Part shown: piece by piece, positions 1-64,000 of the stretch
How positions within the stretch are numbered: the stretch's first letter is position 1
How the letters are laid out: the number at the start of each line of letters is the position of its first letter
Source: Epithemia pelagica
Taxonomy: Eukaryota > Protista > Bacillariophyta
Reading direction: 5' to 3'
Assembly: GCA_946965045.2 (NCBI GenBank)
Contig: OX337237.1
Span: forward strand, 2,852,001 to 2,916,000
DNA length: 64,000 bases
Translations under genes and position numbers: made by a program
The notes under the pieces: model-generated
Told to the model about the DNA's origin: nothing
Databases searched by the model: none
The model's input: the letters and a program-made list of their open reading frames with translations, nothing else

Positions 1-73
1 CACAGAACACACCAATTCTAAAGACTGGGAAGGATCCGATGATCGACTGGATCAATCAACAATCTTCCGATCC

Positions 74-662
74 ATGGTAAACTTTTCCGTTACTCTCATT
101 CATGAAAATCCATCAATAGAGCCGCAGAAACACATCAACATGCACTCCAGCTCAACAACCATCAAACGAACCAACCACGAAACAAAGAATGTGAGCATTC
201 CACGTGGAATTGGTGAGCTGACGGACCCTACCTCGCTTGACTTTCCAAATCAATGGTCTTGTGGAGCCAATATTTGAGGCAATATCGAACTTTACAAAAT
301 TGAATTTCGTGAGTTTCCGTTCCAACGTTAGGGCAACCAGTGGCAACGACTTTTCAGGTCTCATTCCTGATCACTTGCTCTCGGCCTTGAGGTTTCTGGA
401 TTTTTCAAAAAATCAAAGGCTGGAGGGTATCATTTCAACCTTGGTTGGGAACCTTCCCGTTTTCACTGTCTTCTACGCCTGTCGCACCATCCGGACAGGC
501 GCCATACGTCTGTCTCTGTGTGGGTCGGCAGAGGGGAGGTCTAGTTTGGTCGTTGTGGATTGCGAAAAAGTGGCGTGCCCGTGTTGCTTGTATTGCTGTC
601 TAGCGTTTGGGGATTGTCCTGGCTTTGACTTTATCAAACTGGAGTACATTACTTACTTCTGA
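74..662 (+). pseudogene. Degenerate 3' end of an LRR receptor gene (last LRRs plus Cys-rich C-terminal cap); 5' part lies left of the window
   Basis: Frames 74..277 and 237..662 give GIGELTDPTSLDF, NFTKLNFVSFRSN, LRFLDFSKNQRLEGII and VVDCEKVACPCCLYCC, the same cap as the other LRR genes here; needs frameshifts to join. Confidence 0.65.
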
Positions 663-1142
663 ACCTTTTGTGAGCGGCAGAAGGAAACCAAAAGGGTCAG
701 AGGTAACAACTACCACAGGTCCCAATGGTCGAGCCATGACACACAAAAGAACCTACTGGGCAAGAGAACCACACACACCACATCATACAACAGCCGTATA
801 GTTCTCAAAACATGCAAACTGCTCTGGACTAGAAAATCTTGGAAGCATATAGTCCTCAATCTCTTGATCTGTCTTGATATGTATTGAAAATTTGCTCTGC
901 TTTTCAATTCCCATCTTTTGTGTTGCGCGGAAAAAGCGTCACCGCGCGTACGCGTACCGCCAAGGGTGCCGTATACGCGCCCGCAGGCCCAGCACACAAA
1001 ACGCAATGCGCCAGTCGCTGTTGAATCACCGATATTATGGAAGTTGCGGTTTGCAGTCCTCTTCATCATCAATCTTCATCCCTGTCTACACGTCGATGAT
1101 GCGACGTTATTGTCAATAGCGTCGTCGATTCCGCATACCGCT

Positions 1143-4100
1143 ATGGAAAACACTCCAGATGACGAGGAACCGTCCCTTGCCCTTGAGGAGCAAATCCCCG
1201 AACATGCGGATTGTGAGTCTTTGACGGCGGCCAACTTTCTTCGTGCCATGGATTCCAACGACCCAGATGTATTGTCGAACTTTGTGTTTCTTTCCAAACA
1301 TGATCCACGGCCGGATTATAAAGGCGAAGATTGTTTCATGTCGCACAGAGGACCCGACACCAAGCGAGATTATGTTGTTCCACTGGCAAAGACATTACGA
1401 GAACTCTACGAGTTCAAGATTTTTGTAGACTGCGAACCAGTCAATGAACTTTCACGGAACGCACTGGATCTTGATAAGGGCGAGGTGATTCGGCACTCGT
1501 TATGGAAATGCCGTGTGGTTCTCGTCTTTTTGTCTCGTGATTTTCATAACTCGAAATGGTGTTTGTTGGAATTGTACACCGCATTGTATCGTCAACGAAT
1601 GGATCTTGAGAACAAAGACTTTGTTCTTCGAATCATATTTTGTGATGATATGGATCCTGACAAGTGCAACGAGATGCCTGCTTACGCTGGGTTGGATCTG
1701 GGTGGAAAACTTTGGGGTTCTTTCGGAGCCGTATACCTATCTGGAAGACTTTGCCGTGGGTTTGCATCCCATTGTACGAGAGATAATTTCGACGGATGAA
1801 GCTTCTCCTCGTTCTCCGGCATCTGAAAAAGAGTTTTTTACGAAATGGCGCCGTCACTGTCCACTCAAAGCTCAGTCCAATAATCTGAAGAATGTGAATC
1901 CCCTCCACCGGAAGCTCCTAATTCTTGGTTTTATGTTACTACTTGGCGGAATTGTGGTGGCGGCTGTGATGTTACCGGACGATCCGACTCCGTTGCCGCC
2001 AACGTTTCCGCCCAGTCCCCCCCCCCCCCCCCACATTGGACCCCAGAACGCAGTCTATCCTCTCTCTAATTCAATCCAAGACTCTGTCCAATGGATCTCC
2101 TCATCGCTATCCAACATCTTCTGTTTCGTCAACAACCTTGGAAGAACAGGCATTGGAGTGGGTAATGGATGACGATCCGGCACAATTGGAAGCGGATTCC
2201 CCGATGGATCAACATCGAATTCTACAACGTTATGCGTTGGCAACACTTTGGTTTCTAGAACGAACTACTGCCGACGACGAGTGGGGCAATGCCTCGGATC
2301 CATCCAACACCACGGGGGGACTGCAAAATTGGTTGTCGGATGCACATGAATGCGAATGGCACATGGTCCTTTGTGAGGAAAAAGGTTTCGATGCCACCAA
2401 GGAAAGCGCCCTTGTGATACGTGGGCTGTCCCTCCATGACCAAGGGTTCCGAGGTCGACCGTCGAACGATCTAGCCCTCTTGTCCCATTTGACAATGCTC
2501 GAGTTATCCGGGAATGAATTGTCGGGACCCTTTCCCTCGGGTATCACGGAACTGACGGCCTTGACGGCCTTGCGATTAAACGGAAATGCCTTGGTTGGTC
2601 CCATTCCCAAGGAAATTGGACGCTTGACGAATTTGCAAATTCTCAATCTCCGTGTCAACGACTTTTTGAATGGGACCATTCCAACCACGGTCGGTCAACT
2701 CACGGAACTCGATACTTTGGATCTGTCCTTCAACCACCTCTCGGGCCCAATTCCTCCAGAAATTTCACGCTTGACAAACCTGATGAGTCTTATTCTACGG
2801 AATAACAGCTTGACAAACACCATTCCAGAAGACATTGTTCAATTGAGCATGCTGCGAACCTTGGATGTTTCATCCAACAATCTCGTGGGTCAATTTCTGG
2901 TCGAGGGAGTGTCCAGTAATGTAGGGCTTTTGCCCATGCTTCGTTCGCTCTAGCTCTCTTTCAACGAATTCTCTGGTCCATTTCCATCGGTCATTACTCA
3001 AATGGTCACATTGACTGATTTACGACTGGATAGTAATGCCTTTACCGGTCCCTTTCCCAATGAGATTGGACAATTGATAAATTTGGAATTTCTCGATCTT
3101 GGGGAAAACTTTTTCAATGGTACCATTCCAACGAATATCGGTGCACTCGCCCAGCTGACAGCATTGCGTCTTTTCGCAAATCAACTTTCCAGCAACATTC
3201 CTTCTTCCATATCTGCGCTGACGAAACTCAAGTTCTTGGACTTTTCTTTCAACAAGATGAGCGGCGACATTCCAAGTACCATCGGTCAATTGAGTCAGCT
3301 TGTATCTCTGAATATAACAAACAACAATCTACGTGGCCCTATTCCTGATGCGATCGCAGACTTGACGAATCTGACTTTGTTGTCCTTGGATACCAACGGT
3401 TTGACGGGTGCGATTCCCAATGGCGTGGGGCAACTAGCCCAATTGACGTATTTGTCACTTCATTCCAATCAACTTGTCGGATCAATCCCCAACGAAATTG
3501 CAAGCTTGACGAATCTGATTCATTTGAGCTTTGACACAAAGAGTTTGGATGGCAAAAATGGTTTGACAGGTTCTATTCCAACTGGTATTGGTGAACTGAC
3601 TCATTTGACTCATTTGGCGTTTAATGGCAACAGTCTTTCGGGACCTATCCCAGACGAGATTGCAAGTTTGACAAACCTTTCTTGGCTGACTTTTTCCAGA
3701 AATGGTTTGAATGGGACTGGGGAACTCAGCCAGTTAGACTATGTGTCGTTCCATTTCAATCGTCTTTCAGGTCCGATTCCCGACGAAATTGGAAGCTTGA
3801 CAAATCTCGTCTCCCTTCTCTTCATTAGCAATCGTTTGAGCGGCACTATTCCGACCGAGGTTGCAAAACTCACCAACCTGGAGCTTCTCAGTATGAGAGA
3901 TAATCAACTCAGTGGATCTATTCCAAGTGACATTGGTGAACTGAGCCAACTCACATACTTGAATGTGAAATATAATGATTTGAGTAGTCCTATTCCGGGT
4001 GGTATTTCCCTCTTGACCAATTTGGAAACTCTGGACATGAGCATCAATCCTCGTCTGGACGGTACCATTCCGAGCTCGATTACAGACCTGCCTCGTTTGG

Positions 4101-4279
4101 CGTGCTTCTTATCCTATCGTACCAATTTAACAGGATCCATGCCACACTGCAGTGGTGTCGGTCAGAGCAGCTCTGTGTTTCTGGTGACGGATTGTGACAC
4201 TGTACTTTGTCCTTGTTGCACGAATTGTTGTCCAACTGCGTTGAATGGAATTCCTCAATACCCAAATTGCCAAGAGTAG
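1143..4279 (+). pseudogene. TIR-TM-LRR receptor (type II, reversed Toll-like order), interrupted in this assembly by two frameshifts and one in-frame TAG
   Basis: ATG 1143; TIR DCFMSHRGPDTKR...IFVD...VLVFLSRDFHNSKWCLLELY; frameshift near 1730; TM KLLILGFMLLLGGIVVAAVML (~1912-1974); C16 run 2017-2032 shifts frame; ORFs 2036..2953 and 3002..4279 share a frame with TAG 2951-2953 inside an LRR; ~20+ plant-type LxxLxLxxNxLxGxIP repeats; cap TDCDTVLCPCCTNCC. Confidence 0.85.
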
Positions 4280-5271
4280 CAGAAGATTACTGAATACCAC
4301 AATGCGTTTCCCTTGGAGCAAAGAGGATTCGCGTTGGGGGAGTTGCACGGAACTAATTTCATCGCACCACTCTTTCTACGAATGGTGTTTCATGTTGGGC
4401 ATTTTGGACTGAAACCAAGCCATTTTTGGCAAACGACACTCTTGGATTGGGAGCACAGATCGATCAAACTGTCATTCTTCCATCAAACCGACCGCTGTTT
4501 GTTGTGGCAGTGGATTCATGGTCGATTGTATCGCGACGAAACGATACATATGGTTGCTTGGTTGAAACTGGAAACAGATTTGAGGGTTCCTGTGGACATG
4601 GAACTGCGTGAGGGGACTGACGGTGATGGAGCACACAAAAGCTCATGTGGATGTCCCCCCATTTCTCGGCATTTGTCGGCGCCCAACACATTGCAAGGCG
4701 GATCCCACAGCAAAGGCTGCTGCGGTGGCAAGATTTCACAACTAACAACAAACGCAAAGGCGACCACATTGGATACTACTACATGTACAATCTTCTCGAT
4801 GGACGGCTGAAAGGCCCAAGGCGACCACATTGGATACTATCGAGGGGGCGTGTTTGGGACGACTGTCAACCGAGATTCATACACGAGGCGATTCCTCGGT
4901 TTTGGTCTCCCTCTATTCGTTGTTCCGACTCATTCCACACAGCCCTATAGCTAGACGACGATGACTGGCGGTTGTATTAGTGGCATGGCTTTTGTTCCCT
5001 CACCAAACATCTGTGTTCGTTCGACAAATCGGTGCGGAGGATAGGATATCTAGATTGATCGACTGAATTGGTTGCTACTCTCCTCTCTTGCACACAGAAA
5101 GGTCGCTGCAACTTCCGGTAATGGAATCAAAACGTACGAAATCTTTCTACTACTCAGAGTATTGTCACGATAAAACATCCTTTTTCATATTGCATTATCA
5201 CACAGCAATAGCTCTGATATGATCATATTAGATACAGATTCTTTCGATATGAGGCAAGCATCCCAAGTCAC

Positions 5272-5362
5272 GGATGTCGGAGGATATTGCAGATGTCGGA
5301 TGATGTCGGATGATGTCGGATGATGTCGGATGATGTCGGATGATGTCGGAGGATGTCGGATG
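5272..5362. repeat. Left subterminal array of 10-bp GGATGATGTC units
   Basis: About 8 near-perfect tandem units seen directly. Confidence 0.9.
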
Positions 5363-5929
5363 TTTTTATCGCCAACAGAAGCTCTACTCTCCAGCACTTG
5401 GTAGTCTTCAACAGAAAACACACGACTGATTGACGGTAGGCCCATGGCGAAAGACATTTCAAAAGGCCCAAAAGGTATTGTTTGAAAAGACATTTCAAAA
5501 GGCCCATAACATATTTGTTGAAAGGACACTTCATATCACGCCCATCACGCGATCTTATTTTTAAAAGACACAATCAATGCCGTATTTTGCAATGACTCTC
5601 TACTACCGGTACGAGTACGAGTAGGTGTTGGGGATATGGGGATGAGATCGCGCCCTACAGACTGTCATAGATGAAAAGACCCCAGACCTATACCTAGCCA
5701 CATGACCGCTCTTTTTTTACGATGAGTATGCGCAATGTGCACGATGAGAGCAGCAGAGGAGAGGAGAGGCCTACACACTGCACAAACCTAGGTAGAAGAG
5801 GGCAAGTCTTTCTGATAAGTGCTGCACCCAAGCCAATGGTAACTAGTAGCACACCAATCCGATGCCCATCTATGACTCGGAGACAATGAACACCGGTAAA
5901 TTCATTACTTCTTATTCTTGTTATTGATG

Positions 5930-6880
5930 CTACCTCAGTTTGCTCAACCTGTCCTCTTTTTGTTTACGATTCCAGTTTATCTGTTTGGCAGTTCGCATTT
6001 CCTGATAAATGTGCTCACGAAAGACTTTGAGAGGAAAGTCTTGGTACACATCACGTGACAGCCATAGAACCTTGGGCTTGATGCTTTGTGGCTCCTCATC
6101 ATTCCTGATTTTGACACCCTGTGATGCGAGGAAAGCAAGATCACGGAGAAGTATTTGTTTTGCAAAAGAGTGCTGCCATTTTGGATACTGAATCCAATGG
6201 CCGTGAATGTCAATTCGTTGCGCGTTCATCTTTGACTGATACCTTGATTGTATCATGTGATGTTGCAGTGCTTTTGCATGTTCATCTGATTTCACTTGGA
6301 CTTTGTAAATTCGCTCACGCATACGTTTGAGGTTATTTGCAAAATCTGAGTAAAGCTTAAAACGTTCGTCGAATGCCATCATTTCTTCAGTGGAAAGCTC
6401 AACACCTTCCTCATCGCGGTCAAAACCAGCTTCAATCAATTCTTGTAAGTGTTCTTTTGCCAAACTCTTTCTCCATGCAGGAGCCACAGGATTTGCCAAT
6501 CGAGCCTCTTTTAATCTCGTTGTGAAGAGTTTCATTGGGATCCTTTTGAAGAGTGCATGAGAATCTCTGATATCCTTTGCTGACCGTTGGCGTCCATCTT
6601 TGCGGTCCTCTCGATCCTTAACGAACAAGTCCAATAGAACATCACCCATACAAGCTTCCCATTCTACCTCAAATGCAGCATCAAGTTTAGATAGGAAATA
6701 TTTCAATGGCACTGTTTGGAATCTCATGTCAAGCTTTCGGATTTGATGAGCAGTTTTTGCTTGGCCGTTGGCATCGAGATGGAGGCTGTCCCTTAGTATT
6801 TTTCTCATGACCGACTCTGCTCCACCAGCAGCCCAAATCTCGCTATGTTCATCTCTTCTATGCACAGGTAGAGTACTCAT
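5930..6880 (-). CDS. Transposon accessory protein with repeated helical (Myb/HTH-like) modules, probable DNA-binding partner
   Basis: ATG at 6880 (the listed 6955 start is TTG); internal repeats WRKSLAKEHLQELI / WQHSFAKQILLRDL and FQTVPLKYF / FKRIPMKLF / YQDFPLKVF; Harbinger elements typically carry a Myb-like partner. Confidence 0.6.
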   Translation of the reverse strand: MSTLPVHRRDEHSEIWAAGGAESVMRKILRDSLHLDANGQAKTAHQIRKLDMRFQTVPLKYFLSKLDAAFEVEWEACMGDVLLDLFVKDREDRKDGRQRSAKDIRDSHALFKRIPMKLFTTRLKEARLANPVAPAWRKSLAKEHLQELIEAGFDRDEEGVELSTEEMMAFDERFKLYSDFANNLKRMRERIYKVQVKSDEHAKALQHHMIQSRYQSKMNAQRIDIHGHWIQYPKWQHSFAKQILLRDLAFLASQGVKIRNDEEPQSIKPKVLWLSRDVYQDFPLKVFREHIYQEMRTAKQINWNRKQKEDRLSKLR

Positions 6881-7096
6881 AACTTTATGCCATTTCGTCT
6901 TGTTGACATAAAGGAACAGAACAACACACCACGAGCAAGCAACAACAGGCTTCAAAGTTCACATGTACGATTTGATTCAGCGATCTGTAATCTTGGTTCG
7001 TATTTTTGAGCAAGATTGACTTTGCCATCCCCGACTAGTCGCCAAATCCACACAATCGAAAAACACAAGTGGTGAAACAGTCTCACAATCACTTGC

Positions 7097-8299
7097 ATGG
7101 TGGGGAAACCTCCTACACTCAATTTTGAGCAGCGACAACTAATTCTAAAACACATTGAAAAACATCCAGAAAAAGGACTGACAGAGTTGTTCGCTGATCA
7201 AAGTCTCCGACCTCTGCTCCCCAGAACTAAGACAGAACGCTCAGCTTTCTCTCAATATCGTTGTCGTCGTCTCAGAGACAGGAAATCTCCACTGTTGTCT
7301 GCTCAACGAAAATACGTGCAAACCTGCCTTGAACATAAGGTGTTGATCAACACAGAGAACCTCCGCTTACGTACAATCGAGTCAGAGCTTGAACACCTCA
7401 ATATGTCAATGCTGGAATCAAAAGATGAAGAATACTACAACAAGTTGTTGAATGCACGCAAGAAACCTACGGCTCTACCAATGAAGAGTACGGAAAGTAA
7501 TCCGTTTTCATCTTCGATTGCGGGTGATACTGAGGAAAGCAACAATTTGGGCAAGAAGATAGTACTCCATCTTCATGGAGGACTGATTTTTGTTCTTCTC
7601 TGGATTGATGCGAAGGTAGATGCTGGATCCTATGAACTAAAGATCTGTGATGATGGATATGGGGTGATTGAACGCAAGAAGAAACCTGCCCCATCAAGTG
7701 CACGAGAGCTGATTGAAGGATTGTATCCGTCATGGGCGCACAACGAGACAAACTTTGTTGTCAAAGCCTTGAATGAGGAGATTAGCCGCCAAGCGCCAGA
7801 GCCAAATGAGTGGGAAGAGCAAACAATCATTGTTTTTCAAGAAGAGGTCATGCGTGATTTCTATGATATGGAAGGAAACACGGTCTCAACTGGACGTTAT
7901 TATCAAAGTGAAGATGGACGACAAATGCTTTCATTCTTTCTACAGACAGTTGCTTCACAGAAGAAGCAAACAGAAGCAGTTGTCTTTGAGATGGCAGCTA
8001 ATTCTGGATTGTCTGTTGATTTGGATATGGATGACCATGTGACCGTTTCCAACTCAGAGCTTCTGGAGGAGGTCGATGCACGCATGATGGCACAGGCAGC
8101 TCGATTGGTTAGGCAAGCAGAAGAGTCCGAACAGAGAATGAAGGACCAAATGGCTCAACAGATGAACATGCTTTCTCAAATGATGACGCAACAAATGGGT
8201 GAGCAGTTTGCCAAACTGCAGATGAATTCACAGCAGCAGCAGCATCTTTATCCGGACAATTCTTCCCCTGTCTTTCCCGACCAGGCTGGGTCATCGTGA
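7097..8299 (+). CDS. Hypothetical 400-aa protein inside the Harbinger-like element
   Basis: Clean ATG ORF with basic N-terminus and Q/M-rich coiled-coil C-terminus; divergent from 5930..6880 and convergent with the transposase. Confidence 0.6.
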   Translation: MVGKPPTLNFEQRQLILKHIEKHPEKGLTELFADQSLRPLLPRTKTERSAFSQYRCRRLRDRKSPLLSAQRKYVQTCLEHKVLINTENLRLRTIESELEHLNMSMLESKDEEYYNKLLNARKKPTALPMKSTESNPFSSSIAGDTEESNNLGKKIVLHLHGGLIFVLLWIDAKVDAGSYELKICDDGYGVIERKKKPAPSSARELIEGLYPSWAHNETNFVVKALNEEISRQAPEPNEWEEQTIIVFQEEVMRDFYDMEGNTVSTGRYYQSEDGRQMLSFFLQTVASQKKQTEAVVFEMAANSGLSVDLDMDDHVTVSNSELLEEVDARMMAQAARLVRQAEESEQRMKDQMAQQMNMLSQMMTQQMGEQFAKLQMNSQQQQHLYPDNSSPVFPDQAGSS

Positions 8300-8390
8300 A
8301 ACGAGATGGGCAGTAGGTCAGCGATGCCTCCCGATTCAATGATTGAACTTGGAAATGAGATCAACAACAGTATTCAATACTTACAATCTT

Positions 8391-8637
8391 TGTGAAAGTG
8401 ATAAAGCTTGCATGTTCCCTAAATACCAGACTAGTAGTACTATTCCTTTTCTTATATGAGAGTTACGGTTCATAGAGAGGAAAACCGTTTTCCATGCACT
8501 TTTTGAATCGATCACCGCTTACAGGCCCACCCTTGTGCCAAAATGTCTCCTTGAGCACACCAAAGCTTTTCAATCTTCCGTCGTAGTGTTCAATATGAGC
8601 ACGATATTTATGTTTGAAGGTCTTCTCCTCATCTTTG
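8391..8637 (-). repeat. Degenerate tandem duplicate of the transposase 3' end and 3' flank
   Basis: TTGTGAAAGTGATAAAGC...CCCTAAATACCAGACTAGTAGTACTA...GAGAGTTACGGTTCATA recurs at ~8391 and ~8637; ORF 8463..8654 repeats RAHIEHYDGRLKSFG...ENGFPLYEP. Confidence 0.85.
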
Positions 8638-8707
8638 TGAAAGTGATAAAGCATGCATGTTCCCTAAATACCAGACTAGTAGTACTAGTCCTATTCTTAT
8701 ATGAGAG

Positions 8708-9766
8708 TTACGGTTCATAAAGAGGAAAACCGTTTTCCAATGAAAGAAATACAATCACATTTATGGCATGCATAACAATCTTATGCTTTTCGAATCGATC
8801 ACCGCTTACAGGCCCACCCTTGTGCCGAAATGTCTCCTTGAGCGCACCAAAGCTTTTCAATCTTCCATTGTAGTGTTCAATACGAGCACGATGTTTACGT
8901 TTGAAGGCCTTTTCCTCATAAGTCTCGAACTTGTTGGCTGTGATGACTTCTTCCACACCTTGATACCCCAGGTCTCCTAGAAGGTATCTCCCTTGCGGCA
9001 CTCTACCTTTTAGACCTTCCTCATTGTACACCTTTGTGTCATTCTTCCCGGCCTTAAACGGACCATTAACCCAAATTGGTTTACCAGTCAAATCAAGCAC
9101 AATTTCCCATGCAAAACCAGCTTTGTTCAATTTGTGACTCTTCATTCCTTTGTCAAAGGGAAACTCAGGGTGTTGGACACGGGGCTCATAGCTGCCTGCA
9201 TGCAAGCCATCAACTACACCAATAATGAGATCTTCTCCCATTTCGGCAACAGTTGGAAAAATGATAAGCACATCAAACAAGGTCCCAATGGTTCTTGCGT
9301 AGTACATGCACCATTTCCGAACTGTCTTATCAGAGAGATTGAATCTCCCAGCGAGTTCAGCCTCTTTGCTGTAGCATTTCAGCCAATTAAGACACATGAA
9401 AAAGTGTCGGAGGCTGCGAACAGAATCAATCTCCCGAATTTGCCACCATAACACCGCATAGACAAGAGGATGCACACCATAGGATGCCCGAAACCATGTT
9501 ACAAGTTGGGCAAAACAGTTTTGGCGCTGTCGTTCATCAAAACCAACAAGCATCAAACCTATTTGAAGGATATCTGTTATGGAGAGGTTGTCGATCTCCA
9601 TGGCCATTCTGGTTTCTTGGCAGTAGCATGTTCGAATCTCATCGTCAAGAAGTCTTGGATAGATCCCAGATCGCAGGTTGCAGAAGTCTTGGATCGCTGA
9701 ATCAACTGAATGAGCACCGCTGGAAATTGAAACAAACCATGTTTCCGCGCGAGCCCGAAACGACAT
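8708..9766 (-). CDS. PIF/Harbinger-type DDE transposase (DDE_Tnp_4/HARBI1-like)
   Basis: IIGVVDG, KSHKLNKAGFAWEI, VNGPFKAGKNDTK, LGDLGYQG, RARIEHYNGRLKSFGAL motifs; N-terminal helix-turn-helix-like segment LAGRFNLSDKTVRKW. Confidence 0.85.
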   Translation of the reverse strand: MSFRARAETWFVSISSGAHSVDSAIQDFCNLRSGIYPRLLDDEIRTCYCQETRMAMEIDNLSITDILQIGLMLVGFDERQRQNCFAQLVTWFRASYGVHPLVYAVLWWQIREIDSVRSLRHFFMCLNWLKCYSKEAELAGRFNLSDKTVRKWCMYYARTIGTLFDVLIIFPTVAEMGEDLIIGVVDGLHAGSYEPRVQHPEFPFDKGMKSHKLNKAGFAWEIVLDLTGKPIWVNGPFKAGKNDTKVYNEEGLKGRVPQGRYLLGDLGYQGVEEVITANKFETYEEKAFKRKHRARIEHYNGRLKSFGALKETFRHKGGPVSGDRFEKHKIVMHAINVIVFLSLENGFPLYEP

Positions 9767-9840
9767 CAAACGACATCAAACGACATCAAACAACATCAAA
9801 CGACATCCCTCACGACATCAAACGACATCCCTCACGACAT
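9758..9840. repeat. Right subterminal array of 10-bp AACGACATCA units
   Basis: Tandem units whose reverse complement shares GATGTCG with the left array. Confidence 0.9.
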
Positions 9841-10447
9841 TCCCGTTTGTTCCATACTAGAGATTGGGAAACCATACTCTATTGTTTCATAATACGTATT
9901 TTGTATTAATATCGATCCTTTGTCGAAGAAGTTCTTGGTCTTGTCCTCTGGGTATTGCTAGCGGATATGGGACTCACGGGTAGTTACCGGAAGTTGCTGT
10001 CTTGTCGACAGGGGCTTTTCTTTCGTCGGGATGCGATGCACTCTTGGCCGTACTCTCTAACTAAGATCTCCGGTACATAGCACAAAGAGTGTCCATAGCT
10101 TTTTAACAACGATCCATCTCCACGGACAACAACAATTCTGGGGGACCGACACTTTCCATCGGGTGTGAATGAATATCAATTATGTAAAACTCATTCTTGT
10201 AAGCACTCCATTTCAATGGGGTGTGGTACAACCAACAGAAAGGATTCTTCTTTTGTTGTGTCAGTAGACAGATCTTTTTGGCGCTACTGTGACAGTTGAC
10301 CATGATGCTCTGAGACGAGGACCGCATCATCATTCCTAAAACAGAAACAACAGACACTGCCAGATTATCCCCGCGAGACAAACGAGAAGATCCTCCCGTG
10401 CTGATCGTTGCTGCGAAAGACACCACTGCCTCCAGATCGAGAGGACA

Positions 10448-12403
10448 ATGACCAGCCAAAGCAGTGTGACAACCACATCGTCGGATGGATGGTTCTGGCC
10501 AGTCGGCCATGTCCAAAAAAGGATAATCATGGAGGATCCACGAGTCGTCTGGACTCGACAGGGTGGACGACCACAAGACGTGGTAGTTCTACCACCCACC
10601 AATATGGATCATCCCTCCGTAACAACAACGAATGTTCCTTCCAAAAGGGAGTCCCCAACAACAAGCACCACCACTCTTCCATCCAACCATCGTTTGGGTC
10701 GAATATGGTCCGCCGAAGAAGCGATCCAAGCCTGGTGTCGGCAACAATCCGGCCAAACACATGAAGACGAAGACGACCAGCAGAATGATGCACACAATGA
10801 CCCGGAAACGACCAGCGAGGACAACGACGACCATGACAACAACAACATGGAGCTCAAGTCTCTCGACACGAGTTCACCTGCACGATTGCGGTTGGTCTTT
10901 TGCAATGCCAGTCCCACGCACGAGTTGGTCTATTCGTGGATTACTCCGAATGGTACCCTGCGAGGATTTCGACCCTTGCCACCCACTCCTCGAGGCGGCA
11001 ATCCGGTGGTGCAGTGGCTGGCCACCCACTTTCAACCACACAAGAAACAACAACAACAGAGAATGGATCAGGGTGTCGTGGAACGATCCTTTGTCGGACA
11101 TGCCTTTGTGTTTGGCATGGTTCCATCCGCGGATCTGGAGCAGCCAACCAAGAAGAAGAAGAAGAAAACCACAAAACGTCGAACTACCACCAAGGCTCAT
11201 TTGAAAAATTTGCGAGACCTCAAAGATATTGTGGTCCTGGGAGCCTATCGACCCGAACGAACGACGCTTCCCTCCCTCAAACGACAACGAGTCGAACAAG
11301 AGGACGACAACGAGGACGAGAATGATGGCAATCACAGTGTGGATAGTAGTGACAGTGATGAGGATGAATTTGCGACCCATGTCATTACATTGCACCCTCC
11401 TCCCTCTCCCGAAAAGTGCTGCTGTGATGGCGATGGTGGCCTTCGTTCTTCCCCAACAAACAATCGTGAAATGCTCCAACAAGAACCAAGCACTGTTGCA
11501 GCCCATTCATCAACCGATGGGAATGCCGATTGGATGTATTATCCCATGGATTCGTCCTGGACGATTGAGGTCGAGTCCGTCACCTATTCGACGGCCGGAC
11601 AACGGCGTCGCTTGTGGCTGGATACGACTCAAACCAAACGCTATCGGAAAACAACCTTGGGAAAGGAAGAATGGCCCGTCTATATTGATGAAGACTGTTA
11701 CAACAAGCAATCGAACGACGACTCGACCCAAGAATGGCTCGACATGTTGGCCAGTGATTTGGATTTTGCCTTGCACCATATACCAGAGCATGCCAAGGCA
11801 CTGCTGAAATCGCATCCCTGTTGTTTTTGGATCAACCAGTCCTTTGAGTATGGACCCAAACAGGCACCAGAAGAATTGACACACATGTGTTTTCATCCCG
11901 GCAAGGATTGGTTGCGCAATCATGGCATGCATGAGCAAAAGTGTCATTGTGTTGAAGTGTACAATCTCCAAGAATATTGTGGCACGGATCGCGATTATTG
12001 GGGACCGGGTGGTGTCTTGATTCATGAATTGTCCCATGCCTATCATTACCTCTGTTTGCCGGATGGATACGACAATGCCGACATTCAAACTTGTTATCAA
12101 CACGCCATGGACCAAGGCTTGTACGATAAAGTGGCGGTCCATGGTCCACAAGGACCGACGGCACGAGCCTATGCCTGTACCAATGCCATGGAATACTTTG
12201 CCGAATTGTCCACTGCCTTTTTGGGTGGCATTCCGCCACAAACGAATCATGGTACAGAGACGACGAGAGAACAACAACAACAAGATGAAGATGAGGAGGA
12301 AGAAGAATACAACAAGTGGTATCCCTTCAATCGATCTCAACTCAAGACTCATGATCCTCGAGCCTATGAAATGTTGCAAAAGATTTGGAAAGTCGAGTGT
12401 TAG
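10448..12403 (+). CDS. Zinc-dependent metallopeptidase (HExxH) with N-terminal VHL-beta-like domain
   Basis: LIHELSHAYH followed by YACTNAMEYFAELSTAF (zincin, anthrax-LF/MtfA-like pattern); LRLVFCNASPTHELVYSWITPNG...SFVGHAFVFG resembles the VHL beta domain; true start may be ATG 10529. Confidence 0.75.
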   Translation: MTSQSSVTTTSSDGWFWPVGHVQKRIIMEDPRVVWTRQGGRPQDVVVLPPTNMDHPSVTTTNVPSKRESPTTSTTTLPSNHRLGRIWSAEEAIQAWCRQQSGQTHEDEDDQQNDAHNDPETTSEDNDDHDNNNMELKSLDTSSPARLRLVFCNASPTHELVYSWITPNGTLRGFRPLPPTPRGGNPVVQWLATHFQPHKKQQQQRMDQGVVERSFVGHAFVFGMVPSADLEQPTKKKKKKTTKRRTTTKAHLKNLRDLKDIVVLGAYRPERTTLPSLKRQRVEQEDDNEDENDGNHSVDSSDSDEDEFATHVITLHPPPSPEKCCCDGDGGLRSSPTNNREMLQQEPSTVAAHSSTDGNADWMYYPMDSSWTIEVESVTYSTAGQRRRLWLDTTQTKRYRKTTLGKEEWPVYIDEDCYNKQSNDDSTQEWLDMLASDLDFALHHIPEHAKALLKSHPCCFWINQSFEYGPKQAPEELTHMCFHPGKDWLRNHGMHEQKCHCVEVYNLQEYCGTDRDYWGPGGVLIHELSHAYHYLCLPDGYDNADIQTCYQHAMDQGLYDKVAVHGPQGPTARAYACTNAMEYFAELSTAFLGGIPPQTNHGTETTREQQQQDEDEEEEEYNKWYPFNRSQLKTHDPRAYEMLQKIWKVEC

Positions 12404-12746
12404 ACGGAGAGGGAGCGCGCGCTGTATATGATGATTAATCTCATAAACATGAGAGCAGGTGCATCCAAAGTGGCAACATGGGATGAATTTTGTATGAACT
12501 CGGATTGATCTATCCAGTTCTAGGATGCCTTCAGCTGCAAACGCTTTCTATACATATAAAACATGTACCATATTATACTATTCGCTTAGAATTCAAAACA
12601 TTCTCTGTTGGTACAGAAGAAAAAAATCATGGTGGTGCACATGCAGAAAGTCATGTAAGAATCTTTGGAAGAAACTCGGTTTTCGCGTTGGACCTTTATT
12701 CATTTGAGTGTTCTCCTTCACTGTTCGTTGATGCTGTTGCCGATTA

Positions 12747-14681
12747 TTATTGTTGTTGTTTCTCCGTGGCGGCAACATGACTGGGCGCCTTTCCCTCGAC
12801 GTAATAATCCGACTCTTGGTCTCCCACGACAAAGGCGGCCCGACCACGAGCTTGTGTCCGATGATCAAACAAGGCACTGGTCGTATAGGTGGAGGTTAAG
12901 TCGTCGACAAATTGCGTTCGATCCACGTGCGCCCACGACAAGCGATGACCTTCTTGGACATCCAAGGCCAATTGTCCGGCGGCGCGTTGCGCATAAAAGA
13001 CAGCGTCTTCGGGAGTTTGCGTCGTCGATGGTGAAGTGGTTGTTGCCGCAGTCGTAGCCGTGTCGTCCAGAGTCACTGTGGAGGAGAAGGAGGAGGACGA
13101 CGAAGATTGTGCCGGTACTATGGCATAGACATCGATCCATTCCACATCAAACATGACATGAGCTGGATCGTCGTTGCTGTTGATTGTGGATTCAGTGCTG
13201 TTCTGCTTGATGGAACGTACCGGTACCAAGGGACCCGACGCAAAGGATTGATCTGTCAGGACGGCAGTACACTCTTGCAGAGATTCGGTCACGTGCAATC
13301 GTGGGAATTCGGGACGCAAACCACCCACGGCCAAACCACCTTGATTCTGGTTGTCCTTGGCAGAAGAAGAAGAAGACAAGCATTGAATTTGAGGATGCGG
13401 TTGCCCGACCGTAGAAGTTGTCGATTCCTCAAAGGTTCGTGCAAACATGTGCCATTCGGGAGTAAGGGTACACAAAAAGGCATCATTGAGGTCTGACGCT
13501 TCATCTTGGTCGTTGCACCGATGACCATGCCATTTTCCATTTGAGCGCCAAGGTGCTTGTGTATAATACGCAAAAACAACAGGTTCTGCAGTGTTTTCAG
13601 TATCATCGGTTTGGGGTTGCACACCAAAAATGAGTAGCGTGGGTCCGACATAACCCAAGAGGGCTTGTTCTAGGGTGCAAAACGACAAACCATGTTGACA
13701 ACTGGAATAGAGAGCATACCAATGTGAGTTCAAAGGACCCAACATGGCGGCCAAGGGTGTCCTATACGACAAGGATGACGATGAGGAGGAAAAGGGGAGT
13801 GCCATGTCCCATTCACGTGGTTGTCGCACTTGAGGCCACGTCCAAGGAGGACATGCTTGAGAGCCCTTCCAAAGGCTCTGTTCAGCATGCGCATCGGTTG
13901 TGGTAAACCACAATTGAGCAAAGAGTGTGGGAACAATGGTATAGATCCAAGGAGCACATTCGGTCAACCATTGGTTCCATGTCGTCCAGGAAACATTGGT
14001 GTCGTGATGATTGTGTTCCTGGGCCATGAGTTGCAAGGATGCTTCCCATGAAGAAGGTACTGTTGTTCCTTTTTGGTTGGTGGCGTCGGATCCCTTTCTC
14101 TCGAGACACTGCAAGAGGGAAACTAGTGTTTGCAAGAGTTCAGTTTGCTTCTGGTTGTTGTTCTCGGAGGAATGATGATGATAGAACAAGGCTCGATGGA
14201 CAAAGGAAGTAGTGTTGCCTCTTCGTCCCAATAAGGAGACGGCAGCTTCCAAAAAGACAGCCAAGGACTGCAACTCATTAGTGTCCTCAAAGCCCATGAC
14301 AAAGACAGTTCGCATTGCCCAGAGAAGCATGTTTTGGACGGTCAGCATCACATTCTCATCCTCCTTGGAACACAACAAGGCTGTAGGGTCCGATTCTGCA
14401 ATCAACCACCATAATTCTGGCCCTTGTCGCTCTTGTGATGACAAGAATGTGGAATGTTCTTGATAAAAGTGGACGAGTCGTTCCAATTCCCAGGCCGTCA
14501 AGGGAAACCGATCCAACAAGCGTTCGCGAACGACTGGTGTCAATAAAAATTGACTCTGGTCGTTCTTCTGGTTGGATTGGTCGTTGTTGGACTGGAGTTG
14601 TGGTGGTGAGGAGTGGTCTTCTTTTTTTTCTTCCATGGTTGGTACATCTGTTGGATGACTTGTCGTCGTCGTCGTCGTCAT
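12747..14681 (-). CDS. TLDc-domain protein (OXR1/NCOA7/TLDC1-like)
   Basis: WYALYSSCQHGLSFCTLEQALLGYVGPTLLIF...VFAYYTQAPW...AFLCTLTPEW...FDVEWIDVYAI matches the TLDc pattern. Confidence 0.75.
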   Translation of the reverse strand: MTTTTTTSHPTDVPTMEEKKEDHSSPPQLQSNNDQSNQKNDQSQFLLTPVVRERLLDRFPLTAWELERLVHFYQEHSTFLSSQERQGPELWWLIAESDPTALLCSKEDENVMLTVQNMLLWAMRTVFVMGFEDTNELQSLAVFLEAAVSLLGRRGNTTSFVHRALFYHHHSSENNNQKQTELLQTLVSLLQCLERKGSDATNQKGTTVPSSWEASLQLMAQEHNHHDTNVSWTTWNQWLTECAPWIYTIVPTLFAQLWFTTTDAHAEQSLWKGSQACPPWTWPQVRQPREWDMALPFSSSSSSLSYRTPLAAMLGPLNSHWYALYSSCQHGLSFCTLEQALLGYVGPTLLIFGVQPQTDDTENTAEPVVFAYYTQAPWRSNGKWHGHRCNDQDEASDLNDAFLCTLTPEWHMFARTFEESTTSTVGQPHPQIQCLSSSSSAKDNQNQGGLAVGGLRPEFPRLHVTESLQECTAVLTDQSFASGPLVPVRSIKQNSTESTINSNDDPAHVMFDVEWIDVYAIVPAQSSSSSSFSSTVTLDDTATTAATTTSPSTTQTPEDAVFYAQRAAGQLALDVQEGHRLSWAHVDRTQFVDDLTSTYTTSALFDHRTQARGRAAFVVGDQESDYYVEGKAPSHVAATEKQQQ

Positions 14682-15179
14682 GACTGTTGTTTCTCAGAGT
14701 TGCGGGTCGTCCGAATGTTTTCGAACAGAACGTCAAAGTTGTTTCGTTGTTTGTTTCGGTTGAGTTTTAGTTTTTGTGAGTGTACGGATGAAGGACAAAG
14801 GGATCTGTGTGTGTGTGTGTGTCGACGTTTTGTGGCGCGCTCTCTCTCTCACTTTTTGGTGGGTGTCACGATCGATCGGCTTTGTGTCAACTCTCCCAAA
14901 CGAGAACCCGTGGTTGTGTGATTCGTTCTTCCAACGACAATGACAAGAGGAGAACGACACAATCTGTCAGTCAATCTTGCAAGGTGGTTCTGTTCAACTG
15001 ATGCAAGTTCCAAGTGGTGAATGGGATCCTTCTCGTTGTTGTGTTGCGGCACTTCACATATCACATATATAGAGTATGAGTATGTAATAAACCCGAACAC
15101 TACGATCTACCATAGTCTCTCCGTTATACCTAGAGGGTTAACATAGTATTAATAATTCCCGGTGTCGCAATAGTAGCAC

Positions 15180-15351
15180 TGTCTTATTTTGCCTGTGGGG
15201 GCAAAATCCCACTATCGTAACAACATCCTTACAGATAAAAAGAAAATTATACTACGTTCAAGCAGAGGCAAGAAAGTAACCATGTAAGCGGTAAAATCAG
15301 CTTCCGTGGGTCTTGGATGCCCGTGATCAAGCTAACAGCCGGAATAAGACA
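15180..15351 (-). repeat. 3' LTR (172 bp) of the 5.6-kb element
   Basis: Identical to 20655..20826; TG...CA termini. Confidence 0.95.
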
Positions 15352-18300
15352 GTCCCCGCAAGTCGATTTCCGACTTGGAATGAAGGCTGTGGCATGAGGA
15401 ACATATTCAAGCCAAAGTCCCCATGGGTCCATGGCGGATAAATGCATGAAACCCATTCCTCACTCATTCATGCTCGTTGCAATTTGATGTCATTCTTGTG
15501 TTCGGGACGGTCCTCCACCTTGCTGTCTCTCCCTATCTGACAATGGCGCTCGAGATAGCCTTGTCGCAAGACACTGTTCCATAGTGTGACACCTGTTTCT
15601 TTCAACCCTGCTCCTTTTAATACCCAACAGGCACCCCATGACCAGAATGAGCGCAAAACTTGTTGTCCGGTCGCCATTCAATGTATTTGCCCCAGCAGAT
15701 AGATAGATACATGATCCTGCACGAGTCTGTTGGCGCTTCCACGTCGTAAGCTGAGTCCAAGTGAATGTTTACAGAATATACCATTCCCTGCGTCCAGAAA
15801 GTACTCCTTCTCGCCCCGTCTGCGCAAGTGATAAATGCTATGTAATCCAGATGCACCATTTCTCATCATCGCAACTCCCCAACTATTCCACAGCTTTGCT
15901 GTACGGATAATTCCTTGTTCTCTCTACCACATATCATATCTCTCTTAATTTTCCTCCCAGCAATGAAGGAAGTATCCCACAACGTTTGCTACCACACATT
16001 TTCACCCCCCATTACTAAGAGCGACCATGTTTTGATAACTTGTCCCATGCCCCGTGGTTCACAACAACTCATGAATCAGACATCGTGTCCCGATGTCCCC
16101 GTCTTTCTTGGTCGATATGAGGAGTGCACTGTCCCCGTCTTCTTTGATTATATTCACACTGCTTTCCAAACACTGTCCCCGTCTTCTTCGATTATATTCA
16201 CGCTGCTTTCCAAACTGTGAGGTCCCCGTCCTTTTTGCTGCAATTGAGGTCCCCGTCCTTTTGCTGCAATTTCCATTTCATCCTAAGCTCAGACTGTCAT
16301 CATTTGTCATTTTCTGTAAGTCAAAAGTTACAAGGTTTCTCCCATACACCAATCATTCCCAATTCTGTGGTTCGACTCCTCTTCGACCTCTCCCAGCGTG
16401 GTGTGACCTTTTCCAGTTCCGATTCATATTTGACCAACTTCTACCGTCTCCATACACTCCTTACCTGACAATGTCCTTAACTGGCCATGCAGATCATTTC
16501 CATTTCATTTCAGGCCCTCTCGGATGGCTAAGTATGATCGTCGTCCTATTCTTGCACCTGTCTCATGGGCCTGTCCTCCTGACAACAACCCCTCTCGTAG
16601 CAAACAAGGAGACTCCCCCTTGGCAGACACGAACAAAACTCTGTCTGCATGTACAGAGAGCAACCCATACGTAGCCTCCTACCCAAAGTGTACCTCTCTC
16701 CAGTTTATGTTCGCCTGGGCAACCTCCTCAGGGATTATGTTGCTTCCTCCAGAACAAAGGATCCGGCAACCTTTCCTCCGATCTCTAGGGCATTTTTGCT
16801 TCCTGTCGTTTGGCTGCACTTGGCCAGTAGTGTCATTTCTGTCTCACCTCCAGTCTGTTTGCGGCTCTACCAAGGTCTCTCCTTTCCTGCACACAAAACT
16901 CCAGAACGGTTCCACTGATGTCATCAACCAACCACACCACTGTCCCGACGAACAAGACACATTTCCTTTGCGTTTAACACATTACCTTTGCGTTTGACAC
17001 ATTACCTTTGCGTTTGCAGTACTCATGTCCTAGCCTTGGGCTACTCAACAAAAATTGGCATTTGGAGGTACCTTTACCATTTCCTCGTCCATGGACGAAG
17101 TCTACGACGACACTTTCTTCCGCGCGGCCGTGGTTTCCATTTCCGACGTTGATGTTAGTGGTGACTTTGATTCATTGTGTCAACACATTTGTGCGATTTA
17201 GTGTGACGGTGCAGTTTTTCCCTCTTGGTGAGTTTGAGTCCACATCCGTTTCTTCACAATCTCCCAACAAGAATCCGTCTTTGGTTCAAAGTCTCATTGA
17301 CACACCAGGCATTCCGTCGTCCAAACCTAGCACCAATCCCACCACCAGTCCGTCGTCTCCCACGGCGACAACATCTCATGTACGGCCCAGTCAACGCAAA
17401 GCTCTTTTTCCTTACCCAACTTCTCAACCAAGGTATTGTCCCCGTCCTCTGACCATGAAAGCCAGAGCTAGCATGGGAAGAGGAATGTAAGCAACCAGGT
17501 CTTGCCCCCCATTTTTTTTTCCATAAGATCGTGGGTATTCCTTTCACGTGTTTTGTTTTGTTCCCTTTTGTGGGCGGTCCGATGTATATTCTTCTGATGT
17601 CTTTCCTAGTTCATCCAAATGACCTTGAACTTCCATCATAGTAACGAGACGCGAATCCAATCCCCACTTCTGAACACTGTCTTATTCCAATGTTCCACGT
17701 CCATAGCCCACAATTCACCACTGCTGCAATACTTCTTGTCCCTTACCAGGCCAATGCGTCTCTTGACCTCATACTTCAATTCGTCCCCGCGCATATCGTC
17801 TCCGCGCATACCACAGCGACTCTCTCTCTCTCTCTCTCTCTCTCTTTTCCAGCCAAAACTCGTCCATGATACTTTAACCTTCCGTGGTGGCGCGAGAGGC
17901 TTCGCATTCCAACTCTTCCTGATTTCAGCCATTCGTGAACTGTCATTGGACGTACGAGAAGAGACAGTATCCAATCCTGTTCCATCTCCATTGTAAACCC
18001 CTCACGAATGTACAACTTCTCTCCCGTGTACTGTGTGGACCCCACAAAATCTCCTGACACAGACTTTCCACCATTTGTGGCTATGGTCTTACCTGAGACA
18101 AGTGTTGCATTTGTGGTTCCGCTGCCATACCTCAACAGGGATCATTTCCTTTTAACATTCACGACTCTATACAATCTCTCCAAGGTTGCAAGCCTACAGT
18201 GCAAAGACACAGTTCGCTGTTTCACCTGACCCAAGCCTACGCCAGATAGGAGCAATCCGCCATCATACTCCAATAGCTCCAAGAGCACCCTGACCCGACC

Positions 18301-20654
18301 AGATCTCCATGGTAGGGTCACTCGCCGCTCCTTTCGTAATCTTCGCCTGTGCATCCCCACACCATTTCTCTGTGCTACAGGCACGGGTGGCTCATCAGCA
18401 CATGTTTTGTCTGGATCCGCTATCCTCATACTCATCAACTTCCGGCATCTCTTCCATGACCATCTCTCCATATTCCTCTCATCGGATGGGACGATTCCTG
18501 TTAGTCCCCGCTTTTCCCTCTTCTTTTTCCACGTCCACCAAATATCCTGGTCCACTTCCATTATCTTCCACGAAATTCTTGCCATCAGCCGAGTTAGTTG
18601 GCTACTTCGTCTTTTGCATACCGAGTAAAAGTGTTCCCAGGATCCGTAGTGGCCCTTCTTTCGAATGGCAGAGCAATCACTTCAAGTGTCCGTGATTTTG
18701 TACTCTCAATGAGGGCAGACTGTTTCTATGGCCCACTTCTCCAGTAGGCCCACTCCTCATGCGGGCCCAGGATCCACAAGTGATTGTCAACCTTTGGAGA
18801 GGAGTGTAGATAATTCAAGTACACACGCAACGGAACAACCCAAGGCGACCAACGATTCGACTGACTTGACGAAATGGATGGATCAGAGAGAGGTAGGAGC
18901 TTTCGTCACGGGGCAGATCGTGACAGTTGCTTTTCCGCCATTGTCCGAGCCCTGCCAAACGTCCTTGGGAACTAGCATATCACAATAGGGAGCTTATCTC
19001 CCGTCGTCAACGTTTCTGTCTGGTTTCTTTTGGCCAATAACCAGGGTTGCTGCTGCCTATTTTGTCCCCGTCCTCCAACCATGGCTCTTGCGGAGCTATG
19101 GGAGGAGGAACCTTCTACTCCACGAGGTCCTCATTCCCATGTCGATGACCCAACCAGTCTTTCCTTGTCATTTCATACCAAATGCAGAGCAGTCTCCAGC
19201 CAACTTTTGCATCCAAAACGATGTCCCATTAAAGATCCTGTGGTTGATACATGCTTGGCAGCCCCAATGCTTCATCCCTTCATAACCCAGCGTTCTGATC
19301 CCAATTCGGCTACAAATCCCAGTCGATACTCCGACTCCCTGATGATGCAGATTCCTTGTCCGTTGCCAATTGATGTATTGCTCCAATGCAGGGGCACGAT
19401 CTGTTATGCCACACGTCATTTCCATTACTTCCGACACTGCATTGCCGCAAAATTTCCACATCCAACTCCCTACGAATAAATCCTTTTCACGAGAACTTGA
19501 ATTCCTAACAACTGGGGTTATTCCTTTTGTCAATAGAGCTCTTCCTCAATGCCCAATCCGGTGACACCTGTACCATGGGTGCCACTATCACGCCCGGATG
19601 CACCCCTATCCACCAGTGGCACCTGTACCTTAGGTGCCACCATGACTCCCAACTCCCAGATGCATCCTTATCCGGTGACACCTGTACCTTGGGTGCCACC
19701 ATCTCCCAGATGCACCACACGGTGCACCCATCCCAACAGCCATTCCCCCTGCAACTATCCCGTTGCAGTTCCCATCCCAGTATTAGATGAACCTTCCGGG
19801 TGCTTCCCAACCAGCGGTGATACCCAAGGCTGTGGGATTTCCGCTTCGACTCCCTCCACTACCTGTGGGTACTTAAATTGGTAGCGGCTTCCACTTCCTC
19901 TTCAACTTCCTCCACTACCTGTAGGTACTTGAATTTGGTAGCAGCTTCCGCTTCCCATTTGTGTTTCCACTTCCGCTCCTTGTTTTAACTTCCACTTCCG
20001 CTCCCATTCGATGTACTGTGCTGTTCCTTTCCTAATTCTGCGTCCTTCATGGATACTTGTATATCTGCTTCGGCTTCCACAGCTTCTGCTCACACAACTT
20101 CTGTAACTCCCTCCATTTCTGTAGCTCCTACAATTCCCATTACTTCCAGTTTATATCAGTCATTGTTGTCAATGACAAATAGTGATTCTTTGAGGTCTCT
20201 GTTTCGTCGTTTTCAAGCACATCGACTGCTTCCCTTGCACTTTCTTGGCTAGCTCTCGCTGAAGCTCTTTCCCATCTATTATTTCTTGCCTCTTTCTGCC
20301 TCGAATGACGCGATGTAGCTTCTTCCTGCTCTTGTTGTCGTGGGTACAGGTACTCAAAGCAAATGACACTCCCACAAATCGCTGCATTCAAGCTTTTCCC
20401 TACACTACCAGCTCCATTACGGAACCACCAGTACTTCCACCAGTGCCGACATCACTGGGGCAACTCCGTTTCCCTTTCCTTCAGGCTTCCGATCTCACTC
20501 CCGTACTGGTTCCCCCCGCTGGGACAGCGGTTCCCTTAGTAATTACTGTTTCCGGTCGGCTATTCCCATTTCAACACGCTTCGTTCCTTGTAGCATTCCA
20601 TTCCTGGTGTTCGCTCGCTTCGCCATCTTTCTATACTTCTTGGGTCTGATAAAC

Positions 20655-20826
20655 TGTCTTATTTTGCCTGTGGGGGCAAAATCCCACTATCGTAACAACA
20701 TCCTTACAGATAAAAAGAAAATTATACTACGTTCAAGCAGAGGCAAGAAAGTAACCATGTAAGCGGTAAAATCAGCTTCCGTGGGTCTTGGATGCCCGTG
20801 ATCAAGCTAACAGCCGGAATAAGACA
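20655..20826 (-). repeat. 5' LTR (172 bp) of the 5.6-kb element
   Basis: Identical to 15180..15351; followed on the minus strand by GTTTATCAGACCC (putative PBS). Confidence 0.95.
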
Positions 20827-21148
20827 GCACCCCCCCTAGCATAAAAAAATTCTGCCTACAAGCCCACTCCGACCAAAAAACCAGGGACATGCGCACCTCA
20901 ACCGACCACGCGTTCTCATGTGACGACCCGGCGCTATTAAGTAGTGGATTTCTTATTTCTGTCGTCGGCATACCGCATCTTATACGACTGAGTCCAAGGA
21001 CATATCCTAATTCTTGTTCGGTAATAGAGATTTCTCGGAAGCAACATCCAAGGATGCATACCATTCATTCGTCTCAATGACAATGGTACCGAACAAGTCT
21101 TTGTCTTCTTAGTTAGACAGCCATTATCCGGAGAATCCAACAGTCAGG

Positions 21149-22666
21149 ATGTCATCCGAATACGACAACGACGTTGGTATCAACCAGGTACCTCACTACG
21201 AGCGCCGTATCGGCGACGTTATCCGTCTTGGTTCGTTCATGGCGATCGAACTCAAAGATCAACCAACAAAGACTTACACAATTGCCAGGTTCGAGGAACG
21301 AATCAGAGAATACGATGAAGCAGAAGCCTGCTTTGAGACCAACATCCGTCTCCGTCTGGTGTTCCTACCTCTTTTCCCCACCCAGCGCCTTGCATGTCAC
21401 CCCAAGCCACCGAAGCACTCCTTCAGTCCAATCCAGACAGGTCATGGCTCAGAGAACATTGAATTATACAAATCCAGGGAGGTCCGATGGATTGAATCCG
21501 AACGACCTGATCCAAATATCAAAGTTCTTTTCCCCGTTTTCGTTTTCACTACCAACGAAATGTAAGATCCTAAAAATGCCTGGTCCAAAGGCATTCACAA
21601 TGTTTTCGTCGTTCGGTTCTGGCACTATCGCTCGTACGAATGGGACAAAACCATCAATTTGCTTGTTCCGCTCCCAGAAGGAATCAAACTGGGTTTCGTC
21701 AACGACCATCCCAAGCATACACAAGGGCGAAACATGGCCATACCCCAACGCTGCTACCACTCCTCGATTTGGACGGGCCTCTACACCCTCCAAAAGTCGT
21801 TCACGAAGTTGCTAAACAAACGTGGTCTTACGAGTGCCAATAAAGAAGCCGTGTCCATGAATATCGGAATGATCCCCATGGAGACAATTCAATATGTCTG
21901 CATGGCAGTCAATTCGGTAAAGCAAATTCGTCCTCATCCTGTCACCTTATCTGAATCTTACCTTCATTTGAACCAGTCTTTGAAACGTTCTAAATTCAGG
22001 ATTTCGTTCCTTGGTGGAGTCCTACGCTTTCAATCCTCAGATGACCTTACTATTTTACGGAAGATTTTTGGTCCATGCTCTACTTATGGATCTTCCGAAA
22101 GGCGTCCCACCCTGAGTGATGGACCTCAAGGATTGACCCTCAAGAGAGGTCACCACTTGACAGTGGTTCGTGGCAAAGAACCCTCCGAGTCCGATGACGG
22201 TAACTCCAAGTTCAAGAGACGTTTTACCGAGCAACGCATGGACGTGACCTTTTCTCCTTACAACGTTCGGATCACCGCATGCTACGAGCGTTATGTGTAT
22301 AATCTCAACGATGATGGGAGTCTTCGGGATCCTTCTCCATGTGTAAACCTCGACAGGATTCTCGCTGGCAAACCTTCCGGCCCTGGCAAACCAAAGGACG
22401 ACACTTCGCATACGGACGAGGACAGTGAGTCGACGGCATCGAGCAAGGAACAGCTACTCGCCTCAATCCGTGTCGGAGACCAATTTCTCAAGGACGGAAC
22501 GGTTTGGGAGGTCATTGACATCGCCCGCAACTCTAGCCCGAAGAAATGTGTTTGTCGAGTCATTGGTGGCGAACTGTACGAACCCACAGTCGACAAAGAG
22601 AACCAGGAAATCTTGGAACGTGATGACATGGTGGAGCTACTCCATGACATCCACGAATTCGCCTAA
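21149..22666 (+). pseudogene. ~505-codon hypothetical partner gene of the RAG1-like transposase, with one in-frame TAA
   Basis: ORFs 21149..21565 and 21659..22666 share a frame; the bridge after TAA 21563-21565 reads open (DPKNAWSKGIHNVFVVRFWHYRSYEWDKTINL); converges on the transposase with only ~85 bp between stops. Confidence 0.65.
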
Positions 22667-22707
22667 GCATCCATGAATTTGCCATAGCATCCATGAATTT
22701 GCCAAAG
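22648..22707. repeat. Three tandem 20-bp units CATCCA(C/T)GAATT(C/T)GCC(T/A)(A/T)AG at the partner gene stop
   Basis: Direct observation at 22648, 22668, 22688. Confidence 0.85.
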
Positions 22708-22751
22708 AACTACATACGAGAACAAGAAATCACAAAGCACCACATTCCATA

Positions 22752-25700
22752 TTAGTATTCTTTCAATTTGCCACTACTCTTGACTCCGTCAGTACTACTG
22801 ACTTGTTCCTGTAGAATTCCCCCCTCTGTTGGTGCATCCAGGACAATAGGCTGTCCTTTCGCATCAGTGACCGGACCATGTACGATATCACATTCTTCTT
22901 CCTCCTCCTCATACCATTGACGAGGTTCCAAGAATTCCCACTTTTCCAATTCCTCTAAATCACGGGTGTCTTGTTCCGACCAACCTGGTTGTTTCAGGGC
23001 CAGTTGTTTGGCTTCCTCGGTTAGAAACTTACAATACTCAACACTCCCACCTGAATCTCGTACCCAGTTTGTCCATTCCACTAGTTCGTCATCTTCCACA
23101 GTATTCAAGTCGTTCATGATCTCGTCGTATTCGTATCCGCACATAAACACCATCCTTCTCTGAAGCCAGCGAGCCATTGGCTCGAGACGACTCCTTTTCC
23201 CCTGCCCTTGATTAGTAGCACCGCCGCGTTGGGTTCTGGAAAAGTAAAAGCGCTTGAATAAGCTATTGAAAGCTACCGTCATTGTAAATGGTTAGACACC
23301 AAAGAGACATGGGCGATCACGGTCGATCCACTCACCTTCCCATCCTTGTTGGGCATGTGAACTGAGATTCCGCCAATGCAGAAGATACTCAGTCACATGC
23401 CCACTGCCTATCATATGCGCATAGTTTGTGATTCCTCCTTCACCATGCAAGTCAACCCATCTCGAAAAAAACTCGTCCGCAACACGTTGATATTCGTAGA
23501 TTTCCTCATCTGTCATTTCGTTCTTATTGTTCACGAGCTTCATAGACTTGGCATAATATTCAACACTTTCGATCCATGTCTTTCGTCTGTTCTCCTCTGG
23601 GCAACACAGATCAATCAGAGTCTTGAATCCATTCACTATCCGTCGGATTCGGACATTATCCATGCAGATCGTTGTTATTGCCTTTGCTTTCTCGTCGTAC
23701 GGCATTTTCCATTGCGTCGGGAATTCCTCAGAACCAAGAACAAGAGTATTAAGATTCCTGTTGACTGTATCTTGAAACTCTTCTATCCTCGCGTCCATGC
23801 CCCCCTCAGCTTCTTTATTGATCCAACTAAGCTCATCGCTCTTCGTATACTCCAGGCCTTCTCGGAGAATCATTGTTAGTAGCTTCAAGCCCATTCGGTT
23901 CTCGATATGAAGGATGCAAGGGATTGCATCCATCATATAAACCAAGGCCGTTGTCTTTTTTGAGTCCTTGAATTGATCCTTGACTCTCTGTGCTTGATGA
24001 TACCACCACTCCTTGACGTGTGATGATTTTAGCCGTTTCTGTCGATCCTCCAAAGAACCCGAGATATCGAGGCCTCTAGCAGTCAAATCATTCGTCAAAA
24101 TCTTTGCGTATTCTCTCCGTTGCTCTAAAGAGGCCACACTCAAGTCGAAATGAACACTTTGCAAACTCCCTTTCTCCATTCCCGACGCGACACATCTAGG
24201 ATCTTGCTGTATAATGACTTGCGATTTAGCCCAGATCGATTTCATCGTCTTCGCTATGATAGGCATCTCCTTGATGAATTCAGCTATATCCTCCTCAACT
24301 TGTTGGATGTGTTCTTTAGAACAGATCTTGTGGTGTCGACAGATCCAGTTCTTTCTCTCGTCGTTGCCTAGCTTAACACAGATCTTGCATTCGGAAGCCG
24401 GTTGTGTCTCGGCATGTAACTCACCACTTCGAACGACACATTTAGAACAAGGGTAGGTAACTTGTTGAGCTGCCCCACCTCGGCCGAACAGTTTCCATTC
24501 ACAGCTCATGTCGCAGTTTGTGGAAATAGTGAGTTGTAAAATCCCAAATTTCGTGGGAAGTACAATCTTCGCCCCTTCCTTGATCTCTACCATCATCATC
24601 CGGAACAGAGACCTGACCAATGACTCTGACTCTTTCTGACACACGCATAAGATCGGGAACACGCTGTGCCGTGATTGGCCCAGTAGATTGCAGATGTCGT
24701 TGAATTTCAGTCCACCCAGAACATGTCCGAGGTTCTTTGTAAACAAAGCCCCGTCCAAGCTCTGTGATAGGTAGATTGATCGTTCCTTGGCTTCTCCGCC
24801 CATCAAATTACCTGCCACCAGGATTGCTGCCATAACATCCGCCGCACGAAACGTGAAGCCTTCTGCTCCTGTTTCTTTGTTCCGTAGCATTCTGTAAGGG
24901 CATAGTAGGGCCCCGAATCTGTTCACCTCTGCCGCGCAGTTTTGCATGCAAGAGGTGCTTGGCAGTAGAGTCTGTTGATACAGCACTCCGTCAGTTTCTA
25001 CGGATCGAAGATACTCCAACCCGCGGAAGTTTAGTGGTCCTCCCGCCAAGTCCATCGCGCGTAGGATCTTGTACGGCGTAAAAACATTTTCTCTAACGTA
25101 CTTGCGGAACACATTGTAGGTGGCTTTGAACAATTGCCCGCCGTGTATTGTCTTGTCGAGTAGCAAAGACCCGATGTCCGTAAAAAAAGATGCTGCTTGA
25201 CGACTTGTTGTGTCCATCTTTGATACCTTGGAAGTGATGAACTTGCGTAGGTAAGTCAGCAGAGTCGTCTTATCTTCTGGGTCGTAACATGACTTTGGTA
25301 GTTTGTCCGTTTCATTCTTCTCCTGTTGTGCTAGCTTTGCTTCGCGGAGCTCCTCTCGAGTTTCCTTGACGATTTTTTCCCAATACCGAAGCCTCTCACT
25401 TTTCTTCTTGGACTGCAGACGACAGTCCTTCAGCTTCGAAAGCATCGAGGTGAGTTTTTCTTTGAGGTGAACAACTTGTTTAATTAACTTCTCACGCTCT
25501 CTATCCTCTATTGTGTTGTCCTCGTGTGGACAATCTTCCTCTTGCATGTTCATTTCAGTTGCCCTCAGCCATTCGTCAAGGTCAGTTTCGTCATCGTCCT
25601 CTTCTTCGTCATTTACCACTGTCTCTACGATTGGGCTACTGTGAACGGATTCTCTTGATTCCGGTGTCATTCCAATGCCTGTATTGGGTTCGGCATTGGG

Positions 25701-26882
25701 TTCTGTCCTTGAAGACTTTGTGTCGTTCTTCTTCGTGTCGTTGGAGGTAACCGTCGTTTCGTCCATGTTGACTGGATTACTTGGCGGATTTGTTGATTTA
25801 GGAGGATCATCCTCTACTGTGGTGTTGGTGGATGAAGGGAAGGGGGGTACTGGATCGACTGAAGCTGGTTCTGGAGCTTGTTCGGCAATCTCGGGAAGAG
25901 TTTTGTCCTTGTCCAAGTCTCTGACATTCTCAGTTGAGGCAGGTAATTGCTTGTCACGCTTGGCTCGTCGGATTTTGGTCCGTTTGATAGGCTCGGGTTC
26001 TTCAATAGGCTGACAAAATAATTCAGCCGGAGGCGGTTCGGGTACGTATTGAGAATTCTTGTGTCGGAAGGTTGGGCTCCACATGTTGGTGTGTTCTGCT
26101 GTGCATTTATAGCGGCCGCCGACGATGGTCCGATTAATATAATGGCCAGGCCGTGAACCCTGTTCTCGATCAGCCTTGTCGCAGTTGTTACAAAAGAAGT
26201 AACCCCTGTGTGCCTGTTCTCGGTCGCGACCGTAAACCGAGCACGGTACAAATTCTGATGTAAGGAACGTCTTACAGATTTCTGCAATTCTTTTTCGCTC
26301 TACAGAGTTGGATTTGCATGGAACTTCAGATGCACGTCTTCGTGCTCGAGTTTGCATGTTTGGCGACGCTTGAAGTTTTAAATCTCTCTCGATCTGTTGG
26401 ATTTCTTCGGGAGATGGTTGGCGACAACCGTCGGGTTCGTCACTGGTTGAAGTGGAGCTGGTAGTCTGGCAAAGCTGACAGGGTGCTTCGTCAGTCAACT
26501 GTTTTGCAGGACTGGTTACTGGATGATGGTCTTCATTATTGGGCGACTCTTGGAGATCGACAACGCCATCAATCTGCAAGTTTTCTTCTTGAGATGATGG
26601 ACGAAGTCCATTTGGTTCAACACTTGTTGGGGCCAATCCGGCAATTCGGCGAGATTTGCGAGATGGTTCTGCAATCGGAGGGTTAAGCGATGCTTTGGGA
26701 ATAATGTCTCTCCCAATCTGCTGACGGTTTTCTTGAGGTAATGGGCAAGGTCCATCGAATTCGACACTTGTTGCTGCCAGTCCGGCAATCCGGCGAGATT
26801 TTCGAGATGGTTCTCCAACCGGAGGGACTTCTGAAGTGTGATGGGCCTGGTTTGGGCGCTTCTTCGATGCACGGGTAGGCAT
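22752..26882 (-). CDS. RAG1/Transib-like DDE transposase, ~1355 aa, two exons (intron 23273..23335)
   Basis: Ordered RAG1-core-like motifs SLDG, PILCVCQKES, TNCDM, YPCSKC, CILHIENRMG, MDNVRIRRIV, ITNYAHMIGSGH, QQGWE; a 63-bp GTGAGT...CTAAC...TAG intron joins GWE to AFNSLFKRFYFSRTQRGG in ORF 22752..23282; spliced length 4068 nt. Confidence 0.8.
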
Positions 26883-27929
26883 AGTGTATGTAAGATGAGA
26901 TAAAGCCGCTGTTATTGTGAAATACAAGTCGTTATCTCATGGTCATACCTCCAGGGTCCATGTTGGAGGGAGGTTGGTCGGCAGGTGGTAGATGAGATCA
27001 AAGTACGATTAATAGGCGACTACTATGTTAAATATCATACAATGCCGGATATATTTTATACTCAAGACTGGGGTGGCGCGCATTGGGCTAGGGGAGGGGC
27101 CTGGAAAACCAATGAATGAACAAGGCCGCTGTATTGTCGTCCGTATAACTTTACGAATATTTGCTACTATTGTCAAGTAAGTATACCGTTGGATTCTTGA
27201 GACAAAAAGGAATCAGATGCAAGTGTTACCTGACAATTGTAGCCATTAATGGGTGAGTGGTAGTGCGTTGAAAATGGGTCAGTCTTTTGAGGCCTAAAAT
27301 TGGGTCTTATATTTAACAAAAATTCATCCATACAATGCAAAAACACTCCACGATGACGGCGAGATCCGTTGATGCCGCATGCATTCACTCATGCATCGCA
27401 TCAACATCCGACTACTGTGAGTTGTTTGAGTTTGCTAGTATTACTGTGTTCTACAGCTACGGAAGATTTGTCGCGTTGGATCAAAAGTTATACTCATTTT
27501 TCTGTGGTGATGTAGTCCAAAAACCTTCCTAACTCATTCATTTCTCAACGGTGACTGAATCAAATTGAAACCATAGTTGCTCTAGTATTAAAGAGTATTA
27601 TTCTAAAAGTGATTCAGTTAGGCTCAATTATCCATGAAGTTATTGCCATGGGGGTGATTTCTTCGACCATTGTCGAGTGATGGTTTCCGGATTGCATTGT
27701 TTCTCGTGGCAGCAAGTTTTCGATTTGCGACTCGGTGTGACCATCCGCCCCACTTGTTACAGTCATGAAAATAGTACTACGTAGCTTAATGTACTGAGCC
27801 TACTTAGCCGAACATGGATCGGCTTACCCAGCCCTTACTAGGGGTGCTCGTATTGGAGTCCTTTCAAGGAGGGACCGCCCGGCGAGGAGGGTAGAATGAC
27901 GAGGAGGGCAATGGTCGAGGAGGGCGCAT

Positions 27930-28140
27930 GCCCGACAAGACAATTGCCCGTCGAGTCATTCTCCCGACAAGCCGGGCGCGCCCGACGCGAGAGGACGGCC
28001 AGACACAGGGAATTAGTAAACTTACTCCCTATCAAGCTGTGTAGGTAGTATTAATACTTCCCTGTGTCTGGCCGTCCTCTCGCGTCGGGCGCGCCCGGCT
28101 TGTCGGGAGAATGACTCGACGGGCAATTGTCTTGTCGGGC
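27930..28140. repeat. Perfect 83-bp inverted repeat with 45-bp spacer (two element ends head-to-head)
   Basis: 27930..28012 is the exact reverse complement of 28058..28140; inner ends are the TTCCCTGTGTC candidate TIR. Confidence 0.95.
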
Positions 28141-28515
28141 GTTTAGTGAGAAATTCCTGGAAGCCATGTCACAAAGTGTCACACAAGTGTCACACAAGTG
28201 TCACACACGAGAGGGAAACCGTGCGACTCGCACGAAACTACTTCCCGGTCGTACAAAAAATTCCTACTGTAGTATAAAAATGTGAGACGAACTACCTACA
28301 CAGTCTGGTATGGAGTTACTCCTAGTATACTATTACGACTATTAGTCTCACGAGTTTTTATTGGGGGGGTGTTCATGTGGATATAGTGGATAGAGGTACG
28401 ATGGATGTGGCCACATAAACCGAGTCGTACAGTCTCTAGAAGAAAGAAGCACGACGATTCTGTTTGACTCGAAGCAACGCATAAAGTACTCATATTCGTA
28501 ATCTCTACCTTTTAC

Positions 28516-28740
28516 TCATATTACTTTGGAAAAAACATATAAGGTATTACTGACTCCTATTTCGTCAAACCACATCACACTCGGAAGGAAGCCATGGTAC
28601 GACCGGAATATCCCCAAAAGCGGGACAGCAATAATCGCAACATGGACAAACCACCGTGTCACAATCCGCAACAACACTGTTGTATGTCCTACCAACTGCC
28701 CCCCAAAGCGGCATCTCACCAGTCAAGTTCAAAATTGGTC
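28516..28740 (-). pseudogene. Spare, out-of-frame copy of the LRR C-terminal cap downstream of the receptor gene
   Basis: NLTGEMPLWGAVGRTYNSVVADCDTVVCPCCDYCCPAFGDIPVVP duplicates NLTGDMPLCDAVGRTYTNIVADCEMLVCTCCTSCC. Confidence 0.8.
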
Positions 28741-31493
28741 GCAATGTAGCCTTTGGGATGGGTATCCTGTGGGTTTCCCATAGCACCTTTCAAGCATCGA
28801 TCGAACCTGGTATCGTGATCGTTGTCAAAAAATGACGGAAACGTGCGACATTCGGAAGATTCAGGAAGAGACAAATATTCTGAACTCAAATACTCAGGAC
28901 AGCAACTTGTGCAACAAGTACAAACCAACATTTCACAATCAGCAACAATGTTGGTATAAGTTCTCCCAACTGCGTCACAGAGAGGCATGTCACCAGTCAG
29001 GTTGGTGTAAGGGACAGATAAACGTTTTAGGAACCGTAGTATGGCGAGAGAACCTGGTACGATGCCTTCCAACCTTGGATTCCTCGCCATAGTCAGAGTC
29101 GTCAGCGATACCATGTTTGAAATTTCATGAGGAATTGGACCTGATAGATCATTGGCCGAAAAATCCAGAAAACTCAGTCGCTTGAGTAGTCCAAAGTCAG
29201 TTGGAATGGTACCGTTCAATTGATTGGCCTCCAAAAGCAAAGTCTTGATGTTCGACAAACCTGAAACTTCGTCGGGGATGGGTCCCGAAAGATCGTTGGA
29301 ATGCAAACTCAGAAAGTTCAGTTGATTCAGATGTCCAATCTCAGTTGGAATTGTTCCCCAGAGAGCATCTTCCGAAAAACTCAACCAGACCAGTTGAGTC
29401 AGCTGACCGATGGTGGGAGGAATTGTTCCTGAAACATCGTTGTCATAGAAACTCAACCAGGTAAGTTGATTTAATTGTCCATAATCATTTGAGATGGTTC
29501 CGTTAAGTTGATTCCTCCCAAAATTCAGGCGTTTCAAGTTAGTGAATGTTACTTTGTCAGGGATAGGTCCTGAAAGATTGTTCTCATAAAAACTCAGCCA
29601 GGTCAGTTGATTCAGTTGTCCAAACTCAGATGGAATGGTGCCGCTGAATTGATTCTCCCCAAAGTCCAAAAGTAGGATGTTGGACAAATTCGAAACTTCG
29701 TCGGGGATAGGGCCTGAAAGATCGTTGTGATAAAAACTCGGCCAAGTCAGTTGATTCAGTTGTCCAAACTCAGAGGGGATGGTGCCGTTGAATTGATTCT
29801 CCCCCAACTGCAAACTTTCGAGGTTGGACAAATTTGAAACTTCGCCGGGGATAGGTCCTGAAAGATCGTTGTTATCAAAACTCAGCCAGGTCAGTTGATC
29901 CAGTTGTCCAAACTCAGATGGAATGGTGCCGTTGAATAAATTATCCCCAAAGTCCAAAGTTCGGATGTTGGACAAGTTTGAAACTTCGTCGGGGATAGGG
30001 CCTGTAAGATCATTGTTATAAAAATTCAGCCATGTCAGTTGATATAGGTTTGACAAAAAATATGGCACAGTTCCGGACAAGCCGTTGTCGCCTAAATCCA
30101 AGAGCAATAGTCGAGATAGGAGTCCCAGATCATTCGACGGCCGCCCTAGGATATTCTTGCCCCTAGCACGTAGCCTAACAACACGCAGAATCGTAGACTC
30201 TGTAGCATCGTCGTTCTTTGTAAAAGCCTCTTCTTGACACGAGACCATGGACCAGTCACACTCGTGGGCATCAGACAGCCAGTCGATCCGAGCATCCTCT
30301 CTCCATTTTTTTGGAACGGTATCTTGTAAGAACCATAATGTCGCTAGGGCGTATCGTTGCACCAATCGCTGTTGATCCAACTCAGTCTCTACTCCAAGTT
30401 GCGCTGGGTCGCCATCCAGGATCCAGGCCAAGGCCTTTTCCTCCAATGTTGCAGAACCTTTGGGCGCTGGAAAACGTAGGGGAGAAGGGGACGACGAAAG
30501 TGTCAGATTCCGCAGAAAAGATATTATATTCGCGGTGCGTGGATAGTTGGTCGGAGCCATAGATTGCGTGGGAGGATGGCTGGGTATAGTCGACGGATTC
30601 GAAGAGGGACCTCCAGTGGGTTGTGGCGAGATAGGTTTCTTTGACGGTTCCCAAGAAAAAACTATAGTGGGTTTTGGCAACATAATATCTCCTTCAGAAG
30701 GAGATATTGAAGGGGGAGATTGGAAGTTGCCATTCAACGCTGACGAAGTCGACGATTTGTTATCTCTTTGGTTCGTCAGAACAGGAACAACTGTCGCTAC
30801 AAGAATGATAGCCAACAATGCAATGAAAGCAACAGCAAAAGCATTCAAATGCCATCTATGGCGTGACTTGAACAAACCAACATCAATGCACAATCCGTTG
30901 TAAGTGTCATTATTGTTCAAGGTTTTGATGGAGGCCTCAAGATCCCTTTGCATGGCGCACTCAACCTGGTGATCATTCTTCTCTTCGTTCGACGAGACTT
31001 CCTCATCATAAACTGTGTCCTCCCACTTTCTTTCGTCCGGCTTCAGTGGACAATGGCCTCGCCAAATTGTCAAAAAGACATTGTTTTGTTCAGGTGTAGC
31101 GTTGTCACCAGACAGAAGTTGCCGTATCGTTGGATGAAGTGGATTGATGACAAACTGTTCGAGAGTCTGCCTGGGTCTGAACATGGTACAAAACTCTTTG
31201 CCTAAGTTCAAACTTTTATAAGCCGAGAGACTTTCACAAAGATGTGGATCCATGCCATCACAAAACACAATTCGAAGAATAAACCCCCCCTGTTCCGAAT
31301 CTCTTTTTCGGTACAACGCCGTATAAAGTTCTTTCAAACACCAGTCAGATTCGTGAAAGTATCTGGATAGAAATACAATGACAACCCGGCTCTTCCACAA
31401 GGCATGGCGAATCACATCTTCTTTGTCCAAATGGCCGAAGCCACGAGAATGCTCATTCATGGCTTCACAATCCACAAAGAACTTGTATCCATA
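28716..31493 (-). pseudogene. 3' part of a TIR-TIR-TM-LRR receptor (rest of TIR2, TM, stalk, ~15 LRRs, cap), cut off from its 5' part by a copia insertion
   Basis: YGYKFFVDCE...FLSRYFHESDWCLKELY; TM AFAVAFIALLAIILVATVVPVL (~30781-30846); LRRs in 48-aa units; joins 39697 through TSD CCATA. Confidence 0.9.
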
Positions 31494-32271
31494 TAGTAGA
31501 ATTCTTTCAAACTCATGGGGGATAATGCTCGGTAGAGCAGACAATCAGGTAGGTCACCAACCGATAGTAGTATCTCCACGGGTCAGAGATACAACCAAGT
31601 CGTAGTCTATCAAAAGGATAGTCGGGACACAAAAGAGGATGTGATAAATGGTGATATTGTTAGATTGTGTGTTGATTACTACGATAGGTCTACGTGAAAT
31701 TTTCGGTCCTGCCAAGGGTCATGAGTCATAGGTTCTTGGCGGCAACAGGTTTGGAATAGTTGGAGTCGATTCATGTGATGTATATGACATGTATATGTGG
31801 ACGGATAACATATACAGGGTCAACAGCTCTTGCTTTGGATTGGAATAGTTGTTTTCATGGCGCGCAGCTTGTTGACAATTTGGAGATTTTGGGAATGGAA
31901 ATATGGTCTCGCGTGATCGTGTGTCGTGCTTGGGATACTTAGACCGTTGGGACGGATAGATGCCAACAGCGCTCGGATGTCGCTTGGGCGCGCTCGATGA
32001 TTTCGGGCGCGTAGGCTTAGGGCGTTAGTATAATGTCCGAGCAACGGCCAAATTTACGTCCGTTGTAATACCGCACGACCCAGTTTAGTCTTGAGAGTGA
32101 GTTCGTCAATCTATTCTCCCTTTTCATGATTTGCGAAGAAATATAGGTCGATATAGCGCAAAGCTAGGGAACATAGCTCGGAGCCTAGATGGCATGATGC
32201 GATAGCACGAGGCTATGTGACATGGGGAATCGATGAGATGTAGAATCTAACCACCATAGACGGTGAGAATT

Positions 32272-35200
32272 CTAACACTCCCCACAACTCGTCATTTCAG
32301 CCTTGTCATCATTGGATTTGTTGAGGTCTTGAACTTCTCCTTTCCAAAACAACAATGGCTTGAGCATGGGCCAAATAGATACGAAATCCCAATGTTTGCT
32401 AAGGATATCGGCAGGGTTGGTCTTTCCATCTTTCCAGTAGAATGCAACATACTTTGCTGTGATGGCTTCATGAACTCGGTGGTATGACAGAAGATGGTGT
32501 CTCTTGGATAGTATGGAATGAGGAACGGTTGCATTGAGCACAACAGATCTGTTATCTCCGTACATGTAACTTCGCTCTCGGATAGGTACTCCAAGGTAGC
32601 GGAGAGAATGTCGTAATTCTGTAATCTGATCTATTGCTGTCCTTGCAGCCACAAACTCCGATCCATAGGTAGCAGTTTCCACCGTGCTCTGTCTCTTGCT
32701 GTACCAGTCAATAGGTGTTCCGTTCAACAAATGTAGAACAGCAGTGACGGATTTACCAGTGACTATGTCATGCATGAGATTGGCATCAACGTAATGAGTT
32801 GTGGTAACATAGAGGCCAAGAGGTGTTGGGCAGTCTTCAGGAATACGTTCACTTGCATTCGAATAGACAGTGCGAGTCCAATCAAATTCTTGGGTAGGAA
32901 GACTTGAATAATCAGGCTCTCCAATCCTAAATCTGATTGCGCCTTCTGGGAGATGTGCAAGGTATCCATAGATACGCTTGGCTCTATCAAGATGTCCTTT
33001 CCTCGGAGCAGCACGAAAGCGTGATAGTGTCATTGTAGTGGTGAAGACGTCGAAACGACCAATAGTGATCACCCATTGGAGTTGTCCAATCAGAGTTTGG
33101 AAATGGCTAGTACCTTCTTCATCAAGGAGCTCAGAATCATCCAATTCAGGATGGTCTCCACCAATAAGAGGTGTTTTGGCTTTCTTGGGTTTCTCCTTGA
33201 AGATTCGTTCGAAAGTGTCCATCATCTTACCAATGTAGCGTCTTGGATCTGCTACTAATGTTCCATCAGAATCCTTGGTGTAACAACATCCCAAGTGGAA
33301 ATCAATAGGTCCATCTCCTTTGAGTTTGAAGTTGTTGTCGGTCAAAACATCGAATAAGACATCATGCCAGCGTGCGCCTGATGACTTCAATCCATAAAGT
33401 GCCTTGTATATAATCAGGATGTGACCTTCTAATTCCTTGAATTCAGGTCCTGCGACAATGAAGATTTTCTCCCCTGTCAAGGCTTCCAGATATGCGTTTC
33501 CAATATCTGCTCCCCATATTTCCAAGTCATTCAAAGTACCCAGGAATAAGGCAATGCGGAGGTTGCGAATGGAAACAACACCTGAATAGATTGTCTCAAC
33601 AGGTTCTTTTGTGAGATGTCCATCTGCAACAAGTCTTGCTTTATGTCGTCCATCATGTTTTACGTCAAGACAAGATGTACACGTATCTTATGATATCCTT
33701 CAGGTGCATTGGATACTTTCCCTTTAATGAAGATGGCTTTCCCAAAATCCTTGAATGTCTTGTAGGACTGGATCTGTGACAATTCTAATTCTGTTGCATC
33801 CTGCCACTTTGTGTTGCCATGTTGTTTATCAAGAGCGGCAGCTTCCTCATAATTGTGTGGTACTTGGAATCCAAACTTATACTTGACGGAATGGTGAACT
33901 TGTTTAATCCTTGACTGTTTGGCTGCTCGAATGAGACGTTTGCTTGTTTTGACATAACGTTTCAAATGCTTCCATCCAGGTTCGTTGAGTAAACCATGTT
34001 TCTTTCCATAAATTGCTACAGTGATCGGATCATCATTGGCGATGAGTGATAAAGGTTCATAGGTAGTCTCCCCAGTTTCCCAATCAACAAGCAAATTATA
34101 TTTGCTCCCCTTGTAATCTGGATCAGTTGTGTTCAGTGGGCCTTGATGGGCAATGACGTCCCTGAACCTGAAAAGATTATCTCCAGAGGTTTGAGCTTGG
34201 ATATCTCGTTCGATATACTCCATGAGTTGATTATAGGATATCATCTCATCAACATCAGAATTTGTCTTTCGGTAGATGTACTTGACACGTTCTTCCTGTT
34301 TCGTTGCTTCTGCACGGTGTCGCTCCCCATTTTCTTCTGTGTCGCATAGGAATGTGCGTCCTATCATGTCGTCAAAATCGATCGTGGGCATTGGTTTGGA
34401 TGGATCTTCACTATCACTGCAAATGAAGACAGTGTCAGCTTGCTTATCATTGTCATCCTTCTCAGACGAATCCTCCCCTGAAGGTCGATCCACACGTAGG
34501 TTAGGTGTAGTGGATTCAACACGGCGAACGGCAGAACGGTAGATTATCTGGTTATCCTGGGTGAGAATCTTCCAAGTAAAAGAATCACCAACGTTGTGAG
34601 CAAAACCAACCCAGTGGCCAAGTTTCTCATCAGAAGAAGATGGATATGAACCAGAATTGGGTTCAGCGGGGTCGACACGGTAGTAAACTTCATCCCAGAA
34701 AGGAAAGAACAAGAGATGAGTAATGTCGGGTGGGCGTCCGGAGAGAGCCTCAAGAGGAGTGCGACCGGAATGGGTGGGTGATGATGTATGGTTCAATAAG
34801 TCACAGACATACTCAAGGCAAAGAAGCCAGGTGTTGGCAGGGCAACCAGTGGCATTCATGAGAGCGTTGGTCATACGTTTGACGGTCTGGTAACGGTTTT
34901 CAGCCTTATTCTGGTGTTGATGATAAGGTTCGGATCGATACTCCCCAATAAGCAAAGTGTGAAGAATGTCTTTGACCTTTTGAGAGATGAGAGATGAACC
35001 ACCATCACTGATAAGAGTCTCCATGGCACCACGAAACCGGATGTTGTCCTGAAGAGTATTGACAAACTGTTTGGTTGACTTGATCCCATAGATATCAGTA
35101 ACCAGAGTATCTCGACCAACAAAGATTTGTGCGACTTAACCGCCATGGTCAACAGCAGGGGTGTCGGAGAAAACCGAGTCAGTAGCAACGGGTTCATGAC

Positions 35201-37776
35201 GTCGAGGTATATTAAGGACCGGATTGCGAGCCTTGAAATGTTTCTTGAGGGTGTCGTGGTCAAAAGTAATGCTACCATTACGTGTAGTGTGCTTGAACGT
35301 ATCGGCAATAACATCTTCAGATTGCCAACCAAAGAATGGACGGAACTTCTTCCAGTCATACGCTTCCTGGTAACGACGGTGGACAGAGGCATGAAGTGTA
35401 GGATCATTACCTTCTGCGTCAGCATAGATAGAAAAGAAGGGTGCGTCGTCAGGTCCATGATCGTATGGGAGATCCAAAAGGAGATTGAGGTTACAAACAA
35501 CACGATCAGTGTACTCCCCATAGTTGTCATATGGATGGTTCGACATACTACCATCAGTCTTGACGTGTTTCCAATCAGGATCATTGTCAGAGGGTGTGGG
35601 AGAATACAAATGGTCCAGAACACCAGGATCCCATGTGTCGGGTGACGTGAAGATGATCTGAGGTAAGGTATTCATGTCATCGTCGCTGGGGATACCCAAG
35701 GAGTGGATGTAGGCTAACCCATCCTTGATGTGAAGGGGTATAGCACGACCATCAAGTGTAGTGATGCCTTGTTTACCATCAACTTTAACAGATTGGTCAT
35801 CAACAGCAAGTCCAAAATGCTCGAATTGACCAGGAGCATGGATAGATAAGCCCTTTCCATAATAAGCATATTCATTGAAGATACCGACACTAGGTCCATC
35901 ATTGGTCTCAAACTTTGCGGCACATGTGACGACAGGAAGTCCAGTAAGTTCATGGTTATAAATACCCACAATAGTGATATGGCGGCCAGTCTTAGAAAGG
36001 ATGCGCATGTCAGAACCAGCAAGTCCTCCATTAGCACCACGGTCAATCAATTGATTCCCTGGTAAAGTAGATTTCCTGGAAAACAAATAGCGTGGAAGAT
36101 GTCCTGCTTGTTTATGCATGTTGGCTTTGAAAGTAACCTTCTTTGCTCGCCTTGGACTTGGCGTTAGAAAGAACACTAGTCAGGTCAGTTGCCAGGTGAT
36201 TGATATCAGTCGTCATGGCTTGGTTGATAAATTGTGTAACCGGATCTGAATCATCTGGGTGCTCAGGGACTGCGCCAGGTGAGTCGTCATCAGATGCAAC
36301 TTGGTTGGGGTCAGGATCAGGTTCCGGATCAATGTTGAGGGCATGTGTTTGCACTTTCCTCGGTGTTGTTGATGAAGGTGCTTGAATCATCTTGTTATAC
36401 TCAATGATCAACTTGCGATCTTCTTCAGAAAGTTTGAACCATAGGTCACGCGGTAGACTAACCTTGGACGAAGAGGATGGAGATTCAGATGTCACTTTGG
36501 TGTTGTGGACATGATACTCCATATCATCTTGTGAGGTTATGTCAGCATCTGTATCTTGGCCATATAGTGATTCATGTTGTTTGACATGTCGACGGCGACT
36601 ATGAACAGATGACTGGGTTGCTTGATCATGGTCATAAGCTGCGTCTAAAAGGAGACGGAAGTATGATTGATAGCAAAGGGATTTTGCACCGGATTTGGTG
36701 TTCACCACATTATCCAAGATCTTGACTCGGCGGAGATCAGGTACCTTTTCTACAGCTTGCATGAGAAAGGTCATCCTGGTATGATCAGGGATGCGATCAG
36801 ATAACGTCACTAGATTGTCTAGCAGACGTAGCTGCTCTTGAAAGTGTAGAAGAAAGTGACGTGTTGTTCCGCGCCATGTGTCGTCAAGACGTAGATTGGA
36901 CATGCAGTTGGTTAAACGGAGGACTTCTCGTTTTGCTAGGTCGGATTCGGTATGCAAAGAGTGTAACTTCTGCAATACGGCATGTGCATCTTCATCATGT
37001 TCGTGTTCACGTACATAGGCTCGACCTTGGTCATTTTGAATGATACGGACAAGAACGGAGTAAAGAAATACTTGTTGCTCTTGAAAAAGTTCTTCGGCAT
37101 ACTCATCATCTTGGGGTGGTGTGTATTTGAAATTCAGAACGTTGGATAGGCCTTGGGCCTTAGCTGTAGTCTTGAATACACGCCAGAATGAATCGTAGTA
37201 TTGTTCATCCTTGAATACCTCGTACGCAGTCGCGTCGCGTTTAGTTCCCTTTCTGAATGCCGTAAGGTCTTGTTGAGACTGGGATGCGGCAGTAACTGTG
37301 CTGACAGATTTTGCAGATGACGGTGACTTCATTGGCGAGACTGGAACTTGGCTAGGTGGTCCCTTAGAGAAATCTGTGTTTATCCTCCAAGTGTTGAACT
37401 CTTTCCTCGTTAGGTTCATCCAGTCGCTATTGGATAGCTCGTCTTGAATTTCGTTGGTCTTGTATATGGCCCAATAAGCCAAGAGCTTGATCTGCTGTCT
37501 TGCGGGGCCTTGTAGATCATGTGTCTGTTTGTTGACCTTGTATTGGGTCAGTTCGTTCATGGATTCCTCGGTATTGGTTTGCATATACGAGATAACATGG
37601 GTAATGTTCTCAAAACCATGGTATTTCATCCACTTCATTAAGTAGTCGGCCCTTTCCTTGGTAAAGAATTGGCAGACAGTAAATATGATGTGGTCGAATA
37701 GGTCTGTGTTCGAGACATTGTCTTGGTTATCTTCTCCCTTAGGAGTCGTAGGTGTCTTGAGTGATTGAGGATCCAT
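32272..37776 (-). pseudogene. Copia gag-pol, broken (frameshifts, a stop, deletions including the RT YVDD region)
   Basis: Fragments 36112..37776, 35136..36176, 33660..35024, 32272..33534 align to the intact 43347..49034 protein; LTD-NNFKLK lacks ~50 aa containing YVDD; HRA-EATKQ lacks 11 aa. Confidence 0.9.
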
Positions 37777-38096
37777 GGTGTTATTTGGTTGGTTCGATGT
37801 TTATTTAATGTGCGGTATGATGTGGTTTATTTAATGTGTGATGTGATGTGAACCCGGATGTACCACGTGTGCCACGTATGTACCACGTATGTGATACCCG
37901 GATGTGTGTTGTGATGTGCGATTCCTGGAAATTTCCGTTGATTCCGACAAATTTTCGCCGAGTTTCAACAAATTTTCGCCGAATTTTTGCGATTTGGCGG
38001 GAATGTGTGGCGTGTTGTGCGACCAAGGGTACCCGGATGTGCGTTGAGTTTAAGTCTTGGAAAGGTTTTGAGAGGACGGGAGTTAACTATGAGTAA

Positions 38097-38876
38097 TTAA
38101 GCTTCGGTTTCCGATTCTCCACTCTCTGCCGAATAATCAGAGTCGTTTCCAGGCTCAGATGGGGCAGCACAAGCAACAGGAGAAGGGGTATTACCTTCAG
38201 CCAAGTGGTTCTCGGCCTCGGCACGCAAAGGGAAGATAGTTGCACGATGGTCCTCAATGGTATGGACCTCGTGGATGTAGGCAACGTAGTTATCTAGGCG
38301 TACAACGTTAGGAGGCAGAGGGCAAGTCGTCGTGTTCACGATGTAGATGGTATTGTAGTATCCAGTTGGGCGCTCGAAGGTTAGGAAGCGGAGGTGGACA
38401 GTACGGATAGGGTTGCCCGAGAGGGCGGCCAAGATGAGGCGATACCTCGGAGAGCGATGAAGTTGGTCGTTCAGACGTTCAATGTCTTCTTGGTCGACGA
38501 TGTGGGTCACCGATTGGAACTGGCGTTCGATCTGGGTCTCCCCACGGATGATCTCGGGATCGAAGGTCGAAGAAGTTGGTTGACGGAAGTACTTGATATG
38601 ATCAGCAATCAACCGGGTGGTACGACGGGATCGAGAAGGGACGAGCCGACGAGGCGGACTCGGGGGCCGAAGCAACGGCGCAGGGATCGGAGCGTGAGGC
38701 TGGGTTGGAGTCTCGAATGGGTTGCTGTTGGAACTGTCGACGGAGATGTTGACCGATGTGTTGGCTGCCTTCAGCGTCGGCACCAGTTCCCGCTGCACCA
38801 GGGTATCGGGCTGCCTGGAATGCAGGTTGGCTCGATAAATCTGTTGTACAGGAGTGATAAGCTCGTTAGTATCCAT
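38097..38876 (-). CDS. Extra 259-aa ORF of the copia element between 5' LTR and gag (unknown function)
   Basis: Same length and frame as 42273..43052 in copy 2 despite many substitutions. Confidence 0.7.
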   Translation of the reverse strand: MDTNELITPVQQIYRANLHSRQPDTLVQRELVPTLKAANTSVNISVDSSNSNPFETPTQPHAPIPAPLLRPPSPPRRLVPSRSRRTTRLIADHIKYFRQPTSSTFDPEIIRGETQIERQFQSVTHIVDQEDIERLNDQLHRSPRYRLILAALSGNPIRTVHLRFLTFERPTGYYNTIYIVNTTTCPLPPNVVRLDNYVAYIHEVHTIEDHRATIFPLRAEAENHLAEGNTPSPVACAAPSEPGNDSDYSAESGESETEA

Positions 38877-39696
38877 GAAACCACAAGGAAATAAGCTCTG
38901 AGACTGTTAATCTAGTAGAATTCTTTCAAACTCATGGGGGATAATGCTTGGTAGAGCAGACAATCAGGTAGGTCACCAACCGATAGTAGTATCTCCACGG
39001 GTCAGAGATACAACCAAGTCGTAGTCTATCAAAAGGATAGTCGGGACACAAAAGAGGATGTGATAAATGGTGATATTGTTAGATTGTGTGTTGATTACTA
39101 CGATAGGTCTACGTGAAATTTTCGGTCCTGCCAAGGGTCATGTGTCATAGGTTCTTGGCGGCAACAGGTTTGGAATAGTTGGAGTCGATTCATGTGATGT
39201 ATATGACGTGTATATGTGGACGGATAACATATACAGGGTCAACAGCTCTTGCTTTGGATTGGCATAGTTGTTTTCATGGCGCGCAGCTTGTTGACAATTT
39301 GGAGATTGTGGGAATGGAAATATGGTCTCGCGTGATTGTGTGTCGTGCTTGGGATACTTAGACCGTTGGGTCGGATAGATGCCAACAGCGCTCGGATGTC
39401 GCTTGGGCGCGCTCGATGATTTCGGGCGCGTAGGCTTAGGGCGTTAGTATAATGTCCGAGCAACGGCCAAATTTACGTCCGTTGTAATACCGCACGACCC
39501 AGTTTAGTCTTGAGAGTGAGTTCGTCAATCTATTCTCACTTTTCATGATTTGCGAAGAAATATAGGTCGATATAGCGCAAAGCTAGGGAACATAGCTCGG
39601 AGCCTAGATGGCATGATGCGATAGCACGAGGCTATGTGACATGGGGAATCGATGAGATGTAGAATCTAACCACCATAGACGGTGAGAATTCTAACA

Positions 39697-41000
39697 CCAT
39701 AGAGCTCTGTCAAAGTTCTTGCAAGGGGAACAACAAGGTCTCTCTTTGTCTCAGGACCTATATGACAGAGATAGCAATCTTCCCCTTCGTACTGATATCT
39801 ATCATCCTTCTTGTTGTTGAGGAAAACAAATTGGGAAAGAAGCTTCTCATCCTCCGATTCCAGCGCCTCGAGAAATGCTTTGCCCGTCAATTGCTGTAGC
39901 CGATTTTGGGGAGCCTTGGACTTCTGTTCTTGTAATTCATGATCCTGTATAGTTCCATCCTGCGTAATATCGTCTGGCTTAAGTGGACAATGGTCTCGCC
40001 AGGATGCCAAGAAGATCTCGCTTTCTTCCTGTTTTGCGTTGTCGCCAGAGAGAAGTTGACGTATCGTTGGATAAAGTGGATTGATGACGAACTGTTCAAG
40101 AGTCTGCCTGGGTCCAAACATGGTATAAAACTCTTTGCCTAGGTTCAGACCTGAATACGCCGAGAGACTTTCACAAAGATATGGATCCATGCCGTCACAA
40201 AATACAATTTGAACAATATACTCCCCCTGTGGCGAAACTCTTTTCCGGTACAAAGCTGTATAAAGCTCTTTCAAACACCACTTAGATTCGTGAAAGTATC
40301 TTGACAAAAATACAATGACAATCCGGCTCTTCCACAAGGCATGGCGAATCACATCTTCTTTGTCCAAATGGCCGAAGCCACGAGAATGCTCATTCACGGC
40401 TTCACAATCCACAAAGAACTTGTATCCGTAGAGCTCTGTCAAAGTTATTGCAAGGGGAACAACAAGGTCTCTCTTTGTGTCCGGACCTCTGTGACACAGA
40501 AAGCAGTCTTCCCCTTTATACTGATCTCGATCATCCTTCTTATTGTTGAGGAAAACAAATTTTGAAAGAAGATTTTCATCCTCCGATTCCAGCGCCTCGA
40601 GAAATGCTTTGCCCGTCAACCCTTGCAGCTGATTTTGGGGAGCCTCGGACTTGCCTTCTTCTAATGCATTATAGCTTGTGGGCGCTATGTTTATGGTCCA
40701 ACATCCAGAGAAGAGTTTGAAAAGTTTGATGATCTCAAATGAGTCGATTTTACTGGACGAATTCCAATCCCCATCAGTTGGAATATTTGAGTGAATATTA
40801 TTTTCTGTTTTGAATCTCTGTTCCGAACGCTTCAGAAGAACAATTTTCTCGGGAGCATCGGCGCGCCCGTTGAAAATTTCGTCTATTGATGGAATATCTA
40901 TGCTAACCTTATACCCGTAGACACAACAGAAAATAGTTCTACTCCTAGGAGTATAGTTATCAAATAGTGTACCTTTTTGGGAAGAGTGATACCAAAACAA
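39697..41000 (-). pseudogene. 5' part of the TIR-TIR-TM-LRR receptor (complete TIR1 plus start of TIR2)
   Basis: EDCFLCHRGPDTKRDLVVPLA...FLSRYFHESKWCLKELY, then a second EDCYLCHIGPETKRDLVVPLARTLTELYG that continues as YKFFVD at 31493; no in-frame ATG before the upstream stop, so the true start is unresolved. Confidence 0.85.
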
Positions 41001-42272
41001 GAGACTGTGAAGTGAACAACATCAGGGAAGATATCAACGACGCGAGCCGCAAGTCGATCCCTTAAAACGAACTATATCCGCAAGACAAGGGCACGCTGCC
41101 GATGGGGCGCGACGCAGACCCGCCATGGGCCATTCCGGCTGAGAACATGATTCCCATGGCCAAACCACGACCCAACTGCCAACCGAACGCCGATCCACCC
41201 CCGCCCATCGGTTGGAAACACATACAACGCACGGCGGCCACAACATGGACCATGGAATCTCTCCACGGTCTTCGAAAAAACAAACAAAACAAACAACGGC
41301 AGTTCTCACCCCTTTCAACCCGTCACCATGGTAAAACCCAGAGCCCGGAAAAAGCCAAAAACACGGAACCCAACGGATACCCCGACTCGCCGAACGTGCT
41401 ACGGAGTAAGGGCCCCAATCCCCCAAGCAGCCACCGATGCAGCAAACCAAACATGTTAGAATTCTCACCGTCTATGGTGGTTAGATTCTACATCTCATCG
41501 ATTCCCCATGTCACATAGCCTCGTGCTATCGCATCATGCCATCTAGCTTCGAGCTATGTTCCCTAGCTTCGCGCTATATCGACCTATATTTCTTCGCAAA
41601 TCATGAAAAGTGAGAATAGATTGACGAACTCACTCTCAAGACTAAACTGGGTCGTGCGGTATTACAACGGACATAAATTTGGCCGTTGCTCGGACATTAT
41701 ACTAACGCCCTAAGCGTACGCGCCCGAAATCATCGAGCGCGCCCAAGCGACATCCGAGCGCTATCGGCATCTATCCGATCCAACGGTCTAAGTATCCCAA
41801 GCACGACACACAATCACGCGAGACCATATTTCCATTCCCACAATCTCCAAATTGTCAACAAGCTGCGCGCCATGAAAACAACTATGCCAACCTAAAGCAA
41901 GAGCTGTTGACCCTGTATATGTTATCCGCCCACATATACATGTCATATACATCACATGAATCGACTCCAACTATTCCAAACCTGTTGCCGCCAAGAACAT
42001 ATGACACATGACCCTTGGCAGGACCGAAAATTTCACGTAGACCTATCGTAGTAATCAACACACAATCTAACAATATCACCATTTATCACATCCTCTTTTG
42101 TGTCCCGACTATCCTTCTGATAGACTTCGACTTGCTTGCTTCTCTGACCCTGAGAAGCTTGTATCGGTTGGTGACCTACCTGATTGTCTGCTCTACCGAG
42201 CATCAATGTCCCTACGATTCAGAAAGAATTGTAACAGATTAACAGTCTCAAAGCTTATTTCCTTGTGGTTTC

Positions 42273-43052
42273 ATGGATACTAACAAGATTATCACTCCTG
42301 TACGACAGATCTATCGAGCCAACCTGCATCCCGGGCAGCCCGATACCCTGGTGCAGCAGGAACTGGTGCCGACGCCGAAGGCAGCCAACACATCGGTCAA
42401 CATCTCCGTCGACAGTTCCAACAGCAACCCATTCGAGACTCCAACCCAGCCTCACGCTCCGATCCCTGCGCCGTTGCTTCGGCCCCCGAGTCCGCCTCGT
42501 CGGCTCGTCCCTTCTCGATCCCGTCGTACCACCCGGTTGATTGCTGATCATATCAAGTACTTCCGCCAACCAACTTGTTCGACCTTCGATCCCGAGATCA
42601 TCCGTGGGGAGACCCAGATCGAACGCCAGTTCCAATCGGTGACCCACATCGTCGACCAAGAAGACATTGACCGTCTGAACGACCAACTTCATCGCTCTCC
42701 GAGGCGTCGCCTCATCTTTGCCGCCCTCTCGGGCAACCCTATCCGTACTGTCCACCTCCGCTTCCTAACCTTCGAGCGCCCAACTGGATACTACAATACC
42801 ATCTACGTCGTGAACGCGACGACTTGCCCTTTGCCTCCTAACGTTGTACGCCTAGATAACTACGTTGCCTACATCCACGAGGTCCATACCATCGAGGACC
42901 ATCGTGCAACTATCTACCCTTTGCGTACCGAGGTCGAGAATCACCTGGCTGAAGGTGATACCCCTTCTTCTGTTGCTTGTGCTGCCCCATCTGAGCCTGG
43001 AAGCGACTCTGATCATTCGGAAGAGGGTGAGGATTCGGAGACCGAAGCTTAA
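42273..43052 (+). CDS. Extra 259-aa ORF of the copia element (unknown function)
   Basis: ATG ORF in sense orientation upstream of gag, Pro-rich middle and acidic tail; conserved in copy 1. Confidence 0.7.
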   Translation: MDTNKIITPVRQIYRANLHPGQPDTLVQQELVPTPKAANTSVNISVDSSNSNPFETPTQPHAPIPAPLLRPPSPPRRLVPSRSRRTTRLIADHIKYFRQPTCSTFDPEIIRGETQIERQFQSVTHIVDQEDIDRLNDQLHRSPRRRLIFAALSGNPIRTVHLRFLTFERPTGYYNTIYVVNATTCPLPPNVVRLDNYVAYIHEVHTIEDHRATIYPLRTEVENHLAEGDTPSSVACAAPSEPGSDSDHSEEGEDSETEA

Positions 43053-43346
43053 TTACTCATAGTTAACTCCCGTCCTCTCAAAACCTTTCCAAGACTTAAA
43101 CTCAACGCACATCCACACATTCCCGTCAAATCGCAAAAATTCGGCGAAAATTTGTTGAAACTCGGCGAAAATTTGTCGGAATCAACGGAAATTTCCAGGA
43201 GTCGCACATCACAACACACATCCGGGTATCACATACGTGGTACATACGTGGCACACGTGGTACATCCGGGTTCACATCACATCACACATTAAATAAACCA
43301 CATCACACCGCACATTAAATAAACATCGAACCAACCAAATAACACC

Positions 43347-46300
43347 ATGGATCCTCAATCACCCAAGACACCTACGACTCCTAAGGGAGAAGATAACCAA
43401 GACAATGTCTCGGACACAGACCTATTCGACCACATCATATTTACTGTCTGCCAATTCTTTACCAAGGAAAGGGCCGACTACTTAATGAAGTGGATGAAAT
43501 ACCATGGTTTTGAGAACATTACCCATGTTATCTCGTATATGCAAACTAATACCGAGGAATCCATGAAGGAACTGACACAATACAAGGTCAACAAACAGAC
43601 ACATGATCTACAAGGCCCCACAAGACAGCAGATCAAGCTCTTGGCTTATTGGGCCACATACAAGACCAATGAAATTCAAGACGAGCTATCCAATAGCGAC
43701 TGGATGAACCTAACGAGGAAAGAGTTCAACACTTGGAGGATCAACACAGATTTCTCTAAGGGACCACCTAGCCAAGTCCCAGTCTCGCCAATGAAGTCAC
43801 CGTCATCTGTGAAATCTGTCAGCACAGTTACTGCCGCATCCCAATCTCAACAAGACCTTACAGCATTCAGAAAGGGAACTAAGCGCGACGCAACTGCATA
43901 TGAGGTATTCAAGGATGAACGATACTACGATTCATTCTGGCGTGTATTCAAGACTACAGCTAAGGCTCAAGGCCTATCCAACGTTCTGAATTTCAAATAC
44001 ACACCACCCCATGATGATGAGTATGCCGAAGAACTTTTTCAAGAGCAACAAGTATTTCTTTACTCCGTTCTTGTCCGTATCATTCAGACTGACCAAGGTC
44101 GAGCCTATGTACGTGAACATGAACATGATGAAGATGCGCGTGCCGTATTGCAGAAGTTACACTCTTTGCATACCGAATCCGACCTAGCAAAGCGAGAAGT
44201 CCTCCGCTTAACCAACTACATTTCCAATCTACGTCTTGACGACACATGGCGCGGAACAACACGTCAATTTCTTCTACACTTTCAAGAGCAGCTACGTTTG
44301 CTAGACAATTTAGTGACATTGTCTGATCGCATCCCTGATCATACCAGGATGACCTTCCTCATGCAAGCTGTAGAAAAGGTACCTGATCTCCGCCGAGTCA
44401 AGATCTTGGATAATGTGGTGAACACCAAATCCGGTGCAAAATCCCTTTGCTATCAATCATACTTCCGTCTCCTTCTAGACGCAGCTTATGACCATGATCA
44501 AGCAACCCAGTCATCTGTTCATAGTCGCCGTCGACATGTCAAACAACATGAATCACTATATGGCCAAGATACAGATGCTGACATAACCTCACAAGATGAT
44601 ATGGAGTATCATGTCCACAACACCAAAGCGACATCTGAATCTCCATCCTCTTCGTCCAAGGTTAGTCTACCGCGTGACCTATGGTTCAAACTTTCTGAAG
44701 AAGATCGCAAGTTGATCATTGAGTATAACAAGATGATTCAAGCACCTTCATCAACAACACCGAGGAAAGTGCAAACACATGCCCTCGACATTGATCCGGA
44801 ACCTGATCCTGACCCCAACCAAGTTGCATCTGATGACGACTCACCTGGCGTAGTCCCTGAGCATTCAGATGATTCAGATCCGGTTACACAATTTATCAAC
44901 CAAGCCATGACGACTGATATCAATCACCCGGCAACTGACCTGACTAGTGTTCTTTCTAACGCCAAGTCCAAGACGAGCAAGAAGGTTACTTTCAAAGCCA
45001 ACATGCATAAACAAGCAGGACATGTTCCACGCTATCTGTTTTCCAGGAAATCTACTTTACCAGGGAATCAATTGATTGACCGTGGTGCTAATGGGGGACT
45101 TGCTGGTTCTGACATGCGCATCCTTTCTAAGACTGGCCGCCATATCACTATTGTGGGTATTGATAACCATGAACTTACTGGACTTCCTGTCGTCACATGT
45201 GCCGCAAAGTTTGAGACCAATGATGGACCTATTGTCGGCATCTTCAATGAATATGCTTATTATGGGAAGGGCTTATCTATCCATGCTCCTGGTCAATTCG
45301 AGCATTTCGGACTTGCTGTTGATGAACGATCTGTTAAAGTTGATGGTAAACAACGCATCACTACACTTGATGGTCGTGCCATACCCCTTCACATCAAGGA
45401 TGGGTTAGCCTACGTCCACTCCTTGGGTATCCCCAGCGACGATGACATGGATACCTTACCTCAGATCATCTTCACGTCACCCGACACATGGGATCCTGGT
45501 GTTCTGGACCATTCGTATTCTCCCACACCCTCTGACAATGATCCTGATTGGAAACACGTCAAGACTGATGGTAGTATGTCGAACCATCCATATGACAACT
45601 ATGGGGAGTACACTGATCGTGTTGTTTGTAACCTCAATCTCCTTTTGGATCTCCCATACGATCATGGACCTGACGACGCACCCTTCTTTTCTATCTATGC
45701 TGACGCAGAAGGTAATGATCCTACACTTCATGCCTCTGTCCACCGTCGTTACCAGGAAGCGTATGACTGGAAGAAGTTCCGTCCATTCTTTGGTTGGCAA
45801 TCTGAAGATGTTATTGCCGATACGTTCAAGCACACTACACGTAATGGTAGCATTACTTTTGACCACGACACCCTCAAGAAACATTTCAAGGCTCGCAATC
45901 CGGTCCTTAATATACCTCGACGCCATGAACCCGTTGCTACTGACTCGGTTTTCTCCGACACCCCTGCTGTTGACCATGGCGGTAAAGTCGCACAAATCTT
46001 TGTTGGTCGAGATACTCTGGTTACTGATATCTATGGGATCAAGTCAACCAAACAGTTTGTCAATACTCTTCAGGACAACATCCGGTTTCGTGGTGCCATG
46101 GAGACTCTTATCAGTGATGGTGGTTCATCTCTCATATCTCAAAAGGTTAAAGACATTCTTCGCACTTTGCTTATTGGGGAGTATCGATCCGAACCTTATC
46201 ATCAACACCAGAATAAGGCTGAAAACCGTTACCAGACCGTTAAACGTATGACCAACGCTCTCATGAATGCCACTGGTTGCCCTGCCAACACCTGGCTTCT

Positions 46301-49034
46301 TTGCCTTGAGTATGTCTGTGACTTATTGAACCATACGTCATCACCCACCCACTCCGGTCGCACTCCTCTTGAGGCTCTCTCCGGCCGCCCACCCGACATT
46401 ACTCATCTCTTGTTCTTTCCTTTCTGGGATGAGGTTTACTACCGTGTCGACCCCGCTGAACCCAATTCTGGTTCATATCCATCTTCTTCTGATGAGAAAC
46501 TTGGCCACTGGGTTGGTTTTGCTCACAACGTTGGTGATTCTTTTACTTGGAAGATTCTCACCCAGGATAACCAGATAATCTACCGTTCTGCCGTTCGCCG
46601 TGTTGAATCCACTACACCTAACCTACGTGTGGATCGACCTTCAGGGGAGGATTCGTCTGAGAAGGATGACAATGATAAGCAAGCTGACACTGTCTTCATT
46701 CGCAGTGATAGTGAAGATCCATCCAAACCAATGCCCACGATCGATTTTGACGACATGATAGGACGCACATTCCTATGCGACACAGAAGAAAATGGGGAGC
46801 GACACCGTGCACGTGTCATCAAACGAGTCATTGATCTTAATGAAGAAGCAACGAAACAGGAAGAACGTGTCAAGTACATCTACCGAAAGACAAATTCTGA
46901 TGTTGATGAGATGATATCCTATAATCAACTCATGGAGTATATCGAACGAGATAACCAAGCTCAAACCTCTGGAGATAATCTTTTCAGGTTCAGGGAAGTC
47001 ATTGCCCATCAAGGCCCACTGAACACAACTGATCCAGATTACAAGGGGAGCAAATATAATTTGCTTGTTGATTGGGAAACTGGGGAGACTACCTATGAAC
47101 CTTTATCACTCATCGCCAATGATGATCCGATCACTGTAGCAATTTATGGAAAGAAACATGATTTACTCAACGAACCTGGATGGAAGCATTTGAAACGTTA
47201 TGTCAAAACAAGCAAACGTCTCATTCGAGCAGCCAAACAGTCAAGGATTAAACAAGTTCACCATTCTGTCAAGTATAAGTTTGGATTCCAAGTACCACGC
47301 AATTATGAGGAAGCTGTCGCTCTTGATAAACAACATGGCAACACAAAGTGGCAAGATGCAACAGAATTAGAATTGTCACAGATCCAGTCCTACAAGACAT
47401 TCAAGGATTTTGGGAAAGCCATCTTCATTAAAGGGAAAGTATCCAATGCACCTGAAGGATATCATAAGATACGTGTACATCTTGTCTTTGACGTAAAACA
47501 TGATGGACGACATAAAGCAAGACTTGTCGCAGATGGACATCTCACAAAAGAACCTGTTGAGACAATCTATTCAGGTGTTGTTTCCATTCGCAACCTCCGC
47601 ATTGCCTTATTCCTGGGTACTTTGAATGACTTGGAAATATGGGGAGCAGATATTGGAAACGCATATCTGGAAGCCTTGACAGGGGAGAAAATTTTCATTG
47701 TCGCAGGACCTGAATTCAAGGAATTAGAAGGTCACATCCTGATTATATACAAGGCACTTTATGGATTGAAGTCATCAGGCGCACGCTGGCATGATGTCTT
47801 ATTCGATGTTTTGACAGACATGGGATTTTCACCAAGCAAAGCAGATCCGGATATCTGGATGAGGAAGGCACCTGGAGAAGACTGTTACGAATACATTGCC
47901 GTATACGTTGATGACTTAGCCATTATTTCTACTGATCCTGGGAATATCTGCAAGATCCTGAAGGAGAAATACAACTTCAAACTCAAAGGAGATGGACCTA
48001 TTGATTTTCACTTGGGATGTTGTTACACCAAGGATTCTGATGGAACATTAGTAGCAGATCCAAGACGCTACATTGGTAAGATGATGGACACTTTCGAACG
48101 AATCTTCAAGGAGAAACCCAAGAAAGCCAAAACACCTCTTATTGGTGGAGACCATCCTGAATTGGATGATTCTGAGCTCCTTGATGAAGAAGGTACTAGC
48201 CATTTCCAAACTCTGATTGGACAACTCCAATGGGTGATCACCATTGGTCGTTTCGACGTCTTCACCGCTACAATGACGCTATCACGCTTTCGTGCTGCTC
48301 CGAGGAAAGGACATCTTGATAGAGCCAAGCGTATCTATGGATACCTTGCACATCTCCCAGAAGGCGCAATCAGATTTAGGATTGGAGAGCCTGATTATTC
48401 AAGTCTTCCTACCCAAGAATTTGATTGGACTCGCACTGTCTATTCGAATGCAAGTGAACGTATTCCTGAAGATTGCCCAACACCTCTTGGCCGCTATGTT
48501 ACCACAACTCATTATGTTGATGCCAATCTCATGCATGACATAGTCACTGGTAAATCCGTCACTGCTGTTCTACATTTGTTGAACGGAACACCTATTGACT
48601 GGTACAGCAAGAGACAGAGCACGGTGGAAACTGCTACCTATGGATCCGAGTTTGTGGCTGCAAGGACAGCAATAGATCAGATTACAGAATTACGACATTC
48701 TCTCCGCTACCTTGGAGTACCTATCCGAGAGCAAAGTTACATGTACGGAGATAACAGATCTGTTGTGCTCAATGCAACCGTTCCTCATTCCATACTATCC
48801 AAGAGACACCATCTTCTGTCATACCACCGAGTTCGTGAAGCCATCGCAGCAAAGTATGTTGCATTCTACTGGAAAGATGGAAAGACCAACCCTGCCGATA
48901 TCCTTAGCAAACATTGGGATTTCGTATCTATTTGGCCCATGCTCAAGCCATTGTTGTTTTGGAAAGGAGAAGTTCAAGACCTCAACAAATCCAATGATGA
49001 CAAGGCTGAAACGACGAGTTGTGGGGAGTGTTAG
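43347..49034 (+). CDS. Copia Gag-Pol polyprotein, 1895 aa
   Basis: Protease IDRGANGGL; integrase SDTPAVD...LISDGG...SEPYHQHQNKAENRYQT; RT WGADIGNAYL, LYGLKSSG, YVDDL; RNase H YVDANL, ATYGSEFVAAR, GDNRSV, NPADILSK. Confidence 0.97.
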   Translation: MDPQSPKTPTTPKGEDNQDNVSDTDLFDHIIFTVCQFFTKERADYLMKWMKYHGFENITHVISYMQTNTEESMKELTQYKVNKQTHDLQGPTRQQIKLLAYWATYKTNEIQDELSNSDWMNLTRKEFNTWRINTDFSKGPPSQVPVSPMKSPSSVKSVSTVTAASQSQQDLTAFRKGTKRDATAYEVFKDERYYDSFWRVFKTTAKAQGLSNVLNFKYTPPHDDEYAEELFQEQQVFLYSVLVRIIQTDQGRAYVREHEHDEDARAVLQKLHSLHTESDLAKREVLRLTNYISNLRLDDTWRGTTRQFLLHFQEQLRLLDNLVTLSDRIPDHTRMTFLMQAVEKVPDLRRVKILDNVVNTKSGAKSLCYQSYFRLLLDAAYDHDQATQSSVHSRRRHVKQHESLYGQDTDADITSQDDMEYHVHNTKATSESPSSSSKVSLPRDLWFKLSEEDRKLIIEYNKMIQAPSSTTPRKVQTHALDIDPEPDPDPNQVASDDDSPGVVPEHSDDSDPVTQFINQAMTTDINHPATDLTSVLSNAKSKTSKKVTFKANMHKQAGHVPRYLFSRKSTLPGNQLIDRGANGGLAGSDMRILSKTGRHITIVGIDNHELTGLPVVTCAAKFETNDGPIVGIFNEYAYYGKGLSIHAPGQFEHFGLAVDERSVKVDGKQRITTLDGRAIPLHIKDGLAYVHSLGIPSDDDMDTLPQIIFTSPDTWDPGVLDHSYSPTPSDNDPDWKHVKTDGSMSNHPYDNYGEYTDRVVCNLNLLLDLPYDHGPDDAPFFSIYADAEGNDPTLHASVHRRYQEAYDWKKFRPFFGWQSEDVIADTFKHTTRNGSITFDHDTLKKHFKARNPVLNIPRRHEPVATDSVFSDTPAVDHGGKVAQIFVGRDTLVTDIYGIKSTKQFVNTLQDNIRFRGAMETLISDGGSSLISQKVKDILRTLLIGEYRSEPYHQHQNKAENRYQTVKRMTNALMNATGCPANTWLLCLEYVCDLLNHTSSPTHSGRTPLEALSGRPPDITHLLFFPFWDEVYYRVDPAEPNSGSYPSSSDEKLGHWVGFAHNVGDSFTWKILTQDNQIIYRSAVRRVESTTPNLRVDRPSGEDSSEKDDNDKQADTVFIRSDSEDPSKPMPTIDFDDMIGRTFLCDTEENGERHRARVIKRVIDLNEEATKQEERVKYIYRKTNSDVDEMISYNQLMEYIERDNQAQTSGDNLFRFREVIAHQGPLNTTDPDYKGSKYNLLVDWETGETTYEPLSLIANDDPITVAIYGKKHDLLNEPGWKHLKRYVKTSKRLIRAAKQSRIKQVHHSVKYKFGFQVPRNYEEAVALDKQHGNTKWQDATELELSQIQSYKTFKDFGKAIFIKGKVSNAPEGYHKIRVHLVFDVKHDGRHKARLVADGHLTKEPVETIYSGVVSIRNLRIALFLGTLNDLEIWGADIGNAYLEALTGEKIFIVAGPEFKELEGHILIIYKALYGLKSSGARWHDVLFDVLTDMGFSPSKADPDIWMRKAPGEDCYEYIAVYVDDLAIISTDPGNICKILKEKYNFKLKGDGPIDFHLGCCYTKDSDGTLVADPRRYIGKMMDTFERIFKEKPKKAKTPLIGGDHPELDDSELLDEEGTSHFQTLIGQLQWVITIGRFDVFTATMTLSRFRAAPRKGHLDRAKRIYGYLAHLPEGAIRFRIGEPDYSSLPTQEFDWTRTVYSNASERIPEDCPTPLGRYVTTTHYVDANLMHDIVTGKSVTAVLHLLNGTPIDWYSKRQSTVETATYGSEFVAARTAIDQITELRHSLRYLGVPIREQSYMYGDNRSVVLNATVPHSILSKRHHLLSYHRVREAIAAKYVAFYWKDGKTNPADILSKHWDFVSIWPMLKPLLFWKGEVQDLNKSNDDKAETTSCGEC

Positions 49035-49821
49035 AATTCTCACCGTCTATGGTGGTTAGATTCTACATCTCATCGATTCCCCACGTCACATAGCCTCGTG
49101 CTATCGCATCATGCCATCTAGCTTCGAGCTATGTTCCCTAGCTTCGCGCTATATCGACCTATATTTCTTCGCAAATCATGAAAAGTGAGAATAGATTGAC
49201 GAACTCACTCTCAAGACTAAACTGGGTCGTGCGGTATTACAACGGACATAAATTTGGCCGTTGCTCGGACATTATACTAACGCCCTAAGCGTACGCGCCC
49301 GAAATCATCGAGCGCGCCCAAGCGACATCCGAGCGCTATCGGCATCTATCCGATCCAACGGTCTAAGTATCCCAAGCACGACACACGATCACGCGAGACC
49401 ATATTTCCATTCCCACAATCTCCAAATTGTCAACAAGCTGCGCGCCATGAAAACAACTATGCCAACCCAAAGCAAGAGCTGTTGACCCTGTATATGTTAT
49501 CCGCCCACATATACATGTCATATACATCACATGAATCGACTCCAACTATTCCAAACCTGTTGCCGCCAAGAACATATGACACATGACCCTTGGCAGGACC
49601 GAACATTTCACGTAGACCTATCGTAGTAATCAACACACAATCTAACAATATCACCATTTATCACATCCTCTTTTGTGTCCCGACTATCCTTCTGATAGAC
49701 TTCGACTTGCTTGCTTCTCTGACCCTGAGAAGCTTGTATCGGTTGGTGACCTACCTGATTGTCTGCTCTACCGAGCATCAATGTCCCTACGATTCAGAAA
49801 GAATTGTAACAAAACAAGAGA

Positions 49822-52645
49822 ATGACCAAGACAAACCCACAAATGACCCTGCCAGACAGCCGATCAACAACAACAGGCCATCGACACGAAACCAACAACA
49901 AAGAACAAATACACGTCGACACCTCCACCGTCGACGTTCCACTCCCCCGCTCAGGCACACACCCGCCACCAACGACGAACCAAGAAACAACAACCAGGGC
50001 CACCGCCAAACAAATCGACGACATGGCCAGCAAGACACCAAGCACCAAGCACTCCATCTGCCCACCACCGACAAGAATGACCGGACAACTAGATCAAGCC
50101 CTTCAACGAGTCATCGCTCAGTTACAAATGACCCGGCCAACAAACCAACCGAAAGGACTCGGCCACAAAACCAGTGAAAACCGAGTTTTTTACCCCAAGC
50201 TCTCAGCCGAAGAATCAACCGACCAGCAAAACTACCACCAGCACCCGAAGATGCAAGTCCATTCGAAGCCCTCCTCCGGCCGCCGCCAGACCCGCTCCAA
50301 AAGCAACTTGACCGCCCTCGGTCCGCTCCCCCTCGTAGACACCAACCATCACAGCGCCACCGCCATCACCCCCGAGCGCCGCAACATCAACAAAGAAAAC
50401 AAAAAAAACAAACCAAAAAACCACCGAAGAACCCACCACTGACATCCACACCGAGAAAACAACAGTCACCACCACCTACACCAATGAGAAAAACACCAAA
50501 AACAACACCAACAACAACAACGACAAAACCACGGAGAAATCCAACACCAACAACAACCAAGACGGAAACGAACAAAACACTTACGGACACACGGAAGAGG
50601 AGACTCAGCCAACAACAAAGAACAAAACCAACCACGACGATACCACCACCACCGTCAACAACAAACCAGGCTCCAACAGCGACGCAGGCACCCCAACAGC
50701 CAAGAATCCATACCTCCATACCAAAACCGGAACAAAACGTCCCCCGTCGCCGGAACCAAAGACGCTGATTCACCTCCATGTGGCGGTGAACCACCACCAA
50801 AACCCCCAAATCGAGTCTACCCTTCCCAAACTCACGGAACAAGCCATGAAGACGCATCTCAACGAAGTCTTTTTTCATCATAGCAAACGGGAGGAACCCA
50901 TGTGGCTCCAGGTCCACTCCGTGGACTTTCTCGAGACCAAGCAATCTGGATCGCGCCAATTCAGGTCGGACAACCAGACTAGATCCACCAAAGGAAGCGG
51001 ACATACCTCCACCTTCCATGTCACCCTTTCCCCGGCTCCAGCAAACGACGTCTTTGACACCGAGATTTTTACAGAGCAAGGCCTACGTTTCGTTCTCCAA
51101 ATGTGGCACAAACACCACAACGACGATTTTGTGTACGACGAATTCGACTCACAAACCGTTCTCCGGCCAGGCACCAAACAATCCAATCCAACGATTAACC
51201 CCCGTTGGGACCAAATTAACGTGTACCAACCTGCATGCAACAACAGGACGAGCGACACCTTTGGCATTGTCGTCGGTGTGCCAGCTCAAACAATCAAACA
51301 TCGACGGGCGGCCCTGGATCTGACTGGCGACATCCAGAACACCCTAACCCCCCATCTACCCCGCAAACTGAACTACCTGGACTTCTTCAACCACGTGGGA
51401 TGCCGCTCAGGAACGTTCAGCGGGGAACTGAAAAACAAACAACGTGGCCAAGTCCCGGCCATTTACATCACGGCTTCGTCGCGAAACAACTTCGAAGCCC
51501 TGCTTTGAAGCTATAACGCCTATCAGGCAGCAAATCGAAACACCGAACTCAAGTGGAACCACAACAACATCCAAATCATCCCTATGCCAACAAGCCAAGC
51601 CAATCGGACGGTAACGTTAGAAGCATTGAAGGATATCGACCAATTTTTCGGGGCCTGCGTCCGGATCAAACTGAAACCAATAAACCAAGAAGCCACCGAG
51701 GGCGACTGGAAGCGACTACGACACCTACGAGAATTCGTGGCCGTCTTTCCCGAATTCAACAATGAGGACCCAGACACGCAGTATTACACACTATATTTGC
51801 GGAAGACGCCGGATACTCATTTGCTCACCACCAACACGATTAGACAACACCCAGACTTCCCGGAAAACATCTTGCTCCCCACCCTGGCAGCAGTAGCAGC
51901 GACACCGCCGAGACAACAAACCACCAACCAAGACCCGACAACTCCTTCCTCATCAAGTCACACAAACAAACTCCTGGCCTTTACAAACCGGCTGCTACGC
52001 CGAAAACACAACAATCTGGAAGACAACACGGATGAGACTGACGCCGACGTTCCAACAACACCAACAACCAAACCAAATGATCCCAATAGCCCACCGACCA
52101 ACAAACGTAGCGCCTCCGCTATGCAACCAACAGACGAAGAAGCAAGCGACCCTTACGACGACGGAACAGATTGGACGACAGTGGCAGCCCAAACAAACCA
52201 AAACCACTTCGCGGCCCAAACCTCCGAAAACGAAGACTCGAAACCTCCGGCCAAACGGAACCAATTCGCCGCACTAGCGGAACAAACCGAAGACTCACAA
52301 AACAATGACGACATGATGGACACTGAAGAATCAGACGACCACTCGCGGGCACTCATTGGTAGCGACGACAACCTAGACCCAGGAGAGGGCGACAACAAAT
52401 TCTCGGCAACAACCATGCAAGAAATCGAACTCATTTTCAAGTACGTTGCACACAACAACCCTTCCCGCATCGAGGAAATGCGACAATTTTTAGAAAGGAC
52501 AAAGTCATTTACGAATGACACAGACGCGCAAGATGCTTGGAGGTTTGCGCAGACTTTGGTACAGTCTGGCAACCCCAACATCGCCGACTCGCGCACCGGC
52601 CATGTGGTCCCGCATGAAGATAGGGCCAAAGGGCCACATGAGTAA
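49822..52645 (+). pseudogene. LINE ORF1 region, frameshifted
   Basis: Consecutive ORFs 49822..50442, 50484..50768, 50780..51508, 51584..52645; T/N/P-rich low complexity; its stop overlaps the ORF2 ATG at 52638. Confidence 0.55.
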
Positions 52646-55600
52646 TCCAACAACAAAACCACCCAAACACTGTCCCGTGCCAGACTGCCCGTGGAAAGTG
52701 CCCCCCATTAACAACCAACCCTCAAGCATCACTCAAACAACACCTCATCACCGAACACAATGAAACCCATCCATCTGATTACCTCACCCCAACCCTATGC
52801 ACCCAATACGGACTCCATCCATGTCCGACATGCGACACTCCCACTGCCATCTTCGCCACTGAAGGTCACATTAGAAAACACGTAACGAAAAAACATAGTA
52901 GGTCAAAGACGAACATCGACTTAGTCCTACATACCTACCGACATTCTACACCAGAAACAACTGCAAACTGGAAAAACAGCCTAGCTTATTTCCACAAACT
53001 ACAAATATCTCCACCGCCCTTCCGTCGGAGCCTCTGGCACAAGCTCAAGCCACCGCTCAGAACTGAATTCTATGCCACCTACAACAACGTGACCAATTGG
53101 ATACTTGAAGCCTCACCGCCGCTGGCGCCAACCATTCTGAAAGACGAACGGCCACCCGCCTATGACATCGATGCCACCCCATTTTGGAAACTGCTCATAC
53201 TCCTAGAGCCGTTGCTCCTTGCACCAATAAAGGGCACAGTGCACCTCACCCATTCGAACGCGTTCCGAGCAAGACTTTCGCTGCTGAAATCAGGCAGGAT
53301 TGAAGAACTCCATAACATGATATGGAACCCAACACCGTTACCAAACACAAAGATAACAAACAACAAAAAGAAGCGGCAAAACCAAAAAAACAAACAACAA
53401 CATCAGCCAACTGACACATTGCCTTCATGGCGGCTAGCCTCCGCACAACAACTGGCAGACTTAGGCAACTACCGAGCAGCAGTGAAAAGACTTACAACCA
53501 ACACACCACCTGCAACCTTGACACCAGCACGAATCGACAGATGCCAAAAAGAACTCTTCCCTGAAAGACGACAGCCACCGCCGGCGACAAGAGCGCACGG
53601 TCACACAAATATGCCTCCACCGGCAGCACAATACCTGAAACTACAAGATAAACTGTTTGAGTCAGCACTCCGACAAATGAAACCAGGCACGGCCTCAGGA
53701 CCGTTTGCCACATGCACAGACACTCTTGTGTCCATGGCATTATACAAAACCACAAGCGCACCTGACGCAACACGGCCATACTTTCACAACATAAAAGCCT
53801 TGATCCAGCTCGTGGTGACAGGACAAATACCAACCACAGTGCAACAAATCCTCGCAAGCAATTATTTCCTTGCCCTACACAAGGACATGGCAAACCTGGA
53901 ACGACTGCGATCGATCGGCATCGGCACAGCCATACGAAGAGTAGCGGCTAAAGCCGCTCTGGTGCATCTCACAGACGACATTCGCCCCCTCCTCTTGAAA
54001 GGAGGACAATACGGGATACAAGTACCCGGGGGGGTTGATTTTGTGGCCCAAACAACCGCAATGGCGGTTAAACAATACATTGACAAGACTCATGATCTGG
54101 AAAACAACACAACAGAAAACAACACAACCGAAAACAACCAGCCAAAAACACCTCCAAGCCGGGCTCTCGTCATGCTAGACCTGGTAAACATGTTCAACAA
54201 CGTCAGCCAAACCGAAGCAAGAAAGATTTTGTTAGAGAACGAAGCGACAACACAATTGGTCCCCCTTTTCGACCTACTAACCAAACATACCTGCAACCAA
54301 TGGTACTTTGATGACAACAAAGCGGCCAACTACCTCACACAAACTGAAGGGTTTCCACAAGGCTGCCCACTCAGCCCTCTCTTCTCATGCCTGGTATTAC
54401 TAGCACTGACTAACAAACTCAACAACGAGCAAGCAAAAAGAGCAAAACTCAGACTGCGCAACAACGACCCCAACGACGACGGAATGGGCGGCATCGGTCA
54501 CACCGCATCCATCATGGATGATACATCGGTATGCCTGCCACACTGTGACATACCTTGGTTTCTTCACCGCTTCGAAGAGCTTGGCAAACCCCTAGGAATT
54601 GTTTTAAACAAATCAAAAACAACCATCCTCACCTCCACTGAAGGACACTCCCCGTCCAACCTGGACGAAAAACAAACACACAGCCTCAATCAAGCACTAT
54701 CTTTTCTGTCGCCCGATGACCCCTCAAAAGCAGAAATAACAAGCGGCGTGAGATTCCTTGGTCAACCAATCGGATCCACTGCCTTTGCACGACAGTACAT
54801 CAACAAAACATTACAAGGCATGCAACACAAAATGAATTGCCTTCTCCAACTCGACGACCTCCAAACACAGCACAATCTCTTTAAATTCACGATGGTCTCA
54901 TCAATCCTGCATCTGCTACCAACCGATATCAACTTAGCATACAAGCAGACCAACCCAAGAACGACCCTCTGGTCCAGTCCAACAACAACACAGACAGAGC
55001 AACTGATAACAAATTTCCTGGCAAAACTCACCTCCCTACCAGAAAATGAAATCTCCACGTCCTCAGCACTCATCGCCACGATTCCACAACGACTGGGGGG
55101 ACTCGGATACCAACAGGCAACGGTGGCGGCCTATCCTCGTCTGCTGACACAAACAGCCCGGGCGATAGCTCTGGCAACATCAACCGACACTCCAATCCCA
55201 CTAGTTCACCAACGAGAACTGTCGAACTGGACAGGTAGTACCGACGAATATATGACAACCTTCCGTAAGACTTTGTCACTTTTCGCAAACGAATACGCAG
55301 AAGAGAGCTTATACGTACCAAAGAGGTATGATCACACAACACACAACCGCCTTCTGAACCACACTGTGCAAGAGCACACAATCTCAAAACTATTCACAGA
55401 AACCGACCCAAAGCAGCGAATCTTTTTGCCCGGCTTACTTTCGCCCCTTACGAGTATGGCTCTCTCTCTTCCACTAACCGCAACCAAATTCCGTTTCCAA
55501 AACAGTGTCTTCCGAACCGCTATCAAACGGAAATTGAGATTACCTTTGTTCGTCAGAGACCCCACACAATCCTGGCCCCAACGATGTCGCTGCTCAGCCA

Positions 55601-56540
55601 CAAAAGCGATCGATCCAATGGGTGACCATCTGTACTCATGCACCTCTGCTTCCAAAACACCTCTATCCAATGCCATAAGAGACACACTCTACGACATTCT
55701 CCGCCAAATCGCTCCAGCAGCCGAAGCCGTCGACACTCCCCATGATGTCCACATCGAACCCCCAGGTTTGACACCACAACACCAAAGAAACATTAGACCA
55801 GCAGACGTCGGTATGCTCCTGTCCAAGCCGCACAAAAACTCACCGTTTCAATATGTCGCGATTGACATTACTATCCCACCTCCCCAACAACCCCAAACCA
55901 TTCTTGACCCGTCCGACCACAACACACTCGCCACTTTGGCATCCAGGACGCATCAAGAAGCGGCAAGGGCTAAGTTTTGCCGAGACCCCGAGACATCAAA
56001 ACACCTTCTCCACAACGGCATATCCCTACTACCTTTTACGGTAGACCATCTTGGAGCGCTTGGTTCATTCGCAGACCGTCTCCTTTTTCCATCAACTTAT
56101 CAACCACATCTGTTCTCAACGACACAACCACCCCCTTGGACCAACGCCTTCTTCGGAAAAGAAAAAGAAGCAAAGCACATCCTGCGGCATACAGACTCTT
56201 TCAAGAAGCGTCAAACGCACCAAGCAACCTCCTTACCGCCGCCAACAGCAAAACAAAAAAATTCTCCTACCCAGAAGCACATATCTACTCAATCGGGCAC
56301 TATGCAAAAGCCTCCCTTGGTCACGCAATCGTTTCTGCACTGGCAACCCATGCCAATAACAACATCGCCGCAATAGGACAACACCAAACAAAACGAAAAA
56401 CAAGAACCACTCAGTTGCAAAATCTGGCTACACCATGTTTTGCTCCGGTCACTCCCATCTACTCCCCCGTCCCTCTGGCACAGTTCCTTAGTGTCACGGA
56501 CGAAACACCCCTCCTTTGCGAACCCTGTGCAACCGCTTAG
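52638..56540 (+). pseudogene. LINE ORF2: C2H2 fingers + reverse transcriptase + CCHC + restriction-like endonuclease, with frameshifts near both ends
   Basis: CPVPDC...LKQHLITEH and CPTC...HIRKHVTKKH; RT RSIGIG, GQYGI, LDLVNMFN, GFPQGCPLSP, MDD, RFLGQPIG; CRC...DHLYSC; RPADV...AIDITIP. Confidence 0.85.
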
Positions 56541-58748
56541 GAGTCCAATTGTTATAGACCGTAAAATAGTACCCCCAAGTGTCAGCAATAAAGAATAACA
56601 ACGATCTAAGTCACCTGTCAGGTCAAGATATCCAACGACAAATTGACCCAATGCTTGCTGTCCAAACTTTGACCAGCAGGATCAACAAGGATGGCATCGA
56701 ACGGCATCAATACCTGTAGTTCTTGTAGATGACACGATCATGGCTCATCCAACGATGGGCGGTTCCTTGCTTCAATATTTGGCGGCCACATACAGTGTTC
56801 AATAAAAGTCATGGCATCAATCGTGTTTGGGATTGTTGCTAATCGAAATTCATGGAGACATGAATAACAAATCAACACACGATGTTTCATCACTGTCGTC
56901 ATGGATGGATGTCGACGAATATAGACTCGTCCGCAGCAACAGCATGTCCAATTCACCTCGACTACGACCGTCCGAATCACACTCAAGGTCCACCATGACA
57001 AACGTCGTGAAGAATATGTCAGAGTACCCAACACTTGCAAGCACTGTTTCACATCACTGGCATGATGGCCTTGTTGTCTGTACAGACTCATCTCGAATTG
57101 AAATGCATCTGTCAATCATAAAATGACTTGAAACATCGACTGGAGATCGAAATGACGGGCTGGTGTTGTCTTTTATTAGTGATTATGATGCAGTGTCGAA
57201 TATACGGTGGACGGTGGCACGAAAATTGACAGATGCGTCATGGACATTACCAATTGTCGTCTGTCGAGAACTGGAGGAAAGAACTCTGGTCTCCCGTCTC
57301 GCTCATCTTGTATCGTGGTTTCCATTGACGGAGTTTCATCAACTGTGGGGTCACATTCGACCAAGGAAACAACACAAACCGTAGTCTTGTAGCAGTTTGC
57401 ACTTCCAAAAATGTGAGAAAGATCCCATGAGCCCGGAGGAGGCGACCTCGTCCTAAGATCATAGTTAGTATTGCCTCTACATCCGGGTAAAGCACTTTCT
57501 CTATTGCCCTGGCACCGGCGTGACACATCAATGCATACAAGCTAGTAGAAATACTGTACAGACAATTTTGTACATAAACAATCATAGTAACCATCTATGC
57601 CCCTTTGCCTATCGACCATGACGACAGCAAATTTTGGGAAACGCACGATGCCGTTCAAACCAAGAAGACCATGAGTCACCGCGCTTGGCGCTCACGTCGA
57701 GTGTCGAGTGCGGACCCGACCGATACACAAGCGGCCCCTGTTCCCCAAACTCCACCGGCGCAGCTGATTCCGCCATCGTTGCGGACACCGACGGCACCCA
57801 ATCGAATGCATCCCACCACGTCAATTGGAGGCATGATCATGATGGGTCTTGCCCCCCACCATCAAGTGACACCCGATATCCCCAAGACCATTGACAACTC
57901 GGACCTGGAACCACATCGCGACAGTGATGATAATCACACTCTCATGCAGCCAATTCCAAATACAAGACAAACGCCCGTGGTGGACAGTGATCAAGTGGAT
58001 GTCACCTTTGGATGTGGAAGCAACTTGTTGTCGACTGGATTCATATCACAAAGCACGGATCCTGTGGTGCGAGACTTGTTTCTTCCCTTTCCCCGAACCA
58101 GCAATGGTACCAATCACCAAACGATCAGCAGCAGAAGTGGTATTCTTCTTCCCAACCAGCCGAACAATCGACGAACGCAGTCTCATCCACAATCCACAAC
58201 TCCGATCCAAACCATCCACTCCTCAAACGACCATTTCAGGACGAGTTAATACGACACCAGGAAGTACGACCAGCACACTGGCGCCGGTCCTGCAGCCCAT
58301 TTCGTCCTTTTATTCCACCATCAACTTTCGTACCGGCCTGTCTGGACACAGTGGGTTGGCAGTCTCCTCTTTGAAAAAGAACAAGCCCCATTATTCTCCT
58401 CAAGCATCCAATCACCACCATGCAACCAACAGCAACAACCCACCGAGTGCTACTCCTAGAGTTTGGGGTTTTGATTGTGGTAGTTCGTGTTCCTGGTTGA
58501 TAGCGGATAATCATTCGTATATATAGTACTGTTCATTTTTGATGACTCCTTTCAAAACTGCCTGCATATCCTAGGCAGACTGTTTCATCTCCAATCTCCA
58601 GGCCAAGCATGTGTGCGAATCTCTACTAGGGATGTAAACGTAAGAGCTGATGTTATTAATCATTCTCATAGGTATTAGGTGGACCACATTGTGAAGAAGA
58701 GATCCTGGTTTGGGAAATTGGTTGTCATACAGTCATGTGCTGCGTTGA

Positions 58749-58857
58749 GGACGAGGCGAAAGCTTCTCACACAGCCGGGGGACAAACGAGGCAGCGGACG
58801 AGGCGAAAGCTTCTCACACAGCCGGGGAGACAAACGAGGCAGCGCCGGACGAGGCGA
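58749..58857. repeat. GC-rich ~47-bp tandem repeat (2 full copies plus a partial)
   Basis: GGACGAGGCGAAAGCTTCTCACACAGCCGGGG(A)GACAAACGAGGCAGC at 58749 and 58796, partial at 58847. Confidence 0.85.
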
Positions 58858-59473
58858 CCACAGAACAGTGCACAACGTGAAGCACTGCTATTTCCCGAGA
58901 TACAGGCACCGCGTACGTGATGTTTTTGGATAATCTGTTTGTGTTATACCTATGCTATCGATCTGGCGCTTTACATCACGTACCAGCGGCATGTGACGGC
59001 TATGGTGACCGGAAGCGGTTGCATTTGTTTTTGTTTTCGTATATCATCACGAAATTATGTGAGGAACAGGAAAACCTCAACATGTCCGCACCGCTAGATT
59101 ACTATGAAATAATATGTACGATAGAAAAGGGAGTAATTACAAAATTGGTACACAATTTTTGTACTGTAATAGACTAGGTATGTGAGGCGCGAAGCCAGGT
59201 CATTTTGCGTCCGTATCTTTTTTCGTTGGATCAATCGTGCTTCCGTGAAAATGGACGAGAGAGACAACAACCAACCAACCATCAAATGGAATTGTAACCC
59301 CTTCCATATAGGTCGGTTGTCTGTTGTCTCGTTTCTTTCCTGGAAGAACTCGACGTTTTTCGTAGTGAAGAAAGAGGGGTGGTGTGGAACCAAGCTAGAC
59401 AACTTCCTGGCGACATCCAAAGCAAAAGAAAGGAAACCAAACCTGTGGATCGACTCCAGAATTCACCGTGATC

Positions 59474-60328
59474 ATGTCTGCTTCTCCTCCTCAAGGCCGG
59501 AGTGCTCCGGTCCATTCATCTGCTCCCATTAGCATGGCATCAGTTCATTCCTTTTATGGGGCCCTGCAGTCTTCTCCTGCCTACAGTGGCGATCGATTTG
59601 GTCGTCGTCTCATGTATCGATTTGTCAGTTTGGCCTTTTGGGTGGCTGGCTTGATTCCAGTGGCGATTCTCCTTTTCGTTTCTCTCTCAGTCTCGGGTGG
59701 CATGGACAATGACCAGAATCGGTTCATGTCCTTTACCTGGCCACGTGTGATTTGGGCCGTGTGCACATGGCAAGCAGTCGGTGCCGCAATCGTTTATTAC
59801 ATGAATCAATATCGCATGGCCTTGTTTGATCCACCGAATGCCCTGGCACGGACGGACGATCGTATTACCATGATTTTAATTGTCGGTGCCACTTGTTTTT
59901 CCGATGGCCTCGTTACATCGACTCAATTTCAACGCTTGTGTTGGGGAGAAATTGGTCGCGATACTGGCTTTGGGATGGGCCTGGTGGGTTCCGGTTGGTT
60001 GTTTACCATGTATTTGGATGTGCGCGACCAAGATTCGAATTCTGGCAACAACAAGAAGAGTGATCCTAGTTTTTGGGATATTCTCGTCATGTTTTCCTGC
60101 GCATTGCCCATGGCAGCATGGTATTATCTGTTTCGAACCGTCCATCGGACCTGGTGTCGTGGTCGCCGAGGTCCTGTAAGTTCCTTGTCCGAACCTTACG
60201 GGAGTGTGGCCGATACCGAAGGTATGGACGAGGACGAAGAAATGAGGGCTGGAGTGGACGGCAATGAAGAAAACTACGACGAGTCTCCCAATCCACAGCC
60301 ACAAGACCGCAGCTTGGAACTGACGTAG
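59474..60328 (+). CDS. Hypothetical multi-pass membrane protein (~285 aa)
   Basis: ATG ORF with about five hydrophobic segments (FVSLAFWVAGLIPVAILLFVSL, VIWAVCTWQAVGAAIVYY, ILIVGATCF, FGMGLVGSGWLFTMYL, ILVMFSCALPMAAWYYLF) and an acidic tail. Confidence 0.6.
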   Translation: MSASPPQGRSAPVHSSAPISMASVHSFYGALQSSPAYSGDRFGRRLMYRFVSLAFWVAGLIPVAILLFVSLSVSGGMDNDQNRFMSFTWPRVIWAVCTWQAVGAAIVYYMNQYRMALFDPPNALARTDDRITMILIVGATCFSDGLVTSTQFQRLCWGEIGRDTGFGMGLVGSGWLFTMYLDVRDQDSNSGNNKKSDPSFWDILVMFSCALPMAAWYYLFRTVHRTWCRGRRGPVSSLSEPYGSVADTEGMDEDEEMRAGVDGNEENYDESPNPQPQDRSLELT

Positions 60329-60519
60329 TAGTCAAGTATATCAACTACGGGTATCATCATCGGCAGATAGTGCATGACGACAAAGGCAGATTCAGTCGCA
60401 AATTTTAGATAGTCCGAGTTACATTTCGAGTCGTATAGGTAGATCGGCGTGTTGGAGAATCAACTCTCGAAGCTAGGAACATTACTCTTCTGACCCTAGT
60501 ACATTGGACTTACATCAAA

Positions 60520-60775
60520 TGCATCACGCGGATGACTCAGAAAGGAACATCCATTCCGTACTCAGAGACTTGGGACAGCAGCCAGAGCAACACGGACAAA
60601 CCAACATTTCACAATCAGCAACAAAAACTGGTGTGAGTCCTTCCCACTGCCCCACAGAGCGGCATGTCACCAGTCAACTTGTTGTACAGGACATAACGAG
60701 CTCTAAGAGCAGGCAGTGTGGTCAGAGAACCTGGTTTGGAAACTTGCAACCTTCAACCTTGGATCATCCTGAGGA
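60520..60775 (-). pseudogene. Second spare LRR C-terminal cap remnant
   Basis: Clearly homologous at DNA level to 28860..29090 (PGSL...LTGDMPLCGAVGRT...ADCEMLVCPCCSGCCP); extra T in a T run shifts the frame. Confidence 0.8.
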
Positions 60776-61071
60776 GGTAAAAGACGAATCTAGTGACTCA
60801 GCTCTCGTCTTCGGGTTCCGATGTTGCAGTCAAAATCGCGCCCGTCAAGTACAGACGCTTCTCGTCGGTAGAAGGGGAATCCTTTTTCGTACAAGTCTGA
60901 CCTGACTTACACAATGGGAAGGTTTGAGGAACGTTGGTACGATTTAAGCAGGCCACATGGAACTCCCCGAGAGGCCCGAATATGCGATTCAGATGCGCAG
61001 AGGACACCTCCGCGCCGCCAAGGATGAAGCAAAGAATGCAAAAAAAAGGGATCGGGCAGATACAACAAGTT

Positions 61072-62880
61072 TTAGGCCTGGCACGATGCGTCGTCGAATA
61101 CAGGAATTGGGCCACCAGATCCGGGGCAGTAAAACGTGCAACACAGACAGGATACTTTCTCGCAATCAGCTACAATGGAGAGATAGGATCCACGCTCTTT
61201 TACACACAACGGCATGGTACCGGAAACGTTCGTTTGGTGCACCAACAACTGATTCAGCCGGGGCATGGTAGCCATGAGCGCCGGAAGAGGTCCACCCAAA
61301 CGAGGATTGTTGTACAAAAACAGAGAAACCAGATTCGAGAGTTGCGTTACATTTTCCGAGATTGTTCCAGTCAAGTTATTCATCGAAAGATCGAGTCGTG
61401 TCAGATCTGTCAATCTCCAAAGTTCCTCCGGTATCGGACCCTCAAACTCGTTCAAGGAGAAATCCAACTCCGTCAGTTGACCCAACTCTCCAATGCTTCC
61501 TGGAATTGGTCCTGTAAAGGAATTATTGGTAAACTCGAGATACCTTAGCTTTCTCAAGGCACCAAAGTTGCTTGGAATAGTCCTTCTCAACAGGTTGGAG
61601 GTAATACCAAACATTTCCAAGTTAGTCAACCGAGTTATTTGCTCTGGAATGGGTCCTGAAATCAAGTTGAGTCGGAAATTCAGTATCCTGAGTTGGCTCA
61701 TTTGTCCCATGCTCCTTGGTATAGTGCCGTTCAAAGCAGTGTTAAAAAAAACAGAAATTCAACGTTTGTAAAGCGTGCAATATCAGAGGGAATGGGCCCA
61801 GAAAGACGGGGATTGGAACTCAAATCAAACGATATTATGTTTGTCAATTGCCCAATGCCGGTCGGAATAACACCCGTAAACCCATTGCGTTCACCGACTA
61901 GAAATTTGAGGTTGGTCAAACTCGTAATCTCCTCTGGAATGGCCCCCGATAACTGGTTGTTGCTAAATTGCCAATCTTCCAGTTTTATCAAGTGAACGAT
62001 ACTGCTCGGAAGCGTCCCGTCTAAAAGATTGTTATCAAGGATCCACCATTCCAAATTCGTCAGGGTGCCTACCGCTTCAGGGATTGGTCCCGTCAAGGCA
62101 TTGCTTTGAAGATCCCAAACTTCCAAGTCCGTCAAGTATGTCATGCTGGACGGAATGGTCCCATAAAGCTCATTCTTGGACAAGCGCGAAATGGTCAAAT
62201 GTGACAAGAGGCCCACATCATGGGACAATTGTCCCTTGAGTCCTTGCTGGGTAATGGAGAATCGTCGTACCACATCCACTCGTTGCGCGCAGGAAATTAA
62301 GGTACAAAGGAGTTCCTCGGGCTGGTTGTTCGTCACGGTGGTGTTCTCCGTTCCTAAAATAAAGAACAGTTCCTCGCATTCGACCATGGCCCAGTCGCAT
62401 TCATGAGCATCCGTGAGCCACGCGGTTTGTGCCACACTGTTCCATTCGGAACCAGTGGTGAGTTGAAAAAACCACAACGTGGCCAAGGCATAGCGTTGCA
62501 AGATTCGTTTCGAATCGAGAAGAGGATCCAACGTAATGGCTACGGAATCCTGGTTCAAAATCCATGCCAAGGCTGCTTCTTCCGTGGTGGGATTGGTTGC
62601 CTCCGCAGATGGAAAGGACAAGGGTGTTGTCAACAGCGTTTGGTTTTGGATCAATTCCAGAATGCCTTGTTTTCGGGGATCCCAAGGAGTCGGTGCACTG
62701 GAGGGAACCATGGAGGGTTGCCCGGTTGGAGCCCATGACACGGTGGGAACCCCAGAGGGTACCAAAGAAACGGACTGTTGTGTTGTTGAGAAGAGGAGAC
62801 AGACTCGTTCGTCAGATTCCATGGTACGACAAAAACGGCAAGGACCACCACCACAATCACCACAACGGCCAGGCACACTC
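61072..62880 (-). pseudogene. TM-stalk-LRR receptor without a visible TIR, frameshifted
   Basis: TM CLAVVVIVVVVLAVFVV in ORF 62651..62878, shift near 62780 into 61731..62912 (DPRKQGIL...RILQRYALATLWF...WLTDAHECDW), shift in A8 run 61744-61751 into 61072..61734; cap ADCEKVSCLCCTFYC. Confidence 0.8.
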
Positions 62881-63038
62881 AATTGTTTCCACACCAAAAT
62901 CACGACACACATGCGACCCGACTACTCACCCCCTTGGGGAGGAAGACAAGACAAAGAGGCTCCAACAGCGCAAAAGCTCTCTATCGCTCTGCTATTGGAA
63001 TCCATAACCTTTTGTCGTCCATCGGCTTTTCATCATTC

Positions 63039-64000
63039 ATGGTACTCGCTGAACCACAAGAAGAACAAGAATCCAACCATTTCTTCCAGCAGCAGCAGCA
63101 GCAAGACGACCATTGTTCCACTTTGTCTGTCAAGATTGCCCTGTCGTCCTTGCGAAATGAGGTCGATTGGGACGCGATTATATCGCGATTGGTACCACCA
63201 GTACCATCGAAAAACGCCCAGGATGATGAAAACAGCAGTAGCAAGAATCATCATCATCATCAAGACCTGGAGCAAGATCCATTGGGTATAGCGACGGTCC
63301 AGTTGCCTCCAGCGGCATCGGTCTTAGTGCAACAAGCATGGAATGCCATTTATCCACTCCAGTCCGATGAAACGGATGAGGAATGTACCATTTCTCCACG
63401 CATGACTGCCTTTGATTGGTGGCAATCGAATCCGCAATGGATTCGTTTTGTCCAAGCCAATGATGATACAGCTCATTGCAATGGCTATCATCCTCACGCC
63501 GCTCACGATAGGACTACTAACACAACGACAACGACTGCAACATCCTCCTCCTCCTTGTCCAATCGGTACAATCAGTATCGACGCGGACTGGTCTTATCCA
63601 ATGGCATGCATACCTGTCCTCGACCCGACGACTATGCCATGCCGGACCACACATCTGCCGGCGCAGAGCGGAGAAAGGAATTGGATAGTGCCTTGACGGA
63701 TTTTTATATTATTCTGCATGCCATTTTGGATCATTTGTTGCACGCCTTGGCACGACATTGGCACTTGTCCTTGTCGGGGTACGCTAGTACCAATGAGGGA
63801 AGCAGCACCCATTGGTTTCAACACGTCATGGGACCGACGCGAGAACACAGTCAATGGCACGTGAAGGAATACATGACACCTGTTTACGACAAAGAAGACG
63901 ACATCACACCACAGGAATGGTTGCCGGCTCATACTGATCCTTCCTTGCTGTCCATTGTCATGCATCCTCATCGTCCTTCCAAACGCACGCGTACGACTCT
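63039..64000 (+). CDS. 2-oxoglutarate/Fe(II)-dependent oxygenase (IPNS-like), truncated by the window end
   Basis: Open frame from ATG 63039 to the end with no stop (so absent from the ORF track); WLPAHTDPSLLSIV is the HxD iron-binding motif. Confidence 0.7.
   Translation, partial: MVLAEPQEEQESNHFFQQQQQQDDHCSTLSVKIALSSLRNEVDWDAIISRLVPPVPSKNAQDDENSSSKNHHHHQDLEQDPLGIATVQLPPAASVLVQQAWNAIYPLQSDETDEECTISPRMTAFDWWQSNPQWIRFVQANDDTAHCNGYHPHAAHDRTTNTTTTTATSSSSLSNRYNQYRRGLVLSNGMHTCPRPDDYAMPDHTSAGAERRKELDSALTDFYIILHAILDHLLHALARHWHLSLSGYASTNEGSSTHWFQHVMGPTREHSQWHVKEYMTPVYDKEDDITPQEWLPAHTDPSLLSIVMHPHRPSKRTRTT

Follow-up and report, generated by a model that had tools for sequence, protein, structure and literature searches.

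The window analysed here, a 64,000-nucleotide stretch of the genome of the diatom Epithemia pelagica, contains two members of a gene family that join TIR domains, a membrane helix (TM) and leucine-rich repeats (LRRs) in this order, together with remains of further members (Table 1). The first, copy 1, runs on the forward strand from the ATG at 1143 to the stop codon at 4277-4279. Its parts follow one another as TIR, single membrane helix, proline stalk, N-terminal cap, about 22 plant-type LRRs and Cys-rich C-terminal cap. A Pfam search of positions 1143-1796 matched TIR (PF01582, 38.5 bits, E 1.3e-9; gathering score 21.3 bits) and TIR_2 (PF13676, 29.7 bits, E 1e-6; gathering score 28 bits), and strong LRR matches (LRR_14, LRR_8, LRR_1) covered 2036-2950 and 2954-4276. 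In the same search no piece of copy 1 matched NB-ARC and none matched a kinase. The TIR carries the motifs DCFMSHRGPDTK (1329-1364) and SKWCLLEL (1551-1574), and a basic HRK (1906-1914) directly precedes the membrane helix. The repeats listed follow the plant-type consensus LxxLxxLxLxxNxLSGxIP behind an N-terminal cap; the one at 3717 lacks five residues relative to the other allele. The final CxCCxxCC-type cap is also present in P0002, P0003, P0004, P0028 and P0135. A highly covered contig of run X1 has just 2219-2256 of the N-terminal cap in common with copy 1.

The original prediction had read from the letters a TIR with its Glu, an HRK-flanked helix, a stalk, an N-terminal cap, LRRs and a Cys cap, without a signal peptide. 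All of these parts are there, with Pfam and sequence in agreement: the TIR, TIR_2 and LRR families that it had proposed to search were each matched, the two TIR families above their gathering scores, and a hydropathy scan of P0001, the product of the other allele (94% identical to copy 1), found no hydrophobic segment at the N-terminus.

Table 1. Features of the window, with their coordinates and the observations on which they rest.
Feature	Coordinates	Strand	Basis or remark
Relic of a further member: final LRRs and Cys cap, nothing upstream	237..662	+	translation
Copy 1, first frame: acidic N-terminus without signal peptide, N-terminal helix, TIR core	1143..1706	+	Pfam
GAA codon, Glu of SKWCLLEL	1569..1571	+	where plant TIRs have their catalytic Glu; sequence and alignment A1
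Frameshift site inside the TIR, one base extra relative to the intact allele	1704..1707	+	pairwise alignment to L001
Copy 1, second frame: TIR C-terminal extension (WRRHCPLK), HRK, TM, start of Pro stalk	1708..2016	+	translation, alignment A1
Predicted TM helix, single, 20 residues	1915..1974	+	sequence; hydropathy scan of P0001 and paralogues
C16 homopolymer in the poly-Pro stalk, second frame change, length uncertain	2017..2032	+	alignment to L001
N-terminal LRR cap, RYALATLWF ... WLSDAHECEWHMVLC	2138..2374	+	kept in all paralogues
About 22 LRRs of plant-specific type, 24 residues each	2489..4138	+	Pfam LRR families, repeat listing
In-frame TAG within an LRR; CAG in the other allele	2951..2953	+	sequence, allele comparison
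Cys-rich C-terminal cap (CxCCxxCC) and stop codon	4139..4279	+	cap itself 4139-4276
Copy 2, 3' part: one open frame from the rest of TIR2 through the Cys cap	28716..31493	-	sequence, hydropathy
Copia-type LTR retrotransposon, 8.2 kb, inside copy 2	31494..39696	-	LTRs, target duplication
Copy 2, 5' part: complete TIR1, TIR2 up to ...TELYG	39697..41000	-	no in-frame ATG
Relic or partial member: stalk, N-terminal cap, LRRs and Cys cap over two ORFs	61072..62912	-	sequence

A broken allele of an array gene

The locus at 1143-4279 had been taken for an intact receptor gene, and this does not hold: it is a broken allele whose parts lie in three frames and are interrupted by an in-frame stop. Frame 0 is open until the stop at 1797-1799, frame 1 carries the coding sense after 1707, and beyond the C16 tract the sense lies in frame 2. 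The syntenic allele of the other haplotype (P0001, on L001; 95% DNA identity with copy 1, 94% for the first-frame part) has an uninterrupted ORF of 999 codons across all three lesion sites; it ends 50 codons early and lacks the Cys cap. The extra base at 1707 and the TAG stand against this open frame, and both alleles are found in runs X2 to X4. Copy 1 is thus very probably a recently broken allele of a real diatom-type TIR-TM-LRR family gene. Between the two alleles dN/dS is 0.33 overall, 0.21 in the TIR and 0.31 in the LRRs (dS 0.09), values that reflect past constraint. Introns behind the frame changes were considered and rejected: no GT-AG pair fits, the allele of 95% identity runs colinear with copy 1 and stays open at all three sites, and contigs compared with copy 1 contain no splice-like joints. 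An alternative genetic code for the TAG was rejected as well, the other allele having CAG and the gene ending in a normal stop.

The broken allele seems to be still transcribed from about 1094, with the proviso that the kind of run X1 is unrecorded and that a contig is not a transcript. Contigs of X1 match the window allele with zero differences from 1094, 49 nt 5' of the ATG, to beyond 4500, broken apart at the poly-C tract, and X1 depth is zero at 900-1020. Apparent transcription from this point, and a frame open for 218 codons from the ATG that includes the Glu motif, would allow the allele to encode a soluble TIR-only protein of 218 residues (1143-1799), with a role like that of plant TIR-only proteins or that of a decoy. 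We regard this as very improbable: the shift comes ahead of the final strand and the final helix in the TIR model (E165-168 and H175-190 in P0001:25-256), so that the frameshifted allele is without these C-terminal fold elements and a TIR-only product would instead end in 30 unrelated residues.

That the breaks are assembly errors in a gene intact in the organism is scarcely credible, even though homopolymers coincide with or adjoin two of the three lesions and the poly-C tract counts 16, 17 or 18 bases depending on the run, because the alleles at 1707 differ in the alignment to L001 by a substitution plus an indel and not by run length alone, both versions occur at about 50:50 depth in X2, X3 and X4, and the TAG is a substitution whose T is carried by otherwise identical contigs of X1, X2 and X4. 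The corresponding C is carried by an X3 contig. Since contigs of other runs carry both alleles at nearly equal depth, we take the 1707 insertion and the TAG to be real, a confirmation that is partly dependent inasmuch as X2 and X3 are possibly source reads of the assembly. The poly-C region has 7 more bases in the window than in L001; its tract is 16 C long in the window, with 2 more C in an X2 contig and 1 more in an X3 contig, and X1 contigs end at it.

Copy 1 does not stand alone. Directly upstream on the same contig (ctg1321l, ENA ERZ21939226) lie three intact genes, P0004, a gene of 870 aa and P0172, the first encoding 1164 aa and the last 998 aa. With copy 1, an allele of the fourth gene, they form a head-to-tail array of intronless genes at about 149,600-165,400 of ctg1321l. 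The contention that these genes form a family and not a one-off fusion is thereby borne out: continuous ORFs of 870-1164 codons exist on the window contig and the sister haplotype, and relatives elsewhere, among them P0028 and P0135 from other samples, show the architectures TIR-TM-LRR, TIR-TM-FG-GAP-LRR and TIR-TM-DUF285. The contig carrying P0135 is probably genomic because no poly-A tail was found on it. The original prediction was to fall if intact TIR-TM-LRR transcripts were lacking, if the TIR lay outside or if TIR and LRR parts were transcribed as separate genes; none of these was encountered, though transcript support is weak.

The recurrence of the architecture at 28716-41000 was correct in that copy 2 is a real family gene, and incorrect in its details: copy 2 is TIR-TIR-TM-LRR and is split by a retrotransposon. 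Its 3' part includes SDWCLKEL (31326-31349), a Ser/Pro stalk, the membrane helix (30777-30842), an N-terminal cap, LRRs and the Cys cap (28899-28943), and no in-frame ATG lies upstream in the window allele. The inserted element has LTRs of about 785 nt that are 98.9% identical to each other and is flanked by a 5-bp target duplication, CCATA (31489-31493 and 39697-39701). On L002, the other haplotype, the element is missing from this site, and copy 2 is broken into four ORFs there. Of the remaining pieces, the relic at 237-662 has its aligned counterpart in an intergenic stretch of L001, and no TIR was seen at 61072-62912. The locus is partly decaying: all copies in the window are damaged, and so are those of the other haplotype. 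A TLDc gene adjoins in the neighbourhood of the window.

TIR domain, ectodomain and predicted topology

Both sequence and predicted fold place the TIR of the family closest to those of plant TNLs. First, a profile built from the family TIRs alone has its best matches in Roq1, L6, AtTIR and RPP1, and enzymatic plant or bacterial TIRs score far better than TLR TIRs, with E values of 1e-5 against 1e-3 for the family profile and of 1e-37 against 1e-8 for a wider one. Second, the AlphaFold2 (AF2) model of the TIR (P0001:25-256; pLDDT 89, pTM 0.87) has a flavodoxin-like alpha/beta fold, which agrees with the Pfam scores in assigning it to the TIR superfamily. The first 33 Foldseek matches of this model in the PDB are all TIR domains (TM-score by target at most 0.74), headed by RUN1, RPPT, L6, L7 and RPS4; the scores are modest (E 3e-4, TM-score 0.5-0.67), the fold matches include MyD88 and TLR TIRs as well, and model confidence is low in the long BB-loop region (pLDDT 59-77). 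Third, in the helix that follows the fourth strand the family has a Glu of the kind that is catalytic in NAD+-cleaving TIRs (SARM1, plant TNL and TIR-only proteins, ThsB/AbTir). The WCxxEL Glu had been predicted at 1569-1571; it is there, and in HMM alignments it falls on the Glu of WCLeEL in Roq1 and WCLdEL in RPV1, and also on that of the WCLxEL of RUN1 and L6. All six family sequences of alignment A1 have this Glu and the Cys before it, and of 45 TIRs at least 90% retain the Glu. Deviations are seen in the paralogue P0002, with R for the W before the Cys, and in a TIR-only relative, P0026, with Gln for Glu. Outside the genome, the best relatives of the TIR are the TIR-NB-ARC-TPR proteins P0024, P0027, P0029, P0030 and P0031 (E 1e-56 to 1e-41), P0031 coming from the diatom Entomoneis paludosa. 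A word-based protein search with the P0001 TIR returned the query itself alone, and searches of the ESM Atlas and of the AFDB clusters gave generic TIR matches and nothing specific to diatoms.

The ectodomain resembles that of plant LRR receptor kinases (LRR-RKs). The AF2 model of the ectodomain of a paralogue (pLDDT 83.6) matches ERL2, MIK2, GSO1, FLS2 and BRI1 in Foldseek (E 1e-21 to 1e-16) at 26-31% identity to plant LRR-RK ectodomains, and the best named sequence matches are the plant LRR-RKs P0008 and P0010. The prediction of plant-type LRRs therefore stands, with 24-residue repeats, Pfam LRR matches and an ectodomain fold like that of plant LRR-RKs. The repeats and the N-terminal cap are those of plant-type extracellular LRRs; the type I topology and signal peptide of such receptors were not found.

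The membrane proteins fit instead a predicted type II, N-in/C-out topology, as had been proposed, and the in-silico signs agree in all members. A scan of hydropathy and charge gives one helix each, with an excess of Lys and Arg on its N side, and no hydrophobic segment at the N-terminus in 5/5 proteins (P0001-P0004 and copy 2), as expected of proteins without a signal peptide. None of the 12 sequons of P0001 lies on the N side of the helix, and most sequons of the family members, as well as their Cys caps, are on its C side.

Proposed mechanism and alternative readings

The best explanation for the copy-1-type family, in which we place modest confidence, is a single-pass membrane receptor with a cytosolic plant-type TIR, a signal-anchor helix, a stalk rich in Pro, Ser and Thr, and an extracellular plant-type LRR domain capped by Cys-bearing segments at both ends. 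For the intact members we propose, tentatively and from sequence, an enzymatic mechanism. The helix would insert N-in/C-out as a type II signal anchor, and the LRR domain would bind an extracellular ligand, which might be microbial, viral or derived from another diatom. Ligand binding would gather receptors, and the gathered TIRs would build a composite active site around the conserved Glu. Defence or cell death could then follow, either from a nucleotide signal that they release by cleaving NAD+ (or nucleic acid) or from the exhaustion of NAD+.

Two other readings of the family have to be weighed. The TIR might be a non-enzymatic scaffold, as in animal TLRs, with the ligand exposing a surface that recruits cytosolic TIR proteins through homotypic contacts. 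The TIR-NB-ARC-TPR proteins, which carry the same TIR subtype and are its closest relatives outside the genome, would be candidate partners, and the presence of MyD88 and TLR TIRs among the fold matches is in keeping with this idea. We nevertheless consider it unlikely, given that the Glu is invariant in the family, that the WC(L)xEL of enzymatic plant TIRs is present, and that plant and bacterial enzymatic TIRs far outscore those of TLRs. Less likely still, the proteins could serve surface recognition or adhesion in contacts between diatoms (mating type, kin, colony), with the TIR as a signalling tail. LRR receptor-like genes are reportedly among the mating-type-biased and sex-cue-responsive genes of diatoms (PMC6261938, PMC5485032). 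The high allelic divergence and the birth-and-death in the array fit recognition loci of either kind; nothing specific speaks against this reading, and its molecular mechanism would be identical to that of a pathogen sensor.

A broader reading, possible and rather doubtful, is that the family belongs to an undescribed class of type II TIR receptors of diatoms or a subgroup of diatoms, in which an enzymatically competent, plant-like TIR at the cytosolic N-terminus would be joined by a single membrane span to exchangeable ectodomains (LRR, FG-GAP+LRR, DUF285 repeats). The architecture may plausibly have been built convergently, as the original prediction supposed: the closest TIRs belong to the soluble TIR-NB-ARC-TPR proteins, and there are type II LRR proteins that lack a TIR, which argues for domain shuffling.

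Comparison with known systems and significance

No parts of innate immunity are reused more widely than TIR domains and LRR ectodomains; animals join them as LRR-TM-TIR and plants as soluble TIR-NB-LRR proteins. Like TLRs, the family would have an extracellular LRR solenoid joined by a single pass to a cytosolic TIR, and clustering is expected to be read by TIR association. Unlike in TLRs, which have a signal peptide and the order LRR-TM-TIR, the TIR is N-terminal, there is no hydrophobic N-terminal segment, and the membrane helix would be the signal anchor, so that the order is reversed. The LRRs are also of the 24-residue plant-specific type with plant-like caps, and the TIR is far nearer to plant and bacterial enzymatic TIRs; the comparison implies no common ancestry of the whole architecture. 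The TIR shares with plant TNL and TIR-only proteins (RUN1, L6, RPS4, Roq1, RPP1) a first strand that resembles FxSxRGxDTR and here reads FMSHRGPDTK, as well as the Glu and Cys of the SxWCLxEL helix. It differs from theirs in having additional helices at its N-terminus and, at its C-terminus, about 60 further residues that close with W-R-x-H-C-P-L-K, and the family differs from TNLs in that NB-ARC is absent, the membrane helix stands between TIR and LRRs, and the LRRs are of the extracellular-receptor and not the NLR type. With plant LRR-RKs and RLPs (ERL2, MIK2, FLS2, BRI1) the likeness is in ectodomain fold and repeat type, whereas the predicted topology is type II where theirs is type I, a TIR stands in place of their kinase or short tail, and a distinctive CxCCxxCC C-terminal cap is a free chain end.

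Two algal comparisons are closer to hand. The ectodomain-TM-TIR proteins of the haptophyte Gephyrocapsa huxleyi, which bear the Glu and have been proposed as virus-infection receptors (PMC12489294), are likewise membrane-anchored TIR proteins of a marine microalga; they have the usual order, extracellular part first, and no LRR or NBS domains (PMC12489294). The diatom or stramenopile TIR-NB-ARC-TPR proteins (P0024, P0027, P0029-P0031), beside which the brown-algal NB-ARC-TPR genes (PMC3341825) form a comparison set, have the same TIR subtype and extension, matching the profile over positions of about 5-220, yet they belong to the soluble STAND proteins, have TPR sensors and lack both membrane helix and LRR.

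A survey of 2010 reported that no functional domain is attached to the LRR receptors of diatoms (PMC2939053), and full-text literature searches found no description of a TIR-TM-LRR architecture. The value of the finding lies in this family, the locus at 1143-4279 being itself only a dead allele. A plant-type, probably enzymatic TIR directly behind a surface LRR would be a third arrangement in marine primary producers and would show that evolution has joined TIR and LRR more than once. A further gain would be a simple one-chain model in which to ask whether receptor clustering alone activates a TIR enzyme. To our knowledge almost no receptors are known in diatom sensing, and these genes would be candidates for the sensing of bacteria, viruses, parasites and other diatoms. 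If the type II reading is true, the presence of the same TIR subtype in cytosolic TIR-NB-ARC-TPR proteins would mean that surface and intracellular sensing meet in one NAD+-derived chemistry, one that arose independently of the PRR/TNL systems of plants and the TLR systems of animals.

The broken copy 1 allele and its sister haplotype

The locus at 1143-4279 (copy 1) had been predicted to encode a reversed Toll-like receptor, and all the elements of that prediction (TIR, HRK, TM, stalk, cap, LRRs and Cys cap) are in place, with Pfam profiles matching the TIR (PF01582, 38.5 bits, E 1.3e-9; PF13676, E 1e-6) and the LRRs (LRR_14). The domain order is that of one receptor gene, but its coding pieces are spread over frames 0, 1 and 2 and a TAG at 2951-2953 interrupts the LRRs in frame: this locus is a dead allele. 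The original observation is partly confirmed and its interpretation partly supported.

A protein search retrieved the product of the other allele, P0001, a 999-residue uninterrupted ORF on the sister haplotype contig ctg1359l (ENA ERZ21939226), in a locus syntenic with the window at 92-96% DNA identity. Aligned base by base with that locus, copy 1 has one extra base at 1707, with an adjoining substitution between the alleles, seven extra bases in the poly-C tract at 2017-2032, and several in-frame indels, e.g., 15 bases lost at 3717 within the LRRs; its TAG is CAG in the other allele. Since the latter ORF is uninterrupted along this alignment, introns do not account for the frame changes and were ruled out. 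Assembly error, affecting the window allele only, is an unlikely cause of the breaks, judging from contigs of four public sequencing runs (X1-X4) aligned over 900-4500. Both alleles occur at approximately equal depth in X2, X3 and X4, where the allele without the extra base at 1707 makes up 64/136, 73/138 and 47/86 of the depth, respectively, and the T at 2951 of the window allele occurs in contigs otherwise identical to the window; therefore, the frameshift at 1707 and the nonsense codon at 2951 are true features of this haplotype. The third lesion is uncertain because the poly-C tract has 16, 17 or 18 C depending on the source. The tract, far shorter in the other allele, may be an unstable homopolymer in the coding (poly-Pro) stalk or a sequencing problem. 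A truncated TIR-only product of copy 1 would be unlikely to fold, judging from the AF2 model of the P0001 TIR.

The P0001 allele is also imperfect, as a stop after ...YRTN, 50 codons early, removes the Cys cap. Comparison of the two alleles gives an overall dN/dS of 0.33 (0.21 in the TIR, 0.31 in the LRRs) at a dS of 0.09; purifying selection therefore acted on the gene during most of the period after the haplotypes diverged, and the lesions are recent. Besides this dS, the contig carrying the window (ctg1321l) and ctg1359l differ by 3-8% of their DNA and by transposon insertions, so that either heterozygosity is unusually high or the genome is a hybrid. The contigs of X1 (40 Mb, the longest 19.6 kb) carry almost only the window allele, with zero mismatches, from 1094 (49 nt 5' of the ATG) to past 4500; depth is zero at 900-1020 and joints are absent. 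This pattern resembles an mRNA without introns from the broken allele, a hint only because the kind of run is not on record and the contigs break at the poly-C.

Features of the window, by position
Feature	Position	Strand	Description
Ectodomain relic	237-662	+	Family-like
Copy 1	1143-4279	+	ATG 1143 first after upstream stop; stop 4277-4279
Copy 1 N-terminus	from 1143	+	Acidic, without hydrophobic segment
TIR motif	1329-1364	+	DCFMSHRGPDTK
TIR motif	1551-1574	+	SKWCLLEL; Glu codon 1569-1571
TIR extension	after TIR	+	Conserved; WRRHCPLK at end, HRK next
TM	1915-1974	+	Single hydrophobic helix, 20 residues, after HRK
Proline stalk	after TM helix, before N-cap	+	In conceptual product
N-cap	2138-2374	+	After proline stalk; last residues WLSDAHECEWHMVLC
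LRRs	between N-cap and Cys-rich end	+	About 22 repeats of 24 residues; LRR_14 E 7e-43
Cys-rich end	4139-4276	+	CPCCTNCC
Insertion	5108-9996		4.9 kb, missing from the ctg1359l locus
ORF in insertion	5933-6955	-	No Pfam match
ORF in insertion	7097-8296	+	No Pfam match
Transposase ORF in insertion	8711-9769	-	DDE_Tnp_4/PIF-Harbinger-like
1211-codon ORF	23295-26927	-	No Pfam match at E 0.001
Copy 2, 3' part	31493 down to 28716	-	YKFF... onward, one 2.8-kb open frame: rest of TIR2, TM helix (30777-30842), Ser/Pro stalk, cap, LRRs, Cys cap
Copia-type element	31494-39696		Between copy 2 halves; gag, integrase, RT ORFs
Copy 2, 5' part	39697-41000	-	Full TIR, then second TIR begun, last residues ...TELYG
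1895-codon ORF	43347-49031	+	Uninterrupted; Copia-type reverse transcriptase (RVT_2); candidate second LTR retrotransposon, may be intact
Skewed region	50000-56400	+	Strong negative GC skew, positive AT skew; probably a non-LTR or other retroelement
1095-codon ORF in skewed region	53089-56373	+	RVT_1 reverse transcriptase
Ectodomain relic or third family-like gene	61072-62912	-	Stalk, N-cap, LRRs, Cys cap in two ORFs; neither a TIR nor a clear TM seen upstream

Gene array and wider family

Through its TLDc protein, the window was placed within ctg1321l (775,818 bp), a contig from the ENA assembly that also holds ctg1359l. Immediately upstream, in the same orientation, come P0004 (1164 aa), an 870-aa gene and P0172 (998 aa), all three intact and each a single ORF with TIR, TM, stalk, cap, LRRs and Cys cap; copy 1 stands fourth in this array. 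Together with relatives elsewhere, they bear out the claim of a family rather than a one-off fusion. The recurrence proposed at 28716-41000 (copy 2) holds for the architecture, but the gene there is a dead TIR-TIR-TM-LRR one, split by a Copia-type element with LTRs 98.9% identical and a 5-bp target duplication (CCATA). No in-frame ATG was found upstream of its window allele. In the other haplotype the insertion site is empty, yet the gene is broken up over four ORFs, so that copy 2 is dead in both.

An exhaustive search with a profile of the TIR plus its extension among 1.84 billion representatives gave only about 16 clusters with E < 1e-26, including proteins of the same genome. Its strong matches include P0028 (ERR4592245), which has an FG-GAP-like region between the TM and the cap, LRRs and Cys cap, and soluble TIR-NB-ARC-TPR proteins, among them one of the diatom Entomoneis paludosa (MMETSP1065). 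Five such proteins (P0024, P0027, P0029, P0030 and P0031) share the TIR subtype and C-terminal extension of the copy 1 family and look like an NLR-like diatom family. Among weaker matches, P0135 is TIR-TM-LRR-Cys cap and P0144 (ERR4592243) is TIR-TM-DUF285. P0144 and P0028, from another study, have the N-terminal TIR and single TM of the family with different ectodomains (DUF285 repeats and the FG-GAP-like region, respectively), so the type II TIR plan is modular. The TIR-less P0009, P0019 and P0020 have LRRs and a single TM behind an N-terminal tail. The picture is of a type II receptor plan with swappable heads and tails, and suggests an origin by domain shuffling and not by descent from TLRs or TNLs. 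A short TIR-only relative (P0026/P0170), on further contigs of this ENA assembly, has QSLMQL in place of WCLxEL, losing both Cys and Glu.

Folds, topology and likely mode of action

The TIR-TM-LRR architecture has a conserved Glu motif and plant-like folds in both halves. First, a family-only TIR profile matched best, in the PDB, the plant TNL TIRs Roq1, L6, AtTIR and RPP1 (E 1e-5 to 2e-4), with TLR15/TLR2 (7ylf) at E 1e-3; a wider profile, which may itself include plant sequences, reached E 1e-37 with RPV1, Roq1 and RUN1, about 1e-14 with bacterial TIR NADases and about 1e-8 with TLRs. Second, the family Glu aligned in both comparisons with that of WCLeEL/WCLdEL, the catalytic residue of RUN1 (E100), L6 and Roq1. 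Third, the AF2 model of P0001 residues 25-256 (pLDDT 89) has RUN1, RPPT, L6, L7 and RPS4 as best fold matches, followed by AbTir, SARM1/TIR-1 and MyD88. Fourth, the ectodomain model (pLDDT 83.6) resembles the plant LRR receptor-kinase ectodomains of ERL2, MIK2, GSO1, RGFR1, FLS2 and BRI1 (E 1e-21 to 1e-16).

The type II topology stands as a prediction: each of the five proteins examined has a single TM and a K+R excess on the N side, and lacks a hydrophobic segment at its N-terminus. Nearly all N-glycosylation sequons of P0001 and copy 2 are on the C side of the TM and the Cys-rich caps are C-terminal, which fits an N-in/C-out orientation.

The TM helix would then act as a signal anchor, the LRRs would bind an external ligand, and ligand-driven association would bring the TIRs together. 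Plant, bacterial and SARM1 TIRs are NAD+-cleaving or nucleotide-forming enzymes, and by analogy the clustered TIRs may be too. Rival readings are that the TIR is a scaffold recruiting cytosolic TIR proteins, or that the family serves diatom-diatom recognition instead of defence.

The family would work like a TLR turned around, with TIR and LRR ectodomain both plant-like. It lacks the domain order that defines TLRs, the NB-ARC that defines TNLs, and the type I topology with kinase that defines LRR-RKs, and is therefore a member of none of the three. We found no description of the architecture in the literature searched, where the nearest are Gephyrocapsa huxleyi proteins of ectodomain-TM-TIR type that carry no LRRs (PMC12489294); according to a 2010 survey, diatom LRR receptors lack attached domains (PMC2939053). 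The family behind the dead copy 1 allele merits experiment.

Follow-up and report, generated by a model that had tools for sequence, protein, structure and literature searches.

A split diatom receptor gene with two tandem TIR units and its probable history

Two open reading frames (ORFs) that each match the Pfam TIR domain (PF01582) lie about 8 kb apart on the minus strand of a 64,000-nt stretch of Epithemia pelagica DNA (the window; contig OX337237.1, positions 2,852,001 to 2,916,000, assembly GCA_946965045.2). Did they once form a single gene encoding a membrane receptor with two TIR domains in one chain, and if so, what became of it?

Reconstruction of the split gene

The gene is cut in two by an 8,203-bp Copia-type LTR retrotransposon, here called element A, and the pieces on its two sides match Pfam TIR with 41.2 bits (piece 1) and 29.5 bits (piece 2) against a cut-off of 21.3. 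The features of the locus are as follows, in positions of the window.

39666..41000, minus strand: upstream ORF piece (piece 1), matching Pfam TIR
28716..31544, minus strand: downstream ORF piece (piece 2), matching Pfam TIR
39933..40661, minus strand: unit 1, pre-TIR helices and TIR1, 243 codons (Pfam TIR, 2e-10)
39697..39932, minus strand: unit 2, first part, which comprises the linker, the pre-TIR motif and, of TIR2, strand A and helix A; it runs to ...TELY and 2 nt of the Gly codon and is gapless against unit 1 when shifted by 243 codons
31032..31488, minus strand: unit 2, second part: the remainder of TIR2, which starts at strand B (YKFFVDCE), contains WCLKELY and runs to HCPLKPDE (Pfam TIR, 7.5e-7); gapless against unit 1
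30777..30848, minus strand: single transmembrane (TM) helix (Kyte-Doolittle 19-residue mean 3.0)
28716..30776, minus strand: predicted ectodomain with a Ser/Pro stalk, a QRYALATLWF cap, some 13-15 LRRs of the plant 24-residue type, a Cys-rich tail and the stop (LRR_14, 7.9e-29; LRR_8, 1.3e-22)
31494..39696, minus strand: element A, in the orientation of the gene and defective (paired LTRs, target-site duplication (TSD), weak RVT_2)
31489..31493: TSD CCATA, copy 1
39697..39701: TSD CCATA, copy 2
41454..49811, plus strand: element B, a second copy of the element A family, inverted and situated 750 bp upstream of the ATG (LTRs, TSD, polyprotein)

The original prediction held that removal of 31494..39696 together with one CCATA restores the frame, and the codon phases bear this out. 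Positions 39698 and 39697 are the first and second positions of the codon that follows ...TELY, and 31488 is the third position of a codon in the downstream frame; excision of the element and one CCATA therefore gives GGA (Gly), followed in frame by YKFFVDCE. The restored junction, ...TELY-G-YKFFVDCE..., repeats the motif that unit 1 has at the corresponding position, TELYGYKFFVDCE. The ancestral protein so reconstructed has approximately 1,257 residues and comprises two 243-aa pre-TIR and TIR units, one membrane helix, a stalk, plant-type LRRs and a Cys-rich tail, and about 1,250 of its codons are still open in the OX337237.1 haplotype, the insertion aside. The hydropathy peak of the membrane helix is the only one of its kind, piece 1 being devoid of any, and basic residues (KSRHR) flank it on the N-terminal side. 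The family order (pre-TIR/TIR, TM, stalk, LRR cap, plant-type LRRs, Cys-rich tail) is complete and collinear with that of the paralogs, whose intact members share the layout of the ectodomain, although a single ORF is obtained only once element A is discounted. The claim of one TIR-TIR-TM-LRR frame split by an insertion with a CCATA duplication is thus upheld by codon arithmetic and by a natural empty-site allele, protein P0121 (discussed below), which agree.

The LTRs of element A (31494-32277 and 38913-39696) span 784 bp and differ at 8 positions (98.98% identity). With its paired LTRs and 5-bp TSD, the element falls within the Ty1/Copia-type LTR retrotransposons of diatoms, the RVT_2 reverse transcriptase being common to elements A and B; in element A this domain scores 28.3 bits, below the cut-off of 31.6, whereas in its sister B it reaches 88.6 bits (6e-25). 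Element A departs from the type in ending TG...TA rather than TG...CA and in its coding defects: although 97-99% identical to element B, it lacks about 150 bp and has two frame shifts in its polyprotein. Element B is flanked by AAACA (41449-41453 and 49812-49816), has LTRs that are 99.49% identical and encodes an intact 1,895-aa polyprotein at 43347-49034. This Copia family is abundant and recently active.

Duplication of the TIR module and constraint on both copies

The two pre-TIR and TIR units that had been noted, both with WCLKELY, proved to repeat at a period of exactly 243 codons with no gaps, and each carries LTGKAFLEALESED as well as WCLKELY. Their nucleotides are 88% identical and 192 of 230 amino acids are shared; the DNA of the first part of unit 2 is 87% identical to 40426-40672. 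An in-frame tandem duplication of a 729-bp segment, nearly the whole cytosolic module, gave rise to the TIR-TIR-TM-LRR protein of approximately 1,257 aa.

The predicted fold of unit 1, the only unit that was modelled, has alternating strands and helices of flavodoxin-like type (AF2 pLDDT 88.7, pTM 0.88), and the best Foldseek matches of this model were the plant TIRs RUN1, L6, Roq1 and RPP1, with a probability of 1.00. SKWCLKEL of unit 1 aligns with SKWCLMEL of L6 and STWCLEEL of Roq1, and the equivalent in unit 2 is SDWCLKEL. The Glu of WCLKEL corresponds to the helix C residue that is catalytic in NADase-type TIRs (plant, bacterial and SARM1).

Between units 1 and 2, dS was 0.31 and dN/dS 0.29 (bootstrap 95% 0.17-0.45; only 0.8% of replicates reached 0.5 or more). 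The calculation pooled codon columns from the two segments, which were aligned separately, and left out the junction codon; such a pairwise value is the mean of both branches and is compatible with a mild relaxation of one copy. Differences at the three codon positions numbered 26, 18 and 39, and derived changes at family-conserved sites were symmetric, at about six per unit. The dN/dS value, this symmetry and the WCLKEL glutamate kept in both units together show that both were constrained long after the duplication. Both TIR copies evolved under purifying selection with the plant TIR NADase glutamate retained, and the ratio of 0.29 speaks for a long functional life of the two TIRs. Given this selection and the retained glutamates, it is very probable that the two-TIR protein was once expressed and of use. 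Element A interrupts TIR2 between helix A and strand B in the OX337237.1 haplotype, and its LTR divergence of 1%, against a dS of 0.31 between the units, places the insertion much later than the duplication.

State of the gene in the two known haplotypes

In the OX337237.1 haplotype the upstream ORF has no in-frame ATG ahead of TIR1, a point absent from the original prediction, whereas single-TIR paralogs have one TIR module and an in-frame ATG (MENTPDD..ALEEQ). Two further features are needed at this point.

40702..40704, minus strand: homologue of the initiator ATG in the empty-site allele, not in frame here (reads MLDHKHSAHKL-stop)
31284..31290, minus strand: G7 homopolymer in TIR2, site of the frameshift of the other haplotype (frame +2 reads GGVYSSNCVL-stop)

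The local ATG stands 19 nt before an Ala codon that in P0121 (MGNTAPTSY...) follows 12 nt after the Met, a net difference of +7 nt. No upstream exon or start codon was found in 41001-41453, where all three frames carry stops, nor in 49817-51600 beyond element B, which is G/T-rich and non-coding-looking on the strand of the gene. An ATG at the edge of element B was considered as a start and rejected, as it is made by the insertion junction. An upstream intron may exist, yet all paralogs are intronless. With neither an in-frame ATG nor an uninterrupted ORF, this is a pseudogene copy of the diatom reversed TIR-TM-LRR family, dead in this haplotype through the insertion and the out-of-frame start.

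A search for the empty site in assembly GCA_946965045.2 matched nothing but the locus and its own internal repeat, so this region is represented there by a single haplotype. The empty site was found in a public ENA assembly, on a 2.06-Mb contig that also carries alleles of the neighbouring genes: P0121 (415 aa) runs through the insertion site in one ORF (...LARTLTELYGYKFFVDREAVNEHS...) and matches Pfam TIR over 2 stretches with 84.9 bits. Two other proteins, P0215 and P0216, are identical to the two pieces of the split gene and lie on another ENA contig. The original prediction stands up to its own check against an empty-site allele, as P0121 has TIR1 and most of TIR2 in one ORF. This allele too is fragmented. 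A frameshift at the G-run in TIR2 and two or more premature ends break it, and its downstream part is represented by fragments of 276 and 151 aa; the tail of P0121 after its poly-Gly equals the GGVYSSNCVL-stop read in frame +2 at the G7 run of OX337237.1. The start codon, G-run length and stops of this allele are taken from prokaryote-style gene calls, in which alternative starts are printed as M (cf. P0215), and the long G-run of P0121 could be an assembly artefact. A word-index search with the 923-aa downstream piece returned no near-identical protein, but its length window excluded the allele fragments, so this is no sign of absence; a 914-aa twin of the piece belongs to a protein cluster with a 276-aa representative. 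Amino-acid divergence between the haplotypes was rejected as a sign of relaxed constraint, the intact neighbouring genes differing equally (96.8-99.0% identity).

With separate lesions in OX337237.1 and in the empty-site allele, the gene is therefore a pseudogene in both known haplotypes. We consider it likely that an in-frame TIR duplication was followed by long constraint and late insertion of element A, and that the gene was then left as a pseudogene in both haplotypes through independent lesions. Three other explanations were weighed against this history. The two units might have belonged to two genes, a soluble TIR-only gene (unit 1) directly upstream of a single-TIR receptor (unit 2, TM and LRRs), through gene rather than intragenic duplication. 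Databases do hold TIR-only proteins of the family (for example P0122, P0126 and P0129) and the duplicated segment begins near the family's usual start codon, but no stop separates the units in either haplotype (the OX337237.1 ORF and P0121), the repeat is an exact multiple of three, the leader of unit 2 has no Met and the first in-frame Met after unit 1 lies past strand B of TIR2 and is Val in the other haplotype. We regard this as very improbable. An artefact of assembly, either of the tandem repeat or of the insertion, is barely credible: repeats and transposons are classic sources of misassembly and the poly-G of P0121 looks suspicious, but the tandem arrangement occurs in GCA_946965045.2 and in two different ENA contigs, the 5-bp TSD is perfect and the read-through into the flank (..TELYGVRILTVYGG) is repeated exactly in P0215. 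The units are also 12% diverged, so they are not an identical repeat that was collapsed or expanded.

It is, finally, highly unlikely that the two-TIR form was never functional and has decayed slowly since the duplication. Both haplotypes are broken in several places each, and the surroundings are rich in transposons and broken receptor copies. A gene dead from the start is nevertheless hard to reconcile with a dN/dS of 0.29, upper bound 0.45, sustained over a dS of 0.31 with an excess of third-position differences, with departures from family-conserved residues that are few and symmetric, and with the approximately 1,250 codons still open. No lesion is common to both haplotypes, so their common ancestor was intact. 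Loss in both haplotypes after a functional period is typical of birth-and-death turnover in an immune-receptor-like cluster, and the independent lesions may be a sign that a two-TIR receptor could be dispensed with or carried a cost.

The receptor family and comparison with known systems

Judged by its domains, the locus is one member of a clustered diatom family of "reversed" receptors, whose N-terminal pre-TIR and TIR module is cytosolic and is followed by one membrane helix, a stalk, plant-type LRRs outside the cell and a Cys-rich tail. Diatom origin is borne out by more than 10 full-length silicon-transporter genes. Its single-TIR paralogs in the cluster (G000 C10 2840597-2851132; also P0001, P0002 and P0004) share the LTxxxFLxAxExxD pre-TIR motif, WCLxELY in the TIR, a single TM, the Ser/Pro stalk, the QRYALATLWF cap, plant-type LRRs, the ADC..C.CC..CC tail and the lack of introns, and are 50-58% identical in the TIR region. 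Two units were found in no other paralog of the genome and in no close family representative among 1.84 billion proteins, P0121 being the sole exception. The proposed series of TIR copy numbers (0, 1 or 2) among the receptors in the window is in part a product of decay. At 61072-63000 the "0-TIR" receptor is what remains of a frameshifted copy, and a database protein with a near-identical membrane helix, P0124, still has a TIR; the 1-TIR copy at 1143-4279 is also broken.

A TIR domain acts only in association with others, which makes TIR number per receptor chain a natural knob for tuning sensitivity. The original proposal was that the duplication might pre-organise TIR oligomers or diversify their products. 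In this family, ligand-driven clustering of the LRR ectodomains would likely bring the cytosolic TIRs together for NAD+ cleavage or as a signalling scaffold; since each chain of the two-TIR form would contribute two TIRs, fewer chains might be needed for an active oligomer. Active plant TIR assemblies contain four TIRs. It is conceivable, if rather unlikely, that the two-TIR form was an adaptive innovation in which a receptor dimer gave four TIRs with less clustering, and that, instead of mere drift, the price of an over-sensitive, auto-active receptor lies behind its knock-out in both haplotypes. The locus offers a natural case outside plants and animals of a membrane LRR receptor that doubled its TIR, kept both under long selection and was then lost twice independently. 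Its weight is limited: the gene is a single locus from one species and is dead in each of the two known haplotypes, and the function of the family is a predicted one. Single-TIR paralogs adjacent to a two-TIR gene with nearly intact parts do form a matched set on the role of the second TIR, and an active Copia family is seen here to be heterozygous for presence or absence within a diatom's candidate immune-gene cluster.

Compared with known systems, the split gene has an LRR ectodomain, one TM and a cytosolic TIR in common with animal Toll-like receptors, but it falls outside that class (LRR ectodomain, TM, C-terminal TIR) as the domain order is reversed: the TIR comes first, no signal peptide is expected, the LRRs belong to the plant type with 24 residues and, unlike in animal Toll-like receptors, the TIR carries the plant/bacterial NADase glutamate. 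Proteins with multiple TIRs are already known. Mollusc Toll-2 receptors, for which stronger signalling was reported for the two-TIR form (PMC4929906), are single-pass LRR receptors in which an extra TIR arose beside the original, as in the split gene; their order is LRR-TM-TIR-TIR, however, with C-terminal, scaffold-type animal TIRs in an unrelated lineage, and the comparison covers the shared domain. Plant multi-TIR proteins (TIRx3-NB-ARC P0139; TIRx2-LRR P0137 and P0140) and the multi-TIR protein TirE of Dictyostelium (bioRxiv 10.64898/2026.04.30.722052) likewise have two or three TIRs per chain, but they are soluble and intracellular, with neither membrane span nor ectodomain, and distant in sequence (E 1e-9 to 1e-15), although in fold the TIR of the split gene (Foldseek, unit 1) is nearest to those of plants.

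A receptor gene split by a Copia-type element

The minus-strand receptor gene lies in two pieces separated by element A, an LTR retrotransposon whose insertion point in the second TIR (TIR2) falls within the helix A/strand B interval. The relevant features are:

39666..41000, minus strand: upstream ORF, with a complete TIR (TIR1; Pfam PF01582, 2e-10), then the pre-TIR motif for a second time
28716..31544, minus strand: downstream ORF, beginning mid-TIR (7.5e-7), then a membrane helix and plant-type LRRs (LRR_14, 7.9e-29)
30777-30848: single strong hydrophobic helix after the two pre-TIR+TIR units, with basic residues N-terminal of it
31494-39696: element A, 8,203 bp, between the two gene pieces
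31494-32277 and 38913-39696: LTRs of element A, 784 bp each, 8 differing positions
41454-49811: element B, a second copy of the same family, inverted relative to element A; target duplication AAACA, LTRs 99.5% identical, TG...CA ends

Element A is bordered on either side by CCATA, and the original prediction held that excision of 31494..39696 with one CCATA would restore the reading frame. This was judged from the phase of the codons, the two pieces being searched separately. The upstream ORF reads 39701-39699 as the last residue of ...TELY and uses 39698 and 39697 as positions 1 and 2 of its next codon, and position 3 of the downstream frame is 31488, so that the excision yields GGA (Gly) followed by YKFFVDCE. 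The restored junction is the same run as that found at the equivalent place in unit 1, TELYGYKFFVDCE, and the prediction is thus borne out.

Retrotransposon insertion is in itself ordinary, and the family of element A is abundant in this genome (569 candidate LTR copies, of which the 40 that were scored show 95-97% identity). Its assignment as Copia-type comes from element B, which encodes a single 1,895-aa ORF (43347-49034; RVT_2, 6e-25) and is seemingly an autonomous copy. Element A is 97-99% identical to element B yet is frameshifted twice and some 150 bp shorter, and is thus a defective copy that was mobilised recently. The neighbourhood of the receptor genes is transposon-rich. A DDE_Tnp_4 transposase ORF was found at 8708-9769, and a strongly skewed A/C-rich stretch (50000-56400; AT skew up to 0.40, GC skew -0.3) contains a 1,095-aa ORF (53089-56376) with a weak RVT_1 match.

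The empty-site allele and the present state of the gene

An exhaustive search of 1.84 billion representatives with unit 1 (39969-40646, minus strand) as query returned P0121, a protein of 415 aa with 94% identity to the query and two matched stretches. P0121 reads without interruption across the insertion site (...LARTLTELYGYKFFVDREAVNEHS...) and includes two Pfam TIR stretches (7.9e-24), so the empty-site allele has TIR1 and most of TIR2 in one ORF, and the original prediction withstands its own refutation check. It is located on an ENA contig of 2,059,682 bp along with P0001, P0002 and P0003, which are alleles of neighbouring genes in the cluster, and another ENA contig (775,818 bp) encodes P0215 and P0216, which are identical to the two gene pieces in the window, nine LTR-derived residues being included in P0215. 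The sequenced organism hence appears heterozygous for the insertion, although all statements on the other allele rest wholly on gene calls of the prokaryotic style, in which alternative starts appear as M.

Together with the frame restoration, P0121 confirmed the proposed TIR-TIR-TM-LRR architecture for the ancestral gene. The further suggestion that the duplication pre-organises TIR oligomers or diversifies products is hypothetical. Measured from the P0121 start to the stop codon in the window, the ancestral protein would be approximately 1,257 aa long. Its N-terminus consists of two units, both exactly 243 codons long, in which a TIR core is preceded by three short pre-TIR helices and followed by two additional C-terminal helices; beyond the membrane helix lie a Ser/Pro stalk, a cap (QRYALATLWF), an array of about 13-15 LRRs, each of 24 residues, and a tail rich in Cys. 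In a Foldseek comparison the AF2 model of unit 1 (pLDDT 88.7, pTM 0.88) came closest to the plant TIRs RUN1, L6, Roq1 and RPP1 (probability 1.00, TM scores 0.4-0.58), and phmmer aligned SKWCLKEL of unit 1 with the helix-C motif of L6 and Roq1, which holds the catalytic Glu.

The gene now reads as a pseudogene in both known haplotypes. In the window haplotype TIR2 is split by element A, no in-frame ATG was found upstream of TIR1, and the intact, inverted element B lies 750 bp upstream. The sole nearby ATG (40704) stands 19 nt ahead of the Ala codon, versus 12 nt in P0121, and opens an 11-codon ORF; the P0121 start (MGNT..ALEEG) corresponds to a paralog start (MENT..ALEEQ) that is an ATG. Compared with the back-translated P0121 start, 40685-40704 (minus strand) seemingly contains two insertions, TT and CCATA, in the interval from the ATG to the Ala codon. 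The latter matches the target duplication of element A; the comparison uses back-translated DNA, and the match may be coincidental. The other haplotype is broken into at least three pieces (P0121, P0130 and P0217). The C-terminus of P0121 is a poly-Gly run and then residues that match the window sequence in its +2 frame, with the break exactly at a G7 run of the window, and the long G-run in this allele may be an assembly error; the ends of P0130 and P0217 correspond to TGG and GGA in the window, respectively. As no lesion is common to both haplotypes, their common ancestor was intact.

Divergence of the two units

The two units share 88% DNA identity, with dN 0.090, dS 0.311 and an omega of 0.29 (bootstrap interval 0.17-0.45). 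An omega of about 0.5, as expected for one dead and one perfectly conserved copy, was reached in only 0.8% of replicates. Differences at the three codon positions numbered 26, 18 and 39, and a comparison with six paralogs gave about six derived residues per unit at sites conserved in the family. There is no stop codon between the units, and unit 2 lacks its own Met. Taken together, these features indicate that the two-TIR form was very probably in use. Amino-acid identity between haplotypes in this gene (96.7-99.3%) is not below that of intact neighbouring genes (96.8-99.0%) and is uninformative on relaxed constraint.

On present sequence comparisons the tandem duplication is lineage-specific: the five paralogous loci of this genome gave one match each, and besides P0121 the exhaustive search recovered no further close relative with two stretches. 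With 1.0% divergence between the LTRs and a dS of 0.31 between the units, the insertion would be some thirty times younger than the duplication under similar neutral rates.

Related receptors and known multi-TIR proteins

Other family members are also disrupted. A third receptor (61072-63000, minus strand) is a frameshifted remnant, with a TM helix in one frame near 62800, its stalk and LRRs in two ORFs (61731-62912 and 61072-61734) and no TIR upstream of it within the window; a TIR is present in P0124 (264 aa), whose TM and stalk are near-identical. The broken single-TIR copy at 1143-4279 has a nearly identical counterpart in the other haplotype, P0001 (999 aa), which is open across TIR, TM and LRRs but stops short of the Cys-rich tail; inactivation of this gene is thus heterozygous as well. 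An 898-aa paralog (L004 6901-9597; contig C10 of this genome, G000, 2844901-2847597) contains an in-frame six-residue tandem repeat, LWKCRV x2, within its TIR. The allele in the other haplotype, P0003 (758 aa), starts at this repeat with an unrelated N-terminus, apparently having lost the first part of the TIR. P0123 and P0125 (796-1,331-aa proteins) are fusions of the pre-TIR+TIR module, at 38-46% identity, with NB-ARC and TPR repeats, and the module is thus common to membrane receptors and NLR-like proteins. The genome also carries more than ten full-length silicon-transporter genes, as expected of a diatom.

The locus belongs to a diatom receptor family, of which it is a variant with two TIRs. 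According to a 2010 survey, diatom LRR receptors carry no attached functional domains (PMC2939053). Tandem TIRs have been reported from Toll-2 receptors of molluscs (PMC4929906) as well as from Dictyostelium TirE (bioRxiv 10.64898/2026.04.30.722052), and the plant proteins P0137, P0139 and P0140 carry two or three TIRs.
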